Shown: positions 1-44,375 of the stretch, piece after piece | How positions within the stretch are numbered: the stretch's first letter is position 1 | Layout of the letters: each line of letters begins with the position of its first letter | Sequence record: NC_019704.1 | Direction: 5' to 3' (one strand) | From: Enterobacteria phage mEp237 | Length of the DNA: 44,375 nucleotides | Notes under the pieces: model-generated | The model's database searches: none | Seen by the model: only the letters and a program-made list of their open reading frames with translations | Told to the model about the DNA's origin: nothing | Translations under genes and position numbers: made by a program

Positions 1-546
1 ATGGAGGTTAACAAAAAACGCTTATCCGAAATTTTCGGGGTAAGCGTCCGAACGATTCAGAACTGGCAGGAGCAAGGTATGCCGGTTGTCCGCGGTGGTG
101 GCAAAGGTAATGAGGTTCTCTTTGAATCTGCTGCTGCAATCGAATGGTACAGTGCGCGCGATGCAGCTATAGAAAATGAAAAGTTGCGGAAGGAAGTTGA
201 AGATCTCCGTATCGCTTCTGAGTCCGATCTTCAACCTGGCACGATTGAATATGAGCGACACCGACTTACGCGAGCTCAGGCTGACGCTCAGGAATTAAAA
301 AATGCAAAAGAGTCCGCTGAAGTGGTGGAGACCGCATTCTGCACGTTCGTGCTGTCGCGGGTAGCCGGAGAAATCGCCAGCATTCTCGATGGAATACCTC
401 TGTCGGTTCAGCGGCGCTTCCCGGAGCTGGAGAACCGACATATTGATTTCCTCAAGAAGGACATCATTAAGGCCATGAACAAGGCAGCTGCGCTGGATGA
501 AATGATACCGGGGTTGCTGAGTGAATATATCGAACAGTCAGGTTAA
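1..546 (+). CDS. nu1: Terminase small subunit (lambda gpNu1 homolog)
   Basis: 181 aa; near-identical over its length to remembered lambda Nu1 (MEVNKK..., ...LSEYIEQSG); overlaps the start of A as in lambda. Confidence 0.95.
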   Translation: MEVNKKRLSEIFGVSVRTIQNWQEQGMPVVRGGGKGNEVLFESAAAIEWYSARDAAIENEKLRKEVEDLRIASESDLQPGTIEYERHRLTRAQADAQELKNAKESAEVVETAFCTFVLSRVAGEIASILDGIPLSVQRRFPELENRHIDFLKKDIIKAMNKAAALDEMIPGLLSEYIEQSG

Positions 547-2443
547 GGGGCTGCAGCACTCTGCGCGGGCGGGGTTACGTTCGCTGTACCGGCCGCAACC
601 GCAAACAGCAGTTGAATGGGCAGATGAGAATTATTATCTCCCGAAAGAGTCTGCCTACCAGGAAGGGCGCTGGGAAACACTGCCATTTCAGCGTGCAATT
701 ATGAATGCGATGGGTAATGACTATATTCGCGAGGTGAATGTCGTTAAATCGGCTCGTGTCGGCTACTCAAAAATGTTGCTCGGCGTTTACGCATATTTCA
801 TCCAACATAAACAGCGTAACTCCCTAATATGGTTACCAACCGACGGTGATGCTGAAAACTTCATGAAGTCTCATGTAGAACCGACCATTCGTGATATTCC
901 GACGTTGCTGGCGCTTGCTCCCTGGTACGGTAAAAAACACCGGGACAATACGCTGAGCATGAAGCGTTTCTCGAATGGTCGTGGTTTCTGGTGCCTGGGC
1001 GGTAAGGCTGCAAAAAACTACCGTGAAAAATCAGTTGATGTGGCTGGCTACGACGAGCTCGCCGCTTTCGATGATGACATCGAGAAAGAAGGTTCTCCCA
1101 CCTTTCTGGGTGATAAGCGTATTGAGGGTTCTGTATGGCCGAAATCCATTCGCGGATCTACACCGAAAGTCAAAGGTATGTGCCAGATAGAAAGAGCTGC
1201 TAAGGAGTCTGAACATTTTCTTCGGTTCCATGTTCCATGCCCACACTGTGGGGAAGAGCAGTATCTGAAATTCGGTGATAAAGAGACACCATTTGGCTTC
1301 AAATGGTCTCCGGGAGAACCTGCCAGCGTTTACTACCTCTGTGAACACAATGCCTGTGTGATTAAACAACAGGAGCTGGAATTTCTGGAGGCCAGGTATA
1401 TTTGTGATGAAACAGGTATCTGGACACGAGACGGCCTTAACTGGTTTTCTTCATCCGGTACCGAAATTGAACCTCCTGACAGCGTTACATTCCACATCTG
1501 GACCGCATATAGCCCGTTCACAACCTGGGTGCAGATCGTCAAGGACTGGATAAAAACAAAAGGTGATACGGGTAAGCGAAAAACTTTCGTTAACACGACC
1601 CTGGGCGAAACGTGGGAACCGAAAATAGGTGAACGACCCGATGCTGAAGTTTTAGCGGAACGAAAAGAGCACTTTGAAGCGTCTGTGCCGGAGCGAGTGG
1701 CATATCTGACAGCGGGTATTGACTCCCAGCTTGACCGTTACGAAATGCGTGTTTGGGGATGGGGGCCGGGAGAGGAAAGCTGGCTTATCGACAAAATTAT
1801 CATTATGGGTCGTCATGATGATGAGTCGACTCTCGCTCGAGTTGATGAAGCGATCAACAGGACGTATAAGCGCCAGAACGGTCTCGAAATGGTTATATCC
1901 CGCACTTGCTGGGATATTGGCGGCATTGATCCCACCATCGTCTACAACCGCTCAAAAAAACACGGTCTGTTTCGTGTGATCCCTATAAAGGGGGCGTCGG
2001 TTTATGGAAAGCCAGTGGCGAACATGCCACGCAAGCGTAACAAGAATGGTGTTTACCTCACAGAGGTAGGAACAGACACCGCAAAAGAGCAGATTTATAA
2101 CCGTTTCACGCTGGTGGCGCAAAGAGACGAGCCGCTGGCGGGAGCGGTTCATTTCCCGAATAACCCAGAAATCTACGATCTAACAGAGGCCCAACAACTA
2201 ACAGCTGAAGAGCAGGTGGAAAAATGGGTAGACGGAAAGAAAAAGATCGTCTGGGACAGCAAAAAACGACGAAATGAGGCGCTCGATTGCTTTGTTTATG
2301 CACTGGCGGCGCTGCGTATAAGCATATCCCGCTGGCAGCTAAATCTTGATTCACTTCTGGCCAGCCTGCTGGAGGAAGAAGGCAGCCGTAACAATAACAA
2401 GACCCTGGCGGATTACGCGCGGGCATTATCTGGAGATGAATAA
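521..2443 (+). CDS. A: Terminase large subunit (lambda gpA homolog)
   Basis: 640 aa; N-terminus MNISNSQV... and length match lambda gpA (641 aa); start lies inside the Nu1 3' end. Confidence 0.96.
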
Positions 2444-2649
2444 TGGCAACACAGACTGAACTGGATGCCGCGCGCGCTGCGTTACATGACCTGATGATGG
2501 GAAAGCGCGTGGCGACGGTACAGAAAGACGGTCGAAGAGTGGAATTTACAGCCACTTCAGTCAGCGATCTCAAAAAATATATTGCTGACCTTGAATCTCA
2601 GGTTGGCACCACATCACGACGCCGGGGGCCAGCAGGGTTTTACGTATGA
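2443..2649 (+). CDS. W: Head-tail joining protein (lambda gpW homolog)
   Basis: 68 aa, same length as lambda W, with the conserved core [27 protein letters not shown]; TAATG overlap with A. Confidence 0.9.
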
Positions 2650-4238
2650 AAATACCATCTTTGGTGGGACCTGACGGGAAAACATCCCTTCGGGAATACG
2701 CAGGATATCATGGCGGTGGAGGCGGGTTTGGTGGGCAGCTGCGAGGCTGGAATCCGCCGAGTGAAAGTGCAGATGCCGCACTCCTACCCAACTATTCTCG
2801 CGGAAATGCCCGCGCTGACGATCTGGTGCGAAATAATGGCTACGCGGCAAACGCCGTGCAGCTCCACCAGGACCACATCGTCGGGTCATTTTTCAGACTA
2901 AGTTATCGACCAAGCTGGCGTTATCTGGGAATAAATGAGGAGGATTCACGGGCATTCTCGCGGGATGTGGAAGCTGCATGGAATGAGTATGCCGAGGACG
3001 ACTTTTGCGGGATTGATGCCGAGCGTAAGCGAACGTTTACGATGATGATCCGAGAAGGTGTGGCCATGCACGCGTTTAACGGTGAATTATGCACGCAGGC
3101 GACCTGGGACAGCGATTCAACGCGTCTTTTCCGTACTCAGTTCAAAATGGTCAGTCCGAAGCGCGTCAGCAATCCGAATAATATCGGTGATACCCGGAAC
3201 TGTCGCGCCGGTGTGAAAATAAATGATAGCGGTGCTGCGCTGGGATATTACGTCAGCGACGATGGTTATCCCGGCTGGATGGCGCAGAACTGGACCTACA
3301 TTCCTCGCGAACTACCCGGCGGTCGACCTTCATTTATCCATGTATTCGAACCGATGGAGGATGGACAGACCCGTGGGGCCAATGCGTTTTACAGCGTGAT
3401 GGAGCAGATGAAAATGCTCGATACCCTGCAAAATACCCAGCTCCAGAGCGCGATAGTGAAGGCTATGTATGCCGCTACCATCGAGAGTGAACTGGATACC
3501 CAATCGGCGATGGACTTTATTCTCGGCGCGGATAATAAAGAGCAGCAGAGCAAACTTACGGGCTGGCTCGGTGAAATGGCGTCCTATTACTCAGCTGCGC
3601 CTGTTCGCCTGGGTGGGGCAAGGGTTCCACACCTGTTGCCGGGTGATTCTCTCAACCTTCAGTCGGCGCAGGATACCGATAACGGCTACTCGACTTTTGA
3701 ACAGTCCCTGCTGCGTTATATTGCCGCTGGGCTTGGTGTGTCGTATGAGCAGCTTTCGCGAAACTATTCGCAGATGAGCTACTCGACCGCACGCGCAAGT
3801 GCTAACGAGTCCTGGGCGTACTTTATGGGGCGTCGCAAGTTTGTGGCATCCCGACAGGCCTGTCAGATGTTTCTTTGCTGGCTTGAAGAGGCGATTGTCC
3901 GCCGCGTGGTCACGCTTCCTTCGAAAGCCCGGTTCAGTTTCCAGGAGGCGAGAACAGCCTGGGGGAATGCCAACTGGATTGGCTCTGGTCGAATGGCAAT
4001 TGACGGGCTGAAAGAGGTACAGGAGGCCGTCATGCTCATTGAGGCAGGTCTCAGCACGTATGAAAAAGAGTGCGCCAAACGCGGTGATGATTATCAGGAG
4101 ATTTTTGCCCAGCAGGTCCGGGAAACCATGGAGCGTCGTGCTGCGGGTCTGAAACCACCGGCATGGGCCGCTGCAGCTTTTGAGGCCGGAGTGAAAAAAT
4201 CAAACGAGGAGGAGCAAGATGGCGCACGAGCTGCGTAA
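2646..4238 (+). CDS. B: Portal protein (lambda gpB homolog)
   Basis: 530 aa; strong similarity to remembered lambda gpB along its length; ATGA overlap with W. Confidence 0.95.
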
Positions 4239-5562
4239 TCTTCCGCATATTGCCAGTATGGCCTTTAATGAGCCGCTGATGCTTGAACCCGCCTATGCGC
4301 GGGTTTTCTTTTGCGCGCTGGCTGGCCAGTTGGGCATCACCCGGCTGACAGATACCGTCTCTGGCATCACGCTTGATGCCGGACAAATAGCCGAACCGCT
4401 GGCGCTGTTTGGTGAGGATGATGACATGGATCCCCGTCCATCACGCAGCTATCAGGTGGCAAATGGTATCGCGGTCTTGCCGGTTTCCGGCACGCTGGTC
4501 AGTAAAACCCGTGCGCTTCAGCCTTATTCCGGCATGACGGGTTACAACGGGATCATTGCTCGCCTGCAGCAGGCAATCAGTGACCCCGGCGTTGACGGCA
4601 TTCTTCTGGATATGGATACGCCGGGTGGAATGGTGTCCGGGGCGTTTGACTGCGCCGACATTATAGCCCGTATGCGCGATATCAAACCCATCTGGGCGCT
4701 GGCCAATGACATGAACTGCAGTGCAGGGCAGCTTATAGCCAGTTCGGCATCGCGACGGCTGGTCACACAAACGGCCAGAACCGGCTCCATTGGGGTCATG
4801 ATGGCGCACAGCAACTATGGCGCTGCGCTCAAAACTAACGGCGTTGAGGTCACGCTGATTTACAGCGGCGATCGCAAGGTCGACGGCAACCCTTACGAAA
4901 AGCTTCCGAAAGATGTGCGTGCTGATTTCCAGACGCGTATCGATGCCACTCGTCAGATGTTTGCCGAAAAGGTTTCCGCTTATACCGGCATGTCTGTTCA
5001 GGACGTGCTGGACACCGAAGCGGCAGTATTCTCCGGCCAGGAGTCTTTGGATAACGGACTGGCGGATGAACTTGTTAACAATACCGATGCGCTCGGCGTG
5101 ATGCGCGAAGCACTCGACAGACGCAAAAAAACAACCCTTGGAGGAACTATGCCATCACCTTCTGCTTCAGCTGTGACCACTAAGCCAGTTGACCAGGCAG
5201 CAACTCAGACAACTGCCTCAGCTGAACAGGTCACTACCGTTGACACGACCATTGCTTCCGTAGCGGCCCCTGTAGATGTCAGTGCGCAGGTTACTGCAGC
5301 AGTAGCTGCAGAGAATAGCCGCATCATGGGCATCCTGAACTGCGATGAGGCTAAAGGGCGTGAGTCACAGGCGCGAGCACTGGCCGAAACGCCGGGTATG
5401 ACGGTAGAGAGCGCACAGCGCATTCTGGCTGCTGCACCGCAAAGTGCCCAGGCGCGTACCGATACGGCGCTGGATCGTTTGATGGAAACAGCACCCGGTG
5501 CACTCCCAGCAGGTAGCGCATCTTCTGATGCCGCTGACGATTTGTTAAACACCCCCGTTTAA
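4219..5562 (+). CDS. C: Head maturation protease / scaffold (lambda gpC-Nu3 homolog, S49 family)
   Basis: 447 aa; lambda C-like N-terminus ([27 protein letters not shown]) and conserved C-terminal scaffold segment (AAENSRIMGILNC...). Confidence 0.9.
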   Translation: MAHELRNLPHIASMAFNEPLMLEPAYARVFFCALAGQLGITRLTDTVSGITLDAGQIAEPLALFGEDDDMDPRPSRSYQVANGIAVLPVSGTLVSKTRALQPYSGMTGYNGIIARLQQAISDPGVDGILLDMDTPGGMVSGAFDCADIIARMRDIKPIWALANDMNCSAGQLIASSASRRLVTQTARTGSIGVMMAHSNYGAALKTNGVEVTLIYSGDRKVDGNPYEKLPKDVRADFQTRIDATRQMFAEKVSAYTGMSVQDVLDTEAAVFSGQESLDNGLADELVNNTDALGVMREALDRRKKTTLGGTMPSPSASAVTTKPVDQAATQTTASAEQVTTVDTTIASVAAPVDVSAQVTAAVAAENSRIMGILNCDEAKGRESQARALAETPGMTVESAQRILAAAPQSAQARTDTALDRLMETAPGALPAGSASSDAADDLLNTPV

Positions 5563-5571
5563 GAGGCTATC

Positions 5572-5904
5572 ATGGCAATTACTGAAGTTTTCACACATAA
5601 CCAGCCGCTCGGTAACAGCGACCCGGCGCACACTGCGTATGGTCCTGGCGAACTGACGGCTTCCACTCCAGCCATGACGCCGCTCATGCTGGATGCCACT
5701 TCTGGCAAGCTGACCGTCTGGGATGGTGCTCATGCTGGCGCGGCAATGGGCATCCTGGCTGTAACCGCAGACCAGAACAGCGCGGAACTGGCATATTACA
5801 AATCTGGCTCTTTCCGTATTGAAGATGTCCTCTGGCCATCTGCCGTCACCGACGACAACATTAAACGTAACGCGTTCGCCGGTACTGCAATCAGCATCGT
5901 TTAA
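5572..5904 (+). CDS. D: Head decoration protein (lambda gpD homolog)
   Basis: 110 aa, same length as lambda D; conserved NSDPAHTA ... [10 protein letters not shown]. Confidence 0.9.
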
Positions 5905-5933
5905 TCCGCATTTCTACAACCATCATCATTCAT

Positions 5934-5958
5934 AAAAGCCGCTTGCGCGGCTTTTTTT
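5934..5958 (+). terminator. Intrinsic terminator-like hairpin between D and E
   Basis: 9-bp perfect stem AAAAGCCGC / GCGGCTTTT with 4-nt loop, followed by a T-run. Confidence 0.6.
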
Positions 5959-5971
5959 ACGGGAAAAATCT

Positions 5972-6997
5972 ATGTCCGTTTACACCACTGCCCAACTGCT
6001 GGCGGTCAATGAGAAGAAATTCAAATTCGATCCGCTTTTCCTGCGTATCTTTTTCCGCGAAACCTATCCCTTCAGTACAGAGAAGGTTTACCTGTCGCAA
6101 ATTCCTGGCCTGGTCAATATGGCGCTTTACGTCTCGCCGATTGTCTCCGGCAAAGTGATCCGCTCCCGTGGCGGCAGCACGTCTGAATTCACGCCGGGTT
6201 ATGTGAAGCCGAAACACGAAGTTAACCCACTGATGACTCTCCGCCGCCTGCCGGATGAGGATCCGCAGAATCTCGCTGACCCGGTCTATCGCCGTCGCCG
6301 CATTATCCTTCAGAACATGAAGGATGAAGAGCTGGCGATTGCTCAGGTCGAAGAGAAACAGGCTGTTTCGGCGGTGCTCAGCGGTAAATACACCATGACC
6401 GGGGAAGCGTTCGAGCCTGTTGAAGTCGATATGGGCCGCAGCGCTGGTAACAACATTGTCCAGGCCGGTGCGGCTGCATGGTCAACCCGCGACAAAGAAA
6501 CGTATGACCCGACCGATGACATTGAAGCCTACGCGCTCAACGCCAGCGGTGTGGTCAACATCATTGTGTTCGATCCGAAAGGCTGGGCGCTGTTCCGTTC
6601 CTTCAAGGCTGTTGAGAAGAAGCTGGATACGCGTCGTGGTTCTAACTCTGAGCTGGAAACTGCCGTGAAAGACCTGGGTATGGCTGTTTCATACAAGGGG
6701 ATGTTTGGCGATGTGGCCATCGTGGTGTACTCCGGCCAGTACGTCGAAAACGACGTCAAAAAGAATTATCTGCCGGACCTGACAATGGTGCTGGGGAATA
6801 CCCAGGCTCGTGGCCTGCGTACCTATGGCTGCATTCTTGATGCTGATGCCCAGCGCGAAGGTATCAATGCCTCGACACGCTACCCGAAAAACTGGGTGCA
6901 GTCGGGGGATCCGGCGCGCGAATTCACCATGATTCAGTCAGCTCCGCTGATGCTGCTGCCAGACCCTGACGCATTCGTCTCCGTCAAACTGGCATAA
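5972..6997 (+). CDS. E: Major capsid protein (lambda gpE homolog)
   Basis: 341 aa, same length as lambda E, with very high similarity (MSVYTTAQLLAVNEKKFKFDPLFLR...). Confidence 0.96.
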   Translation: MSVYTTAQLLAVNEKKFKFDPLFLRIFFRETYPFSTEKVYLSQIPGLVNMALYVSPIVSGKVIRSRGGSTSEFTPGYVKPKHEVNPLMTLRRLPDEDPQNLADPVYRRRRIILQNMKDEELAIAQVEEKQAVSAVLSGKYTMTGEAFEPVEVDMGRSAGNNIVQAGAAAWSTRDKETYDPTDDIEAYALNASGVVNIIVFDPKGWALFRSFKAVEKKLDTRRGSNSELETAVKDLGMAVSYKGMFGDVAIVVYSGQYVENDVKKNYLPDLTMVLGNTQARGLRTYGCILDADAQREGINASTRYPKNWVQSGDPAREFTMIQSAPLMLLPDPDAFVSVKLA

Positions 6998-7042
6998 CTT
7001 CCCCCAGTGGCCCTGTCGGGCCACCTTTCTGGAGTATTTCCC

Positions 7043-7450
7043 ATGACAGAAAAAGAAAAGCTGGTCGCCCGCCTGAATGAACTTGGGACCCAGCTTAACC
7101 GCGAGGTCAGTACCAGCGGCACCATTCAGGAACTGACGATGCGTATTGCTGAGCTTGAAGAGGAACTGGATGGCAATGCCGGGTCAGTTGACGGTGAAAA
7201 CGGCGTGCAGAATGCTTCCGACAGCACCGACAGCACCGACAACAATGTTGCTAACGTGGCAAAAGTAAAAACGGAATCGGCCACAACGGGTGACCTGGTA
7301 TCAGTAGAAACGCTGGCCACCCTGCATATTGACGCTCTGCATGCCACGCGTAACGAGCCGGTATCTATCGTAGAGCCTGGTGTGATTATCCGCGTATCTG
7401 AACAGGATGCCGACGACTTGATCGCAAAGGGGCTGGCTTTCGAAGTCTGA
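7043..7450 (+). CDS. FI: DNA packaging protein FI homolog
   Basis: Start at internal ATG (MTEKEKLVARLNELG...) preceded by GGAG; acidic middle region and C-terminus LHIDALHATR resemble lambda FI; the ORF-track start at 7007 lacks an RBS. Confidence 0.8.
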   Translation: MTEKEKLVARLNELGTQLNREVSTSGTIQELTMRIAELEEELDGNAGSVDGENGVQNASDSTDSTDNNVANVAKVKTESATTGDLVSVETLATLHIDALHATRNEPVSIVEPGVIIRVSEQDADDLIAKGLAFEV

Positions 7451-7460
7451 AGGGGGCCAC

Positions 7461-7814
7461 ATGGCTGATTTCGATAATCTCTTTGACGAGGCCATGTCGC
7501 GAGCTGATAGCGCTATCCGTGGTGTGATGGGCACAGAGGCAAAGGTGATGTCAGGCGCTTTGTCAGGTGCCACCCTGGTCGGTGTATTCGATGATCCAGA
7601 AAATATCGGATATGCCGGTGCCGGGATTCGTGTTGAAGGAACCAGCCCGACCCTGTTTGTGGAAACCGCCACTGTCAGGCAGCTGCAGCGTATGGACACG
7701 CTGACGATTAACGGTCGGCAATTCTGGGTTGAACGTATTGGTCCGGATGACTGTGGCTCCTGTCATATCTGTCTGGGTAACGGCTCTCCACCTGCATCTT
7801 CGCGTCGCCGTTAA
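7461..7814 (+). CDS. FII: Head-tail connector protein FII homolog
   Basis: 117 aa, same length as lambda FII; N-terminus MADFDNLFD and conserved GVFDDPENI. Confidence 0.9.
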   Translation: MADFDNLFDEAMSRADSAIRGVMGTEAKVMSGALSGATLVGVFDDPENIGYAGAGIRVEGTSPTLFVETATVRQLQRMDTLTINGRQFWVERIGPDDCGSCHICLGNGSPPASSRRR

Positions 7815-7823
7815 GGAGCGCAT

Positions 7824-8378
7824 ATGTCCATAAAAGGCCTTGAACAGGCCATAGAAAACCTTAACAGCATCAGCAAAACGGCTGTTCCGCGGGCATCGGC
7901 GCAGGCCGTTAACCGCGTGGCAAACCGGGCCGTCAGCCGCAGCGTGGCAGTCGTATCAAAAGATACGCGCGTACCGCGAAAACTGGTAAAGCAACGCGCC
8001 AGGGTGAAGCGTGCGACGGTCAATAGACCTCGTGCACTTATCCGGGTAAACCGGGGAAATTTACCGGCCATTAAACTCGGTACCGCAAGCGTGCGACTTT
8101 CCCGCAGAAAACGGGACAAGAAAGGGGCCAACAGCGTTCTGCGCATAGGGCCATTTCGTTTTCCGGGCGGCTTTATCCAGCAACTTAAAAATGGTCGCTG
8201 GCATGTCATGAGGCGGACTTCAAAACCTCGTTACCCCATTGAAGTGGTCAGCATCCCGCTGGCAGCTCCATTAACTACGGCATTTAAAGAAGAACTGCCG
8301 AAGCTCATGGAGTCAGATATGCCCAAAGAGCTCCGGGCATCCCTTACCAACCAACTCAGGTTAATTCTGACACGATGA
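7824..8378 (+). CDS. Z: Tail completion protein (lambda gpZ homolog)
   Basis: 184 aa; similarity to lambda Z (IKGLEQA...NGRWHVM); position after FII. Confidence 0.88.
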   Translation: MSIKGLEQAIENLNSISKTAVPRASAQAVNRVANRAVSRSVAVVSKDTRVPRKLVKQRARVKRATVNRPRALIRVNRGNLPAIKLGTASVRLSRRKRDKKGANSVLRIGPFRFPGGFIQQLKNGRWHVMRRTSKPRYPIEVVSIPLAAPLTTAFKEELPKLMESDMPKELRASLTNQLRLILTR

Positions 8379-8773
8379 AACACAGCGATATTCGCAAGGT
8401 GATTATTGACGCGCTGGAAAGCGCGATTGGTACTGATGTCATTTATTTTGACGGCAGACCTGCAGTGCTCGAAGAGGGTGATTTTCCCGCTGTTGCCGTC
8501 TACCTGACAGATGCGGAATACACAGGGGAAGAACTGGACGCCGATAGCTGGCAGGCCATTCTGCATATCGAAGTCTTTCTTGAGGCTCAGGTACCTGATT
8601 CTGATCTGGATGACTGGATGGAGACGAGAGTGTATCCGGTTCTCGCAGAGGTTCCGGGGCTTGAATCTCTTATCACCACAATGGTTCAGCAGGGCTATGA
8701 CTACCAGCGCGATGACGATATGGCGCTGTGGAGTTCTGCCGACCTGAAATATTCCATTACTTACGACATGTGA
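8375..8773 (+). CDS. U: Tail terminator protein (lambda gpU homolog)
   Basis: 132 aa; strong similarity to lambda U (FDGRPAV...[18 protein letters not shown]); ATGA overlap with Z. Confidence 0.9.
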
Positions 8774-8780
8774 GGACCCT

Positions 8781-9518
8781 ATGGCCACACCAAACCCGCT
8801 GGCACCAACAAAAGGTGCTGGTACCACCCTCTGGGTTTACACCGGAACTGGTGATCCATACGCCAATCCGCTTTCAGACGTTGACTGGCTGCGCCTGGCA
8901 AAGATTAAAGACCTGCAGCCCGGAGAACTGACAGCTGAATCGGAAGATGACACCTACATCGATGATGAGAATGCCGACTGGACATCAACGATGCAGGGGC
9001 AGAAATCAGCCGGTGAAACAAACCTGACGCTCGCATGGATGCCGGAGGATTCCGGTCAGCAGGACCTGGTGAACTGGTTCGATGAAGGCACCGTGAAGGG
9101 GTATAAAATCAAATATCCGAATGGTGTTGTCGATGTCTTTAAGGGCTGGGTGAGCAGTCTCGGCAAGACCATCTCGTCTAAAGAGGTCATGACCCGCACG
9201 GCAAAAATCACCAACAATGGCAAACCATCGCTGGCCGAAGACAGTGGTACCGCGCCGATTGCCGTTACGGGGATCAGCCTGGATAAATCCACGGCGGCTG
9301 TGGCTGTCGCGGCCACGACGCAACTGGTTGTTTCTGTCCTGCCAGCAAGTGCTTCAGATAAGTCTTTCCGCGTAGCCAGTTCTGATCCGTCAAAAGCAAC
9401 GGTCACCGTCAGCGGCAATACCCTGACTGTTACCGGCGTGGCGGCAGGCACCGTCGAGATCATCGTAATGAGCAATGACGGTAACTTTGTGGCGATCTGC
9501 AAAGTCACTGTTTCCTGA
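8781..9518 (+). CDS. V: Major tail tube protein (lambda gpV homolog) with C-terminal Ig-like domain
   Basis: 245 aa; lambda V-like N-terminus; C-terminal Big_2-like segment ([21 protein letters not shown]). Confidence 0.92.
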
Positions 9519-9554
9519 TAACCGGGGCGAAAGCCCCGTTCCCCCGGAGTAATT

Positions 9555-9977
9555 ATGTTTCTAAAGAGCGAGCTGCTTGAAAGTAACGGCAGCAGCGTCA
9601 CATTGTTCCAGCTGTCGGCGCTGCAGCGTATTGAATACCTCGAATACCTGAAACAACTTGAGGCGGTTGAAGCTGGTGATTTTCAGGCTGCCATTACCCT
9701 TACCGTGAAGAGTGGAGCATATCTGGTGGCAATGTCACTCTGGCATGGCCACGCGCTTAAAGGATCGCAGGGAGAAAACGCGGCGGCGGAAGTGGAGCAG
9801 ATTCAGGATGAGGTCATGCAGACATGGCCGACCGAACTTGTTGCCGAAGCCGAATATAAGGTGAAACTCCTGTCCGGGATGATTGCGCCGGTCACTGATG
9901 ACCAGGCTGAGCCCGGTGAAGAACGTAATGAACCCGCTGAACCTGTTACTGCGGAAAAGCCCTCGCCAGTGAGCTGA
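9555..9977 (+). CDS. G: Tail assembly chaperone (lambda gpG homolog)
   Basis: 140 aa, same length as lambda G, with similar N-terminus and core (MSLWH); followed by an overlapping -1 frame ORF. Confidence 0.9.
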   Translation: MFLKSELLESNGSSVTLFQLSALQRIEYLEYLKQLEAVEAGDFQAAITLTVKSGAYLVAMSLWHGHALKGSQGENAAAEVEQIQDEVMQTWPTELVAEAEYKVKLLSGMIAPVTDDQAEPGEERNEPAEPVTAEKPSPVS

Positions 9978-10306
9978 AGTTTGCCATGAAACTGGCGCGT
10001 GAGTTCGGTCGCCCGGACTGGCGTGCCATGCTTGCTGGCATGTCCTCAACGGAATACGGCGACTGGAAAATCTTCTACCAGGACAATTACTTTCATGATG
10101 CGCAGCTGGATGCTCATTTCTCCGGTTTGCTCTACACCATCTCAACCCTGTTTTTTGCTGATCCGGAATTAACACCGGACAGTTTCAGCATCCTTTCCCC
10201 TGTATCGGAAAGCATCGACGTTGATGAGCCGGATGACGATACGCTGATGGCGAAGGCTGCAGGTATTTCAGGAGGCGTGCGCTATGGCCCAGACGGCAGT
10301 GGGTGA
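9941..10306 (+). CDS. T: T segment of the G-T tail assembly chaperone fusion (reached by -1 frameshift from G)
   Basis: The -1 frame is open from 9941 (stop at 9938-9940) to 10306 and overlaps the G 3' end, matching the lambda G/G-T arrangement; exact slip site uncertain. Confidence 0.7.
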   Translation, partial: TCYCGKALASELKFAMKLAREFGRPDWRAMLAGMSSTEYGDWKIFYQDNYFHDAQLDAHFSGLLYTISTLFFADPELTPDSFSILSPVSESIDVDEPDDDTLMAKAAGISGGVRYGPDGSG

Positions 10307-12800
10307 TCTGGTCGTTAACCTTGACGTTAACTCGACGAAATTTAACGAGCAGCTTAACTACGTCAAAAAAGAATTAAAGCAGACTGGCAGCGCGGCGAAC
10401 GACGAAGCGCTACGGATCCAGCAGTCCTTTAGCCGCCAGGAGAACGCCGCGCGCAAGGCGGGTATTTCAATAGGCCAGTATAACGCAGCAATGCGTATGC
10501 TTCCGGCGCAGTTTACCGATATAGCTACGCAGCTAGCGGGCGGGCAGAACCCATGGCTGATTCTGCTTCAGCAGGGCGGTCAGGTTAAGGACTCCTTTGG
10601 CGGGATAATACCAACATTCCGGGCCTTACTGGGTACGATCTCACCGTTGATGGTCGGCATCGGTGCGCTGTCCGCCGCAACGGGTGCGCTGTTCTATGCC
10701 TGGTACCAGGGCTCATCCACACTATCTGACTTCAACAAAACGCTGGTACTGTCGGGGAACACGGCCGGATTGACTGCCGATCGTATGTTGGCGCTGGCAC
10801 GAAACGGCCAGGCAGCGGGGCTGACGTTCAATCAGACCAGCGAAGCCCTGAGCGAGCTTATCAACGCGGGGGTGGGCGCGAGTTCGCGCTTTGATGAAAT
10901 GAGCCAGGCGGTGGCGCGATTTACTGATGCCTCCGGCGTGCCGGTGGAAAAAGTCGCAGCCGCATACGGCAAGCTCACTACTGACCCTACATCAGGCCTG
11001 ATCGCGATGGCTCAGCAGTTCCACAACGTTACGGCCGAACAGATTGCCCATGTGGCACAGCTGCAGCGTGCCGGTGATGAGGCTGGCGCACTGCAGGCGG
11101 CTAATCAGGCTGCTACTGCCGGATTCAACGATCAGACCAAGGCCATCCGCGACAATATGGGGACGATTGAGTCTTCAGCGGATTCCCTGAAGCGTGCCTT
11201 CAAGTCGATGTGGGATGCTGCACTTGATATTGGCAGACCTGACACCGCCCAGGAGATGGTGGCAAAAGCCCAGGCCGCGTTTAAAAAGGCTGATGAAATC
11301 TGGAACCTGCGTAAAGGTGACCGATATGTCAATGATGAGGCTCGCGCCCGATTCTGGAATGACCGCGAAACGGCCAGGCTTGCGCTGGATATGGCGCAGC
11401 AGCAGGCGGGAATTGCCAGGGCGAACGAAGAGAATGCATCGCGCGAAGCGGCTGCGGAATCGGATCGCCAGAAGTATGCTGCGCAGGCACAGGCAAACTA
11501 TGCCAAAACGCAGACGGCACTGGAGAAATACACGGCCAGGCAGAGCGAGCTCAACAAGGCGCTGAAAGAGGGGCGGATCCTCCAGGCTGACTACAACATC
11601 AACCTGGCTGCCGCGAAAAAAGAGTACGAAGACACCCTTAAAAAGCCGAAGAAGACCCCGGCAATCAGAACCCCCGCAGGTGCCCGTGCCACCGATACGG
11701 CCAGTGCCCAGACGCTGGAGCTACAGACACAGCTGCGCACCCTGCAGGAGCATAAGAGCATCAATGACACCATCAGCCAGCAGCGTCAGGAGCTGTGGCG
11801 TCAGCAGTCCCGCTTTACGGTTCTGGAAGAGGCCGCGAAGACCCGAACGCTTTCTGCTGAGGAAAAATCCCTGCTGGCCAGTAAAAGTGAGGTGCTTTCC
11901 CGTGCGGAGCTGAATGCGAAGCTCGGCGATCAGATAGTGGCGCAGGAGCGGCTTAATCGCCTGCAGGATACGTCCCAAAAATACGTCACGCAGATCGGCG
12001 AGAAAACCCGAGCCCTTGCGGAAAGTGCTGGTATGAGCAGTCGTGCAGCACAACGTCGCAATGAAGAGGCCCAGCTTCTTCAGGGCTGGAAAAATGGTGG
12101 TGGTTCGGAGAACGATGCTGGTTATCAGAATGAGCTGCAGGCGCTGCAGGCGTATTACGCCGAGCAGGATAAGCTGCGGGACGACTGGCAGTCCGGAGCC
12201 AAATCCGCATGGGCAGATTATGTTGATTCTGCTTCAGATGCTTATGGCCAGATGAAGTCGGCTGCCACCAGTGCGTTTGATGGCATCGGGCAAAATATGG
12301 CTGACATGCTGACGCGCGGAAAGGCTGACTGGGCTGACTTCACCCGCTCCACGCTCTCCATGCTGACACAGATCCTGCTGAAACAGGCGATGGTAGGCCT
12401 GGTGGATTCAGCGACAACCGCGCTGGGATTTGCAGGTGGCGGTTATACCGGTTCAGGCGGGAAATATGAACCTGCAGGTGTCGTTCACCGTGGTGAATTT
12501 GTTTTCACCAAAGAGGCTACCAGCCGGATCGGCGTCGGCAATCTTTACCGGATGATGAAAGGGTATGCCACGGGTGGGTATGTCGGGGGCGGTGGTACAG
12601 GCCCGGCTGCAGCACCTTTCGGTGTCAGTGTATATGCCCCGGTGACGGTCGAGAATGCTTCCGGTAACGCACAGCAGCAAAACGACGGAGACAGGCTGGG
12701 TAAGGCGTATCAGCAGGTGATTAACAAATCTGTCAACGATGGTATCGCCAGGGCAATCCAGCCCGGTGGGCTTATCTGGAATGCGACCAATCGCAGGTAA
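10284..12800 (+). CDS. H: Tail tape measure protein (lambda gpH homolog)
   Basis: 838 aa; extensive similarity to remembered lambda H (KAGISIGQYNAAMRMLPAQFTD..., C-terminal GVVHRGEFVFTKEATSRIGVGNLYRMMKGYATGGYVG). Confidence 0.94.
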   Translation: MAQTAVGDLVVNLDVNSTKFNEQLNYVKKELKQTGSAANDEALRIQQSFSRQENAARKAGISIGQYNAAMRMLPAQFTDIATQLAGGQNPWLILLQQGGQVKDSFGGIIPTFRALLGTISPLMVGIGALSAATGALFYAWYQGSSTLSDFNKTLVLSGNTAGLTADRMLALARNGQAAGLTFNQTSEALSELINAGVGASSRFDEMSQAVARFTDASGVPVEKVAAAYGKLTTDPTSGLIAMAQQFHNVTAEQIAHVAQLQRAGDEAGALQAANQAATAGFNDQTKAIRDNMGTIESSADSLKRAFKSMWDAALDIGRPDTAQEMVAKAQAAFKKADEIWNLRKGDRYVNDEARARFWNDRETARLALDMAQQQAGIARANEENASREAAAESDRQKYAAQAQANYAKTQTALEKYTARQSELNKALKEGRILQADYNINLAAAKKEYEDTLKKPKKTPAIRTPAGARATDTASAQTLELQTQLRTLQEHKSINDTISQQRQELWRQQSRFTVLEEAAKTRTLSAEEKSLLASKSEVLSRAELNAKLGDQIVAQERLNRLQDTSQKYVTQIGEKTRALAESAGMSSRAAQRRNEEAQLLQGWKNGGGSENDAGYQNELQALQAYYAEQDKLRDDWQSGAKSAWADYVDSASDAYGQMKSAATSAFDGIGQNMADMLTRGKADWADFTRSTLSMLTQILLKQAMVGLVDSATTALGFAGGGYTGSGGKYEPAGVVHRGEFVFTKEATSRIGVGNLYRMMKGYATGGYVGGGGTGPAAAPFGVSVYAPVTVENASGNAQQQNDGDRLGKAYQQVINKSVNDGIARAIQPGGLIWNATNRR

Positions 12801-12805
12801 CAGTT

Positions 12806-13153
12806 ATGACGATAGAAACATTCCCCTGGGGTATTAAGGTCTCCAGCCAGCCCACAGAGGGAAGCAAAGACACCGTCAGGAAGGTCCAGTTCGGCGACGG
12901 TTACGCACAGGTGAGCGGCTCAGGTCTGAATGATGAAATTCGCACCTATGAATTTTCCTTCTCAGGGGATCCGACTACAGCGAATGAAATTCATGCCTTC
13001 CTTCGGCGGCATAAAGTGAAGTCGTTTATTTTCACTCCGCCTTTCGGCGATACCGCGCTGTGGCGTGTCGAGGCTGACACGCTCAAAAAGGTGGTTAAAA
13101 ACGTAAAAGTGATAACCGTAACCGCAACGTTTGAACAGGCATTTGCACCATGA
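12806..13153 (+). CDS. M: Minor tail protein (lambda gpM homolog)
   Basis: 115 aa; conserved VRKVQFGDGY motif and position after H. Confidence 0.88.
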   Translation: MTIETFPWGIKVSSQPTEGSKDTVRKVQFGDGYAQVSGSGLNDEIRTYEFSFSGDPTTANEIHAFLRRHKVKSFIFTPPFGDTALWRVEADTLKKVVKNVKVITVTATFEQAFAP

Positions 13154-13905
13154 GTCTTAATGCTGATTATCAAAAACTTGAGCCGGGCAATGAAGTCCGG
13201 CTTTTTTCTGTCGATGGTACAGCGTTCGGTATGTCAGATGTGCTCCGCTTCCACGCACACAATATCGCACACACCCCGGAAGAGATTGAAGCCGCAGGCG
13301 GGGATGAGAATAAACTTCCGGCGAAGTCCATATGGTGGCAGGGGGAGGAATATAAAGCCTGGCCATGTCAGGTGGAGGGTATTGAGGCGACCACAGACGG
13401 TACCAGCCCACAGCCAAAATTGACGGTGGCGAACCTGGACAGCTCGATCTCAGCGCTCTGTCTGGCGTATGACGATCTGCTGCAGGCGAAAGTGAGTATC
13501 CACGACACGCTGGCACAGTATCTGGACGCCAGAAATTTTCCGCAGGGCAATCCCACTGCAGACCCGTCACAGGAAAAGCTGAAGGTCTTTTATATCGATG
13601 CCAGAAGCACCGAGACGGATGAATCTGTTGAATTTACGCTTTCCAGTCCGATGGATTTACAGGGCCAGATGATACCCACGCGGCAGCTGCATTCGTTATG
13701 CAGCTGGTGCATCCGGAACAAGTACCGGACCGGCGACGGCTGCGACTATGCCGGAACGCGCTATTTCGACAAAAACAATAATCCGGTTGACGATCCATCG
13801 CTGGATGTCTGCAACGGCACGCTGACGGCCTGCAAGCTCCGGCACGGAGACAGCAACGAGCTGCCGTTTGGCGGTTTCCCCGGTACATCTCTTATCAGGA
13901 GCTGA
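13150..13905 (+). CDS. L: Minor tail protein (lambda gpL homolog) with C-terminal Cys cluster
   Basis: 251 aa; C-terminal cysteines (CSWC...C...C...C) as in the lambda gpL Fe-S region; ATGA overlap with M. Confidence 0.9.
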   Translation: MSLNADYQKLEPGNEVRLFSVDGTAFGMSDVLRFHAHNIAHTPEEIEAAGGDENKLPAKSIWWQGEEYKAWPCQVEGIEATTDGTSPQPKLTVANLDSSISALCLAYDDLLQAKVSIHDTLAQYLDARNFPQGNPTADPSQEKLKVFYIDARSTETDESVEFTLSSPMDLQGQMIPTRQLHSLCSWCIRNKYRTGDGCDYAGTRYFDKNNNPVDDPSLDVCNGTLTACKLRHGDSNELPFGGFPGTSLIRS

Positions 13906-13906
13906 T

Positions 13907-14638
13907 ATGCGCCAGAAAACCATTGATGCCATCATGGCACACGCTGCAGCGGAATATCCGCGAGAGTGCTGCGGCGTGGTGGCACAGAAAAGCCGGGTTG
14001 AGCGCTATTTTCCCTGTCGTAATCTCGCAGCAGAGCCGACTGAACATTTTCACCTGTCCCCCGAAGATTACGCAGCGGCAGAAGACTGGGGGACGGTGGT
14101 GGCCATTGTTCACAGCCATCCTGATGCGACGACGCAGGCCAGCGAGCTGGATAAGGCGCAGTGTGATGCAACGCTGCTGCCCTGGCATATTGTGAGCTGG
14201 CCAGAGGGGGATTTACGTACCATTCAGCCACGCGGGGAGCTGCCATTGCTGGAGCGTCCGTTCGTGCTTGGCCACTTCGATTGCTGGGGTCTGGTAATGA
14301 GCTATTTCCGGCAGACCCACTGTATCGAGCTCCACGATTACCGGGTGGATTATCCCTGGTGGGAAAACGACTACCCGGACAATTTCTATCAGGAGTGCTG
14401 GTACGAGTGCGGATTCAGGGAGTTTGATGGTCCGCCTCAGGAAGGGGACCTCGTCATCATGCAGGTGCAGGCCGATAAGTGGAATCATGCCGGGATTTTA
14501 CTGGAGGGTAACATGCTGCTGCACCATCTTTACGGGCATCTGAGTCAACGTGTTCCTTATGGCGGATACTGGCAGGAGCGCACAATGAAGATCGTTCGCT
14601 ATAAAGATGTAATGGCAGGTGAAACATGCAGGAAGTAA
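13907..14638 (+). CDS. K: Tail assembly protein (lambda gpK homolog; JAMM/MPN plus NlpC/P60 domains)
   Basis: Start MRQKTIDAIMAHA with AGGAG upstream; JAMM motif HSHP...S..D and C-terminal region match lambda K; the ORF-track start at 13868 overlaps L and lacks an RBS. Confidence 0.9.
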   Translation: MRQKTIDAIMAHAAAEYPRECCGVVAQKSRVERYFPCRNLAAEPTEHFHLSPEDYAAAEDWGTVVAIVHSHPDATTQASELDKAQCDATLLPWHIVSWPEGDLRTIQPRGELPLLERPFVLGHFDCWGLVMSYFRQTHCIELHDYRVDYPWWENDYPDNFYQECWYECGFREFDGPPQEGDLVIMQVQADKWNHAGILLEGNMLLHHLYGHLSQRVPYGGYWQERTMKIVRYKDVMAGETCRK

Positions 14639-15216
14639 TGACCCGCATTGAGCTTGGCGGCGTGCTCGGGAAAACATTCGGTAAAGTTCACCATCGCCTG
14701 ATTTCCCGCGTGAACGAAGCGAGTGTTGCGCTGGCAAAGACTATACCGGGCTTTGAGCAGTTTATGATTTCCAGCCAACGCCGTGGTCTCACTTATTCAG
14801 TATTCAAAGGGAAAAAGAATATTGGTGTTGATGACCTGGGTTACCCGGTCACCGGCGATGTCATTCGCATTGTCCCGGTGATTATCGGGAGCAAAAAGGC
14901 CGGATTACTCCAGACAATACTTGGTGCAGTTCTGGTTGCCGTTGGGGCGGTGCTTAATTTCACACCCTGGGCTGCGGCATCACCATTCTTATACAAATTC
15001 GGTGCCGCAATGATGATTGGCGGGGTTGTTCAGATGCTTTCCCCTCAACCAGCGGGGCTGGCCAGCAAACAGAGTTCAGATAACCGCGCCTCATACGCGT
15101 TCGGTGGAGTCACCAACACCGCCGCGCAGGGCTATCCGGTACCGCTTCTTTATGGTCGTCGGCAAATCGGCGGTGCGATTATTTCTGCCGGGATTTATGT
15201 CGAAGACCAGCAATAA
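14626..15216 (+). CDS. I: Tail assembly protein (lambda gpI homolog)
   Basis: 196 aa; hydrophobic central segment; gene order K-I-J. Confidence 0.85.
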   Translation: MQEVMTRIELGGVLGKTFGKVHHRLISRVNEASVALAKTIPGFEQFMISSQRRGLTYSVFKGKKNIGVDDLGYPVTGDVIRIVPVIIGSKKAGLLQTILGAVLVAVGAVLNFTPWAAASPFLYKFGAAMMIGGVVQMLSPQPAGLASKQSSDNRASYAFGGVTNTAAQGYPVPLLYGRRQIGGAIISAGIYVEDQQ

Positions 15217-15232
15217 ATAAAAACCTCCTTTC

Positions 15233-15257
15233 AGGCCACCTCAGGGTGGCCTTTTTT
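15233..15257 (+). terminator. Intrinsic terminator-like hairpin between I and J
   Basis: 8-bp stem AGGCCACC / GGTGGCCT, loop TCAG, then TTTTT. Confidence 0.6.
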
Positions 15258-15268
15258 ATGGGCGCAAT

Positions 15269-18200
15269 ATGGCTACATCTACTCCGATTAGAGGCCGCAA
15301 GGGCGGCAGCTCCAGTTCACGCACCCCGACTGAACAACCAGACGATCTCCAGTCCGTAGCGAAAGCCAAAATTCTTGTTGCACTGGGAGAGGGCGAATTT
15401 GCAGGGCAGTTGACGGCGAAGGATATCTATCTCGATGGCACGCCACTGGAGAATGCAGACGGATCGCAAAACTTCAGTGGCGTGGCGTGGGAATTTCGTC
15501 CGGGGACTCAGGCACAAAAATATATTCAGGGTATCCCCGGCACAGAAAATGAAATCAGCGTGGGCACCGAAGTGTCAAGCACCACCGGCTGGACACATAC
15601 CTTTACCAACACGCAACTGTCAGCCGTTCGCCTGCGCCTCAAGTGGCCATCGCTTTTTAAACAGGAGGATGATGGCGATCTGGTTGGCTATTCAATTAAC
15701 TACGCTATTGATCTGCAGACCGATGGCGGCACCTGGCAGACGGTACTTAATACCAGCGTAACCGGCAAGACAACTTCCGGCTACGAACGCAGCCATCGTA
15801 TCGATTTACCACAGGCAGGCAGTACATGGACGGTGCGCCTGCGTAAGCTTACGGCGGATGCCAACAGCGCGAAAATTGGCGACACGATGACGCTGCAGAG
15901 CTACACAGAGGTTATTGACGCCAAACTGCGTTATCCAAATACCGCGCTGCTGTACATCGAATTCGACTCAAGCCAGTTTAACGGCTCTATCCCGCAAATA
16001 TCCTGCGAACCGCGAGGGCGTGTAATCCGCGTTCCGGATACGTATGACCCGGAGACCCGCACCTACAGCGGCACATGGACAGGGGCGTTTAAGTGGGCGT
16101 GGACGGATAATCCAGCCTGGATTTTTTACGATCTGGTGGTGAGCGACCGCTTTGGGCTGGGCAATCGCCTGACGGCGGCCAATATTGATAAATGGACGCT
16201 TTATCAGGTCGCGCAATATTGCGATCAGCCGGTTCCTGATGGTAAAGGCGGTAGCGGCACTGAGCCTCGCTATACCTGTAACGTGTACGTGCAGGAGAGG
16301 AATGACGCCTATACCGTGTTACGTGATTTTGCGGCGATATTCCGGGGCATGACGTACTGGGGTGGCGATCAAATCGTTGCGCTGGCGGATATGCCCCGCG
16401 ATGTGGATTACAGCTACACGCGTGCAAACGTGGTTAATGGGCGCTTTACCTATTCGGGCAGCACCACCAAAACCCGCTATACCACGGCACTGGTTTCCTG
16501 GTCCGATCCGGGTAATGCCTACGCGGATGCGATGGAGCCTGTATTTGAGCAGGATCTCGTTGCTCGCTTTGGCACAAATCAGCTCGAAATGACAGCCATT
16601 GGTTGTACCCGGCAGTCAGAGGCAAACCGCAAAGGACGTTGGGGTATCCTGACCAATAACAAGGATCGCATCGTGTCGTTCGATGTTGGTCTTGACGGTA
16701 AGATCCCACAGCCTGGTTATATCATCGCGGTTGCCGATGAGCTGCTTTCCGGAAAAGTGATGGGAGGGCGCATCAGCGCGGTTAACGGTCGCGTTATCAC
16801 GCTTGATCGTGATTCGGCAGCCGCTCCCGGAAGCCGTCTGATGGTTAACCTTCCGTCCGGCGCATCGCAGAGCAGGACGATACAGAGCGTAAACGGGCGG
16901 GCCGTCACTGTGACAACGGCATACAGCGAAACACCTGCAGTGGAATCGGTGTGGATTGTCGAGTCTGAAGAGCTTTACGCGCAGCAATATCGCGTTATCA
17001 GCGTTACGGATAATAATGACGGAACGTATTCGATTGCTGGCGCTTTGCACGATCCGGATAAATATGCGCGTATCGATACCGGTGCCATTATCGACCAGCG
17101 GCCAATAAGTGTAATTCCGCCCGGTAATCAGTCCCCGCCAGCTAATATCGCGATCAGTTCGTTTTCTGTCGTTCAGCAGAATATCAGCGTTGAGACCATG
17201 CGCGTCAGCTGGGACCAGGCGAAAAATGCTATCGCGTATGAGGCACAGTGGCGTCGCAATGACGGGAACTGGGTGAATGTGCCGCGCAGCTCCACCACGT
17301 CATTCGATGTTCCGGGGATTTATGCAGGACGCTACCTGGTTCGCGTGCGTGCCATCAATGCCGCCGAAATTTCATCTGGGTGGGGCTATTCAGAAGAGAA
17401 AACGTTGACGGGTAAAGTGGGAAACCCACCGAAGCCGGTTGGCTTCATCGCTTCTGAAAACGTGGTATTCGGTATCGAGCTGAACTGGGGATTCCCGGCG
17501 AATACCGAAGACACGCTGAAGACGGAAATTCAGTACAGCCTGACCGGTAGCGAAGATGATGCAATGCTGCTGGCCGATGTGCCTTATCCGCAGCGCAAAT
17601 ATCAGCAGATGGGTCTTAAGGCAGGGCAGATTTTCTGGTATCGCGCGCAACTGGTCGACAGAACGGGAAACGAGTCCGGGTATACCGACTGGGTGCGAGG
17701 TCAGGCCAGCATCGATGTTTCCGATATCACCGATGTGATCCTGGAGGAGATCAAAGACTCCGCTACGTTTAAAGATCTGATTGAGAGCGCAGTGGACAGC
17801 AATGAAAAAATTGCTGGCATGGCTGACGAAATCAAAAACCATGCAGACGAGCTGGAGCAGCAGGCGAAAGATATACAGGAAAACGCTGACGGGCTGGCGC
17901 AGGCGGCGGTAAAAATCGATGAGATTTCCGTTTCAATGGACGGTATGACAGGAGGCGTGAAGAATTCGGCAATTGCGATAATCCAGAATGGGCTGGCGCA
18001 GGTTGTCAGTCGTCGTTCCCAGACAGCAACAAACGCCGGGAACAGTGCCAGTATAGACAGAGTGGATACTACGATTGCCGATACCAGCCAGGCGGTCGCA
18101 CGCGCGCTGGTCACACTGGATGCAGAAGCTGGTGGCAATATCTCTAACTCAACGGACCTGACAGAAACTCTTGCTGATTTCACCCAGGCTTCGGCAACAA

Positions 18201-18724
18201 AAATCAACACTCTGACTGTTAAATCAGGCGAAAACAGTGCAGCGATAAACGTCAACGCACAGGCTATAGCAGATGTAAACGGTAACCTCAGCGCGATGTA
18301 TAACATCAAGGTGGGGGTGTCCAGTAACGGGCAGTATTACGCTGCCGGGATGGGTATAGGGGTTCAAAATACACCCTCCGGCATGCAGTCACAGGTAATC
18401 TTCCTGGCAGACCGTTTCGCCGTGACTACTATGGTCGGCGGGACTGTAACACTGCCGTTCGTTATCCAGAATGGCCAGGCCATTATCAGGGATACAGTCA
18501 TTGGCGACGGGACCATAAGCAATGCAAAAATTGGCAATTACATCCAGTCGAACAATTATGTTGCCGGCTCTGTTGGCTGGAAACTGGATAAGTCCGGGAC
18601 GTTTGAGAACTACGGTTCGACAGCTGGGGAGGGAGCCATGAAGCAGACCAACCAGACAATCAGCGTCAAGGATGGCAACAACGTTCTGAGAGTGCAGGTT
18701 GGCCGATTAACGGGGGTGTTCTGA
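15269..18724 (+). CDS. J: Central tail fibre / host specificity protein (lambda gpJ homolog)
   Basis: 1151 aa (lambda J 1132 aa); conserved N-terminal and central blocks (e.g. TEVIDAKLRYPNTAL, TGAFKWAWTDNPAW); C-terminal part diverges. Confidence 0.95.
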   Translation: MATSTPIRGRKGGSSSSRTPTEQPDDLQSVAKAKILVALGEGEFAGQLTAKDIYLDGTPLENADGSQNFSGVAWEFRPGTQAQKYIQGIPGTENEISVGTEVSSTTGWTHTFTNTQLSAVRLRLKWPSLFKQEDDGDLVGYSINYAIDLQTDGGTWQTVLNTSVTGKTTSGYERSHRIDLPQAGSTWTVRLRKLTADANSAKIGDTMTLQSYTEVIDAKLRYPNTALLYIEFDSSQFNGSIPQISCEPRGRVIRVPDTYDPETRTYSGTWTGAFKWAWTDNPAWIFYDLVVSDRFGLGNRLTAANIDKWTLYQVAQYCDQPVPDGKGGSGTEPRYTCNVYVQERNDAYTVLRDFAAIFRGMTYWGGDQIVALADMPRDVDYSYTRANVVNGRFTYSGSTTKTRYTTALVSWSDPGNAYADAMEPVFEQDLVARFGTNQLEMTAIGCTRQSEANRKGRWGILTNNKDRIVSFDVGLDGKIPQPGYIIAVADELLSGKVMGGRISAVNGRVITLDRDSAAAPGSRLMVNLPSGASQSRTIQSVNGRAVTVTTAYSETPAVESVWIVESEELYAQQYRVISVTDNNDGTYSIAGALHDPDKYARIDTGAIIDQRPISVIPPGNQSPPANIAISSFSVVQQNISVETMRVSWDQAKNAIAYEAQWRRNDGNWVNVPRSSTTSFDVPGIYAGRYLVRVRAINAAEISSGWGYSEEKTLTGKVGNPPKPVGFIASENVVFGIELNWGFPANTEDTLKTEIQYSLTGSEDDAMLLADVPYPQRKYQQMGLKAGQIFWYRAQLVDRTGNESGYTDWVRGQASIDVSDITDVILEEIKDSATFKDLIESAVDSNEKIAGMADEIKNHADELEQQAKDIQENADGLAQAAVKIDEISVSMDGMTGGVKNSAIAIIQNGLAQVVSRRSQTATNAGNSASIDRVDTTIADTSQAVARALVTLDAEAGGNISNSTDLTETLADFTQASATKINTLTVKSGENSAAINVNAQAIADVNGNLSAMYNIKVGVSSNGQYYAAGMGIGVQNTPSGMQSQVIFLADRFAVTTMVGGTVTLPFVIQNGQAIIRDTVIGDGTISNAKIGNYIQSNNYVAGSVGWKLDKSGTFENYGSTAGEGAMKQTNQTISVKDGNNVLRVQVGRLTGVF

Positions 18725-18725
18725 T

Positions 18726-19028
18726 ATGGCTTATGGAATACAGACCTGGGATGCTTCGGGAAACCCCAACAACTACGGAATCAAGCCAGTTTCCGTTGTT
18801 GGACGTATACAACTTGCCGCCGGACAAAACTCCGGCAGCTGGTCTTTCACGGTACCCTCAGGAATGAAGGTCGGTTTTGCGCTCTCACTTGATGAAGGAG
18901 GTAACAGCGTAGGGAGGAGCATTGTCGCGTCAGGGAACACAATAACCGTAACCGCAGCCTCTTCTGTGGGCCTGGGTAATTACCCGGCCTCTAAATGTGA
19001 GGTGGTCGTTTTCATGGAGAAAGCATAA
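18726..19028 (+). CDS. Hypothetical tail-associated protein
   Basis: 100-aa ORF directly after J; contains a WDASG motif shared with the next ORF; no family recognised. Confidence 0.55.
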   Translation: MAYGIQTWDASGNPNNYGIKPVSVVGRIQLAAGQNSGSWSFTVPSGMKVGFALSLDEGGNSVGRSIVASGNTITVTAASSVGLGNYPASKCEVVVFMEKA

Positions 19029-19702
19029 TGGCCGAATTTGGCGCGATGATATTAATGGATAACGGGAATCCCTTTGTAACGCCACAATCAACGCCTTTCT
19101 GTCTTTACGGGAAGTATACCTTCAATTCATCCGCGAATGGCAGTTCTCAGCAGGTTGCTCAAAATATCGCTTTAAACGCTGATTACCCAGTGATGGTTTT
19201 TATCAAAACCACCAATACAGCACAGCCCACTCCGGTTATGTCTTACAGGAACGGCGGTAATGTGTATGTTGCTGGTGTTAATCCCTACAACCAAAGTTTC
19301 ACTTTAACGGCGTACGTTTTTGCCATATTCCCGCAGATATTACCGAAATGGGGTTTGGCAATATGGGATGCGAGCGGAAAGCTTGTGTTAACTAATGAGT
19401 CCCGTGTGCTATCAGACCTGCAGACGGTTGGCACGCCTGGTGCAAACGGCGGGATAAATATTGACCAGACGCTGAGCGGGTCATGGGCCGTTGCACCTGC
19501 TCAGTTGGGTCAGACCATCATTGTGAATAATTCAACCCAGCCTCCGACTATCTACACGATAAATGCTTATTCTTCATGCAGGTTTGACGGGGCCAATACG
19601 AGGATAAACGCAGGGGGGACCTCCACTGGGGCAGGTTCACCTGGAGGGGGAACGAATACTGGCATTTCATTAACCGCCATAAATACAGCGGCCTATGATT
19701 GA
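19028..19702 (+). CDS. Hypothetical tail-associated protein
   Basis: 224-aa ORF with GGAG RBS and TAATG coupling to the previous ORF; Gly/Thr-rich C-terminus. Confidence 0.6.
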   Translation: MAEFGAMILMDNGNPFVTPQSTPFCLYGKYTFNSSANGSSQQVAQNIALNADYPVMVFIKTTNTAQPTPVMSYRNGGNVYVAGVNPYNQSFTLTAYVFAIFPQILPKWGLAIWDASGKLVLTNESRVLSDLQTVGTPGANGGINIDQTLSGSWAVAPAQLGQTIIVNNSTQPPTIYTINAYSSCRFDGANTRINAGGTSTGAGSPGGGTNTGISLTAINTAAYD

Positions 19703-19813
19703 TTGATCGTTTTTAGCGATCAATAACATAATATTGATCTATCCAATCAATTATACCCACCAGAATTGTATTGGTATCGTCTAAGATACTGAATTCCTCT
19801 GGATACTATCAAA

Positions 19814-20047
19814 ATGAGAAAACTGATTATCTGCATGGCAGGCGCTGTCATGCTTACAGGATGCGCTGGCGTAATTGAGAAACAGGAACCAGTTTGCAGC
19901 GGCACTGCAATCGTTGGCGGTCAGGAAACTACGGTTCAGATTTACGGTGTGCGTAAACAAAACAACCAGACGCAGTACCGGGCTGGATATCCTTTCAGCT
20001 GGCGCTGGGTAAGTGCGAATACATTTACCGAAACAACCTGCAAATAA
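19814..20047 (+). CDS. Small lipoprotein (possibly Cor-like superinfection exclusion)
   Basis: 77 aa; signal peptide with lipobox LTGC (MRKLIICMAGAVMLTGCAG); followed by an intrinsic terminator. Confidence 0.6.
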   Translation: MRKLIICMAGAVMLTGCAGVIEKQEPVCSGTAIVGGQETTVQIYGVRKQNNQTQYRAGYPFSWRWVSANTFTETTCK

Positions 20048-20068
20048 CCCACTACGCTTAAACATAAA

Positions 20069-20091
20069 CCTCGCTCCGGCGGGGTTTTTTT
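20069..20091 (+). terminator. Intrinsic terminator after the lipoprotein gene
   Basis: Stem CCTCGC / GCGGGG (one G-U pair), loop TCCG, then a 7-T run. Confidence 0.65.
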
Positions 20092-20107
20092 ATTGCCTGG
20101 AGAAAAT

Positions 20108-21511
20108 ATGCTTTATAACACCGGCACCATCGCCATTAATGGAAATACCGCCACCGGGACGGGTACAAACTGGACGGCACCGGCCAGCCAGGTCCGCGCT
20201 GGCCAGACGATTATCGTGATGTCTAACCCGGTGCAGCTGTTTCAGATTTCATCCGTGAACAGCGCCACGTCTTTGACGGTTACGCCAGTTGCTTCCCCGG
20301 CGCTGAGCGGCCAGAAGTATGGAATCCTTGTGTCAGACAATATCTCAGTCGACGGCCTGGCGCAGGCCATGTCTCAGCTCATCAAAGAGTATGACGAGAA
20401 TATCGGCGCATGGGAGACGTTCGCCACAACCTCAGCCAACCAGAACATTACCGTTACGATCAATGGCACCAGTTTATCAATCCCGGCTCTTGGGAAATTA
20501 CTGCAGAAGGGGGGCAACGGAGCTTTGCCGGTTAATCAAGGTGGTACCGGCGCAACGAATGCCGCAGACGCTCGCACAAACCTCGGTTTAGGCACATTCG
20601 TTACCCAGGAAGATCAGAGCATCGTCTATGGCCCGTCGCTGGATCATGCGCTTGTCGTACGAAAAGACGAATGGGGCGTCGTTGTTTCGGATAATGGTAA
20701 TCCGGTACCACTCGGAACCCGTTATGGCGGAACGGGGGCAAAAACACCTTTTGATGCAGCAACAAATCTGCAAACCATTAGATCCCTGACATATAGATTT
20801 GGCCCAGGAATGGACCCTACGTCAATATCATTTAAAAACACATCAGCATTTATAGTAGGACAGCAGGGCTATGGTCCTATCGGCGCTTTTCTGGATATCA
20901 CATCTTTCGATAATTCTGCAAGGATGCAGCTCTACGGGTGCTATGACTCACAAATGTTCCCGGGTAAAAATGCACTTGCCTACGCAACGTATAACCCAAA
21001 CGACCGTACCTGGTACCCAATTGCATTTGTAAGGGACACATCGAATACAACTGTCGATTCGAACGGTTTCATTAAATCAGCATCTCCAATAGTCAACGTT
21101 TATGGTGATGGGCGATACGAAACTAACGATGAATCAGAAGGGGTAAGAGTCACACGTCTGGATGTGGGGCAATACTACATTGAGGGATGTCAGGCGCTCA
21201 ATTCTGACGCTGCATGGGGCGGTATTGACGGAGGTTTTGAGATTCCCACTGACAGGAATAAGCAACCGCTGATATGGCTGGATTACGAGGTTAACGCCGA
21301 CGGCTCTGTGCTGGTAAAAACCTATCACCGCGAGCATCCTTCAGCGCCAGCATTTGCCAGGAATGAGCGCGCTGGATTGGCAGATGGCGAGCCGGTTGAC
21401 ATCCCGGCTGATCAGTTCGTCAGCGTTCGTGTAGAAATGCCAGCGAGTAGCATCTGGAATCAGAAACAGAAACAAACGGAAGAGGCTTTAAAGCAGGAAC
21501 AGGGGTCTTAA
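20108..21511 (+). CDS. Putative side tail fibre protein
   Basis: ATG at 20108 with GGAG 5 nt upstream (track start 20093 is a TTG); Gly/Thr/Asn-rich N-terminal region typical of tail fibres; sits after J. Confidence 0.7.
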   Translation: MLYNTGTIAINGNTATGTGTNWTAPASQVRAGQTIIVMSNPVQLFQISSVNSATSLTVTPVASPALSGQKYGILVSDNISVDGLAQAMSQLIKEYDENIGAWETFATTSANQNITVTINGTSLSIPALGKLLQKGGNGALPVNQGGTGATNAADARTNLGLGTFVTQEDQSIVYGPSLDHALVVRKDEWGVVVSDNGNPVPLGTRYGGTGAKTPFDAATNLQTIRSLTYRFGPGMDPTSISFKNTSAFIVGQQGYGPIGAFLDITSFDNSARMQLYGCYDSQMFPGKNALAYATYNPNDRTWYPIAFVRDTSNTTVDSNGFIKSASPIVNVYGDGRYETNDESEGVRVTRLDVGQYYIEGCQALNSDAAWGGIDGGFEIPTDRNKQPLIWLDYEVNADGSVLVKTYHREHPSAPAFARNERAGLADGEPVDIPADQFVSVRVEMPASSIWNQKQKQTEEALKQEQGS

Positions 21512-21515
21512 AAAA

Positions 21516-21552
21516 AACCGCCGTCCATTTTGTGTAAGAATGAGCGGCGGTT
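21516..21552 (-). terminator. Terminator-like hairpin downstream of the minus-strand DinI-like gene
   Basis: Stem AACCGCCG / CGGCGGTT with a long loop; on the minus strand it is followed by a T-run (plus-strand A8 at 21508-21515). Confidence 0.5.
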
Positions 21553-21606
21553 GATTGCTCAGTGTTCATGCCCGAGCAAACGCCGGGAATATTACCCGAA
21601 CAAGAT

Positions 21607-21873
21607 TTATAGGCCAACCTGGCGAACAGTCGGGAACTCTGAAACCAACCACATATCGGACTCTTCAAACATTTCCTCCAGCATGCGGTTCAGTTTTTCC
21701 CGATCGCTTTTGCTGGCATCGCTGTTTAAGCCGTTCGCCTGCATCGGCTTAACCTTCACTTCTGCATCCGGAAAGATCCGGTGCACTCGCTTTGTTAACT
21801 CATTCAGAATTATTTCTCTGGCACCTGTTAATCCTTCAACATTCCGTTTGTCGTACACCAACTCAACGAACAT
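21607..21873 (-). CDS. dinI: DinI-family protein (MsgA-like)
   Basis: Start MFVELVYDKRN with GGAGG upstream; resembles the remembered DinI-family MsgA sequence (KRVHRIFPDA); LexA box upstream. Confidence 0.8.
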   Translation of the reverse strand: MFVELVYDKRNVEGLTGAREIILNELTKRVHRIFPDAEVKVKPMQANGLNSDASKSDREKLNRMLEEMFEESDMWLVSEFPTVRQVGL

Positions 21874-21911
21874 ACCGCCTCCAAAGCAACAATGATTTTG
21901 CACGCAATTTA

Positions 21912-21930
21912 TACTGTTTATTTATACAGT
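21912..21930. promoter_or_regulatory. LexA (SOS) box upstream of the DinI-like gene
   Basis: TACTGTTTATTTATACAGT: perfect CTGT-N8-ACAG core (21914-21929), about 40 nt upstream of the start codon. Confidence 0.75.
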
Positions 21931-22125
21931 GTCAACGGTTGGGCACGTAGCTTTTTAAGGAAGGTTTTTGGGGCATGTATGGGGCATAAATGCCAGTTTT
22001 GGGGCATGGTTGGGACATTTTAACTCATATGAACTTAACCGAATTTCATATGGAGGCGTCTTATAATGCACTGATTAACCTAAAGAAAACACATGCTCTT
22101 GGGCGTTCTTTAGTGATTTTAAAAA

Positions 22126-22230
22126 TTACCGCGTCACGCAGTTAAAGTGACGGGCATACTCTTCAAGGCTGGTGATCCCCAACCGCACCCATTTAGGATG
22201 CGACCATTGCGGCAGACCGATGTAAATCAT
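22126..22230 (-). pseudogene. 5' fragment of a yecE-like (DUF72) host gene: 34 codons then stop
   Basis: Minus-strand translation [34 protein letters not shown] resembles a DUF72/YecE N-terminus (from memory) and ends prematurely. Confidence 0.55.
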
Positions 22231-22463
22231 AACGCGTGAAGGATCTCTTCCACGCTACGCACACGGGCGATGCGCGGGTAGATATGATTAATGCTGTTAT
22301 TGTGTTGCTCGGCGCTGGCGGCACTACAGGCGTCTTCGGCAATCACCAGATTAAAGCCAAGTTCCCAGGCATTGCGGGCGGTGGATTCAACACCGATATT
22401 GGTCGAGATCCCACATAACACAATTGTATCGATACCTCGGCGGCGTAACCGCACCTCGACCAT
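22227..22463 (-). pseudogene. 3' fragment of an isochorismatase-family hydrolase gene (yecD-like)
   Basis: 78-aa ORF with isochorismatase C-terminal signature ([28 protein letters not shown]...VIAEDACSA); no N-terminal half; reading frame broken just upstream. Confidence 0.65.
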
Positions 22464-22654
22464 ATTGCAGGATTTTACCGTTGGGTAATTTCATCCATCC
22501 ATCACCACTGGCAAAAAAAGCCATATCCGGTATCTGATTTTCCCCTGTTCCCACATCCCGTTTTGCCGCTTCTCCCAAACCAACCTTTCAAATATTTTTC
22601 TGAATCAGGTGATATTTCGCCTCTTCTCCTGTTTTTACAACAGGAGAAGCACTC

Positions 22655-23203
22655 ATGATTTACGGTTATGCCCGAGTATCAACAAACCACCAGGACACTG
22701 AATTGCAACTAACGGCGCTCAAGTCAGCTGGTTGTGAGAAAATTTTTGAAGAGCATGCCAGCGGGAGGAAATCGAATCGGCCGGTTCTAAAACGGCTGAT
22801 CGCCACTATGCAGCCGGGGGATGAACTGGTGGTCTGGAAGCTGGACAGGATAGGCCGCAACGTTCTGCATGCGCTGTTGATGTTCCAGCAGTTACAGGAA
22901 AAGGGTATCAACTTCCGCAGTATTACCGATGGCGTGGATCTCAAAACAGCCAGCGGCCGCTATAACTTTCGTAACATCCTTTCCGCAGCACAATATGAAT
23001 CTGATCTTAATAGCGAACGTACCTTAGCAGGGCTGGCCGTAGCCAGGGCAAAAGGGCGAGTTGGTGGTCGCAGGCCTAAGTTCACGGATGAGCAATGGCG
23101 GGAAATGGGGGAGCGGATGGCAACCGGTGAATCACGACAAAGCGTATCAAAAACGTATGGAGTAGGGCTCTCAACTCTGTATAAAAAGTTTCCAGCTAGC
23201 TGA
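22655..23203 (+). CDS. Serine recombinase, DNA invertase (Hin/Gin/Pin family)
   Basis: 182 aa; N-terminal YARVSTNHQ catalytic Ser motif, VVWKLDRIGRN, C-terminal HTH (GLSTLYKK); GGAG RBS. Confidence 0.92.
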   Translation: MIYGYARVSTNHQDTELQLTALKSAGCEKIFEEHASGRKSNRPVLKRLIATMQPGDELVVWKLDRIGRNVLHALLMFQQLQEKGINFRSITDGVDLKTASGRYNFRNILSAAQYESDLNSERTLAGLAVARAKGRVGGRRPKFTDEQWREMGERMATGESRQSVSKTYGVGLSTLYKKFPAS

Positions 23204-23478
23204 TAACGGGAAAGAAACAGAGAAGGGCACAAATATTGTGTACTTTAATGTGCCCTTTAATTTATTGATTGGTGGTTGAATTGTCCGTAACTTTTTGATT
23301 TAAGTGCAAATTTCTAATAAATTAGAACACTTTCTTAAATTGTCATTTGGCATATTACGAACAATTCCGCGTAAAAACGTTCTGTTACGCTAAACCCTTA
23401 TCCAGTAGGCTTTCAAGGATGTAAACCATAACACTCTGCGAACTAGTGTTACATTGCGTGTAGCTTTGAGTGGGCAAC

Positions 23479-23519
23479 TTTGTGTACACTTTTGTGTACC
23501 CAAAAACAAAAATGTGTAC
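23479..23519. repeat. Three direct repeats of TTTGTGTAC / ATGTGTAC just upstream of int (candidate integrase arm sites)
   Basis: TGTGTAC at 23481-23487, 23494-23500 and 23513-23519; a fourth copy at 23237-23243. Confidence 0.5.
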
Positions 23520-23526
23520 CCATTCA

Positions 23527-24720
23527 ATGATCACCGACACAAAGCTCAGGAAGGCGCTCGGCAAGAAAAGAGATGATATCGAGATTATTTCTGATTCGCA
23601 CGGGCTCAACGCCAGAATCAGCCAGGCCGGAAAAATATCATTTTTCTATCGGTATCGCTGGGCCGGTAAAGCGGTAAAACTCAATGTTGGTGATTATCCT
23701 GCAATGAGTATCACCCAGGCAAGAGAGCGTCGCCAACAATTCAGAAACTGGTTAACTGAGGGACTGGATCCGCGAGAGCAGGTGAAGCTGGATAAGCAGA
23801 CCCGACAGGAAGCGATGTCCGTTGCCGAAGCGTTCAATTACTGGATTGAAAGGCACTGTATCGCTAACGGGCTAGTTAAAGTCGATTACTATCGCCAGGT
23901 GTTTGAGAAACATATCGCCGAACCGATGAAGAATGTCAAAGTCGATAACACAGCGAAAATGCACTGGATCAACGTCTTCGATTCTATAGAAAGCAGGGTG
24001 ATGGCTCATTACATGCTTTCGCTGTGCAAACGGGCGTTTAGGTTCTGCGTTAACAGAAGTGTGATCGCCTCAAACCCACTCGAGGGATTACTGCCATCTG
24101 ATGTCGGGCAAAAGCCTAAAAAGAGAACTCGCAGGATGGACGATGACGATCTGCGCAAAATCTATCAGTGGTTGAAAAGCCATATGTCGATAGAGTCCGT
24201 TTTCCTGGTGAAATTTATTATGCTTACCGGATGCCGTACGGCTGAGATTCGACTTAGTGAGAGATCATGGTTTCGATTGGATGATAATGAGTGGGTCGTG
24301 CCTGCGGGCAGTTATAAAACTCGGGTACATATTAGAAGGGGACTCTCAGACGCCGCCGTTAACCTGGTCAGAAATCACCTCAAGAAAATAAACACCAATC
24401 ACCTGGTGACTTCACAACGTAAAATTGATGGCGGGATCAAAGATTCGCCCGTTCATTCACCTGTGGCATCCAATTACGCCCGTTCTATTTGGAATGGAAC
24501 AGGTATGGCAGAGTGGTCGCTTCATGATATGAGGCGGACGATAGCCACAAATCTCTCTGAGTTAGGTTGCCCGCCGCACGTAATTGAAAAGCTGCTCGGG
24601 CATCAGATGGTGGGGGTTATGGCGCATTACAACCTTCATGACTATATCGATGATCAGAAACACTGGCTCCGCGTTTGGCAGAGCCATCTTGAAGAGATCA
24701 TCGGAGAGCCCTTCAGTTAA
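23527..24720 (+). CDS. int: Tyrosine integrase (P4-like phage integrase family)
   Basis: Start MITDTKLRK typical of P4-like integrases; C-terminal catalytic region (HDMRRT..., LLGHQ...HYNLHDY); track start 23470 and ATG 23512 are alternatives. Confidence 0.92.
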
Positions 24721-24959
24721 TTTATCTTCTTTTTATCCTCCCACTCTTTGATTGACTCAGAGCGCCAGCGGTTAGGGTTGCCGGGCCAGTCAGGGGGTGG
24801 GAACGGGCATACGAAGCCCCGAGGCATTGTGTCTGCACTTTGCCATGACCAAAGGGTTTTGCGTGAAATTTTGTAGCGACTGGTCAGGTCTGACGTTACC
24901 AAAATATCATCCATAGCTCTCTCCAGTTGCCCGTTCGGGCCATTCAAAATCTTTTTCAA
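24717..24959 (-). CDS. Excisionase / AlpA-like DNA-binding protein
   Basis: Pattern ...[10 protein letters not shown]...[11 protein letters not shown]... resembles Xis/AlpA; ATGA coupling to the upstream ORF; internal start at 24914 with GGAGAG RBS is an alternative. Confidence 0.6.
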
Positions 24960-25198
24960 CCAACCTGCCCGGGCAGGGAGCGGAGACGGCGCATGCCGGT
25001 CATCGCTGTGGCCACGTAGCTCGCCTTTCGGTTCACCACCTCCACCCAGACTTTCACGCCTTCAACCTTCACCGTATAAGTCTCTTTCATCTTGCTTCGC
25101 CCATAGTCGCCATATGTTTGCAAGTGAGCTGCCAGCGCGATGTCGCATGCTTGGCGAGCTAAAGGTGATTGCTTACTTCCTCGATTGATCAGTCGCAT
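24956..25198 (-). CDS. Hypothetical protein
   Basis: 80-aa ORF in the minus-strand early operon, translationally coupled to the downstream gene. Confidence 0.45.
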   Translation of the reverse strand: MRLINRGSKQSPLARQACDIALAAHLQTYGDYGRSKMKETYTVKVEGVKVWVEVVNRKASYVATAMTGMRRLRSLPGQVG

Positions 25199-25236
25199 AT
25201 AATCTCCTTGAGGGAGGGTTACCCCTCCCGGTTTCG

Positions 25237-26355
25237 TCAGGCCACGTATTCCGGTTTCATATCCGCCAGGGTGATGCTGAATTGATCGTGCAGTTCATCG
25301 CCTAAGTGACGCTTTGAAGATGCAAGCATGCGCTCGGCTTCAGCGAACCGTTCGGCTGCATGCGGCTCGTCGGGCTGGGGCAGGGATTTAATAGCCTCCT
25401 CAACCTTGTTGCGTGCATCCACTAGGTAATAACGCTTTACGGCTTTGTTTTTCAGCTCGGTGAATAGTGCGGATCCCAGCGTAGCTTTCGCCGTTTCAAT
25501 GTCGGCACGCAGCGATTTGGCGCTATCCACGTCCTGAGCAGATTCGATGCGTTCGCGGAAATCATCGGCAAGAGAGTCGACATTTACCGACGATTCCTGT
25601 GCGCTTTGCGTGGTTGTGACGGTGTCACCTGAGATATCAGCCAGGCTAACGCGTTGCGGCGTTGGGTTGATCTCTTTTTCTGTGCGCTGTTCAATCTCAT
25701 CAGGGGTGTACACACCAAGAACAACTGCAGGGCAATACAGGCGCGCCCAGTATTTGAGTGCCAGATAAGCGATCTGCTGTTTCGGGTTTGATACCCAAAG
25801 TGGAGAATTACGTGTGATTACGCTGGAGAGGAAAACAGGCTCTCCCCAGGTGATATCACTTTCACCGCGAATAACGGCACCTACCCGTACCGACAGTCCT
25901 TGTTCATCAGCACTTTCCCAACCGCGTACCATTTCTTTCTTGTCGTACGTCCCGCCACCTTTCGCAGGCTTTTTAACGGTTATCTCGCGGCTGCTGGCAC
26001 ATTTCGACCAGTCGCCCTCGTACTCATAGTGAAAGCGGCCAACGATGGCGTTTGAGCTGGAGATCACCGCATTAACCAGTTGCGCTTCGTATCCCAGGAC
26101 ACCGTTAACCAGGTGCGTCTTTTGCGCCACGGCGTAAGGGTTCATACCCCACTGCATCGCCTGCATGATGATGGCCATGCAGTCTGCCGGATTGCCGCGG
26201 AGGTGCTCAGGCACCGTTACGGCTGCCTGTGCCATCAACCCGGCGACAGACTGAAGCTGGGTTAAAGCCTGCACGTTGAAAATGGCATTGCTGGCTGAGA
26301 TCGTGTTTGGAGTCTGCTGCTCAGCGGTTACGATATTCGTGTTTTCCATCATCAT
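25237..26355 (-). CDS. Putative single-strand annealing protein (RecT-like; family uncertain)
   Basis: 372-aa ORF directly downstream of the RecE-like exonuclease gene; called by position and general character, not by a recognised motif. Confidence 0.55.
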   Translation of the reverse strand: MMMENTNIVTAEQQTPNTISASNAIFNVQALTQLQSVAGLMAQAAVTVPEHLRGNPADCMAIIMQAMQWGMNPYAVAQKTHLVNGVLGYEAQLVNAVISSSNAIVGRFHYEYEGDWSKCASSREITVKKPAKGGGTYDKKEMVRGWESADEQGLSVRVGAVIRGESDITWGEPVFLSSVITRNSPLWVSNPKQQIAYLALKYWARLYCPAVVLGVYTPDEIEQRTEKEINPTPQRVSLADISGDTVTTTQSAQESSVNVDSLADDFRERIESAQDVDSAKSLRADIETAKATLGSALFTELKNKAVKRYYLVDARNKVEEAIKSLPQPDEPHAAERFAEAERMLASSKRHLGDELHDQFSITLADMKPEYVA

Positions 26356-26360
26356 TCCCC

Positions 26361-29270
26361 TTATGCCTGAGTACGCAGCGCTTCAAGGCGGCGCAGGTCG
26401 AAGTCGTTCAGTTCGTCGGTGTAGTCAGCAGTGATTGGCGCTGGCCATTCACCTGTGTCGAATCCGGTTGCGATATTGCGCATCGCTTTGCGGTACTCGA
26501 GCATACCCAGCTCCAGTAGTTCAGCGGATGCCTCGATGATGGCGATCCAGTGGTAGTTCTCGTCTTTGTTGACGAAAATCCAGAAGAACTGATCCAGCGC
26601 TGCGGTTTCGCAGTACATAGCCGCGCTCAGGTGATAATCACGTTCAATAATTTCCCGGTGTAGCCTGGCGCGCAGGCTTTCCTGCTTAACATTCCACATG
26701 CTGATGGTTTTCAGGTCTGCACCTATACGCACGCCATCCAGGTCGATCTCAAGGTCAGGGCGCACACGAACTTCCAAGCCCGTCTCCTCGTCAAAACCAA
26801 AGTAGCTCACCTCAACGGCTCGGCTAGGGTGGGTCAGCAGCATGCCGGCGGTCGGGTGTGCCAGAAGCGCTTTTTGAATATTCAGCGCGGTGCTCAGCTG
26901 CTGGCGGGTGACCAGCACTTTTCCTTCCGGGTTATCGCGCCAGGCATCCAGCAGTTCGTCGGCAAATACGGCATCTGGTTTGACTGCCTTCACGGCCTGG
27001 ATCATGTCTGCTTTGGTACCGGACACTTTCAGTGGTGCCGGTTTCTGTGCTTCCTGAGCCACAAGGTCAGGGTTGATGATTGCCAACTGCTCCAGCAGCG
27101 CGTCACGGCTGCCGCTGGTTTTAACCGGCGGCGGCAGGGTGGCGTTGTACTCTTTAATGCATGCCTTCATTGCCGTCGCCGTCTGCTTCTGGTCACCATC
27201 AATACGCTGGAAGTCAGCTGGCAGCGCCATATAGTTCTGTGCCGTTTCTTCCAGGTTAGCGCCAAGCGGAACCTGCGGCGGCAGGGTGGCGTTGTACTCT
27301 TCCAGTAACACCTTGATGTCGTCGGCAGACAGCAGCGCCGGCAGGCTGGCATTGTGCTCATCGATAAAGGCGCGCAGGGTCGCGGCCGTTGTGAATGCGC
27401 CTTCAGGGATCACCGGTTCAACGCTGAATTCTGCGTCCAGTAGTTCAGGCTGCAACGCCAGCGCATGCACCAAGTTGCCCATGTCCAGCACCGCTGAGCG
27501 CTCTTTGACGATGGTTTTCTCTACGTGGCGCGCATTGAAGTACATCAGCGAAACGCGCGCATCTTTCACCTGGGTTGAGCTGATGCCGTTGGCGGCGTGG
27601 TAAACCTCGTTTGGCAGCCCTTCATAGCGGCCTGGCTCGAAATAAGCGGGATAAACAACAGCTGGTTCGTCAGATTGCGCTTCTGGCTCGGTTTGTGCTG
27701 CAACTGGTTCGGTTTGGCTTACAGAATCGCTATTTTTGGCGACAGAATCCGTATTCTGGTTTACATCGTCCTTCTGGCCGGGATGTGACTCTTCACCAGA
27801 CTCCAGACTGCTTTCGCCTGGCTGTACTTCATCACCAGCTTGTTTTTCATCACTGACAGTTTCTTGAACCTGCACATTGCTGGTGGTCTCCGTAGCCTTT
27901 TTCGTGCCATGAGTTGCTGAGTTCTGCAGCAAAGCCGTAACGTCGAATATTCCGTTGCCGACATTTTTAACCAGTTCTTGTTCGACTTTCTGCGGTTGTG
28001 CTGCCGCTTCCTCTGCGCGGCGGCGTGCTCCTTCTTCACGCACGCGTTGCAGGTTCTCTTCGTGAGTGCAGAAGGATTTGCGCGGAGACTCCTTACCTTC
28101 AGGTTGGGGAATTTCCTGTGTTGCGGGTTCAGCCTCATGCAACGGCAATAACTCGACCGCGGAATTGAACGCGGCTGTCATGGTCTGGTTAACAAATTCC
28201 AGGTGAGCGACAGGAGTTAAATGAATATTTTCCGGTGCGATACGTACCAGGTTAAAAATAGCCGTGCGGTTAACACCCAGAACGCCTGGCTGATTGCGCA
28301 GGATGTTGCTCCATGATTTCCATGGTTCTTCTTTTTTGGTCACGATTTCTTTAGCGCGACGAAGAATGCTGCCCGGGATCTCGAAGTGGTTGAAGTCCAT
28401 AGGCAGAAGGGCACACGCAATCTCTAAATCGAGAGTGTCCAGTGTGTGGTGTGCGTCAGGTCCACGGTCAGTGACGTAACCGCCGTCGGCATTAGTGCCG
28501 GAATCAGTACGCTGCACACTACTGATGCGATTACCGGCGGCCCATTCACGCGCCAGGATGCCACGGTCAATGTAATCAGTCGCCGCCCACATTCTGGTGA
28601 AACGGAGTACCAGCGCGAGTTCGTGACGCTTGTCCTGGCTGAACACTTTGCGAATGGCATCGGTGTAGCGCCACAGGTCTTTGGTGTCGTAACCCTTCAC
28701 TTCCGGGCAGTTCTCAGCAGCTAACAGCAAGTTCTGGACGTAACTGTTATCAGTGTCCATCTCCAGCGCGCCGATAGCTTCGTACTCTTCGTGGGTTACG
28801 TGGTGGCGCAGTTCGTCGGCGGTGAACTGGGAAAGCAGTTGCTTACGAAACGGCATCTGCACTACCGGGTAGAGGGTTGAGTCGTCGTCGTGTTCGTCCA
28901 GCGTGATGCCAGCGGTTTCTGGCAGCGTTGACTCAGTAGTTATGTGACTATCAACGGTCTGAGCCGTTTTCTCGTCAGAGTTTTCAGCTGTGACTTTTGG
29001 CAGCCAGGTGCGGTCATCGTTCTGCAGTTCGTAGCGTTCGCACCAGGTGTAATCCACTGCGCCTTCTTCCGGCAGGTCGTCATATACCGGGAAATCGGTG
29101 CGGATTGGTTTGGCATAATCTTTACCGCGGCCAGTTTCTTCAATTCCGGCTTCTTCCAGTGCCACATCGAGTTGGAGATTGGCGCGCGCTACACTTTTCG
29201 CAGTGAACCAAATCACTGCATCTTTCTTACCAGACTTCTGACTGGCTTTTATCAGATGGAAAAATTCCAT
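26361..29270 (-). CDS. recE: RecE-like exonuclease (exodeoxyribonuclease VIII type) with C-terminal PD-(D/E)XK domain
   Basis: 969 aa; C-terminal nuclease-like region (VRVRPDLEIDLDG...ADLKT); acidic repetitive linker; paired with the downstream annealing-protein candidate. Confidence 0.75.
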   Translation of the reverse strand: MEFFHLIKASQKSGKKDAVIWFTAKSVARANLQLDVALEEAGIEETGRGKDYAKPIRTDFPVYDDLPEEGAVDYTWCERYELQNDDRTWLPKVTAENSDEKTAQTVDSHITTESTLPETAGITLDEHDDDSTLYPVVQMPFRKQLLSQFTADELRHHVTHEEYEAIGALEMDTDNSYVQNLLLAAENCPEVKGYDTKDLWRYTDAIRKVFSQDKRHELALVLRFTRMWAATDYIDRGILAREWAAGNRISSVQRTDSGTNADGGYVTDRGPDAHHTLDTLDLEIACALLPMDFNHFEIPGSILRRAKEIVTKKEEPWKSWSNILRNQPGVLGVNRTAIFNLVRIAPENIHLTPVAHLEFVNQTMTAAFNSAVELLPLHEAEPATQEIPQPEGKESPRKSFCTHEENLQRVREEGARRRAEEAAAQPQKVEQELVKNVGNGIFDVTALLQNSATHGTKKATETTSNVQVQETVSDEKQAGDEVQPGESSLESGEESHPGQKDDVNQNTDSVAKNSDSVSQTEPVAAQTEPEAQSDEPAVVYPAYFEPGRYEGLPNEVYHAANGISSTQVKDARVSLMYFNARHVEKTIVKERSAVLDMGNLVHALALQPELLDAEFSVEPVIPEGAFTTAATLRAFIDEHNASLPALLSADDIKVLLEEYNATLPPQVPLGANLEETAQNYMALPADFQRIDGDQKQTATAMKACIKEYNATLPPPVKTSGSRDALLEQLAIINPDLVAQEAQKPAPLKVSGTKADMIQAVKAVKPDAVFADELLDAWRDNPEGKVLVTRQQLSTALNIQKALLAHPTAGMLLTHPSRAVEVSYFGFDEETGLEVRVRPDLEIDLDGVRIGADLKTISMWNVKQESLRARLHREIIERDYHLSAAMYCETAALDQFFWIFVNKDENYHWIAIIEASAELLELGMLEYRKAMRNIATGFDTGEWPAPITADYTDELNDFDLRRLEALRTQA

Positions 29271-29403
29271 GTGAGATCCTCTTTTTTGGGTGTTAGAATC
29301 CCCGGACCATTGATAGCGCCCATTGGGTTAACTTTGGTTTTAATGTTGTTTCCGGTGTAACTTTGGTCGGTACCACCGGACGTAGATCCCGCCTTGCGCG
29401 GGT

Positions 29404-29571
29404 TTTACGTTAGCCTTCGTGAGCCATCTGGTCGTGCGAAGCGCAACGTTTGGAGCAATACTCTTTTTCTTTGCGCGCCAGCTGTGAGCCGTTGCGATAG
29501 AGAAGGGTGCTCTTGATTACTTCCTCCGTTTTAACCGGCTTGCCGCAATATCCGCATTTCTTGTCTAACAT
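29404..29571 (-). CDS. Small hypothetical protein (55 aa, one CxxC pair)
   Basis: Hand-translated MLDKKCGYCGKPVKTEEVIK...; GGAGGA RBS 4-9 nt upstream; below the ORF-track length cutoff. Confidence 0.4.
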
Positions 29572-29582
29572 GACATCCTCCG

Positions 29583-29789
29583 CTAGTGGCTGAGTCCATG
29601 CCCCAGACCGTTCAGATAAACTTCAACCAGCAAATCCTTGGTGTAAGTCATTTCTACGCCGCGATGCAGATACAAACGTCCGCGAGCGTTAGCTGATGCC
29701 GTCCAGGTTGAGTCTTTGTGTTTGACGAGCATCCCCGGCTGAACTGCGCCGCGGTTTACTGTCTGTGTACCGTAGTGCTGATGAACCAT
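29583..29789 (-). CDS. Hypothetical early-region protein
   Basis: 68-aa ORF in the minus-strand early operon. Confidence 0.45.
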   Translation of the reverse strand: MVHQHYGTQTVNRGAVQPGMLVKHKDSTWTASANARGRLYLHRGVEMTYTKDLLVEVYLNGLGHGLSH

Positions 29790-30122
29790 GATGTTCTCCA
29801 GTTTTCTGAGTGAACTTCGCTGGTGGTGCCGTGACGCTGATCTTCACGGTTGAGCTTTTTCACTCTGCAATTCACCACCGCGAAGCTCACTTCTGTGTTT
29901 GCCCTTGTCGCCAGGCTGGCGGAACGTTTCAAACCTACTGCGCGTTAATCTCACCACCTCATTCCGGTTTTCGTATGCCCCGGACGGCTACTTCGTGGGC
30001 GTCCTGCCTCGGTGGTTGTGTTGATGGAGTAAGTAAAACACCGCTTTACCATTAAGTCAAGCAATGCAGATGCAAAAGGTAAAGCATAGCTGTATGTTGG
30101 GCGAAATTTATCCAGATTAGAG

Positions 30123-30374
30123 ATGATTGCATCAACTAAAAGTGTGTATGATGAAAAAAAACATCATTGGGGGTGGGATGTGGAAAAGTTCTACGTGGGT
30201 TACAACGATGTATGTCAGGCGGTAGGTAGAGCGACGCTGAATCTGATATCACATGGAGACGCGCCAACTACTGAGGCGATCATTTCAATACTTGAGTCGC
30301 TGGGGGATATTGAGCAGAACGATTTTTGGCGACAGGTGTTCAGGTTTGCAGCTGAGGAAGTGCGAAAAGGGTAG
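30123..30374 (+). CDS. Hypothetical protein, convergent with the three-gene operon
   Basis: 83-aa ORF ending 11 nt before the shared hairpin at 30385-30404; weak RBS. Confidence 0.4.
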   Translation: MIASTKSVYDEKKHHWGWDVEKFYVGYNDVCQAVGRATLNLISHGDAPTTEAIISILESLGDIEQNDFWRQVFRFAAEEVRKG

Positions 30375-30384
30375 GCAAAAGAAA

Positions 30385-30404
30385 CCCGGCGCGGTGGCCG
30401 GGTC
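30385..30404 (-). terminator. Terminator hairpin closing the minus-strand three-gene operon
   Basis: 7-bp stem ACCCGGC / GCCGGGT with 6-nt loop, 5 nt past the stop of the last gene; minus-strand downstream sequence is T-rich. Confidence 0.6.
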
Positions 30405-30408
30405 GATT

Positions 30409-30822
30409 CTACCCAAATGGTAGCTCAATATTCTTGATAGTTGTTGGCTTAAGTATTTGTTCACATTGTGTTTTAAAGAATATTTTTACGTTATATTCAA
30501 AGAACCATCGGTTTTCATCAAGTAATTCTGGTGTTAAATCGATACTGTCTGGATAAGTGAATACTAAACGTAAACCAAATTGCAGGTTAAACGTTTCATG
30601 GATTGCCCCATCACTGGTCGTGCTGAGACCTACAACCTTTGGGGAAGCAGTTATCTCAATTATACTTAGTGCTTCATCGGATTTTAATTTTTTACCGGCT
30701 TCGACAGTAATCTCACCGATCTCAGCTTCAAAATTGCCCCTATTAGTACCACTTTTCAAAGGGGTATGCTTGAAATGTATGTTGCTAGTGCTGACCTCAA
30801 TGAGCCTTATCTCTGATAACAT
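30409..30822 (-). CDS. Unknown protein, third gene of the AT-rich operon
   Basis: 137 aa; about 30% GC; overlaps the preceding gene by 16 nt; no family recognised. Confidence 0.65.
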   Translation of the reverse strand: MLSEIRLIEVSTSNIHFKHTPLKSGTNRGNFEAEIGEITVEAGKKLKSDEALSIIEITASPKVVGLSTTSDGAIHETFNLQFGLRLVFTYPDSIDLTPELLDENRWFFEYNVKIFFKTQCEQILKPTTIKNIELPFG

Positions 30823-31253
30823 AAAATACCCACATCATTGTTGTCGTTGCTAGAGCCAAACTTACTTCCTATCACAAAGCGCACAATTTTTGTTTCACTA
30901 GTATCTTTCAGTTCGGGTTCACTAGTCTCATATTGCCTTAATGGTGGAATGATGTGATGTGAGACATCAACCCCATTTCTGAAAACAGAGACCCTTGCTT
31001 CAGCACCCAGTGCGTATGATATGTCGGATAATGTTCTCAGGGTCATGTTTCTGGTTCCATCAAGCAGCTGCGAAACATGGGAAGGTGATTTACCAAGTTT
31101 CCTGGCAAGCTCACCTTTGGTGATGCCTGCATCTTGCATGGCTAGTAGGAGATCCTCCGTGGTGTTGAACACCAATCGTTCGGAAGCCATCTCCCTTTCA
31201 CTGACATAGGGAAGTTCGAAAACTTCGCCTGCAGAATTGTTGTCAACAGTCAT
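30807..31253 (-). CDS. XRE-family HTH protein with N- and C-terminal extensions, second gene of the operon
   Basis: 148 aa; HTH_3-like core (ITKGELARKLGKSPSHVSQLLDGTRNMTLRTLSDISYALG); GAGAGAGGA RBS; overlaps both neighbours. Confidence 0.75.
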   Translation of the reverse strand: MTVDNNSAGEVFELPYVSEREMASERLVFNTTEDLLLAMQDAGITKGELARKLGKSPSHVSQLLDGTRNMTLRTLSDISYALGAEARVSVFRNGVDVSHHIIPPLRQYETSEPELKDTSETKIVRFVIGSKFGSSNDNNDVGILCYQR

Positions 31254-31650
31254 CTAATCCTCTCTCGATTCGTTCCCAGTTGTTACGGACCTTCTGGGTA
31301 TCAGAATCACTTAGGTCATCAAAATCCTTGTAGATGTAATGACTTATGAAATAAGTCATGAATACTCTTTCTGACTCCCAGTAATAACCTCTGATGGGTA
31401 TCTTCTTTATAGCCCAAAAATTTTTGCTGGGTTTTCCATTGTAAGAAGGTAAAACCCCCTCCTTTCTAACACTTAGGTCGGGAGTCCTCTTACCAGAGGC
31501 TAATCGCTCTATTTGTAGTCTAAGATTGACTACCATAGTTTTTTGCTTTTTGGCTGGAGTCACGCTCCGGATGACATCAGATAGCGTTTTAAGAGCCCCA
31601 TTACAATGAGTTACTGTGAAGCAGTTACCTTTAAATGTATGTTGAACCAT
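31243..31650 (-). CDS. Unknown protein, first gene of the operon
   Basis: 135 aa; AT-rich; palindromic operator-like element upstream; no family recognised (RelE/HigB-like fold is only a guess). Confidence 0.65.
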   Translation of the reverse strand: MVQHTFKGNCFTVTHCNGALKTLSDVIRSVTPAKKQKTMVVNLRLQIERLASGKRTPDLSVRKEGVLPSYNGKPSKNFWAIKKIPIRGYYWESERVFMTYFISHYIYKDFDDLSDSDTQKVRNNWERIERGLDDC

Positions 31651-31662
31651 CTACTAATCCAT

Positions 31663-31682
31663 AGTTAACATATATATTAACT
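31663..31682. promoter_or_regulatory. Near-palindromic operator-like element upstream of the three-gene operon
   Basis: AGTTAACATATATATTAACT: 20-bp dyad with two mismatches, 13-32 bp upstream of the first start codon. Confidence 0.5.
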
Positions 31683-31929
31683 CACAAAATGCACGCGAGC
31701 CACCATCATCGTACACAGATAATCCAAAATCGTTGTTAGCAACTTAGCTACCCCACTATGGTAGCGGCTGCGATTGTTGACAGACGAAGCTCACCTTTAT
31801 TTCCAAGATTCATGTGCTTAGAATAAAAAAACATCTAGGACTTCAGGAAAAGCACATAGATGCGGTACATATTTTGTTGCTCTTCTTCTGGTTGTTAGCG
31901 ATAAAACTCACAAAACTTACTTTTCCGCT

Positions 31930-32121
31930 TCACAATAACACCATTACTGTAACCACTACGAATGCTATCAATAGCACTGCCATAACGATGACCGCAAAAG
32001 TTGTTGAGTCCTTAAAGTAAGTCTTTTCATGCCCATTCACAGGACCAATGAGCATGATCCAGATGAAAATGAAGGTAAAGCAAAGAACAGCGATGGAAAT
32101 TAAAAACAGGCCAGTTTTCAA
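31930..32121 (-). CDS. Small membrane protein (two predicted TM helices), TTG start
   Basis: 63 aa, strongly hydrophobic (LFLISIAVLCFTFIFIWIMLIGPV ... FAVIVMAVLLIAFVVVTVMVLL); GAGGGA RBS; sits directly downstream of the repressor genes. Confidence 0.5.
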   Translation of the reverse strand: MKTGLFLISIAVLCFTFIFIWIMLIGPVNGHEKTYFKDSTTFAVIVMAVLLIAFVVVTVMVLL

Positions 32122-32153
32122 TAATGTCCCTCGCCATTTTCATCAGATGCTAC

Positions 32154-32546
32154 TTACTCAGAATCACCCTTAATCCGCCGCCCCATATACTTGGCGTACA
32201 GTTCATCGAGTTCCTTCAGGCGCAGTGATACCGCCTTAAGAACTCCACTCTGATCCTCTTCGGGGAGTTGACGGAAAAAACGTAAAAGCTCTTGCTCATT
32301 ACTTTTTAATCCATCATTGGGCCCTATATCCTGCCCCAAAACCCAGGCTAAATTCACACCAAGCGCATCAGCTAGCTTAAGTGCGGAGTTTTTTCCAATA
32401 GTTCCCCTTACAAACCAGTTGTTAACCGACTGGGATGTTACGCCACAAATTCTGGCCAGATCTGCTTTTGAGAGATGTTTACTATTCGTGATCTCATTGA
32501 GTCGTCTGACCTGTGGGTTATCTGATTCGTGTGTATTTTTTCTCAT
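32154..32546 (-). CDS. DicA/RacR-like HTH repressor paralog (no peptidase domain)
   Basis: N-terminal XRE HTH (LSKADLARICGVTSQSVNNWF) and C-terminal LPEEDQ...LRLKELDELYAKYM segment shared with the adjacent paralog; start taken at internal ATG. Confidence 0.75.
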   Translation of the reverse strand: MRKNTHESDNPQVRRLNEITNSKHLSKADLARICGVTSQSVNNWFVRGTIGKNSALKLADALGVNLAWVLGQDIGPNDGLKSNEQELLRFFRQLPEEDQSGVLKAVSLRLKELDELYAKYMGRRIKGDSE

Positions 32547-32565
32547 GTACAAGAGTATCACTTAG

Positions 32566-32949
32566 CTAATCAGCATCGCCCCTGATTCTGCGATTCATGT
32601 ACTTGGCATATAGTTCATCGAGTTCCTTCAGACGCAGGGAGAAGATCCTTATCATATTCTGCTGTTCTTCTTCCGGTAACTGTCTGTAGAGCTCCAGAAT
32701 ACGTTGTTCATCAGGCTTAAGGCCATCCTTCTCTCCAACATCCTCACCAAGTAGCCAGGGGACGGATACCCCAGCAGCATCAGCAACCGCTAATGCAGAA
32801 CTTTTGCTGATTCTTCCTGTTTTGAACCAACTGGAAACAGCTTGCTTACTGACGCCAGCAACCCTGGCCATCTCTGTTTTAGAGAAACCTTTCCGGTTCA
32901 GTTCTGTAAGCCTGGAGATCAGCCCAGTAGTCATTGTGTTTTCGCTCAT
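32566..32949 (-). CDS. DicA/RacR-like phage repressor (CI analog without S24 peptidase domain)
   Basis: HTH (FSKTEMARVAGVSKQAVSSWF) plus C-terminal LPEEEQ...LRLKELDELYAKYM domain; divergent from the cro-like gene; start could be 32934, 32949 or 33033. Confidence 0.8.
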   Translation of the reverse strand: MSENTMTTGLISRLTELNRKGFSKTEMARVAGVSKQAVSSWFKTGRISKSSALAVADAAGVSVPWLLGEDVGEKDGLKPDEQRILELYRQLPEEEQQNMIRIFSLRLKELDELYAKYMNRRIRGDAD

Positions 32950-32958
32950 TTCACTAGT

Positions 32959-33024
32959 GTAAATGATTGCTTTACCAGTAGGTAGGCATTCATTGATTGA
33001 CTCATTGGTAAAATGATGCTTTAC
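32959..33024. promoter_or_regulatory. Divergent immunity promoter/operator region with two dyad-symmetric operator-like sites
   Basis: GTAAATGATTGCTTTAC (32959-32975) and GTAAAATGATGCTTTAC (33008-33024), each GTAAA-N-TTTAC, 49 bp apart; candidate -35 TTGACT at 32997-33002. Confidence 0.55.
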
Positions 33025-33046
33025 TTTTTCCATCTAAGGAGGTCCT

Positions 33047-33271
33047 ATGACTGGTATTGAGAAAGCTATTCAAAAGTTTGGCACAGGTGCGGCACTCGGA
33101 AGAGCGCTTGGATTTTCAAAAATGACAATTTCCAACTGGAAGAAAACTGGCATTCCGCCCGATCACATTCGCTCTGTTTTTGAGCTTACGGGAGTCACCC
33201 CGCATGAGTTGCGGCCTGACTTATATCCCAATCCAACCGATGCCTTACCAGTGCAAGAAACGAGGGCATAA
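33047..33271 (+). CDS. Cro-like / YdaS-family HTH regulator
   Basis: 74 aa; divergent from the repressor; YdaS/Cro-like pattern (GTGAALGRALGFSKMTISNWKKTG...ELRPDLYP); AGGAGG RBS. Confidence 0.8.
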   Translation: MTGIEKAIQKFGTGAALGRALGFSKMTISNWKKTGIPPDHIRSVFELTGVTPHELRPDLYPNPTDALPVQETRA

Positions 33272-33273
33272 CC

Positions 33274-33813
33274 ATGCAGTCACTGTCACTTCATCAAAAT
33301 AGCGGATATCAACCGGCTGCGATGATAAATCGCAATCAACCTGTCTCGGTAGATAAACATGACCAGATCCGCGATGCCGTTCGTGCGTGGGCGGGTGTAG
33401 ATGGTCAGGATGTCGTTTCTGCTCTGATCATCGAAGAGTACCAGGCTCAAGGGGGAGACGAGATCACTTTCCCTGATGACCTCAGCCGACAGCGTCAGAA
33501 GCTTTTCCGCTTTCTGGATAACCATTTCAACAGCGAACGGTACCGCGAAAACGTTCGCCAGCTGACTCCGGCAATCCTCGCTGTCCTGCCGATTGAATAC
33601 CGCAATCGTCTGCTACCAGAAGACAACGTAATGGCTCGTCTGGCAAGGCTGGAGAAGGAAACCAGCGAAGCGAAGATTGCTGTCGCAATGGATGCGCCAC
33701 GTCATCAGAAGCTGAAAGAGTTGAGCGAGGGGATCGTGGAGATGTATCGCGTTGACCCTGGGTTAACCGGTCCGTTGATGGAAATGGTGCAGATTATGCT
33801 GGGGGCTATATGA
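33274..33813 (+). CDS. CII-like / YdaT-like early regulator
   Basis: 179 aa at the cII position between cro-like and O; family assignment from memory only. Confidence 0.5.
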   Translation: MQSLSLHQNSGYQPAAMINRNQPVSVDKHDQIRDAVRAWAGVDGQDVVSALIIEEYQAQGGDEITFPDDLSRQRQKLFRFLDNHFNSERYRENVRQLTPAILAVLPIEYRNRLLPEDNVMARLARLEKETSEAKIAVAMDAPRHQKLKELSEGIVEMYRVDPGLTGPLMEMVQIMLGAI

Positions 33814-33897
33814 CCGGTTCAAAAATGGCGAAAGCCGCGGTGCTCGAACACCAACGGCTTTCAGGTGCAAAAACAGTGCGTAATTGCGGAGAACAGT

Positions 33898-34806
33898 ATG
33901 TCAAACACCGCTGAAATAATCAATTTCCCAAATAAAACCGAACAACCGGGAGGTCGTATGGCCGACCTGTCGAACGGGTATACCAAGGTCGCTAACGAGA
34001 TCCAACAGCTTAAGCCTCGCCTGAGACTGTCAGGCCGGGAATGGCAATGTTTTGAGGCGGTGATCTGGCTTACCTACGGCTGGAACAAGAAACAGGACCG
34101 CGTGACAAATACGGTTATTGCCGAGCTTACGGGCCTGAGCGATACGCATGTATCGGACGCGCTTAAGTCTCTCGCAGAACGCAAAATCATCTTTTCACAG
34201 AAGCAGGGCATGATGAAAATCGTCGGTGTAAACACTGACCTTTCAGCATGGATTTTAGACAAACCGGAAACGGGAAGAAAATTCCCGAAAACGGGAAAAT
34301 CCTTCCCGAAATCAGGAATAACCTTCCCGAAAACGGTAGACACCCAATACAAGAACAAGAACAGTATTAAAAGATCTTCGTCCGAGAATTCTGACGAATC
34401 CTCTGACGCACGTCTGAAGAAATTTTTATCAACTCATCCTGAAGCTGCGGTCTACACACCATCCGGTGCGAAGTGGGGCTCTGCTGAAGACCTCGAGACA
34501 GCTAAGTGGATTTCCTCCAGGGTAAAGCTGATTAACCCAACCTGCAAAGCCCCGGACATGACCTCCTGGTCTAACACTGTTCGCCTGATGCGCCAGATAG
34601 ACAACCGGTCGCACCAGGACATCTGCGCGCTGTATGACTGGGCTAGCAAACACCACTTCTGGCAGACCAACATCCTGAGTCCCGAAAGCCTGCGTAAGCA
34701 GTGGGACAAGCTGACAATGCAGCGTAACGCCGGAGGTGAGCAGCGCGCTGTCAAGCCAGATCTGGACTTCAACAACACTGACTGGGCCTATGGGGTGATC
34801 CGATGA
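33898..34806 (+). CDS. O: Replication initiator (lambda gpO homolog)
   Basis: Start MSNTAEIINF... with GGAGA RBS matches the lambda O N-terminus (MTNTAKILNF); iterons inside the gene. Confidence 0.88.
   Translation: MSNTAEIINFPNKTEQPGGRMADLSNGYTKVANEIQQLKPRLRLSGREWQCFEAVIWLTYGWNKKQDRVTNTVIAELTGLSDTHVSDALKSLAERKIIFSQKQGMMKIVGVNTDLSAWILDKPETGRKFPKTGKSFPKSGITFPKTVDTQYKNKNSIKRSSSENSDESSDARLKKFLSTHPEAAVYTPSGAKWGSAEDLETAKWISSRVKLINPTCKAPDMTSWSNTVRLMRQIDNRSHQDICALYDWASKHHFWQTNILSPESLRKQWDKLTMQRNAGGEQRAVKPDLDFNNTDWAYGVIR
34262..34340. repeat. Origin of replication iterons inside the O gene
   Basis: Four about 20-bp direct repeats with core TTCCCGAAAACGG at roughly 34264, 34282, 34303 and 34324, followed by A/T-richer sequence. 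Confidence 0.8.
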
Positions 34807-35492
34807 AATCTCTTGCAGAGCAGATGCGTAACCACGACCGCGAGCAGATGAGCCGCATGGCCCATAACCTGCCAGAGCAGTACCAGGAGTGCGCGACGGT
34901 CGAGCAGGTGGCGCAGGTATTCAACAAGCTGTTCAACGAGCTGCGCGCCGCGTTCCCGGCCAGCATGGCGAACTTCCGCACCCAGGAAGACCTGAACGAA
35001 TTCCGCCGTCAGTGGCTGCTGGCGTTTCAGGAGAACGGGATCCACACCATGGCTCAGGTCGATGCCGGCATGCGCATTGCCCGCCGCCAGGAGCGCCCAT
35101 TCCTGCCGTCGCCGGGCCAGTTCGTCGCCTGGTGCAAGCAGAGCGGCGGCGCGCTGGGCGTCAACGTTGACCAGGTGATCGCCGAATACTGGGACTGGCG
35201 TAACCGCTCGTTCGAATTCATCTCCAGCGAGCAATTTCCATGGTCGCAGCCGGTCATGTACCACATTTGCGTAGAATTGCGCCACCGCAGCACCGAGCGC
35301 CAGTTAACGCATGGTGAACTGGCACGCGAGGCAGGCGATCTGCTGGACATGTGGGAAAGGCGCGTCACCGAGGGTAAGCCAGTGCCGCCGGTACGCCGGG
35401 CTATTGCCGCACCAGCTGCCGAGCAAGGGCCGACGCCGATCCAGCTGCTGCTGGCCAAGTACAACCGCAACAAGTCGAACGGGATGGTGTGA
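34803..35492 (+). CDS. P: Replication protein (lambda gpP homolog, helicase loader)
   Basis: 229 aa; strong similarity to remembered lambda P (RQERPFLPSPGQFVAWC); ATGA overlap with O. Confidence 0.92.
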   Translation: MKSLAEQMRNHDREQMSRMAHNLPEQYQECATVEQVAQVFNKLFNELRAAFPASMANFRTQEDLNEFRRQWLLAFQENGIHTMAQVDAGMRIARRQERPFLPSPGQFVAWCKQSGGALGVNVDQVIAEYWDWRNRSFEFISSEQFPWSQPVMYHICVELRHRSTERQLTHGELAREAGDLLDMWERRVTEGKPVPPVRRAIAAPAAEQGPTPIQLLLAKYNRNKSNGMV

Positions 35493-35493
35493 C

Positions 35494-35838
35494 ATGAACA
35501 TAACAATCCGTGAGCAGGTGCTGGCAGCCCTGCGCAACAACCCAGGGTTGAACAACGCCAAACTGGCAGGGCTTATCGGCATGGACACCAAAAAGATATC
35601 CGGAACGGTGAGCACGCTGCTGGCAGACGGCCTGATCCGCTGCGAAGGAAAATACGGCCAGCGCCTTTACAGCCTGACCAGCTACGGAATGCGCTTCGCC
35701 CCTGACACGATACCTGGCATGAAGCAGGGTAAGTCGAAGTTAATTCAGCGGACGGACACAAACGTGATCTGCCAGGAGTGCCGCAACAGCGCGGCGATGA
35801 GAAGGGTATTGATGGTTTGGGGGAGGGTAGGGGTATGA
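35494..35838 (+). CDS. ren: Ren-like protein
   Basis: 114 aa after P; C-terminal ECRNSAAMRRVLMVWGRV resembles lambda Ren ECRQSAAMKRVLAVYGV. Confidence 0.7.
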   Translation: MNITIREQVLAALRNNPGLNNAKLAGLIGMDTKKISGTVSTLLADGLIRCEGKYGQRLYSLTSYGMRFAPDTIPGMKQGKSKLIQRTDTNVICQECRNSAAMRRVLMVWGRVGV

Positions 35839-36032
35839 AAATCGAAGATATCAAAAACGTTGCGGTGTTCTTCAATATGAACGGCAAGACAGTAGCGTTA
35901 CGAATGGATGCTGAGCAGAAGCGGATCGTCGCATTAATGGCGCTTAACACGGCTGATGCTCGGGCAGAACTGATTGAAGTGCCGCACATGACTTTACCAG
36001 CAGACCCAGCCATGGAGGAGGCCGCCCAATGA
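35835..36032 (+). CDS. Hypothetical protein
   Basis: 65-aa ORF (MKIEDIKNVAV...) with ATGA overlap to ren and a G-rich RBS. Confidence 0.5.
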   Translation: MKIEDIKNVAVFFNMNGKTVALRMDAEQKRIVALMALNTADARAELIEVPHMTLPADPAMEEAAQ

Positions 36033-36047
36033 GCAACATCGACAAAC

Positions 36048-36452
36048 GTGGATTACGGGAAGCAGCGGAGAAGGCGACGAAAGGCGGGTGGGCTGCACGT
36101 AGGGGAGGTGAAAACCACTCTTGCGGTCGATGAATACGACGAACATCGCGCGCAGCTGGCGTTGGAGTTCCTGCGTAAGTACTGCGGTGAGGATTGCGAC
36201 GGGCTGGTAGATATTGACAGAATCACTTTTCGCATCGTTGATATCGGTATGCGGATGCTGCAACCGCACGAGCTATACCGCGTGCAGGGCTTCCCGGAGT
36301 GGTACATCATCGATCAGGACTATCGGGGGCAGAAGTACGCGAAGGACAAGCAGGTTGCGCGTTGTGGCAACGCAGTTCCGCCGCCATTCGCCGAGGCACT
36401 GGTGAGAGCTAATTTACCGGAGCTTTGTCAGCAGAAAGAGATCGCAGCTTAA
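36048..36452 (+). pseudogene. Truncated DNA cytosine-5 methyltransferase (C-terminal fragment only)
   Basis: Only C-terminal motifs present (RMLQPHELYRVQGFPEWY, ARCGNAVPPPFAEAL); no motif I/IV region upstream; a diverged second copy of the last about 20 codons lies at 36975-37040. Confidence 0.65.
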
Positions 36453-36551
36453 TGTCCGAGTTTCAGAACATGGTGTAACAAATCCTGCTACTTCAATGAC
36501 GTAGATTCAAACCTGATATAATTAGGCTCTTCACAACACGAGGAGCCTAAA

Positions 36552-36788
36552 ATGCACCATTACATGATCCCTATCAACGGAACTGTTCACCTGATCAAGA
36601 CTGACTCTCTAATCCCTGAAGGGACTGAGTATAGCTTTGAAGGAGAAAGTCTAATCTGCGCTCATGCCACTTTTAAATCTGGGACGTATGGCTTCCTGAT
36701 ACCAAAGGGAAATCAGTTGAATAGAGAGCATGCGTTCTGGCATGTAAGTGGAATTCACCCTAATCCCCTGGGAATGGATAAATCGTAA
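36552..36788 (+). CDS. Hypothetical protein in a cassette inserted into the methyltransferase remnant
   Basis: 78-aa ORF with GAGGAG RBS; followed by a 14-bp-stem hairpin. Confidence 0.5.
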   Translation: MHHYMIPINGTVHLIKTDSLIPEGTEYSFEGESLICAHATFKSGTYGFLIPKGNQLNREHAFWHVSGIHPNPLGMDKS

Positions 36789-37057
36789 TCCATAATATGC
36801 ATGCCATCGTCCTGAACATACGGTGGCATGCATCCGGCACTACAACAGAAACGTTAAAGTGCAAACAATACAATTCGAGCAATATTCAACCTGTCACAGA
36901 TGGCGAATACCACCGCCATTTCGTGCATTCTGTGGTTTCTATTACCCATTGCGTTAATGCTGTCCAATCATCAGCTCGCTGAGGCGCTGGTTAGGGCTAA
37001 CCTACAGGAGCTTTGTCAGCAGAAACAAATAGCGGCGTAATAAAACATCGCTAATTC

Positions 37058-37085
37058 AACCCGCTACGGCGGGTTTTCTTTTTTT
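37058..37085 (+). terminator. Intrinsic terminator after the methyltransferase remnant
   Basis: Stem AACCCGC / GCGGGTT with loop TACG, followed by an 11-nt T-rich run. Confidence 0.7.
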
Positions 37086-37147
37086 ACTACTGACAGAAAA
37101 TTAACAATTTGTGCTCTTAAAACGTTGATCATTTCCGCGCATAGGTA

Positions 37148-37167
37148 TACTGTATAAAAACACAGTA
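37148..37167. promoter_or_regulatory. LexA (SOS) box upstream of the second DinI-like gene
   Basis: TACTGTATAAAAACACAGTA: perfect CTGT-N8-ACAG (37150-37165), about 20 nt upstream of the start codon. Confidence 0.78.
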
Positions 37168-37185
37168 CATGCAATGGGGGCCATT

Positions 37186-37419
37186 ATGAAAGTTGAATTA
37201 ACCATTGATCGCATGAAAGAACTTCCTAAAGGCGCAGTACCAGCACTGGAGAAAGAACTGCTTAAGCGCCTGAATGATCACTATGACAATTGCAGGCTCA
37301 CAATCCGCCGTGCCGGGGCCGATGGGTTAAGTGTTTTTGGTGGTGACAAGGACGATAAAAAGAAAATTGAATCAATCCTCCAGGATACCTGGGAAAGCGC
37401 TGACGACTGGTTTTATTAG
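37186..37419 (+). CDS. dinI: DinI-family protein
   Basis: 77 aa from MKVELTIDR; matches remembered E. coli DinI pattern including C-terminal ESILQDTWESADDWF; G-rich RBS. Confidence 0.88.
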   Translation: MKVELTIDRMKELPKGAVPALEKELLKRLNDHYDNCRLTIRRAGADGLSVFGGDKDDKKKIESILQDTWESADDWFY

Positions 37420-37536
37420 AATTGCGCTTAAGGCTGGCGCGCATTTTTCAGAATACCGCAATTTGCGTAACCCTCTGATGCTGCTGCCGACAATCTTTAA
37501 TCGCGTCTGTTAGTCGCTCGAAGGGAGAACATAAAT

Positions 37537-37785
37537 GTGAGTGATTCAGCTTTGCAAACGTCAGAAGACAACTGGTATGACATTGTAAGAAGGTCTGACG
37601 GCTGCGTGGTGTTTAGCTTTCCTTCATCGGGCAGGCATCTAATTTATCGCGTCAATGGCATGGTTTCTATGCGGCCTTTGCTGGATGATGAAGAGGTCTT
37701 TACTCCTAATGGTTTTATGCAATTTATCCGCCGTCTCGGCTACCGGGTAACACCACCTTCTGATAATATGAAATCAACGGTCTGA
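37537..37785 (+). CDS. Hypothetical protein (GTG start), downstream of the LexA-controlled dinI
   Basis: 82-aa ORF with AAGGGAG RBS 9 nt upstream of GTG. Confidence 0.5.
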   Translation: MSDSALQTSEDNWYDIVRRSDGCVVFSFPSSGRHLIYRVNGMVSMRPLLDDEEVFTPNGFMQFIRRLGYRVTPPSDNMKSTV

Positions 37786-37819
37786 ACAACCGTAACCTAC
37801 TGCGCCACGGAGAGAAACC

Positions 37820-38419
37820 ATGGCGCACGAACTACAACTCATTAAGCAGTCCTCAGGAATTCTGATCCCCGCTACGCCGGAGACCAGCGATATTCTGCAA
37901 TCAAAAATCAAACTTGGTGCCGTATTGGTAGCCGAATTTCGTCAGGTGAGGAATCCAGCATTCCATCGCCGTTTCTTTGCGCTCCTGAATCTCGGGTTTG
38001 AATACTGGGAACCCACCGGTGGGGCGATTTCTTCCAATGAACGTAAATTGGTGACCGGGTACGCTAAATTCCTCGCGGCATTTGGTGGAAACGAAGGCGC
38101 ACTGCTGGATGCTGCCGAGCAGTATCTGGACCGTATCGCCGATAAGCGCGCCGGTAGTATCAGCATCTGCAAATCCTATGACGCATATCGTGCATGGGTG
38201 ATCATCGAGTCTGGCCACTACGACGCCATACAGCTTCCCGACGGCACCCTTCGCAAACACCCCCGCAGCATTGCCTTTGCCAACATGGACGAAACCGAGT
38301 TCCAGCAGCTGTACAAAGCCGCGCTCGATGTTCTGTGGCGCTGGGTATTGTCCCGGGCATTCAAGGACCAGCGTGAAGCGGAAAACGCCGCATCGCAGCT
38401 CATGAGCTTTGCGGGGTGA
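37820..38419 (+). CDS. Hypothetical nin-region protein
   Basis: 199-aa ORF with GGAGAGA RBS; family not determined. Confidence 0.6.
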   Translation: MAHELQLIKQSSGILIPATPETSDILQSKIKLGAVLVAEFRQVRNPAFHRRFFALLNLGFEYWEPTGGAISSNERKLVTGYAKFLAAFGGNEGALLDAAEQYLDRIADKRAGSISICKSYDAYRAWVIIESGHYDAIQLPDGTLRKHPRSIAFANMDETEFQQLYKAALDVLWRWVLSRAFKDQREAENAASQLMSFAG

Positions 38420-38625
38420 TGGCGATGAAATATTCCTGGTTCCACCATCACGAATGCACAACCGATCAGGCCGACGAGCTGGTGGAGAAATACCGGGCGC
38501 GCGGTGTAAAAACAGAGCGCAGCCTGAATCGCGACAACATCACCTGGACCGTCAGCGCGCAATTGCCGGAAGGCGACAACGCGCCTCGCCCGAGCCGGGT
38601 ATGGCAAAGCAAGGCGTGGGGGTGA
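38419..38625 (+). CDS. Hypothetical nin-region protein
   Basis: 68-aa ORF whose ATG overlaps the preceding stop (TGATG). Confidence 0.45.
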   Translation: MAMKYSWFHHHECTTDQADELVEKYRARGVKTERSLNRDNITWTVSAQLPEGDNAPRPSRVWQSKAWG

Positions 38626-38627
38626 GC

Positions 38628-38918
38628 ATGGCAAATTTACGCAAAGAGGCTCGTGGTCGTGATTGTCAGGTTCGAATTCCCGGCGTCTGCAACGGTAACC
38701 CGGAAACGTCTGTACTGGCGCACATTCGCCTGGCCGGGTTATGTGGCACCGGAATCAAACCGCCTGATCTGATTGCCACCATTGCATGCTCTGCCTGTCA
38801 CGACGAGATCGACCGCCGTACACATTTTGTCGATGCTGAGTATGCTAAAGAATGCGCGCTGGAAGGTATGGCGAGAACGCAGGTTATCTGGCTGAAAGAG
38901 GGGGTAATCAAGGCGTGA
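38628..38918 (+). CDS. ybcO: YbcO-like protein (DUF1364, putative Cys-rich nuclease)
   Basis: 96 aa from [21 protein letters not shown]...; near-identical to remembered DLP12 prophage YbcO; conserved Cys/His. Confidence 0.8.
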
Positions 38919-39277
38919 ATACTTACAACATCACATTGCCCTGGCCGCCGAGCAATAACCGCTACTACCGCCATAATCGCGGGCGCACGCACATCAGCGC
39001 AGAAGGGCAGGCATACCGCGATAACGTCGCCCGAATCATTAAAAACGCAATGCTGGATATCGGTCTGGCTATGCCTGTGAAAATCCGCATTGAGTGCCAC
39101 ATGCCGGATCGCCGTCGCCGTGACCTGGATAATCTGCAAAAGGCCGCTTTTGACGCACTCACCAAAGCAGGTTTCTGGCTGGACGATGCTCAGGTCGTTG
39201 ATTATCGCGTTGTGAAGATGACCGTTACCAAAGGTGGAAAGCTGGAACTGACAATCACCGGGCTGGAGGCCGTATGA
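38915..39277 (+). CDS. rusA: Holliday junction resolvase RusA
   Basis: 120 aa from GTG ([26 protein letters not shown]...); near-identical to remembered E. coli RusA; overlaps the ybcO stop. Confidence 0.88.
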
Positions 39278-39410
39278 CATTTGAATCCTGTTTTTCCGAT
39301 CACCTCCGCGTTCGCTGGCAGCGGCTTCGCTTATACCACTTTCCCGGCTCTGTGCTAACGGACTACCGGATACTGAAGAATTACGTGAAAACTTATGCTG
39401 GAGAAGCGCT

Positions 39411-40241
39411 ATGAACCTTGAAAACACAGTGAAATACCACTTCGCTAAATCCACACTGATTAGCGATTCTCCGCGCGCTACCGCCTCCGATTCACTGACC
39501 GGTACCGACATAATGGCTGCCATGGGCATGACGCAGGAACGCGCCGCAATGGGTTACAGCGCCTTCCTCGGCAAGATGGGCATAAGCAATAACGACCGGG
39601 ATCGGGCTATCGGACTGCTGGCTGAGTACGCGATGACCAAATGTGACAAGGTTGCCGCGCTGCGTAAGTTGGATTTCGGGGTTAAGCCTCAGGTGATGTA
39701 CCAGTTGGCCACCTTCGCATTTGAGGATTATTCCCGCAGCGCAGCCAGTGTAAAACGGTGCGATTGCTGCAACGGTGAGGGCTTTATTGATGCTGAGGTA
39801 TTCAGTATGAAAACCAATACGCCGGCACATGCAAAAGAAATCATTAAGGCATCAAAAGCGTTTGGTTTGAAGGTGATACCTTCGCAGCACCAAAACAGGC
39901 GTGAGGTAAAAGAGATAACGCGCGTTCTCTGTCCTCAGTGCAAAGGGAAAAAAGCCATCAGTTGCGCATGTAGTGATTGCCGTGGCCGTGGGAAAGCGGT
40001 GAATCAGAAGGAAACGAAGCAGCAAGGCGTTCCAGTATTCAGCACCTGCAAGCGCTGTGGCGGTCGCGGATATGAGCGCATCCCGTCAACTGAGGCCCAC
40101 GCAGCTGTTTGCCAGATTACGGATGTAATCAGCCTGGATACGTGGAAGAAGTCCGTTAAACCGTTCTATGATCAGCTGATTACGAAATTCGATATTGAAG
40201 AGGCATGGGCAGAAAAACAGCTTAAGCAGATAACGCGGTAA
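39411..40241 (+). CDS. Putative late-gene antiterminator (Q-like, Cys-rich zinc-finger type)
   Basis: 276 aa at the Q position between rusA and the lysis cassette; CxxC repeats (CDCCNGEG, CPQCKGKK, CACSDCRGRG, CKRCGGRG); family assigned by position and Cys pattern. Confidence 0.65.
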   Translation: MNLENTVKYHFAKSTLISDSPRATASDSLTGTDIMAAMGMTQERAAMGYSAFLGKMGISNNDRDRAIGLLAEYAMTKCDKVAALRKLDFGVKPQVMYQLATFAFEDYSRSAASVKRCDCCNGEGFIDAEVFSMKTNTPAHAKEIIKASKAFGLKVIPSQHQNRREVKEITRVLCPQCKGKKAISCACSDCRGRGKAVNQKETKQQGVPVFSTCKRCGGRGYERIPSTEAHAAVCQITDVISLDTWKKSVKPFYDQLITKFDIEEAWAEKQLKQITR

Positions 40242-40337
40242 CGCCTGTAGCGATAGCCTGCGATTTTGTTGCGGGCTATTTACTTTTCCCGAATCTGTGT
40301 TAATTTTGTCCCAACGATGGGTTAATGCCTTCGTTTC

Positions 40338-40368
40338 AAGCCCTGCGGATAACACCGTGGGGCTTTTG
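40338..40368 (+). terminator. Candidate late terminator (tR'-like) downstream of Q
   Basis: Interrupted stem AAGCCC-TG-CGG / CCG-TG-GGGCTT with loop ATAACA, followed by TTTT, about 100 bp after the Q stop. Confidence 0.5.
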
Positions 40369-40708
40369 CGTTTCTGGAGGGTAAGAAAATGCACCAGTAA
40401 ACGGATAGACCGCAGCCGATAGGCAAATCCGCAGTCGTGATGCGGTCCCGAGTCTCCATGAGAGCCAGATGCAGGTACGAACTGCAACACACACTGGTTA
40501 GGGTTAATAAAGAAGAGGTGTGCCGGTACTCCAGAACGATCGCCAATCGTTCTCCGGTTAGAGGTGAGGGATTCATGAGATACCCCTGACTACGGTCTCA
40601 AAGGCATGAGCGCGGCCACTGCGAGAGTGTGGTAAGCAACAGAATAGTAATTCACAGGCCCCTTATGTAAATGCTATAAAAGCGGACTATTGAAAAGGAG
40701 AGTTCGCT

Positions 40709-41350
40709 ATGTCAAAAACCTTTGAGCAAATGAAACTTAATTTTATTTATTTGCACGAATTATGGTTGTTAACTCATTCGATAAAAACACGCTGTGAAGA
40801 GCTCTTTCATGAGACACCACTTCCTGATGCTGGTTACTACTTTAAAATTGATTACAATATTCATATATTAATAAATAGTATTCTTTCAGATGCGGCTAAC
40901 GTCAAGAAACTAATCGCAGTTCCTAAAAATCAGACTAGGGAAGAATCCCCTGAACAATTCAGATTGCATATTGAGCGAAGTAATTACCTTCAAGAAAAAA
41001 TAAAAGATATTGAAATTAAGGAAATTAATTCCGTGAGGGTGAGAAACACCTTGCAACACTTCGATGAGTATTTAGATCAGCTAAACATTGATGTTACAGC
41101 AGGGAAGATGAAAGGTCATGGTATTGCAGTTTATAATTTTGTGATCTCCCACTGGAAGGCAATCAACCCTAGGCCATATCCGATAAGGTTATATGTTTGT
41201 GAGGAAAAAACATACTATAATATGAAGGCGTCAATTAACTTAGAAAAAGTATACAATGAGGCTTTTCAGATTAATGAGGTAATCCGTAAAGAAATAAATA
41301 AAGAAGCTGGTGCAGAGCCTGGTAGCTTTATGGTTCCTTTAAACTTTTAA
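40709..41350 (+). CDS. AT-rich moron protein with an Rx4H (HEPN-like) motif; function unknown
   Basis: 213 aa; strong RBS AAAGGAGAG; low GC against the backbone; R-N-T-L-Q-H at residues 112-117 (nt 41042-41059); own downstream terminator. Confidence 0.7.
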   Translation: MSKTFEQMKLNFIYLHELWLLTHSIKTRCEELFHETPLPDAGYYFKIDYNIHILINSILSDAANVKKLIAVPKNQTREESPEQFRLHIERSNYLQEKIKDIEIKEINSVRVRNTLQHFDEYLDQLNIDVTAGKMKGHGIAVYNFVISHWKAINPRPYPIRLYVCEEKTYYNMKASINLEKVYNEAFQINEVIRKEINKEAGAEPGSFMVPLNF

Positions 41351-41377
41351 ACTTTTAAACTTTATAATTCTATTAAC

Positions 41378-41402
41378 TGCCCCGTAATAGCGGGGCTTTT
41401 TT
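41378..41402 (+). terminator. Intrinsic terminator after the moron gene
   Basis: Stem GCCCCG / CGGGGC, loop TAATAG, then a 6-T run. Confidence 0.7.
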
Positions 41403-41514
41403 ATTTCAGGCTTCCGGGAATCATCCGCTACGTGCTTTGTTGATAAATCCAGCCCGTGAAGCCTGACCCTTTTCATACACACACAGCGCCATCCGAAGAA
41501 TCGGAGGTGAGGCT

Positions 41515-41793
41515 ATGACCAGAATGAGCACCATTTACAGCAGACTTTCATATGGAACAGGCACCACGCTGACCGGCTGCGGTGTATCAGCGAAGGCATA
41601 TGCCGAAACAGCAAAAACAGCAAAAGAGGTGTCCTGGATGTTGGCCGACAGAATTGCAGGGTTAAGCCTGAGCGACTGGGCAATTATTGTCGGTATCGCA
41701 TGCACGGTAATCACCTGTGCAGTGAACTGGTATTTCCGCTGGAAAGAACGGGAGGATCGGCGCAATGGCTATGTCTCTAAAGCTGAAGAATAA
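41515..41793 (+). CDS. Holin (likely pinholin, dual-start motif)
   Basis: 92 aa; GGAGGTGAGG RBS; two Met codons (MTRMSTIY) as in holin/antiholin pairs; TM segment LSDWAIIVGIACTVITCAV; directly upstream of a SAR endolysin. Confidence 0.75.
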   Translation: MTRMSTIYSRLSYGTGTTLTGCGVSAKAYAETAKTAKEVSWMLADRIAGLSLSDWAIIVGIACTVITCAVNWYFRWKEREDRRNGYVSKAEE

Positions 41794-42313
41794 ATTGAGC
41801 GCAGCGGTCGTTGGTTTGATTCTTGCCGGGGCTTCCGCACCCGTGATTCTCGATCAGTTTCTGGATGAGAAAGAGGGTAACAGCTTGACAGCATATCGCG
41901 ACGGCGGCGGACTCTGGACCATTTGCCGTGGTGCAACAATGGTTGATGGCAAGCCAGTAGTACAGGGCATGAAGCTGTCAGCTGAGAAATGCGCCCAGGT
42001 AAACGCCATTGAACGCGACAAGGCGCTGGCGTGGGTTGACCGAAATATCAAAGTACCACTGACCGAACCACAGAAAGCGGGTATCGCTTCTTTCTGCCCA
42101 TATAACATCGGCCCCGGAAAATGCTTCCCATCGACCTTCTATAAGCGCATCAACGCAGGTGACCGCATCGGTGCATGCGAGGCAATCCGCTGGTGGATTA
42201 AAGACGGTGGCCGCGATTGCCGCCTAACCAAAGGCCAGAAGAATGGCTGCTATGGTCAGGTTGAGCGACGGGACCAGGAAAGCGCGCTGGCGTGCTGGGG
42301 GTTAGACCAATGA
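41765..42313 (+). CDS. R: SAR endolysin (T4-lysozyme-like muramidase)
   Basis: N-terminal hydrophobic signal-anchor-release segment (LSAAVVGLILAGASAPVIL); catalytic E-x8-D-x5-T (EGNSLTAYRDGGGLWT). Confidence 0.88.
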   Translation: MAMSLKLKNKLSAAVVGLILAGASAPVILDQFLDEKEGNSLTAYRDGGGLWTICRGATMVDGKPVVQGMKLSAEKCAQVNAIERDKALAWVDRNIKVPLTEPQKAGIASFCPYNIGPGKCFPSTFYKRINAGDRIGACEAIRWWIKDGGRDCRLTKGQKNGCYGQVERRDQESALACWGLDQ

Positions 42314-42825
42314 AAATTAATCCGGGTCTTATAGGCGTTGTTGTTATTGCTGTCCTTTCGGTCGCTCTCGCTAAGAGTTGCTCCAACGCCAGTCGCCTTC
42401 AGAGCGATAACGACGTTCTGCGAAGTGACAACTCTATGCAGGGGCAGGTGATCGCCACCCAGGCATTCAACTTCAATCGATTCAATCAGGTTGCAGAACA
42501 TGCCAACAGGCTAAACTCCCTGATCGACACCAGCACCGAAGAAACTGTAATCGAATACCGGGAGATTCTCCGCCGTGAAAAAACCTGTGATCTGCCTGTT
42601 CCTGCTGACATTGCTGGTGGGCTGCTCGAATACGCGTACCGTTTACGTTCCAGCGCAATGCACGCCGATACCGACGGACCTGACGCAGCCGATGATAGTA
42701 CCGCTGCCGCCGGCTCAATAACGTACTGCCAGGCTGTGCTCTGGATTAAGCCGCTGCTGGCCGTGATTGAAAAGGGCAATAACAATTTCGCTGGAATTCG
42801 TCAAATAGAGAGCGAGCGTCAATAG
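42310..42825 (+). CDS. Rz: Spanin, inner-membrane subunit (Rz-like)
   Basis: ATGA overlap with endolysin; N-terminal TM segment (LIGVVVIAVLSVALA) and a long helical periplasmic region; contains an embedded out-of-frame lipoprotein gene. Confidence 0.8.
   Translation: MKINPGLIGVVVIAVLSVALAKSCSNASRLQSDNDVLRSDNSMQGQVIATQAFNFNRFNQVAEHANRLNSLIDTSTEETVIEYREILRREKTCDLPVPADIAGGLLEYAYRLRSSAMHADTDGPDAADDSTAAAGSITYCQAVLWIKPLLAVIEKGNNNFAGIRQIESERQ
42575..42721 (+). CDS. Rz1: Spanin, outer-membrane lipoprotein subunit (Rz1-like), embedded in Rz in another frame
   Basis: Hand-translated 48-aa ORF from GTG: MKKPVICLFLLTLLVGCS (lipobox LVGC) then Pro-rich tail; GGAG 10 nt upstream; below the ORF-track cutoff. 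Confidence 0.7.
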   Translation: MKKPVICLFLLTLLVGCSNTRTVYVPAQCTPIPTDLTQPMIVPLPPAQ

Positions 42826-42932
42826 TCTTTATCCCTAGCAAGGGATAAAGCAACCATTATCCCCGCTAAGGGATAGGCGTTACAGCAGACACTCACCTAA
42901 TGCCTGTTGCCATTCAGCCAAGGAGCCAGCCT

Positions 42933-43178
42933 ATGAAAAAAGTTAAAGTTACAATTGCTCACCTTGAAGAGCACTACGAGGGTATTGTTCGAGCCGCAAA
43001 CGTCACATTCCAGGTTATTCAGAATGAAAGTGTGATAGTGAAGGATTCTTTATCCGGTAAAGCTTCCCATCCCTTCACTAAAATTTACGCTGTCGATGTT
43101 GATGAATCAGCTGTACATGTGATGCATGATCGGCCTGATTTGAGCTGGTTAACAATTACAGCAGAGCTTGTTGAATAG
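42933..43178 (+). CDS. Hypothetical protein (low-GC gene between lysis cassette and cos)
   Basis: 81 aa from MKKVKV... with AAGGAG RBS 7 nt upstream; track start 42900 lacks an RBS. Confidence 0.55.
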   Translation: MKKVKVTIAHLEEHYEGIVRAANVTFQVIQNESVIVKDSLSGKASHPFTKIYAVDVDESAVHVMHDRPDLSWLTITAELVE

Positions 43179-43237
43179 TATTTATTTTGCAGCTTCAATT
43201 GCTTAGCATTATCTCCGGGTACCCAAAGGAGATAAAT

Positions 43238-43459
43238 ATGTTTGTTGCAGAAGGCTTGAAGCCTGACCTTGATAATATAGGTTGGGTTATGGGGTGGGGG
43301 GTTGTAAGGAATGCCCCGTGGCATTTAGTCGGTGTTTACGCCACCAAAGATGTGGCCGAAACTAAGGCAGCCTCACTAGGTGAGGGCTATGAAGCCCATT
43401 ATGGCTCACATCGGTTAGGCTCTGACGACTTCATCCACCACAACTTCACGCGCAGTTAA
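43238..43459 (+). CDS. Hypothetical protein
   Basis: 73 aa from MFVAEGLKP... with AAGGAG RBS; followed by an intrinsic terminator. Confidence 0.55.
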   Translation: MFVAEGLKPDLDNIGWVMGWGVVRNAPWHLVGVYATKDVAETKAASLGEGYEAHYGSHRLGSDDFIHHNFTRS

Positions 43460-43482
43460 CAAAAGAAGTTGTTCGATATTTA

Positions 43483-43506
43483 GCCTCGCTTATGCGGGGC
43501 TTTTTT
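43483..43506 (+). terminator. Intrinsic terminator
   Basis: Stem GCCTCGC / GCGGGGC (one G-U pair), loop TTAT, then a 6-T run. Confidence 0.65.
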
Positions 43507-43619
43507 ATGCGCATCGCACGCGCACACCGTAGAAAGTCTTTCAGTTGTGAGCCTGGGCAAACCGTTAACTTTCGGCGGCTTTGCTGTGCGACAGGCTCAC
43601 GTCTAAAAGGAAATAAATC

Positions 43620-44087
43620 ATGGGTCATAAAATTATCACGTTGTCCGGCGCGGCGACGGATGTTCTGTATGCGCTGTTTTTCCGTGGCGCGCTTCAGTCT
43701 GGTGATCTGCCAGCCAAATCTGGTGCTGCTGAGCTTCTAGAGCTGGGATTCGCTGAAACACGCCATACCGCGACGGAGTATCAAAAGGAAAATTATTACA
43801 CCTTCCTGACCGCTGAAGGGCAGGAGTTCGCCATTAAGCACCTGGTGAATACGCGCTTTGGTGTTCCTGCTGGTGGTTATATTGGTGGCTCTGTAAATAT
43901 TCAGTTTGGCCGGATAGAGAACGACCCACGAAAAGGCTATGCCATCAATGTTGGCATCTGTCCCGAAATTAAGACCGGCGTGAAGCTATCCCCTGAAATG
44001 GTAAAAGCGATCTCAGATGTTGTGTCCGAGGAACTGAAGAAGAGTCTTCGGCCAGGTGGCACGATATGGTCAGCGCTGTCGCGATGA
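43620..44087 (+). CDS. Hypothetical protein
   Basis: 155-aa ORF, last gene before cos; family not recognised. Confidence 0.55.
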   Translation: MGHKIITLSGAATDVLYALFFRGALQSGDLPAKSGAAELLELGFAETRHTATEYQKENYYTFLTAEGQEFAIKHLVNTRFGVPAGGYIGGSVNIQFGRIENDPRKGYAINVGICPEIKTGVKLSPEMVKAISDVVSEELKKSLRPGGTIWSALSR

Positions 44088-44188
44088 ATGGACGTTTAGA
44101 CGTCCAAATGGGTGCGAATCAAGTCGCATTCCAGCAAATGATAATCATTATCATTTGCGGGTCCTTTCCGGCGATCCGCCTTGTTACG

Positions 44189-44375
44189 GGGCGGCGTCCG
44201 CGCAGATTCTCGCTATTTATGAAAATTTTCTGGTTTATGCCATTTCCGTTCTTCTTCTTGTTTACTCATTGTTTTTGTTAAAAACGTCCTCTCTCCAGAA
44301 AGGAAATGCTGAGCAAGGAAAACGGAAGTTTACCGTTGATTGTTTCCTTTCTCTGTTTTTTGCCAGGAGTAAGCC
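44189..44375. other. cos: Cohesive end site: cosN-like sequence (44189-44200) plus cosB-like terminase-binding region
   Basis: GGGCGGCGTCCG followed by CGCAGATTCTCGCTATTTATGAAAATTTTCTGGTTTATGCCATTTCCGTTCTTCTTC... closely matches the remembered lambda left end; about 176 bp upstream of the Nu1 ATG when the window is circularised. Confidence 0.8.

Follow-up and report, generated by a model that had tools for sequence, protein, structure and literature searches.

The last codons of a cytosine methyltransferase gene occur twice in the genome of Enterobacteria phage mEp237, in two diverged copies that flank DNA of lower GC content, and only the end of the gene itself is left. What happened to the enzyme, and is the DNA between the copies the cause of its loss? 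The window, i.e. the whole stretch of DNA analyzed, is 44,375 nucleotides long (sequence record NC_019704.1), and the locus occupies positions 36048-37040 within it. An initial annotation, made from the letters alone, read the locus as a mosaic junction where homologous recombination between methyltransferase alleles inserted a cassette and destroyed the gene. Comparison with relatives argues for another course of events. The locus is very probably a scar-rich mosaic joint, in which modules stand in series, each with its own methyltransferase tail, the enzyme was lost by a separate deletion, and the tails serve as sites of recombination.

The locus belongs to the early-right (nin-like) part of an E. 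coli lambdoid prophage that encodes RecET, with the following surroundings:

23470-24720: integrase, upstream of the locus
25237-26355, minus strand: RecT (PF03837)
26361-29270, minus strand: RecE, 969 residues in the window
up to 35492 (the end of P): repressor region, then replication genes O and P, upstream of the locus
35494-35838: winged-helix gene, upstream of the locus
35835-36032: 65-codon gene, upstream of the locus
37186-37419, plus strand: dinI-family gene (PF06183, E 4e-26)
downstream of the locus, along with dinI: DUF1367, DUF1364, rusA, and antiterminator genes

The relatives compared with it include 28 IMG/VR loci that carry ORF78, the small gene between the two copies, and complete E. 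coli genomes. The closest complete genome is that of E. coli CUWW10, with 99.9% identity across 35800-37500. Its prophage is apparently of the window type, in a different context or with a different left arm. Window positions 1-23320 show no collinearity with CUWW10, and RecE is longer in CUWW10 than in the window.

The left part of the locus contains the remains of two genes:

36029..36095, plus strand: 5' stub of an ead/Ea22-like gene, ~22 codons, forming the left side of deletion 1
36083..36095, plus strand: deletion 1 junction, within a microhomology, GGCGGGTGGGCTG, of 9 nt for certain and likely 13 nt
36084..36452, plus strand: C5 cytosine methyltransferase pseudogene, the last 122 codons (end of the target-recognition region, motifs IX and X, stop)

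The window methyltransferase is a dead C5 enzyme gene, a pseudogene. The fragment matches only profile positions 270-320 of the 324 in Pfam PF00145 (E 3.9e-7) and positions 259-399 of the 400 in phrog_23072, and it is 99.2% identical to residues 551-672 of an open 672-codon frame in the IMG/VR contig L022. In CUWW10, PGAP labels the segment corresponding to 36084-36452 as 'DNA cytosine methyltransferase, incomplete, missing N-terminus'. Motifs IX and X are present in the translation of 36048-36452 (LYRVQGFPEWY and CGNAVPPPF), which bears out the earlier statement that only C-terminal methyltransferase motifs remain. Motifs I (FxGxG, AdoMet binding), IV (Pro-Cys nucleophile), and VI (ENV) are absent from the window by tblastn with the L022 enzyme, whose own frame displays DNFAGGGG, SPDCRHFS, and MLENVEEF and is matched by PF00145 in its N-terminal and C-terminal parts. 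Across the whole 44 kb, the same search with the intact enzyme returned only residues 551-672 and the 21-residue copy B. A full-length enzyme encoded through a frameshift or splice, the escape that the initial annotation had left for itself, is ruled out, as the N-terminal part is nowhere in the window. No intron was found with Rfam at E<=1, where the sole match (anti-hemB, E 0.27) falls on the terminator and is spurious. A self-splicing intron or homing-endonuclease insertion was likewise rejected, given that no ribozyme fold is present and ORF78 has no endonuclease domain. Copy A ends with its own stop codon, and copy B duplicates copy A rather than continuing it. The fragment has motifs IX and X in common with the phage orphan C5 cytosine methyltransferases (PF00145; phrog_23072, phrog_116) and matches the C terminus of the 672-codon enzyme, one of their family, at 99% identity, but ~550 codons are missing at its N-terminal end, among them those for the AdoMet-binding and catalytic-cysteine motifs.

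The gene had been taken to begin at a GTG at 36048, and this start has to be abandoned. Homology to methyltransferases begins at ~36084-36087, and 36029-36095 is the 5' end of the ead/Ea22-like gene. The stub covers positions 1-22 of the PF13935 (Ead_Ea22) profile, runs out of frame from there to a stop at 36133, and shares 98-99% identity with the beginning of ead in two phages, HK225 and Omnitron, as well as in prophages of E. coli. A complete ead gene is present in L022 at 613-990. L022 and L038, a second IMG/VR contig, have the same P, winged-helix, and 65-codon genes as the window, and after these a complete ead gene, then four small genes and the open 672-codon methyltransferase. From 36096 to dinI, they are 100% identical to the window except in copy A, which has one mismatch (98.5%). 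A three-way alignment with the window shows ~2.87 kb missing between a left (~667-679) and a right (~3532-3544) position of L022, and finds GGCGGGTGGGCTG at two sites, in the ead gene and at methyltransferase codon ~550. Deletion 1 took the remainder of ead, all four small genes, and the first 550 methyltransferase codons, and joins the ead/Ea22 stub to codon 551. As judged from these alignments, it was the ~2.87-kb deletion, not the cassette, that killed the window methyltransferase, because the identical series of copy A, cassette, copy B, and dinI stands behind an uninterrupted 672-codon frame in L022 and L038. Full-length methyltransferase and cassette also occur together in the diverged loci L025 and L031.

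A second deletion joins nucleotide 80 of the winged-helix gene to 36284 at the 9-nt microhomology GCAGGGCTT; it is present in most IMG/VR matches and in no fewer than 29 further complete E. coli genomes. Deletion 2 is independent of deletion 1, and since the two junctions each map to a microhomology, the enzyme was evidently lost twice by ordinary short-homology deletions. Lysogens with a window-type prophage are predicted to be without phage-derived 5-methylcytosine. PGAP calls a 66-residue 'hypothetical protein' (WP_001299077.1, at L002 3929-4129) in ~29 genomes of E. coli. This protein is an artefact of deletion 2, in which winged-helix codons 1-27 are fused to an out-of-frame piece of the methyltransferase.

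The right part of the locus, from the true end of the methyltransferase to dinI, is arranged as follows:

36388..36453, plus strand: copy A, last 21 codons and stop of the methyltransferase allele preceding ORF78, its true 3' end
36454..36551, plus strand: ORF78 leader, with an extended -10-like element TGATATAAT at 36514-36522 and a Shine-Dalgarno sequence GAGGAG at 36540-45
36552..36788, plus strand: ORF78, 78 codons, a conserved small phage gene of family phrog_30079
36789..36975, plus strand: right arm of the cassette, non-coding
36797..36833, plus strand: stem-loop, 8 nt past the ORF78 stop, with arms at 36797-36810 and 36820-36833
36976..37041, plus strand: copy B, 3'-terminal relic of another methyltransferase allele, joined to the dinI module
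37058..37085, plus strand: intrinsic terminator (terminator scan), a 7-bp stem and T-run
37150..37165, plus strand: LexA-box-like CTGT-N8-ACAG, CTGTATAAAAACACAG, between the terminator and dinI

Copies A and B are 66 nt long, 82% identical, and 588 nt apart, and have in common a 19-nt block, GGAGCTTTGTCAGCAGAAA. This repeat is far beyond chance. The second copy had been described as ~80% identical and placed at 36975-37040, within one nucleotide of its position here, and the two ends are related on alignment. In translation, copy B has 86% identity to the last 21 residues of the intact enzyme, and it is 95-98% identical to methyltransferase stubs found ahead of dinI or of a gene denoted ORF78' (TC24, MSB1_9D, M172-1). 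All eight diverged variants share one junction between copy B and the right arm, which is therefore old and of single origin.

The lower-GC DNA between the copies, first estimated at ~520 bp, measures 523 bp with 43% GC, and base composition shifts from ~0.56-0.60 GC in the methyltransferase fragment to ~0.43 in 36400-36900. The 78-residue ORF reported within it is there, at the coordinates above. Its conservation and position mark ORF78 as a real gene with its normal place right after the methyltransferase stop. ORF78 matches phrog_30079 over the full length (E 7e-49), is intact in 28 of 28 IMG/VR loci and in 32 complete E. coli genomes, and has 96.6-99.6% nucleotide identity, compared with 86-89% in the adjacent non-coding flanks. 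An AF2 model (pLDDT 80.5) has five strands and one helix. Strain H5 has a homologue of 78 residues and 42% identity in the same position (WP_016247098.1). The occurrence of this ORF elsewhere, suggested at the outset as a check, was examined: homologues stand directly after full-length methyltransferases in strain H5, in L025 and L031, and in viral contigs of which L035 is an example. The first 76 nt of the leader are 87-88% conserved ahead of the 42%-identical homologue in H5-type loci. Insertion of the cassette into the gene as foreign DNA was rejected, since ORF78 and its leader are the native downstream neighbor of methyltransferases, as in H5.

The -10-like element and the GAGGAG were read by eye from the sequence, and a consensus promoter scan detected no sigma-70 site in the leader. 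Searches of Pfam, NCBIfam, and PADLOC gave no match to ORF78, and tblastn against 50,697 GenBank phages gave nothing. A word-index protein search yielded 2 clusters. Exhaustive HMMER searching yielded 9 matches in 1.84 billion representatives, ~4 of them true members and the rest long repetitive proteins. Two scans of species-representative genomes found neither ORF78 peptide patterns nor a right-arm motif. Behind the ORF78 homologue, H5-type phages have a canonical terminator and then a DNA polymerase III theta (HolE-like) gene, not dinI:

L005 4299-4556: H5-type theta arrangement
L033 and L035 4330-4587: H5-type theta arrangement

The 14-bp hairpin described earlier at 36797-36833 was confirmed. 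Its arms of 14 nt each are 93% complementary, with an RNA dG of -21.8 kcal/mol and a z of -4.2 versus shuffles. It has no T-run and was not reported by the terminator scan, whereas the H5-type homologue has a canonical terminator in place of such a stem-loop. A core of 9-10 bp is kept in the eight diverged variants, with G-U-compatible changes. This element is probably an mRNA 3' stem-loop or a weak terminator. The rest of the right arm was compared with the methyltransferase body, and kinship was rejected, the similarity being not above shuffles save in the last ~35 nt. There, 36941-36975 has weak similarity to motif-X codons (z 3-4.8 versus shuffles). These nucleotides may be degenerate motif-X codons, and copy B may extend ~30 nt upstream in degenerate form, to ~36941. 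No right arm without ORF78 and copy B was found, all 22 IMG/VR contigs with the arm being ORF78 contigs, and a search of IMG/VR and species-representative genomes found no pre-fusion parent of the right arm-copy B junction. The segment from the ORF78 stop to the terminator (36786-37090) folds better than shuffles, with a z of -4.9, and may be a structured 3' UTR. The few compensatory pairs all come from one lineage, and a firmer claim of structured RNA was rejected because the covariation is too thin. The arm also holds the start of a 46-codon ORF (36900-37040), which has a hydrophobic N-half, MANTTAISCILWFLLPIALMLS, and runs into the frame of the methyltransferase tail.

On the other side of copy B, the terminator is conserved along with copy B and dinI in relatives, and it originally followed the methyltransferase gene. 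Klebsiella phage 5 LV-2017 has a full-length methylase and then directly a dinI homologue. Elsewhere, stubs of the methyltransferase stand ahead of the terminator, LexA box, and dinI, with lengths of 168 nt (WEM25, AR_0119, M172-1), 99 nt (KMi029, KL53), and 73 nt (TC24). These groups differ in their upstream junction, and shorter stubs also occur. Selection for a minimum stub length was considered and rejected in view of ascertainment bias and the existence of ~22-nt stubs. From these arrangements, we infer that copy B is a methyltransferase 3' end left behind on the terminator-LexA box-dinI module. The sequence at 37150-37165, which we take to be a LexA box from the known SOS-box consensus, suggests that the prophage dinI is SOS-regulated. 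A second CTGT-N8-ACAG is present at 21914-21929. In L028, L029, and L031, a putative lipoprotein gene follows copy B. The slot behind the methyltransferase tail is used by several alternative modules, namely ORF78, theta, dinI, and the lipoprotein gene.

The alignment with intact methyltransferases that had been recommended for mapping the breakpoints puts them at both tails, with deletion 1 mapped separately to its microhomology. Relative to the window, L025 has 84-92% identity in the methyltransferase, 89% in tail A, 100, 98.7, and 97% in the cassette, 89% in tail B, and 92% in dinI. The level of identity changes at tail A only in L024 and at the boundary of right arm and tail B in L026, and in L028, L029, and L031 homology with the window stops right after tail B. 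MSB1_9D and KL53 are identical in their upstream genes, share the 99-nt stub, and diverge behind it, with ORF78' and theta in MSB1_9D and dinI in KL53. The cassette is absent in four genomes with the 36284 deletion junction (WEM25, AR_0119, M172-1, and GPEC60-12-649); the cassette-less sequence was checked for the first three, and GPEC60-12-649 was placed with WEM25 and AR_0119 solely on blastn identity and annotation. In WEM25 and AR_0119, the tail is of the A type up to the 19-nt identical block and of the B type beyond it. In M172-1, the switch from A to B falls at GAGGC near the start of the repeat, where there are 5 common bases, and would fit heteroduplex repair better than a simple crossover. 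Such chimeric tails are what recombination between A and B is expected to produce, resolved, to go by these sequences, at two or more points. The genomes without the cassette could, in principle, have been recipients and not products of deletion. With identity breaks at both tails and chimeric A/B tails in cassette-less relatives, the methyltransferase tail is supported as a recurrent joint for homologous recombination. Rad52-like phage recombinases recombine short ~12%-diverged sequences, and E. coli phage mosaics are often flanked by 'HR traces' (PMC3945230). Going by this literature, a RecT-type annealing protein is probably the agent at the tail.

How do other explanations of the doubled gene end fare? 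The proposal that allelic recombination inserted a foreign cassette into the methyltransferase and thereby destroyed it draws on two diverged 3' ends that do flank lower-GC DNA, and on recombination breakpoints that do fall in the tails. It is nevertheless improbable. The cassette and both copies lie beside intact frames in L022, L038, L025, and L031, copy A is complete to its stop codon, and the ORF78 leader is native downstream of the methyltransferase in H5-type phages. Inactivation is accounted for by the 2.87-kb deletion, which is unrelated and lies 300 nt upstream of copy A. Those parts of the initial annotation that concern a mosaic joint and homologous exchange at the 3' ends stand, and the part in which the cassette destroys the gene falls with these four loci. 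A duplicated, diverged 3' gene end is also left by integrative elements, such as phage 21 and e14 in icd or numerous genomic islands in tRNA genes. The locus could by analogy be the remnant of a site-specific integrative element at the methyltransferase 3' end, copy A being element-borne and copy B the displaced original. The layout (gene, alternative 3' end, cargo, displaced original end) is common to both, the 19-nt identical block could be a core, and the WEM25-type empty site is exactly copy A before this core and copy B after it. Unlike phage 21 and e14, however, the window locus has no integrase and no core conserved across variants. The 523 bp are without integrase or recombinase, their only ORF family, phrog_30079, having no such domain by Pfam, NCBIfam, or PADLOC. 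Moreover, the 19-nt block has 4 mismatches between the copies in L028, L029, and L031, the crossover points vary, with that of M172-1 lying elsewhere, and terminal inverted repeats were not found. This origin is extremely improbable.

The remaining alternative concerns what the right arm and copy B (36789-37085) do rather than how they arose. They might be kept as a functional 3' UTR or small RNA, or as the 46-codon hydrophobic peptide with a co-opted tail. Their folding relative to shuffles, the junction conserved in all variants, and the hydrophobic N-half of the small ORF, with roughly equal synonymous and non-synonymous changes, are compatible with such a role. Against the peptide, the start is lost in L030 and the frame broken in L027, two of the eight variants, the frame is shifted ahead of the tail in four more (L025, L028, L029, L031), and a Shine-Dalgarno sequence is absent; to judge from the variants, the 46-codon ORF is probably not a gene. 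Against the RNA, compensatory pairs are few and confined to the one lineage, and the only Rfam match is not credible. Pfam, PADLOC, and NCBIfam gave no match for the segment. Retention for function thus has very little probability in either form.

The scar-rich joint can be laid out as a series of steps. The parent carried P, the winged-helix gene, and the 65-codon gene, then a complete ead/Ea22 gene with four small genes behind it, and a full-length orphan methyltransferase ending in copy A, followed by the ORF78 module, copy B, the terminator, the LexA box, and dinI, an order still extant in L022 and L038. Deletion of ~2.87 kb between two copies of GG(C/G)GGTGGGCTG then inactivated the enzyme, and an independent deletion at GCAGGGCTT did likewise in ~30 other E. 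coli genomes. By its position, ORF78 is a self-contained module with a -10-like element, a strong ribosome-binding site, the gene, and the stem-loop, which may be expressed on its own signals. Copy B would be the displaced 3' end of another methyltransferase allele, kept on the terminator-dinI module, and one old recombination event may have put the ORF78 and dinI modules in series, each with its own gene end. The ~66-nt tail has since acted as a patch of imperfect homology through which modules are swapped or deleted, probably by a relaxed recombination enzyme, and recombination between A and B drops the cassette and leaves chimeric tails. A more ambitious version makes the ORF78 module a homology-guided 'plug-in' cassette, exchanged by RecT/Red-type annealing at the ~66-nt patch and open to gain or loss by whichever phage has a methyltransferase tail. 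The tail and terminator would then be kept as a linker for exchange instead of persisting as a relic, and ORF78, a family that is rare and lacks annotation, would owe its strong conservation to a benefit for the lysogen or to an anti-defence role. This extension is conceivable, if rather unlikely.

As a scar-rich joint, the locus resembles known forms of lambdoid mosaicism in part. Like the HR-trace mosaics of lambdoid phages (De Paepe et al. 2014, PMC3945230), it has a cassette core of 97-100% identity flanked by 89% tails, and the window phage encodes a RecT-family annealing protein, with exchanges at ~12-18% divergence. L025 shows a high-identity block with lower-identity homologous flanks, and in L024 the break is on the left side only. 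Here, in contrast to those mosaics, the homology patch occurs twice in tandem and also drives internal deletion of the intervening module. A moron is an independently expressed gene between genes that are adjacent in related phages (definition quoted in PMC2629481). ORF78 resembles one in lying between the methyltransferase and dinI, in its lower GC content, and in its promoter-like element and downstream stem-loop. The genes on either side are adjacent in relatives, the tail standing directly before the terminator and dinI in WEM25, AR_0119, and M172-1 and the methylase directly before dinI in 5 LV-2017, and GC content is ~0.43 compared with 0.56-0.60 in the neighbors. ORF78 differs from morons in that its promoter and terminator are putative, the stem-loop being without a T-run, and in that a duplicated gene end bounds the module, which is not a moron trait.

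The locus is textbook lambdoid mosaicism together with prophage decay, and its value reaches little beyond annotation and teaching. For these purposes, it is a clean natural example of lambdoid remodelling, with two independent microhomology deletions in the same methyltransferase, a short 82%-identical repeat resolved at at least two crossover points in nature, and a gene end that serves as a joint for the exchange of downstream modules (ORF78, theta, dinI, and the lipoprotein gene). It also flags the conserved 78-codon gene of phrog_30079, which has no PGAP gene call in 32 complete E. coli genomes, though PGAP calls the H5 homologue.

Sequences that look like terminators (AAACC.GCTA..GCGGGTTTTTT) occur directly upstream of the 99-nt stubs, and those at the following places resemble the terminator after copy B:

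L009 3181-3217 and ~3460-3500: terminator-like sequences
L039 ~2930-2966: terminator-like sequence

Terminators may themselves be junction sequences in this region.

What the first reader, a model, noticed from the sequence alone, without database searches (positions are those of the whole stretch)
37148..37785. LexA box driving a DinI-like gene, followed by an 82-aa ORF: possible SOS-controlled antirepressor module
A perfect CTGT-N8-ACAG LexA box lies about 20 nt upstream of a DinI-family gene and just after a strong terminator, so it defines its own SOS-regulated unit. Because the repressors lack autocleavage domains, an SOS-induced antirepressor is the expected induction route, and LexA-controlled DinI-plus-antirepressor operons are known in some Salmonella prophages. 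The 82-aa ORF at 37537-37785 is the positional candidate, but a possible hairpin with a T5 run at 37420-37448 may separate it from dinI.
Basis: partly seen in the sequence, partly recalled or inferred. Interest (0 to 1): 0.6.

Follow-up and report, generated by a model that had tools for sequence, protein, structure and literature searches.

The report
Gifsy-type SOS antirepressor operon, E. coli phage
This is the already-described Salmonella Gifsy-type prophage induction switch: a LexA-repressed promoter drives dinI, a small antirepressor (close orthologue of GfoA) and irsA.

Summary
From left to right the unit contains:
- a strong terminator (37058-37085);
- a 20-nt LexA box, TACTGTATAAAAACACAGTA (37148-37167), overlapping a -10-like hexamer;
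- a DinI gene (37186-37419);
- a 117-nt leader with a weak hairpin;
- a GTG-start 82-aa ORF (37537-37785);
- a DUF1367/irsA gene (37820-38419).

This is the terminator, LexA box, dinI, antirepressor, irsA operon that Lemire et al. 2011 showed induces Gifsy-1/-2/-3. Their published gfoA primers match the two ends of the ORF (20/21, 36/37 and 20/20 nt). The irsA and gfhR primers match the neighbouring gene and the phage's repressor start.

The ORF is under purifying selection (dN/dS 0.07-0.13). In 26 of 28 loci from different enterobacterial species, a perfect CTGT-N8-ACAG box precedes the antirepressor homologue. In 21 of these it lies 18-22 nt before dinI. In five that lack dinI it lies directly upstream of the antirepressor.

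Both repressors in the window are short DicA/GfhR-like HTH proteins with no S24 cleavage domain. Phages carrying this antirepressor type share a conserved repressor C-terminal domain.

The hairpin is identical in Gifsy-1/-2, where co-transcription has been shown, so it does not split the operon.

Verdict: new member of a known kind, low interest. Side notes are tandem repressor paralogues, a second LexA-boxed dinI gene, and the family's absence from annotation libraries.

The parts
37058..37085 (+). Strong intrinsic terminator (AACCCGC-TACG-GCGGGTT plus TTCTTTTTTT). It insulates the SOS unit from upstream early-right transcription.
   Evidence: Terminator scan; fold energy -12.8 kcal/mol. Conserved in SEN34, Gifsy-1 and Gifsy-2. 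Lemire et al. note a terminator before the LexA box in all Gifsy phages.
37125..37151 (+). Putative PdinI promoter: -35-like TTGATC (37125-37130), 15-nt spacer, -10-like TATACT (37146-37151).
   Evidence: Coordinates. TTGAxx and T[AG]TACT are conserved in the Salmonella, E. coli, Citrobacter and Klebsiella loci. The consensus scan did not report it because it requires a 16-18 nt spacer. A -10 SNP in the Gifsy-1 homologue abolishes induction (PMC5322425). The assignment here is inferred.
37148..37167 (.). LexA box TACTGTATAAAAACACAGTA, overlapping the -10 hexamer and the expected transcription start.
   Evidence: 0.00 expected by chance at up to 3 mismatches. A perfect CTGT-N8-ACAG box is conserved in 26 of 28 species loci and in all phage loci. 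The homologous Gifsy-1 and Gifsy-2 dinI genes are induced 23-fold and 14-fold by nalidixic acid (PMC8072944).
37186..37419 (+). dinI homologue (77 aa), first gene of the operon.
   Evidence: Pfam PF06183, E 3.8e-26; PHROG 189. dN/dS 0.17-0.24 against homologues.
37420..37536 (+). 117-nt dinI-antirepressor leader. It contains a weak hairpin (37423-37441), a U-run (37444-37448) and the AGGGAG Shine-Dalgarno sequence (37522-37527).
   Evidence: Its first ~95 nt are nearly invariant between the window, SEN34, Gifsy-1 and Gifsy-2, although the flanking genes differ. There is no significant RNA fold (z-score 0.86; alifold -5 kcal/mol), no Rfam hit and no promoter-like site.
37537..37785 (+). GTG-start 82-aa gene: orthologue of the Gifsy-1/-3 antirepressors GfoA/GfhA.
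   Evidence: Primer matches 20/21, 36/37 and 20/20. 91-93% identical to Salmonella homologues. dN/dS 0.07 and 0.13. The non-ATG start is conserved. No Pfam or NCBIfam family; PHROG 340 is labelled 'unknown function'.
37820..38419 (+). irsA homologue (DUF1367, 199 aa), third gene of the operon.
   Evidence: Pfam PF07105, E 2.5e-91. The Gifsy-1 irsA primer matches 36/39 at 37814-37851. Present downstream in 25 of 28 species loci.
32566..33033 (-). Repressor 1 (155 aa, with an alternative start at M29, 32949). GfhR-like and non-cleavable; the presumed target of the antirepressor.
   Evidence: gfhR primers match both starts: 19/21 at 33013-33033 and 14/15 at 32935-32949. HTH only, no S24 domain. 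Related to DicA, E 3e-9. Its C-terminal domain is conserved in all prophages examined that carry the GfoA-type antirepressor.
32154..32561 (-). Repressor 2 (135 aa, or 130 aa from M6). A co-oriented paralogue 4 nt downstream of repressor 1, with a different HTH and a similar C-terminal domain.
   Evidence: 55% identical to repressor 1 over 118 aa. HTH only. Its N-terminal HTH region closely resembles that of the sole repressor of another E. coli prophage, L045 (73% identity overall). SEN34 carries the same tandem pair.
32959..33024 (.). Two GTAAA-N7-TTTAC imperfect palindromes (32959-32975 and 33008-33024), lying between the short-form repressor start and the cro-like gene. Putative operators.
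   Evidence: the repeat finder. Inference only.

Best explanation
The region is the SOS-sensing induction module of a temperate E. coli phage related to phi80 and HK225, and it is of the Gifsy type.

Proposed mechanism, with shown and inferred steps marked:
- In a lysogen, host LexA binds the box at 37148-37167. The box overlaps the -10 element of PdinI, so LexA binding silences the promoter (inferred).
- The strong terminator just upstream keeps other transcription out (inferred).
- DNA damage activates RecA, LexA cleaves itself, and PdinI fires (inferred).
- One transcript carries dinI, then, past a weak and leaky hairpin, the GTG-initiated 82-aa antirepressor, then irsA (inferred here; shown for the Gifsy homologues).
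- The antirepressor does not cleave anything. It binds the phage's short, non-cleavable GfhR/DicA-family repressor and pulls it off its operators, which starts lytic transcription. Binding is probably through the repressor's conserved C-terminal domain (binding and displacement inferred by orthology; the C-terminal docking site inferred from conservation).

Shown here: the anatomy, orthology to GfoA, purifying selection, conservation of the LexA-box link, and co-occurrence with this repressor type. Inferred from the Salmonella experiments on orthologues: LexA binding, co-transcription, and repressor binding and displacement.
For: Anatomy:
- All features are at the stated coordinates.

Identity with the Gifsy operon:
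- Lemire et al. 2011 (PMC3121763) describe a terminator, LexA box, dinI, a GUG-start antirepressor and irsA.
- They show that lexA3 abolishes induction.
- They show that expression of gftA or gfoA alone induces the prophage.
- They show that GfoA binds GfoR in a stable complex.
- Their gfoA primers match the ORF ends (20/21, 36/37, 20/20). The irsA primer matches 36/39, and the gfhR primers match both repressor starts.
- The nearest phage, SEN34, has the same layout, with a 92.7% identical protein.

The ORF is a real gene:
- dN/dS is 0.07 and 0.13.
- Homologues 51-95% identical occur across Enterobacteriaceae.

The LexA link is conserved:
- 21 of 28 species loci have dinI with a perfect box 18-22 nt upstream.
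- 5 loci without dinI have the box directly upstream of the antirepressor.
- The box persists across two different promoter designs.
- Gifsy dinI genes are 14-fold to 23-fold SOS-induced in vivo (PMC8072944).

Co-transcription:
- The hairpin is identical in Gifsy-1 and Gifsy-2.
- PBAD-dinI induces Gifsy-2, and a PdinI -10 SNP kills Gifsy-1 induction.
- The leader contains no promoter-like site.

Repressor pairing:
- Neither repressor has an S24 domain.
- Nine of the 13 phage records with a GfoA-type gene also carry this repressor type.
- LT2 Gifsy-1, which carries gftA instead, has GftR (its 3' end was checked by eye against primer le60).
- The repressor C-terminal domain is conserved while the HTH varies.
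Against: - There is no experimental datum for this phage or for any E. coli copy.
- I did not have the full GfoA, GfhA or GfhR sequences. Orthology to the named proteins rests on primer-covered ends plus about 91% identical Salmonella database proteins.
- The C-terminus differs from GfoA by a 1-nt indel...PPSDNMKSTV here against ...PPSDI. The 82-aa form is, however, the majority form in the family.
- The -35/-10 pair has a short 15-nt spacer, and the consensus scan did not call it.
- The same antirepressor allele sits next to different immunity regions in different E. coli prophages, so matching specificity in this mosaic is assumed rather than shown.
- The AlphaFold model is only moderate (pLDDT 69) and gives no independent functional clue.
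Confidence: 0.85

Rival explanations
1. The module is intact and SOS-inducible, but in this mosaic phage the antirepressor does not match the resident repressor. It would act only in trans on other prophages, or be a passenger, and this phage would be induced by another route.
For: The same antirepressor allele (at least 99% identity) is linked to several different immunity regions in E. coli. Lemire et al. show antirepressors acting on non-cognate repressors, and one (FsoA) that plays no role in its own phage's induction.
Against: Repressor 1 matches gfhR primers at both starts. GfoA and GfhA are reported to inactivate GfhR. All the variant immunity regions keep the same conserved repressor C-terminal domain. 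Neither repressor has a cleavage domain.
Confidence: 0.08
2. The hairpin with the T5 run at 37423-37449 is a working terminator. Only dinI would then be SOS-controlled, and the 82-aa ORF would be expressed from elsewhere, for example by antiterminated early-right transcription.
For: The terminator-like site is called by the scan. The leader is unusually conserved.
Against: The stem is weak: 6 bp with two G-U pairs, about -7 kcal/mol against -12.8 for the real terminator upstream. The identical sequence in Gifsy-1 and Gifsy-2 is read through. Relatives without dinI put the LexA box directly before the antirepressor. The leader has no promoter-like site. The hairpin is not conserved as a structure in Enterobacter or Klebsiella relatives.
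Confidence: 0.05
3. The 82-aa protein has some other SOS-linked role, such as modulating RecA together with DinI or inhibiting cell division, rather than acting as an antirepressor.
For: It has no domain annotation in Pfam, NCBIfam or PHROGs and no structural match. The functions of DinI and IrsA in this operon are themselves unknown.
Against: It is a near-orthologue of GfoA, whose expression alone induces Gifsy-1 and Gifsy-3 and which co-purifies with GfoR. It also co-occurs with one repressor family.
Confidence: 0.02

Closest known systems
Gifsy-1 dinI-gfoA-irsA and Gifsy-3 dinI-gfhA-irsA operons of Salmonella Typhimurium ATCC14028 (Lemire, Figueroa-Bossi and Bossi 2011, PMC3121763)
   Same: - Same order: terminator, LexA box, dinI, GUG-start small antirepressor, irsA.
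- Near-identical antirepressor ends and irsA start.
- GfhR-like non-cleavable repressor with two in-frame starts.
- Identical dinI-antirepressor leader, as seen in the LT2 Gifsy copies.
   Different: - The host and phage backbone differ: this is an E. coli phi80/HK225-like mosaic.
- The protein is 82 aa rather than 77 aa, owing to a 1-nt indel at the 3' end.
- dinI is only about 70% identical in DNA to the Gifsy-2 copy.
- This phage has a second repressor paralogue in tandem.
Gifsy-2 (and LT2 Gifsy-1) dinI-gftA operon with the GftR/GtgR repressor
   Same: Same operon architecture, LexA box position and leader sequence. Experimental proof exists that the LexA-controlled promoter drives the antirepressor.
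   Different: GftA (73 aa) shows no BLASTP similarity to the window ORF. Profile-profile comparison gives only a weak, full-length, colinear match (P 2.5e-4, probability 43%). The repressor GftR is a different branch, sharing only 27 identities over 97 aligned residues.
Rem-DicA of the E. coli K-12 Qin cryptic prophage (Ragunathan and Vanderpool 2023, PMC10448788)
   Same: A small antirepressor relieves a short non-cleavable DicA-type repressor. Rem was found by iterated searches starting from GfoA. The window's repressor 1 is homologous to DicA (E 3e-9). A similar terminator sequence precedes rem.
   Different: Rem does not match the GfoA-family profile significantly (P 0.019). Qin has no LexA box or dinI upstream of rem, and the inducing signal for Rem is unknown.
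Tum of coliphage 186, and AntC of N15 (LexA-controlled antirepressors cited in PMC3121763)
   Same: LexA-repressed antirepressor genes lying outside the immunity region. Tum carries a DinI-like half, so the DinI-antirepressor association recurs.
   Different: In Tum the antirepressor and DinI parts are fused in the reverse order, in a P2-like phage with a different repressor. Sequence similarity to the window ORF was not tested here.
Lambda CI / LexA-type self-cleaving repressors
   Same: The same input (RecA activation by DNA damage) and the same output (derepression of early promoters).
   Different: There is no S24 domain and no cleavage. The signal passes through LexA and a stoichiometric binder, so in principle the switch is reversible.

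Membership tests
Gifsy-type LexA-controlled dinI-antirepressor-irsA operon | LexA box adjacent to a dinI homologue, preceded by a Rho-independent terminator | tested here: met
   Terminator at 37058-37085, box at 37148-37167, dinI ATG at 37186. Aligned with Gifsy-1, Gifsy-2 and SEN34.
Gifsy-type LexA-controlled dinI-antirepressor-irsA operon | Small ORF with a non-canonical GUG start between dinI and irsA | tested here: met
   GTG at 37537, 82 aa, followed by DUF1367/irsA at 37820. GTG or TTG starts are conserved in 20 loci.
Gifsy-type LexA-controlled dinI-antirepressor-irsA operon | Antirepressor sequence orthologous to GfoA/GfhA | tested here: met
   Published gfoA primers match 20/21, 36/37 and 20/20 nt at the ORF ends. 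The ORF is 91-93% identical to Salmonella homologues.
Gifsy-type LexA-controlled dinI-antirepressor-irsA operon | Cognate repressor is short, lacks a self-cleavage domain, and belongs to the GfoR/GfhR/DicA group | tested here: met
   No Peptidase_S24. gfhR primers match 19/21 and 14/15 at the two starts. Similarity to DicA, E 3e-9. The NCBIfam DicA subfamily hit is below its cut-off.
Gifsy-type LexA-controlled dinI-antirepressor-irsA operon | LexA binds the box and transcription is SOS-inducible and lexA-dependent | not testable with these tools
   Only indirect support: box conservation in 26 of 28 loci, and in vivo induction of the Gifsy homologues (PMC8072944; PMC3121763).
Gifsy-type LexA-controlled dinI-antirepressor-irsA operon | Antirepressor binds the repressor and releases it from DNA, and its expression alone induces the prophage | not testable with these tools
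   Shown for GfoA/GfoR and GftA/GtgR. Here there is only co-occurrence with a conserved repressor C-terminal domain.
DinI family (PF06183) | Profile match above the Pfam gathering score | tested here: met
   91.6 bits against a 24.2 cut-off. It scores below the NCBIfam equivalog cut-off for chromosomal DinI (91.4 against 111), so it is a phage paralogue and not the host gene.
GftA/FsoA branch of Gifsy/Fels antirepressors | Detectable sequence homology to GftA | tested here: inconclusive
   BLASTP finds none. hhalign gives P 1.3e-3, improving to 2.5e-4 with a broader profile, full-length and colinear, at 19-43% probability.
Rem (Qin) antirepressor | Sequence homology to Rem | tested here: not met
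   hhalign P 0.019 over only 25 columns.
Lambda CI / LexA-like cleavable repressors | C-terminal Peptidase_S24 domain | tested here: not met
   Pfam finds only HTH_3/Phage_CI_repr in both repressors.

The most novel reading that the evidence does not exclude
One SOS-made antirepressor may control two co-transcribed repressors with different DNA-binding heads but a shared C-terminal docking domain. Repressor 1 would hold this phage's own operators. Repressor 2 has an HTH region close to that of the sole repressor of another E. coli prophage, and its inferred operator type is absent from this genome. It would then be a lysogen-expressed heteroimmunity factor against a rival phage. A single LexA-gated signal would lift both self-immunity and cross-immunity. 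In addition, no terminator lies between PdinI and Q, so the same SOS transcript might reach the late-gene activator directly.
Probability: 0.25. Interest if true: 0.45.

Novelty: new member of a known kind. Interest (0 to 1): 0.22.

Why it matters
Scientifically it adds little. It shows that the Gifsy-type route of LexA, antirepressor and non-cleavable repressor operates in the same form in E. coli phi80/HK225-like phages. Lemire et al. had already anticipated this from database homologues.

The practical value is for annotation:
- The exact 82-aa protein occurs in more than a thousand assembly blocks.
- The module is in about 1% of complete E. coli genomes.
- It is nevertheless labelled 'hypothetical' everywhere, and the family has no functional label in any library searched: absent from Pfam and NCBIfam, and 'unknown function' in PHROGs.

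Recognising the module predicts that these prophages are induced by quinolones and mitomycin through LexA rather than by repressor cleavage. It also predicts possible cross-induction of co-resident prophages that share the repressor C-terminal domain.

Tried and rejected
- **Direct BLASTP against the LT2 'Gifsy-1' small ORF.** It gave no similarity. The cause is that LT2 Gifsy-1 carries gftA and GftR rather than gfoA. The problem was resolved by using the published primers.
- **Leader as a structured RNA or sRNA.** The single-sequence fold is no better than shuffles (z-score 0.86). Alifold on 20 loci gives about -5 kcal/mol with no consistent hairpin. Rfam finds nothing at the gathering threshold or in a relaxed search.
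- **Fold-based function.** The AlphaFold2 model (pLDDT 69, four strands plus a helix) has no PDB match (best E 1.6), no PDB sequence match, and only a sequence homologue in BFVD.
- **Exhaustive profile search.** A search of 1.8 billion representatives returned only 40 small relatives. None of the 16 more distant hits inspected resembled GftA.
- **gfoR primers.** They do not match the window, so repressor 2 should not be called GfoR.
- **L045-type operator.** The by-eye operator AACAT-N-ATGTT has no match in the window. With 0.45 expected by chance, its absence is only weakly informative.
Full report
**What is in the sequence**

Reading 36800-38200 and listing ORFs shows the following features on the + strand:
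- A G+C-rich hairpin with a T-run at 37058-37085. The terminator scan reports it, and it folds at -12.8 kcal/mol.
- The 20-mer TACTGTATAAAAACACAGTA at 37148-37167.
- A GGGGG Shine-Dalgarno sequence, followed by ATG at 37186.
- A 77-aa ORF ending at 37419.
- A 117-nt spacer.
- An AGGGAG Shine-Dalgarno sequence, followed by GTG at 37537.
- An 82-aa ORF ending at 37785.
- A 199-aa ORF at 37820-38419, starting 34 nt further on.

Pfam calls the first ORF DinI (E 3.8e-26) and the third DUF1367 (E 2.5e-91). It finds nothing for the 82-aa ORF.

The core CTGT-N8-ACAG pattern occurs twice in the window, against 0.41 expected. The 20-nt LexA consensus at up to 3 mismatches also occurs twice, against 0.00 expected.

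**What it is**

A megablast against phage records found the whole unit at 86% identity in Salmonella phage SEN34. It also found parts of it in Gifsy-1 and Gifsy-2. The annotations there give the same order: dinI, a small hypothetical gene, then a DUF1367 or 'NinB-like' gene.

Lemire, Figueroa-Bossi and Bossi 2011 (PMC3121763) describe exactly this locus:
- In all Gifsy prophages a terminator-like palindrome precedes a LexA box next to a dinI homologue.
- The non-cleavable lexA3 allele abolishes induction.
- The interval between dinI and irsA encodes a small protein starting at GUG.
- Expression of that protein alone induces the prophage.
- The protein accumulates after mitomycin C and forms a stable complex with the non-cleaved repressor.

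The LT2 copies carry the gftA allele, and BLASTP finds no similarity between GftA and the window ORF. The paper's primer tables, however, give both ends of gfoA, the Gifsy-1 allele of strain ATCC14028. I aligned those primers to the window:

| Primer | Matches | Window position |
|---|---|---|
| gfoA 5' end | 20/21 | 37538-37558 |
| gfoA 3' end (le163) | 36/37 | 37729-37765 |
| gfoA 3' end (pp867) | 20/20 | 37746-37765 |
| Gifsy-1 irsA start | 36/39 | 37814-37851 |
| gfhR, first start | 19/21 | 33013-33033 (minus) |
| gfhR, second start | 14/15 | 32935-32949 (minus) |

The two gfhR matches coincide with the two in-frame starts of the phage's repressor. The ORF is therefore the GfoA/GfhA orthologue.

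It differs at the very end. The window reads ...PPSDNMKSTV where GfoA reads ...PPSDI, consistent with a 1-nt indel. The 82-aa form is the majority form among homologues.

**Is it a real, constrained gene?**

The ORF has 38 cluster representatives at 54-95% identity in Salmonella, Citrobacter, Enterobacter, Klebsiella, Lelliottia, Raoultella and E. coli. All are named 'hypothetical'.

Nei-Gojobori estimates indicate purifying selection:
- dN/dS is 0.07 against SEN34 (16 synonymous and 5 non-synonymous differences).
- dN/dS is 0.13 against a Klebsiella phage.

An exhaustive profile search of 1.8 billion representatives finds only 40 relatives, all small proteins sharing the core motif GR-L-Y--NG--S-RPL--DE-V...GY-V.

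No Pfam, NCBIfam or functionally labelled PHROG family covers it. PHROG 340 and 1813 are 'unknown function', and GftA falls in PHROG 4847, also unknown.

An AlphaFold2 model is moderate (pLDDT 69): four strands followed by a helix. It has no PDB or BFVD fold match apart from a sequence homologue.

Profile-profile comparison with the GftA family gives a full-length, colinear but weak match (P 1.3e-3, improving to 2.5e-4). This is compatible with the distant relationship shown in the paper's Figure 4A, but it does not prove it. Rem of Qin does not match significantly.

**Is the LexA link conserved?**

A scan of one genome per species returned 28 loci encoding relatives, plus one spurious hit. 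The breakdown is as follows:
- In 21 loci a dinI gene lies directly upstream, and a perfect CTGT-N8-ACAG box lies 18-22 nt before its start.
- Five loci from Silvania and Leclercia have no dinI. They have a perfect box about 170-190 nt upstream of the antirepressor itself.
- One locus has a decayed dinI with a one-mismatch box.
- One locus is a 3.6-kb contig with no box.

The CTGT and ACAG arms are invariant, while the spacer and the surrounding promoter vary. One promoter design is TTGAxx-15 nt-T[AG]TACT, overlapping the box. The other, in Enterobacter, is TTGCAA...TATAAA, abutting the box.

The conserved unit is therefore 'LexA box plus antirepressor', and dinI is a frequent but dispensable passenger. 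This agrees with Lemire's finding that non-polar dinI and irsA deletions do not affect induction.

In S. Typhimurium the homologous Gifsy-1 and Gifsy-2 dinI genes are induced 23-fold and 14-fold by nalidixic acid (PMC8072944).

**The hairpin**

The site at 37423-37441 followed by CATTTTTC is reported by the scan. It is weak: six pairs, two of them G-U, at about -7 to -8.6 kcal/mol.

It is base-for-base identical in SEN34, Gifsy-1 and Gifsy-2. In those phages:
- PBAD fused at dinI makes Gifsy-2 arabinose-inducible.
- A single -10 SNP in PdinI abolishes Gifsy-1 production, with gfoA stated to be co-transcribed (PMC5322425).

No promoter-like site lies in the leader. The hairpin therefore does not isolate the ORF. 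At most it attenuates transcription, which is an inference.

The first ~95 nt of the leader are more conserved between the window and Gifsy-2 than either flanking gene:

| Segment | DNA identity to Gifsy-2 |
|---|---|
| dinI | 70% |
| Whole leader | 83% |
| Antirepressor gene | 56% |

The leader shows no convincing RNA structure or covariation and no Rfam match. SPN3UB lacks it altogether. I leave it as a conserved linker of unknown role. It may be a recombination joint for swapping antirepressor alleles.

**The target**

The immunity region has two co-oriented HTH genes on the minus strand:
- Repressor 1 at 32566-33033, 155 aa.
- Repressor 2 at 32154-32561, 135 aa.

They face a YdaS-type cro-like gene and a YdaT-type gene. 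Neither repressor has a Peptidase_S24 domain. Repressor 1 is homologous to DicA (E 3e-9).

In the phage database, nine of the 13 records that encode a GfoA-type protein also encode this repressor type. LT2 Gifsy-1 carries gftA and has GftR instead (its 3' end was checked by eye against primer le60).

I compared repressors from five prophages that carry the GfoA-type gene. The C-terminal ~58 residues (...DGLKPDEQRLLELYRQLPEEEQQNM-RI-SLRLKELDELYAKYM-RRI...) are highly conserved, at 45-48 of 56-58 residues, whereas the HTH half varies.

This fits the published finding that GfoA and GfhA each inactivate both GfoR and GfhR, although those two repressors bind different operators. It also suggests, as an inference, that the C-terminal domain is the docking surface.

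**Context**

The window is a complete temperate phage genome in cos-linear order:
- terminase through to tail genes;
- integrase at 23470-24720;
- recET;
- the immunity region;
- replication genes O and P;
- the nin region;
- Q at 39411-40241;
- lysis genes.

It is mosaic with HK225 and phi80.

The dinI-antirepressor-irsA block occurs at 95% identity or more in 51 of 5426 complete E. coli genomes (52 have a match at any identity), always annotated as 'hypothetical protein | DinI family protein | DUF1367 family protein'. The exact protein is present in 1383 assembly blocks.

**Comparison with known systems, and verdict**

This is a member of the Gifsy-type LexA-controlled antirepressor operon. 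Every sequence-testable defining feature is met. The biochemical features (LexA binding, repressor binding) cannot be tested here.

It works like Tum of phage 186 and like Rem-DicA of Qin, but it is not a detectable sequence relative of Rem. It differs from lambda CI-type switches in using no repressor cleavage.

Lemire et al. already reported homologues of the dinI-irsA region and of GfoA in Escherichia. The finding is therefore a correct identification of a known kind in a new host and backbone. Interest is low.

Three points remain mildly interesting:
- the tandem repressor pair;
- a second LexA-boxed DinI-family gene at the other end of the genome;
- the absence of any terminator-like site between PdinI and the end of Q.

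Noticed in passing
window 21607-21931 (minus strand gene; box at 21912-21931): A second LexA box, TACTGTTTATTTATACAGTG, lies about 38 nt upstream of a second DinI-family (MsgA-like) gene. The gene probably starts at ATG 21873, reads MFVELVYDK..., and matches Pfam DinI at E 5.8e-23. It sits just past the tail-fibre genes. The phage therefore carries two separate SOS-boxed dinI paralogues.
   Followed up: partly
window 32154-33033 (minus strand): There are two tandem repressor paralogues 4 nt apart. They are 55% identical overall, 48% in the HTH half and 62% in the C-terminal half. The same tandem pair is in SEN34 (SEN34_43 and _42), but this immunity region occurs in only 2-3 of 5426 complete E. 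coli genomes. Repressor 2's HTH region resembles that of the sole repressor of another E. coli prophage (L045). L045's by-eye operator (AACAT-N-ATGTT) is absent from this window, which hints at a heteroimmunity role.
   Followed up: partly
window 37420-37515: The dinI-antirepressor leader is nearly invariant across the window, SEN34, Gifsy-1 and Gifsy-2, even though it is flanked by diverged dinI genes and by non-homologous-looking antirepressor alleles (gfoA type against gftA type). No RNA structure, promoter or Rfam family explains this. It may be a module-exchange joint.
   Followed up: partly
window 37441-40241: No terminator-like site lies between the weak post-dinI hairpin and the stop of the Q antiterminator gene (39411-40241). 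The next terminator-like sites are at 40252-40280 and 40338-40365. The genes in between (irsA, a 69-aa ORF, ybcO, rusA, a ylcG-like ORF, Q) are tightly packed on the same strand. An SOS-derepressed PdinI transcript could therefore in principle reach Q.
   Followed up: no
window 36048-37040: A truncated C-5 cytosine DNA methyltransferase fragment lies at 36048-36452 and matches only positions 270-320 of the Pfam model. A second copy of its last ~20 codons (...AEALVRANLQELCQQKQIAA) lies at 36980-37040, immediately before the terminator. Together they look like remnants of a disrupted or duplicated dcm-like gene. RefSeq E. coli copies annotate it as a partial pseudogene.
   Followed up: no
loci L034-L037 and L040 (Silvania, Leclercia), about 170-190 nt upstream of position 7001: Relatives of the antirepressor that lack dinI altogether have the LexA box directly upstream, followed by a conserved ~170-nt leader unrelated to the one in the window. 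The LexA-antirepressor link is therefore the conserved core, and dinI is optional.
   Followed up: partly
L044 (E. coli K-12 Qin) 4904-5060, minus strand: The sequence upstream of rem keeps a terminator (AACCCGCTTCGGCGGGTTTTT) almost identical to the one preceding PdinI here, but it has no LexA box or dinI. This looks like a decayed version of the same module.
   Followed up: no
window 22655-23203 and 22227-22463: A Pin/Hin-type serine recombinase (Resolvase plus HTH_7) and what looks by eye like an isochorismatase-like gene fragment (not checked against Pfam) lie between the tail region and the integrase. They look like cargo or decay at the attachment-site end of the genome.
   Followed up: no

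Follow-up and report, generated by a model that had tools for sequence, protein, structure and literature searches.

An AT-rich cargo gene between Q and the holin of phage mEp237 belongs to a mobile, unannotated protein family with a conserved R-x4-H motif and encodes a candidate abortive-infection RNase

Between the late-gene antiterminator Q and the holin of Enterobacteria phage mEp237 lies a small AT-rich gene, which an earlier note made from the sequence alone described as a moron, hypothesising that it encodes an abortive-infection RNase of the HEPN type. This raises two questions: is the gene an independent passenger of the phage, and does its product carry more than a chance copy of a short motif? 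We analysed a window consisting of 44,375 nt of phage sequence (NC_019704.1), to which all positions refer unless a comparison locus (L) is named.

The ORF list of the window places the gene at 40709-41350 on the plus strand, with an ATG start and a product of 213 aa whose family, defined by the ORF call, alignments and a structural model, is unannotated. The strong ribosome-binding site claimed for it is present: AAGGAG (40695-40700, +) can be read 8 nt before the ATG, and an upstream alignment shows that GGAGAGTTCGCTATG at this site is kept among homologues. As had also been noted, the GC content of the ORF (0.338; 0.327 at third codon positions) is far below that of Q (0.511), the holin/lysozyme region (0.536) and the window as a whole (0.514). 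We rejected a non-functional, spurious ORF because the protein is conserved across phyla.

The surroundings are those of a lambdoid late region. Q (39411-40241, +), which lies outside the moron, is identical to a gene annotated as antitermination protein in a 99.6% identical E. coli prophage (L002), for which the RefSeq annotation gives antitermination protein, hypothetical protein, phage holin and lysozyme. The terminator scan detected a tR'-like intrinsic terminator of the backbone downstream of Q (40338-40365, +), and the lysis cassette begins with an ORF at 41515-41793 (+), annotated as phage holin in both L002 and strain H6 (L048).

The gene itself is rare among complete E. coli genomes (7 of 5426), and related phages show what else can occupy its place. 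Strain H6 has the same flanks, from the end of Q to the holin, with a conserved non-coding RNA element alone between them. Phage HK225 shares the Q end and holin and has a reverse-strand 136-aa ORF at the site instead, and strain W619, again with the same Q end and holin, has a 189-aa ORF together with a 51-aa ORF. Since its relatives hold nothing or unrelated genes there, the Q-holin gap is a cargo hot spot, and the proposal of a moron-type gene in a variable site holds: close relatives differ by its presence or absence at the same position, and its base composition deviates from that of the phage. A degenerate version of the tRNA cluster found in Stx phages was ruled out as an explanation for the gap because the window contains no tRNA genes. 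The arrangement resembles that of the classical lambdoid morons of the Q-S site (stx, bor-type) in position and in architecture: an AT-rich insert of variable content, flanked by promoter-like and terminator sequences, between tR' and the lysis genes. It differs in what is carried, which is a toxin or outer-membrane factor in the stx and bor-type cases and an intracellular enzyme-like protein here.

Other cargo of these hot spots was recorded alongside. The HK225 protein (HK225_067; L003 3137-3547, minus strand) is coiled-coil-like, the W619 pair spans L049 1704-2406, and strain C3728 carries an S1 family peptidase (L060 2798-3595); no match to Pfam or PADLOC defence models was found for any of them. 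L002 also has, in the interval from its lysis cassette to its terminase and ~3.2 kb downstream of the ORF start, a gene annotated as SDH family Clp fold serine proteinase (L002 9256-10101), a second cargo gene at the other hot spot.

Comparison with the relatives also locates the edges of the insertion, with a left breakpoint at ~40380-40455 and a right breakpoint at 41390-41393, inside a terminator hairpin. Cargo-specific DNA extends from ~40633 to 41389, and the sequence from ~41390, the 3' half of the hairpin, is backbone. L048 has tR', then the conserved non-coding element, then directly a near-identical terminator, GCCTCGCTTATGCGGGGCTTTT, and then the holin region, which indicates that the cargo of the window was inserted between the RNA element and this element's terminator. 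The earlier claim that the gene has its own terminator is therefore half right: the terminator scan did find a strong hairpin, GCCCCGTAATAGCGGGGC, at 41379-41396 with a T-run after it (intrinsic terminator, 41379-41402, +), its 5' arm contributed by the cargo, while the 3' arm and T-run are backbone and shared with relatives that lack the gene. In strain GZ2408P the same block (40359-41473 here) is flanked by a different Q and a different holin, so the block moves as a unit.

Two further observations concern the 3' end of the gene. A tandem repeat, TAAACTTT, runs across the stop codon in three copies (41336-41366) and is ~32 nt longer in strain GZ2408P (L001 6972-7040), probably through slippage. 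Rfam matches to GcvB (E = 0.097) and RsaOG (E = 0.37) at 41271-41405 (+) were discarded as artefacts: they are sub-threshold, overlap the end of the ORF and the terminator, and most likely stem from the hairpin of the latter.

Upstream, a promoter-like element can be read by eye at 40651-40680 (+), consisting of TTCACA (40651-40656), an 18-nt spacer and TGcTATAAA (40672-40680). Because its -10 departs from the consensus by ending in A, the block was missed by the consensus scan. The block ATTCaCAG...AATGnTAtA and the ribosome-binding site are kept upstream of homologues with 46-69% protein identity in other phage contexts, among which the DNA further upstream is unrelated. This pattern supports a putative promoter that travels with the cargo gene. 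Downstream of the Citrobacter homologue lies a hairpin that shows compensatory changes, and together the promoter-like block, the ribosome-binding site and this hairpin support the cargo as an autonomous unit.

The stretch at 40382-40632 lies outside the moron and is a separate conserved non-coding element, just 3' of which the cargo is inserted. Conservation and compensatory changes delimit within it a structured backbone RNA of ~230 nt (40403-40632, +). In a 70-sequence alignment, 15 of the 30 predicted pairs show compensatory double changes; the z-score for single-sequence folding is an unremarkable -0.95, and comparison with Rfam gave no match at E ≤ 10. In many phages GGGGCTTTTGCGTTTCT, the tail of the tR'-like terminator, precedes the element. 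Also in the backbone, directly 5' of the RNA, sequence and alignment identify a strong Shine-Dalgarno GGAGGG with a 3-codon mini-ORF, ATG CAC CAG TAA (40389-40400; whole feature 40376-40400, +). A Shine-Dalgarno with an ORF of one to three codons recurs at this place in most of the 70 aligned elements, with codons that vary. The mini-ORF is reminiscent of the lambda bar minigenes.

Of 5426 E. coli genomes, 41 contain the RNA element, and the annotation is blank at every match listed; its 30-nt core occurs in at least 119 IMG/VR contigs. Copies include those at L048 1600-1850, in L058-L064 and in L065-L183. They lie at three kinds of site and are always oriented with transcription: some follow directly on tR', where the late operon starts, others follow directly on the repressor gene, where the early-left operon starts, and others separate the lysis genes from the terminase. 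The put RNAs of phage HK022 act in processive antitermination, and from position only we would guess at a put-like antitermination or leader role for this element. If functional, the RNA would add a new regulatory element to the late and early operons of lambdoid phages, and its presence next to the gene would also explain the exact landing place of the cargo.

Overall the gene is rare and patchy. Searches of 185,579 species genomes returned, outside enterics, 37 loci in at least six phyla, with representatives in Gamma-, Beta-, Epsilon- and Deltaproteobacteria, Bacillota, Actinomycetota, Chloroflexi and Bacteroidota. In enterobacteria it is always found in lambdoid prophages and in the same orientation as the late genes, at one of two sites: between Q/tR' and the holin (the window and L001) or between Rz and the terminase (L004-L006 and L051-L057). 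Eight IMG/VR contigs contain the gene, and tblastn against 50,697 genomes of sequenced phage isolates gave no match to it. Elsewhere it can be a cassette: in a Lysobacter metagenome-assembled genome (L017 1-9730) the gene sits alone in one 772-bp cassette between attC-like repeats, in an array of 19 such repeats spaced 344-772 bp apart, and similar arrangements are seen at L018 7900-8710 and, beside an integrase, at L007 5758-8737. A conserved neighbour was not found: among the 137 flanking ORFs of the 37 loci there are hits to 85 Pfam families, none of which occurs in more than four ORFs. Together with the single-gene cassette of L017, this leaves a gene with no conserved partner. The sequence comparisons support a gene that is autonomous and mobile, as would be expected of a single-gene defence or toxin module.

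This distribution bears on two readings that differ from a defence function. The gene could serve the phage itself, transcribed as part of the late operon and encoding a counter-defence or host-takeover nuclease that breaks down host RNA or immune signals in the lytic cycle and gives the lysogen no protection. Its invariable co-orientation with the late genes, immediately ahead of or behind the lysis cassette, fits such a lytic-phase function, as does the neighbourhood in L004-L006, another prophage lineage, where a 56%-identical homologue lies in the Rz-terminase gap directly downstream of an Acb2/Tad1-family gene (7638-7931); Acb2/Tad1 proteins are sponges that counter CBASS and Thoeris. However, most non-enteric members are in non-phage settings, integron cassette arrays included, where a helper of the lytic cycle makes little sense; the gene is accompanied by a conserved promoter-like block and by a terminator; and the tblastn search of sequenced isolates found no copy. 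We regard a lytic-phase role as quite improbable.

Alternatively, the product could be an addiction toxin that is constitutively active, is kept in check by a small protein or RNA so far overlooked, and stabilises the cassette or prophage instead of detecting phage. Toxin-antitoxin modules are known from integron arrays (PMC3710099), and the flanking ORFs in our set include HigB-type toxins and HTH proteins, as is typical of toxin-antitoxin-rich cassette arrays. We rejected a conserved partner or antitoxin, however, as we found no neighbour that recurs, and the 772-bp cassette of L017 leaves no room for a partner between its attC-like repeats. The RNA element does not fill this role either: homologues that occupy the Rz-terminase site lack it as a neighbour, which rules it out as a partner of the protein. 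An addiction toxin is an explanation to which we attach very little probability.

We then turn to the protein. The motif reported for it, R-N-T-L-Q-H, is indeed found at residues 112-117. As the earlier note itself cautioned, a single motif of this kind may arise by chance: 64% of shuffles that keep the composition of the protein contain Rx4-6H and 4.7% contain R[NDH]x3H, and a second, unconserved Rx5H occurs at residue 28 of the protein. The bare motif is for this reason weak evidence, and what evidence the motif offers lies in its conservation. A word-indexed search returned 28 homologues, all unnamed and without Pfam domains, and R112 and H117 are invariant in 22 close homologues. An HMMER scan of 1.84 billion representatives expanded the family to 244 clusters; 150 of them were listed, and the majority of these have a length of about 200-260 aa.

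The deep alignment derived for the family contains 121 sequences with a mean column identity of 21%. Against this divergence, R112 and H117 are each 99% conserved with a fixed spacing of four residues, and position 113 is N (88%), H (9%) or D (2%). E116 (90%; Q in the enteric clade), D123 (98%) and R90 (99%) are likewise maintained, and the full set of nearly invariant residues is Y14, E17, R90, R112, E116, H117, D119, D123 and Y162, with VRNSLEHFDE as the consensus block. HEPN RNases have an R-polar-x3-H signature with N, D or H after the R (PMC3710099), and the family shows both the conserved Rx4-6H and the polar residue directly after the R. The alignment supports the R-x4-H motif as the functional core of the family. 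A conserved acidic residue of the Ex3[KR] kind, which is frequent but not universal in helix 2 of HEPN domains (PMC3710099), was not seen: helix 2 of the protein (residues 49-69) has no position conserved at 90% or above, and the conserved acidic residues are elsewhere, E17 in helix 1 and E116, D119 and D123 at or after the motif.

Profile searches did not connect the family to known HEPN proteins. When the protein, the consensus and the 121 members were compared with Pfam, NCBIfam, PHROGs and PADLOC by hmmscan, nothing meaningful was returned. None of the 121 members matches a Pfam HEPN model even at E ≤ 10, and the PADLOC hits are scattered noise, with weak Cas13a matches for two members and a CasR match (E = 0.007) for one of the 121, which we also took as noise. 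Sequence and profile searches of the PDB gave no HEPN and at most coiled-coil chance matches, and a second profile search with a diverse alignment reached no annotated relatives. A confident match to some unrelated family, which would have spoken against an RNase of this type, was looked for in the same collections (Pfam, NCBIfam, PHROGs, PADLOC and PDB) and none was found. No mention of WP_016066212 or WP_077581160 was found in the literature.

Structure prediction gave a mixed answer. The model obtained with a shallow alignment is mediocre, with a pLDDT of 70, and that obtained with the deep alignment has a pLDDT of 96.9 and a pTM of 0.91. Helices are predicted at residues 11-35, 49-69, 81-97 and 110-130, with a break in the DSSP assignment exactly at H117, and the C-terminal part is predicted to form a 4-stranded sheet (140-177) followed by a helix (178-195). 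In canonical HEPN domains the motif is found at the end of helix 3 or at the distorted helix-3/helix-4 junction (PMC3710099), whereas in the model it opens the fourth helix after a 12-residue loop. Four long helices and a motif at a distorted junction are nevertheless compatible with the HEPN description. The fold itself found no such partner: a Foldseek search of 350,542 PDB chains had a best E of 2.5 and included no HEPN, and the sole match in BFVD, again not a HEPN, was an uncharacterised Gordonia phage protein. No similarity to an established HEPN family, in profile or in structure, was detected by these searches.

Several findings speak for an enzyme with a new, non-HEPN fold, a possibly metal-dependent hydrolase or transferase, in which the R/H pair would form a site with E116, D119, E120, D123, E17 and R90. 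There is no PDB neighbour by Foldseek, no profile link to HEPN families, and the BFVD match is the only one in a structure library; beyond the motif there are five other polar residues that hardly vary; and the model has an extra α/β subdomain. The acidic face made of E116, D119, E120 and D123 could bind a metal instead, which counts against a HEPN-like enzyme. The substrate of such an enzyme could be a nucleotide, a signalling molecule or DNA, and a defence role would still be possible with chemistry other than that of HEPN. On balance we consider this reading unlikely, yet deserving of some weight.

HEPN-like chemistry is also suggested by resemblances to characterised proteins. The closest in organisation is HepS, a solo HEPN abortive-infection protein from the Salmonella prophage Gifsy-1, in which an inactive tetramer is activated by a tail-tip protein and then cleaves tRNA anticodon loops (PMC13043305). 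Both HepS and the protein described here stand alone, without a partner, have ~200 aa and are encoded where a lambdoid prophage carries accessory genes; each has one mid-protein R-x4-H (R100-H105 in HepS, R112-H117 here), and in both cases the homologues have a scattered distribution that reaches from Firmicutes to Enterobacteria. They differ in that HepS lies in the nin region and our gene in the Q-holin or Rz-terminase gap, that our protein has the extra C-terminal sheet-plus-helix subdomain, and that a trigger, a tRNA target and a tetramer are established for HepS alone. HepS was absent among the matches reported by the PDB profile search and by Foldseek, the latter run on a PDB copy of April 2026 in which the presence of the HepS entry is unconfirmed. 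The LT2 copy of Gifsy-1 (NC_010392) has no gene that matches HepS: STM2620 is a DUF1367 protein and STM2616 is antirepressor-like.

A local likeness is seen to the KEN domain in RNase L and Ire1, a circularly permuted HEPN fused to a kinase. The active site of RNase L, checked against PDB sequences, reads FIRNLGEHI[D/N]E and shares with VRNSLEHFDE the R, the N, the E-H and the acidic pair that follows; the likeness spans only ~10 residues, the overall search is non-significant and we claim no homology. The prophage-encoded HEPN RNase Tha-1 of staphylococcal phage 80alpha, whose activator is a structural protein from the incoming phage (PMC11087260), has an RNxxxH motif, confirmed in its sequence as RNSIMH. 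Tha-1 is larger (301 aa), with a C-terminal HEPN domain and a cognate inhibitor, Ith; used as a HEPN seed, it yielded only three fragments in a homologue search, and hhalign of our family against it gave an uninformative probability of 0.6%. PDB entry 3jrt represents an integron-cassette HEPN family (PMC3710099) and is, like our protein, a small standalone Rx4-6H protein from a family borne on cassettes. It was missed by both the profile search and Foldseek, and therefore belongs to a different family.

Taken together, the observations make our preferred explanation an RNase of HEPN-like type that, by analogy with HepS, works solo, is activated by a trigger and aborts infection, with a probability of roughly 45%. 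For it speak the motif conservation, the RNase L-like block, the model, the standalone and mobile character of the family, its patchiness and the precedents of HepS and Tha; against it, the family has no detectable similarity to any known HEPN and the position of the motif differs from the canonical one, and further points on this side are the acidic face, the late-gene orientation with the Acb2/Tad1 neighbour, and the non-consensus -10. The original proposal of an abortive-infection RNase is supported to this extent, in the moron, the motif core and the autonomy and mobility of the gene. A single-gene anti-phage suicide nuclease is credible but unproven.

For a HEPN-like RNase of this kind, we envisage the following. 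A self-contained cargo unit, made of a weak putative promoter, a strong ribosome-binding site, one ORF and a terminator, would be expressed in the lysogen from its place in the lambdoid Q-to-holin hot spot. Its product would be an enzyme whose active site has the form R-[N/H/D]-x-x-[E/Q]-H and lies where the fourth helix begins with a kink, most likely carrying out metal-independent RNA cleavage of the HEPN type in a dimer or higher oligomer that joins two motifs. As there is no partner gene, inactivity would come from the protein's own conformation, and the C-terminal sheet-plus-helix subdomain (residues 135-213) is a candidate sensor or oligomerisation module. A product of the infecting phage would switch the protein on, translation would halt and the infection would be aborted, as for HepS.

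A broader scenario, which we hold to be doubtful, combines both novelties of the locus. The protein would found a structurally new enzyme family, without a Foldseek neighbour in the PDB, that reached an RNase-L-like R-N-x-x-E-H catalytic block independently and forms a one-gene, self-sensing anti-phage module hopping between integron cassettes and prophage cargo sites. The adjoining RNA, with its mini-ORF, would represent a class of structured leader RNAs that has not been described before, is widespread at lambdoid operon starts and cargo junctions, and may act in processive antitermination like the put RNAs of HK022.

The protein family is new and unannotated, and the theme of prophage-borne defence by solo nucleases is already known. 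Should the protein prove to be a solo RNase activated by a trigger, Pfam, NCBIfam, PHROGs and PADLOC would have missed a compact defence family altogether. Such a family, spread over at least six phyla by integron cassettes and as prophage cargo, would extend the paradigm of HepS, in which a single protein is both sensor and effector, and the Q-holin and Rz-terminase gaps of enterobacterial prophages would be places to mine for further genes of this kind.

Follow-up and report, generated by a model that had tools for sequence, protein, structure and literature searches.

A probable lambda-family cos site with an N15-type cohesive end in a lambdoid phage genome record opened at the Nu1 start codon

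Several parts of the lambda-family cos site have been described in enough detail to serve as landmarks. The 7-bp cosQ is highly conserved and is required for nicking of the downstream cos, while I2, between cosN and cosB, is needed for efficient termination (PMC4669245). In lambda, the R3 site of cosB spans bp 50-65, and the terminase small subunit (TerS) contacts bp 55-63, as determined by NMR (PMC9026076). The cohesive end itself is more permissive. Those of N15 and phiD326 have bp 9 and 12 as their only departures from that of lambda (Feiss et al. 2015, PMC4669245), changes at bp 7-12, natural or induced, are phenotypically tolerated, and there is no cosN specificity among terminases; an engineered lambda of the composition cosQ(lambda) N(N15) B(lambda) produced 132 pfu per cell versus 120 for the wild type, a normal yield (PMC4669245). 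N15 stands apart in other respects: it is a linear plasmid prophage without int or attP, and the DNA-binding end of its TerS and its packaging specificity are distinct (PMC4669245).

The DNA considered here, referred to as the window, is a stretch of 44,375 nt; bp numbers and relative positions (rel.) are counted from base 1 of the cohesive end, and all other positions are those of the window. We put the probability at about 0.9 that window 44159-44356 functions as the cos site of a temperate lambdoid phage with HK225, phi80, and N15 among its relatives, and that the window is the whole genome of that phage, written as a circular map whose opening point, the Nu1 start codon, lies 187 nt rightwards of the true left end.

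The cos site and terminase genes

A complete lambda-family cos site lies within the last ~220 bases of the window. Its 12-mer, GGGCGGCGTCCG, stands on the plus strand at 44189-44200 and is the sole exact copy in the window, with 175 nt between its end and the window end (187 nt counted from cohesive-end base 1). A search of the window for this 12-mer with up to 2 mismatches returned 5 matches versus 4.2 expected; since such a count is at chance level, the bare 12-mer is weak evidence, and we relied instead on the extended alignment, by which the match is far beyond chance. For this alignment, the window end was joined to the window start, and the junction was aligned with the cos regions of lambda, phi80, N15, and HK225. 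Counted without gaps from base 1, 66/80 and 75/92 nt are identical to lambda, whereas the best placement of lambda 1-92 elsewhere in the window, on either strand, reaches 43/92. To the left of the predicted top-strand nick, 26 of 30 nt are those of lambda. With gaps allowed, identity over 44129-44375 (247 nt) is 73.7% to lambda, 78.3% to phi80, and 93.9% to HK225.

The first-pass annotation had placed a lambda-type cos site 175 bp before the window end, and this assignment is borne out: the 12-mer is accompanied by cosQ, cosN, I2, and the R3, R2, and R1 sites of cosB, upstream of Nu1 and gpA homologues (Table 1). The check that it proposed, an alignment of the window end plus start with the lambda cos, recovered every defined cos subsite in lambda's register. 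Two of its details need amendment. It had the 12-mer and the following ~80 bp closely matching lambda, which holds for the 80 nt counted from base 1 but not for the 12-mer, which is not the GGGCGGCGACCT of lambda. It also had the distance to Nu1 as the same as in lambda, which is nearly but not exactly so: from base 1 of the cohesive end to the Nu1 ATG there are 187 nt in the window, 190 nt in lambda, 189 nt in phi80, and 187 nt in HK225.

Table 1. Positions of the cos subsites, terminase genes, attP core, and palindrome in the window
Feature	Position	Strand	Description
Palindrome, near perfect	44131-44161	.	15-nt arms, 93% complementary; directly left of cosQ and overlapping it
cosQ, GGGTCCT	44159-44165	+	Packaging-termination signal; 30 nt from its first base to the predicted top-strand nick, the same offset as in lambda (48473-48479)
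cosN nicking site	44187-44202	.	GGGCGGCGTCCG (44189-44200) plus CG on either side; same as the annotated N15 sticky end and as HK225
I2, CGCAGATTCTCGCTATTTATGAAAATTTTCTGG...	44201-44237	+	Between cosN and cosB; 43/50 nt from base 1 identical to lambda
cosB R3	44238-44256	+	CCATTTCCGTTCTTCTT, rel. 50-68; critical binding site of the terminase small subunit
I1, presumed IHF bending site	44257-44292	.	A/T-rich, between R3 and R2; assigned by consensus match
cosB R2	44293-44309	-	GCATTTCCTTTCTGGAG, read on the minus strand; orientation opposite to that of R3 and R1; rel. 105-121, as in lambda and phi80
cosB R1	44340-44356	+	TTGTTTCCTTTCTCTGT; rel. 152-168 (lambda, 154-170; phi80, 153-169)
Nu1 homologue, terminase small subunit	1-546	+	181 aa; PF07471, E 1.6e-95; base 1 is the A of the ATG
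gpA homologue, terminase large subunit	521-2443	+	PF05876 and PF20454; ATPase and endonuclease domains
attP core	23326-23342	+	AACACTTTCTTAAATTG; phi80-type, intact; located via the mEpX1 annotation

Within cosN, the cohesive end is G+C-rich; its bp 1-8 are those of lambda, GGGCGG(CG) being the conserved left half, and each nick position is flanked by CG. The two-fold symmetry of cosN is 10/16, equal to that of lambda. Nicks are predicted at 44188/44189 on the top strand and 44200/44201 on the bottom strand, which would leave 5' overhangs of 12 nt. In 60 non-redundant sites from IMG/VR, the columns from cosQ through I2 are 70-99% conserved, with the same range at columns +13 to +42, and the window agrees with the consensus.

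In cosB, bp 55-63 of R3 (TTTCCGTTC) match lambda exactly, and R3 is unlike lambda at bp 50, 52, and 54. The R motif, [AG]TTTCCNTTCT, has three copies in the whole window, all of them in cosB: one on the plus strand at rel. 52-68, and one each at the R2 and R1 sites. The same motif occurs at 52-68 in both lambda and phi80, as well as at the R2 and R1 positions listed for these phages in Table 1. The spacer between R2 and R1 has diverged from that of lambda, and R1 is displaced by 2 nt. On the minus strand of I1, at rel. 74-86, AAACAATGAGTAA is a weak match, with 2 mismatches, to the IHF consensus WATCAANNNNTTR, at the position occupied by the match in lambda; the likeness is suggestive of an IHF site.

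The genes for Nu1 and gpA are intact and lie immediately to the right of cosB. The Nu1 homologue is 87% identical to that of lambda, 94% to that of phi80, and 55% to gp1 of N15, with an N-terminal DNA-binding part unlike that of N15. By analogy, it is predicted to bind the R sites through an N-terminal winged helix-turn-helix, and gpA is the predicted enzyme that would nick cosN. At the nucleotide level, similarity to N15 (90.9%) starts only at window position 306, inside Nu1 at about codon 102, and this places a module boundary within the small terminase gene: the C-terminal part of Nu1 and all of the head and tail genes are N15-like, while the DNA-binding end of Nu1 and cosB are lambda/phi80-like.

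Gene order and genome ends

The Pfam map of the window reads, from the left, Nu1, A, portal, protease, D, E, the tail genes through J, and the tail fibre; then the Pin-like invertase, attP, int, RecT, RecE, a CI-like repressor, O, P, and Q; and, at the lysis end, holin, lysozyme, an ORF in the spanin position, and a 155-aa ORF, followed by cos. This gene order is the full canonical lambdoid map, and the gene set is complete. We built a junction query of 1400 nt from the last 700 nt and the first 700 nt of the window. It matched a prophage in the chromosome of E. coli MB06022 at 100%, in one unbroken match, and was matched at 99.9% in strain 97.3; the contig KM389287 likewise crosses the junction between window end and window start without a break. 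The contiguity of this junction, together with the full lambdoid map, upholds the proposal of the first-pass annotation that the window is a full phage genome rotated to start at Nu1.

The intact attP core lies between the gene for the Pin-like invertase (22655-23203) and int (23470-24720). Among the best listed E. coli matches, 24 of 25 end at window 23340-23343, adjoining yciI. A local BLAST against the MB06022 prophage placed kch beside attL (23321...), then int and, further on, 43495-44375 joined directly to 1-14605; after a further stretch, Pin, attR (...23340), and yciI came last. The prophage order is thus a cyclic permutation of the window. Since attP is intact in the window and split in the lysogens, beside yciI and kch, the window is not in prophage order. 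The first-pass annotation had the sequence in virion or circular order and not that of an integrated prophage; circular order stands, and prophage order is set aside, while virion order does not apply, as it would begin at 44189. The virion chromosome is predicted to run from 44189 to 44375 and then from 1 to 44188, plus the 12-nt overhang, giving 44,375 bp, or 91.5% of the length of lambda.

We weighed whether the window might represent a single repeat of a tandem (poly)lysogen, or of a replicative concatemer, taken from a chromosome or metagenome assembly. If cut from Nu1 to Nu1, a tandem dilysogen would likewise yield an intact attP, with cos inside the piece, so that by sequence alone it would be the same as the circular map, and E. 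coli chromosomes do contain prophages whose cos junction is 100% identical. However, the window opens exactly at the Nu1 ATG and ends one base before it, and an exact one-genome length at that phase would be an odd coincidence for a chance slice. Nor did any of the E. coli complete genomes with matches to the attP region (n = 264) have one place covering at least 80% of the query across attP. The opening point is also found in other records: that of HK225 opens at the same Nu1 ATG and ends 187 nt after its cos, and that of mEp213 opens at its own terS start codon. Since these records do likewise, the choice of the terminase start codon as the opening point is a convention of deposition, and we regard a slice from a tandem array as very unlikely.

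We also looked for a full-length relative in phage records and in E. coli complete genomes, and none spans the whole window. In the best phage record, HK225, coverage is 86% for the left half and 48% for the right half (22000-44375), and in the best E. coli prophages no more than 68% of the right arm is covered. This is a mosaic phage, whose completeness is read from the gene map and the junction and not from an identical reference.

Records of a near-identical phage, Phi06_2987 S, bear on the physical end. Marked UNVERIFIED and unannotated, they hold two contigs, one on each side of cos, with 99.7% and 100% identity to the window; one contig ends at the initial G of the 12-mer, and the second begins at its seventh base. 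A physical terminus would tend to leave contigs broken within the cohesive end, and we infer that the break inside the 12-mer reflects such a terminus. This weighs against the idea that the cos-like sequence is an inactive relic in a phage that packages by a headful (pac) mechanism or is defective. The departure of the cohesive end from lambda at 2/12 positions would be in keeping with decay; yet the same 12-mer is the real sticky end of N15, and changes at bp 9 and 12 are tolerated experimentally (PMC4669245). Moreover, all of the defined subsites are kept at the correct spacing beside intact Nu1 and gpA genes, and a genome of 44.4 kb fits a head of lambda size. A relic site therefore seems to us extremely improbable.

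Hardly any weight can be given to the window being a linear plasmid prophage like N15, or else a satellite with a cos (PICI), and not an integrating lambdoid phage. In favour of this, its 12-mer is that of N15 and its structural genes (306-17692) are 90.9% identical to those of N15; against it, the window has a phi80-type attP with a tyrosine integrase, a complex lambda-type cosB, a Nu1 N terminus unlike that of N15, N15 similarity that ends after the tail genes, and, against a satellite, full sets of head, tail, replication, and lysis genes; on the grounds of attP/int, the tripartite cosB, and the full gene set, both were rejected.

Two other regions of the window were observed in passing. 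The Pin-like serine invertase (Resolvase and HTH_7 domains) is encoded between the tail-fibre gene (20093-21511), which ends shortly upstream, and attP, which follows directly; given this arrangement, the tail-fibre (host-range) segment may be invertible, like those of Mu, P1, and e14. In the immunity region (32154-33813), two CI-like HTH genes lie side by side on the minus strand (32566-33033 and 32154-32561), facing a YdaS/YdaT-type pair. The neighbours of the repressor in bacterial contigs are called YdaS_toxin and YdaT_toxin, and the exact 155-aa repressor was found in 442 blocks of a public-assembly collection, nearly all of them bacterial contigs.

Cohesive-end variant, packaging, and the palindrome left of cosQ

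Compared with the GGGCGGCGACCT of lambda, the cohesive end of the window carries T for A at bp 9 and G for T at bp 12, and it is identical to the annotated sticky end of N15. The cos of the window, in which this end is combined with lambda-type flanking elements, is a natural counterpart of the engineered cosQ(lambda) N(N15) B(lambda) construct. Because cosB and the recognition end of Nu1 are of the lambda/phi80 type, a packaging specificity of that type is predicted from the sequence. For a sample of related sites, we searched IMG/VR for sequences matching cosQ-N21-CGGGGCGGCG and obtained 118 distinct sites among the matches listed. Of these listed sites, 108 carry the 12-mer of lambda and 4 carry that of the window, 2 of the 4 with a lambda-type tripartite cosB. 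With 4 of the 118 sampled sites, versus 108 for lambda's, the 12-mer of the window is a minority yet established variant. Four viral contigs in IMG/VR have two cosQ-cosN matches each, in opposite orientation and ~520-770 nt apart; these pairs may be assembly artefacts at cos ends or inverted duplications of cos.

By the lambda paradigm, packaging at this site would proceed as follows. Dimers of the Nu1 DNA-binding domain would bind R3 and R2, brought together by IHF bending at I1, with R1 in an accessory role. Anchored in this way, the endonuclease of gpA would introduce nicks 12 bp apart, at 44188/44189 (top) and 44200/44201 (bottom), and strand separation would leave 5'-GGGCGGCGTCCG overhangs. 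The end held by terminase at cosB would then dock on the portal of the prohead and be threaded in, with translocation running rightwards through Nu1, A, ... J, attP, int, ... Q, S, R, and Rz. When the next cosQ-cosN-I2 is reached, the downstream cos would be nicked and packaging would stop. The nick positions, IHF binding, and packaging specificity in this scheme are inferred from sequence likeness to lambda.

The palindrome directly to the left of cosQ marks the left edge of the conserved cos region, and homologous sequences are present in lambda, phi80, HK225, and mEp213. Its core, GCAAATGATAATCATTATC (44134-44152), was scored against the 19-bp Fur-box consensus. The core agrees with it at 17/19 positions and is the only site in the window with a score of at least 16/19; at the homologous place, lambda scores 16/19, and sampled IMG/VR cos sites score up to 18/19. 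In the 60 non-redundant IMG/VR cos sites, aligned without gaps, the palindrome is ~30-55% conserved per column, versus 70-99% for cosQ through I2, so it is not a universal cos element. The papers searched for a Fur box at cosQ, or for a description of the HK225 cos, contained nothing relevant. It is conceivable, though improbable, that the palindrome is a real site for Fur (or another dimeric regulator) that would make late read-through transcription, or the ending of packaging at cos, responsive to iron status. Within the same narrow range of probability, and as the smaller possibility, an N15/phiD326-type end combined with a lambda-type cosB might partly isolate the lineage from lambda/phi80-type phages, through mismatched ends after co-packaging.

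For annotation, the value of these results is that the true genome ends would be placed at 44188/44189, that the record would be read as a complete genome and not as a prophage fragment, and that a lambda-type packaging specificity is predicted alongside a sticky end of the N15/phiD326 type. Biological questions are neither opened nor settled by the cos finding.

Comparison with known systems

Lambda shares with the window its subsites and their order, orientation, and register, together with identical cosQ and R3 bp 55-63 and the same CG flanks; its int/att module differs, that of the window being of the phi80 type. In phi80 (JX871397, in which the sticky ends and "cosQ; aka R4 region" are annotated), the stretch from cosQ to cosN is identical to that of the window except at bp 9 and 12, as phi80, unlike the window, carries lambda's 12-mer, GGGCGGCGACCT. 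The two phages share the tripartite cosB, the attP core, and the integration site, and their Nu1 proteins are 94% identical.

N15 (NC_001901) has the identical cohesive end, GGGCGGCGTCCG, conserves cosQ and I2, and has head and tail genes ~91% identical to those of the window; phiD326, as cited in PMC4669245, has the same cohesive-end variant as the window. The cosB of N15 is simple, with a single R3 and a terS start at bp 89, whereas that of the window is tripartite and Nu1 starts at bp 188. The marks of an N15-type simple cos (a single R3, terS at about bp 89, and an N15-type TerS end) are thus absent from the window.

Two further phages, mEp213 and mEp043, share 95% identity with the window between 43900 and bp 8 of the cohesive end (44196). 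Beyond bp 8, they have their own right half of cosN (GGGCGGCGCGCT), their own cosB, and their own terS.

The closest counterpart is HK225 (JQ086371, in which cos is not annotated), with the same 12-mer, cosQ, and R3/R2/R1 layout and the same 187 nt to Nu1. Over the 247 nt at which it is 93.9% identical, its cos differs from that of the window by 15 substitutions, mostly to the left of cosQ and in the R2-R1 spacer. HK225 is unrelated to the window to the left of ~44088 and 94% identical rightwards. There are thus mosaic joints at cos, with mEp213 and mEp043 sharing the left side up to bp 8 and HK225 sharing the right side. Lambda-family cos sites, the cosN variant of N15 and phiD326, and its tolerance are already in the literature, and HK225 has the same combination; the window adds a further case in nature where the right half of cosN assorts independently of the cosB/terS module.
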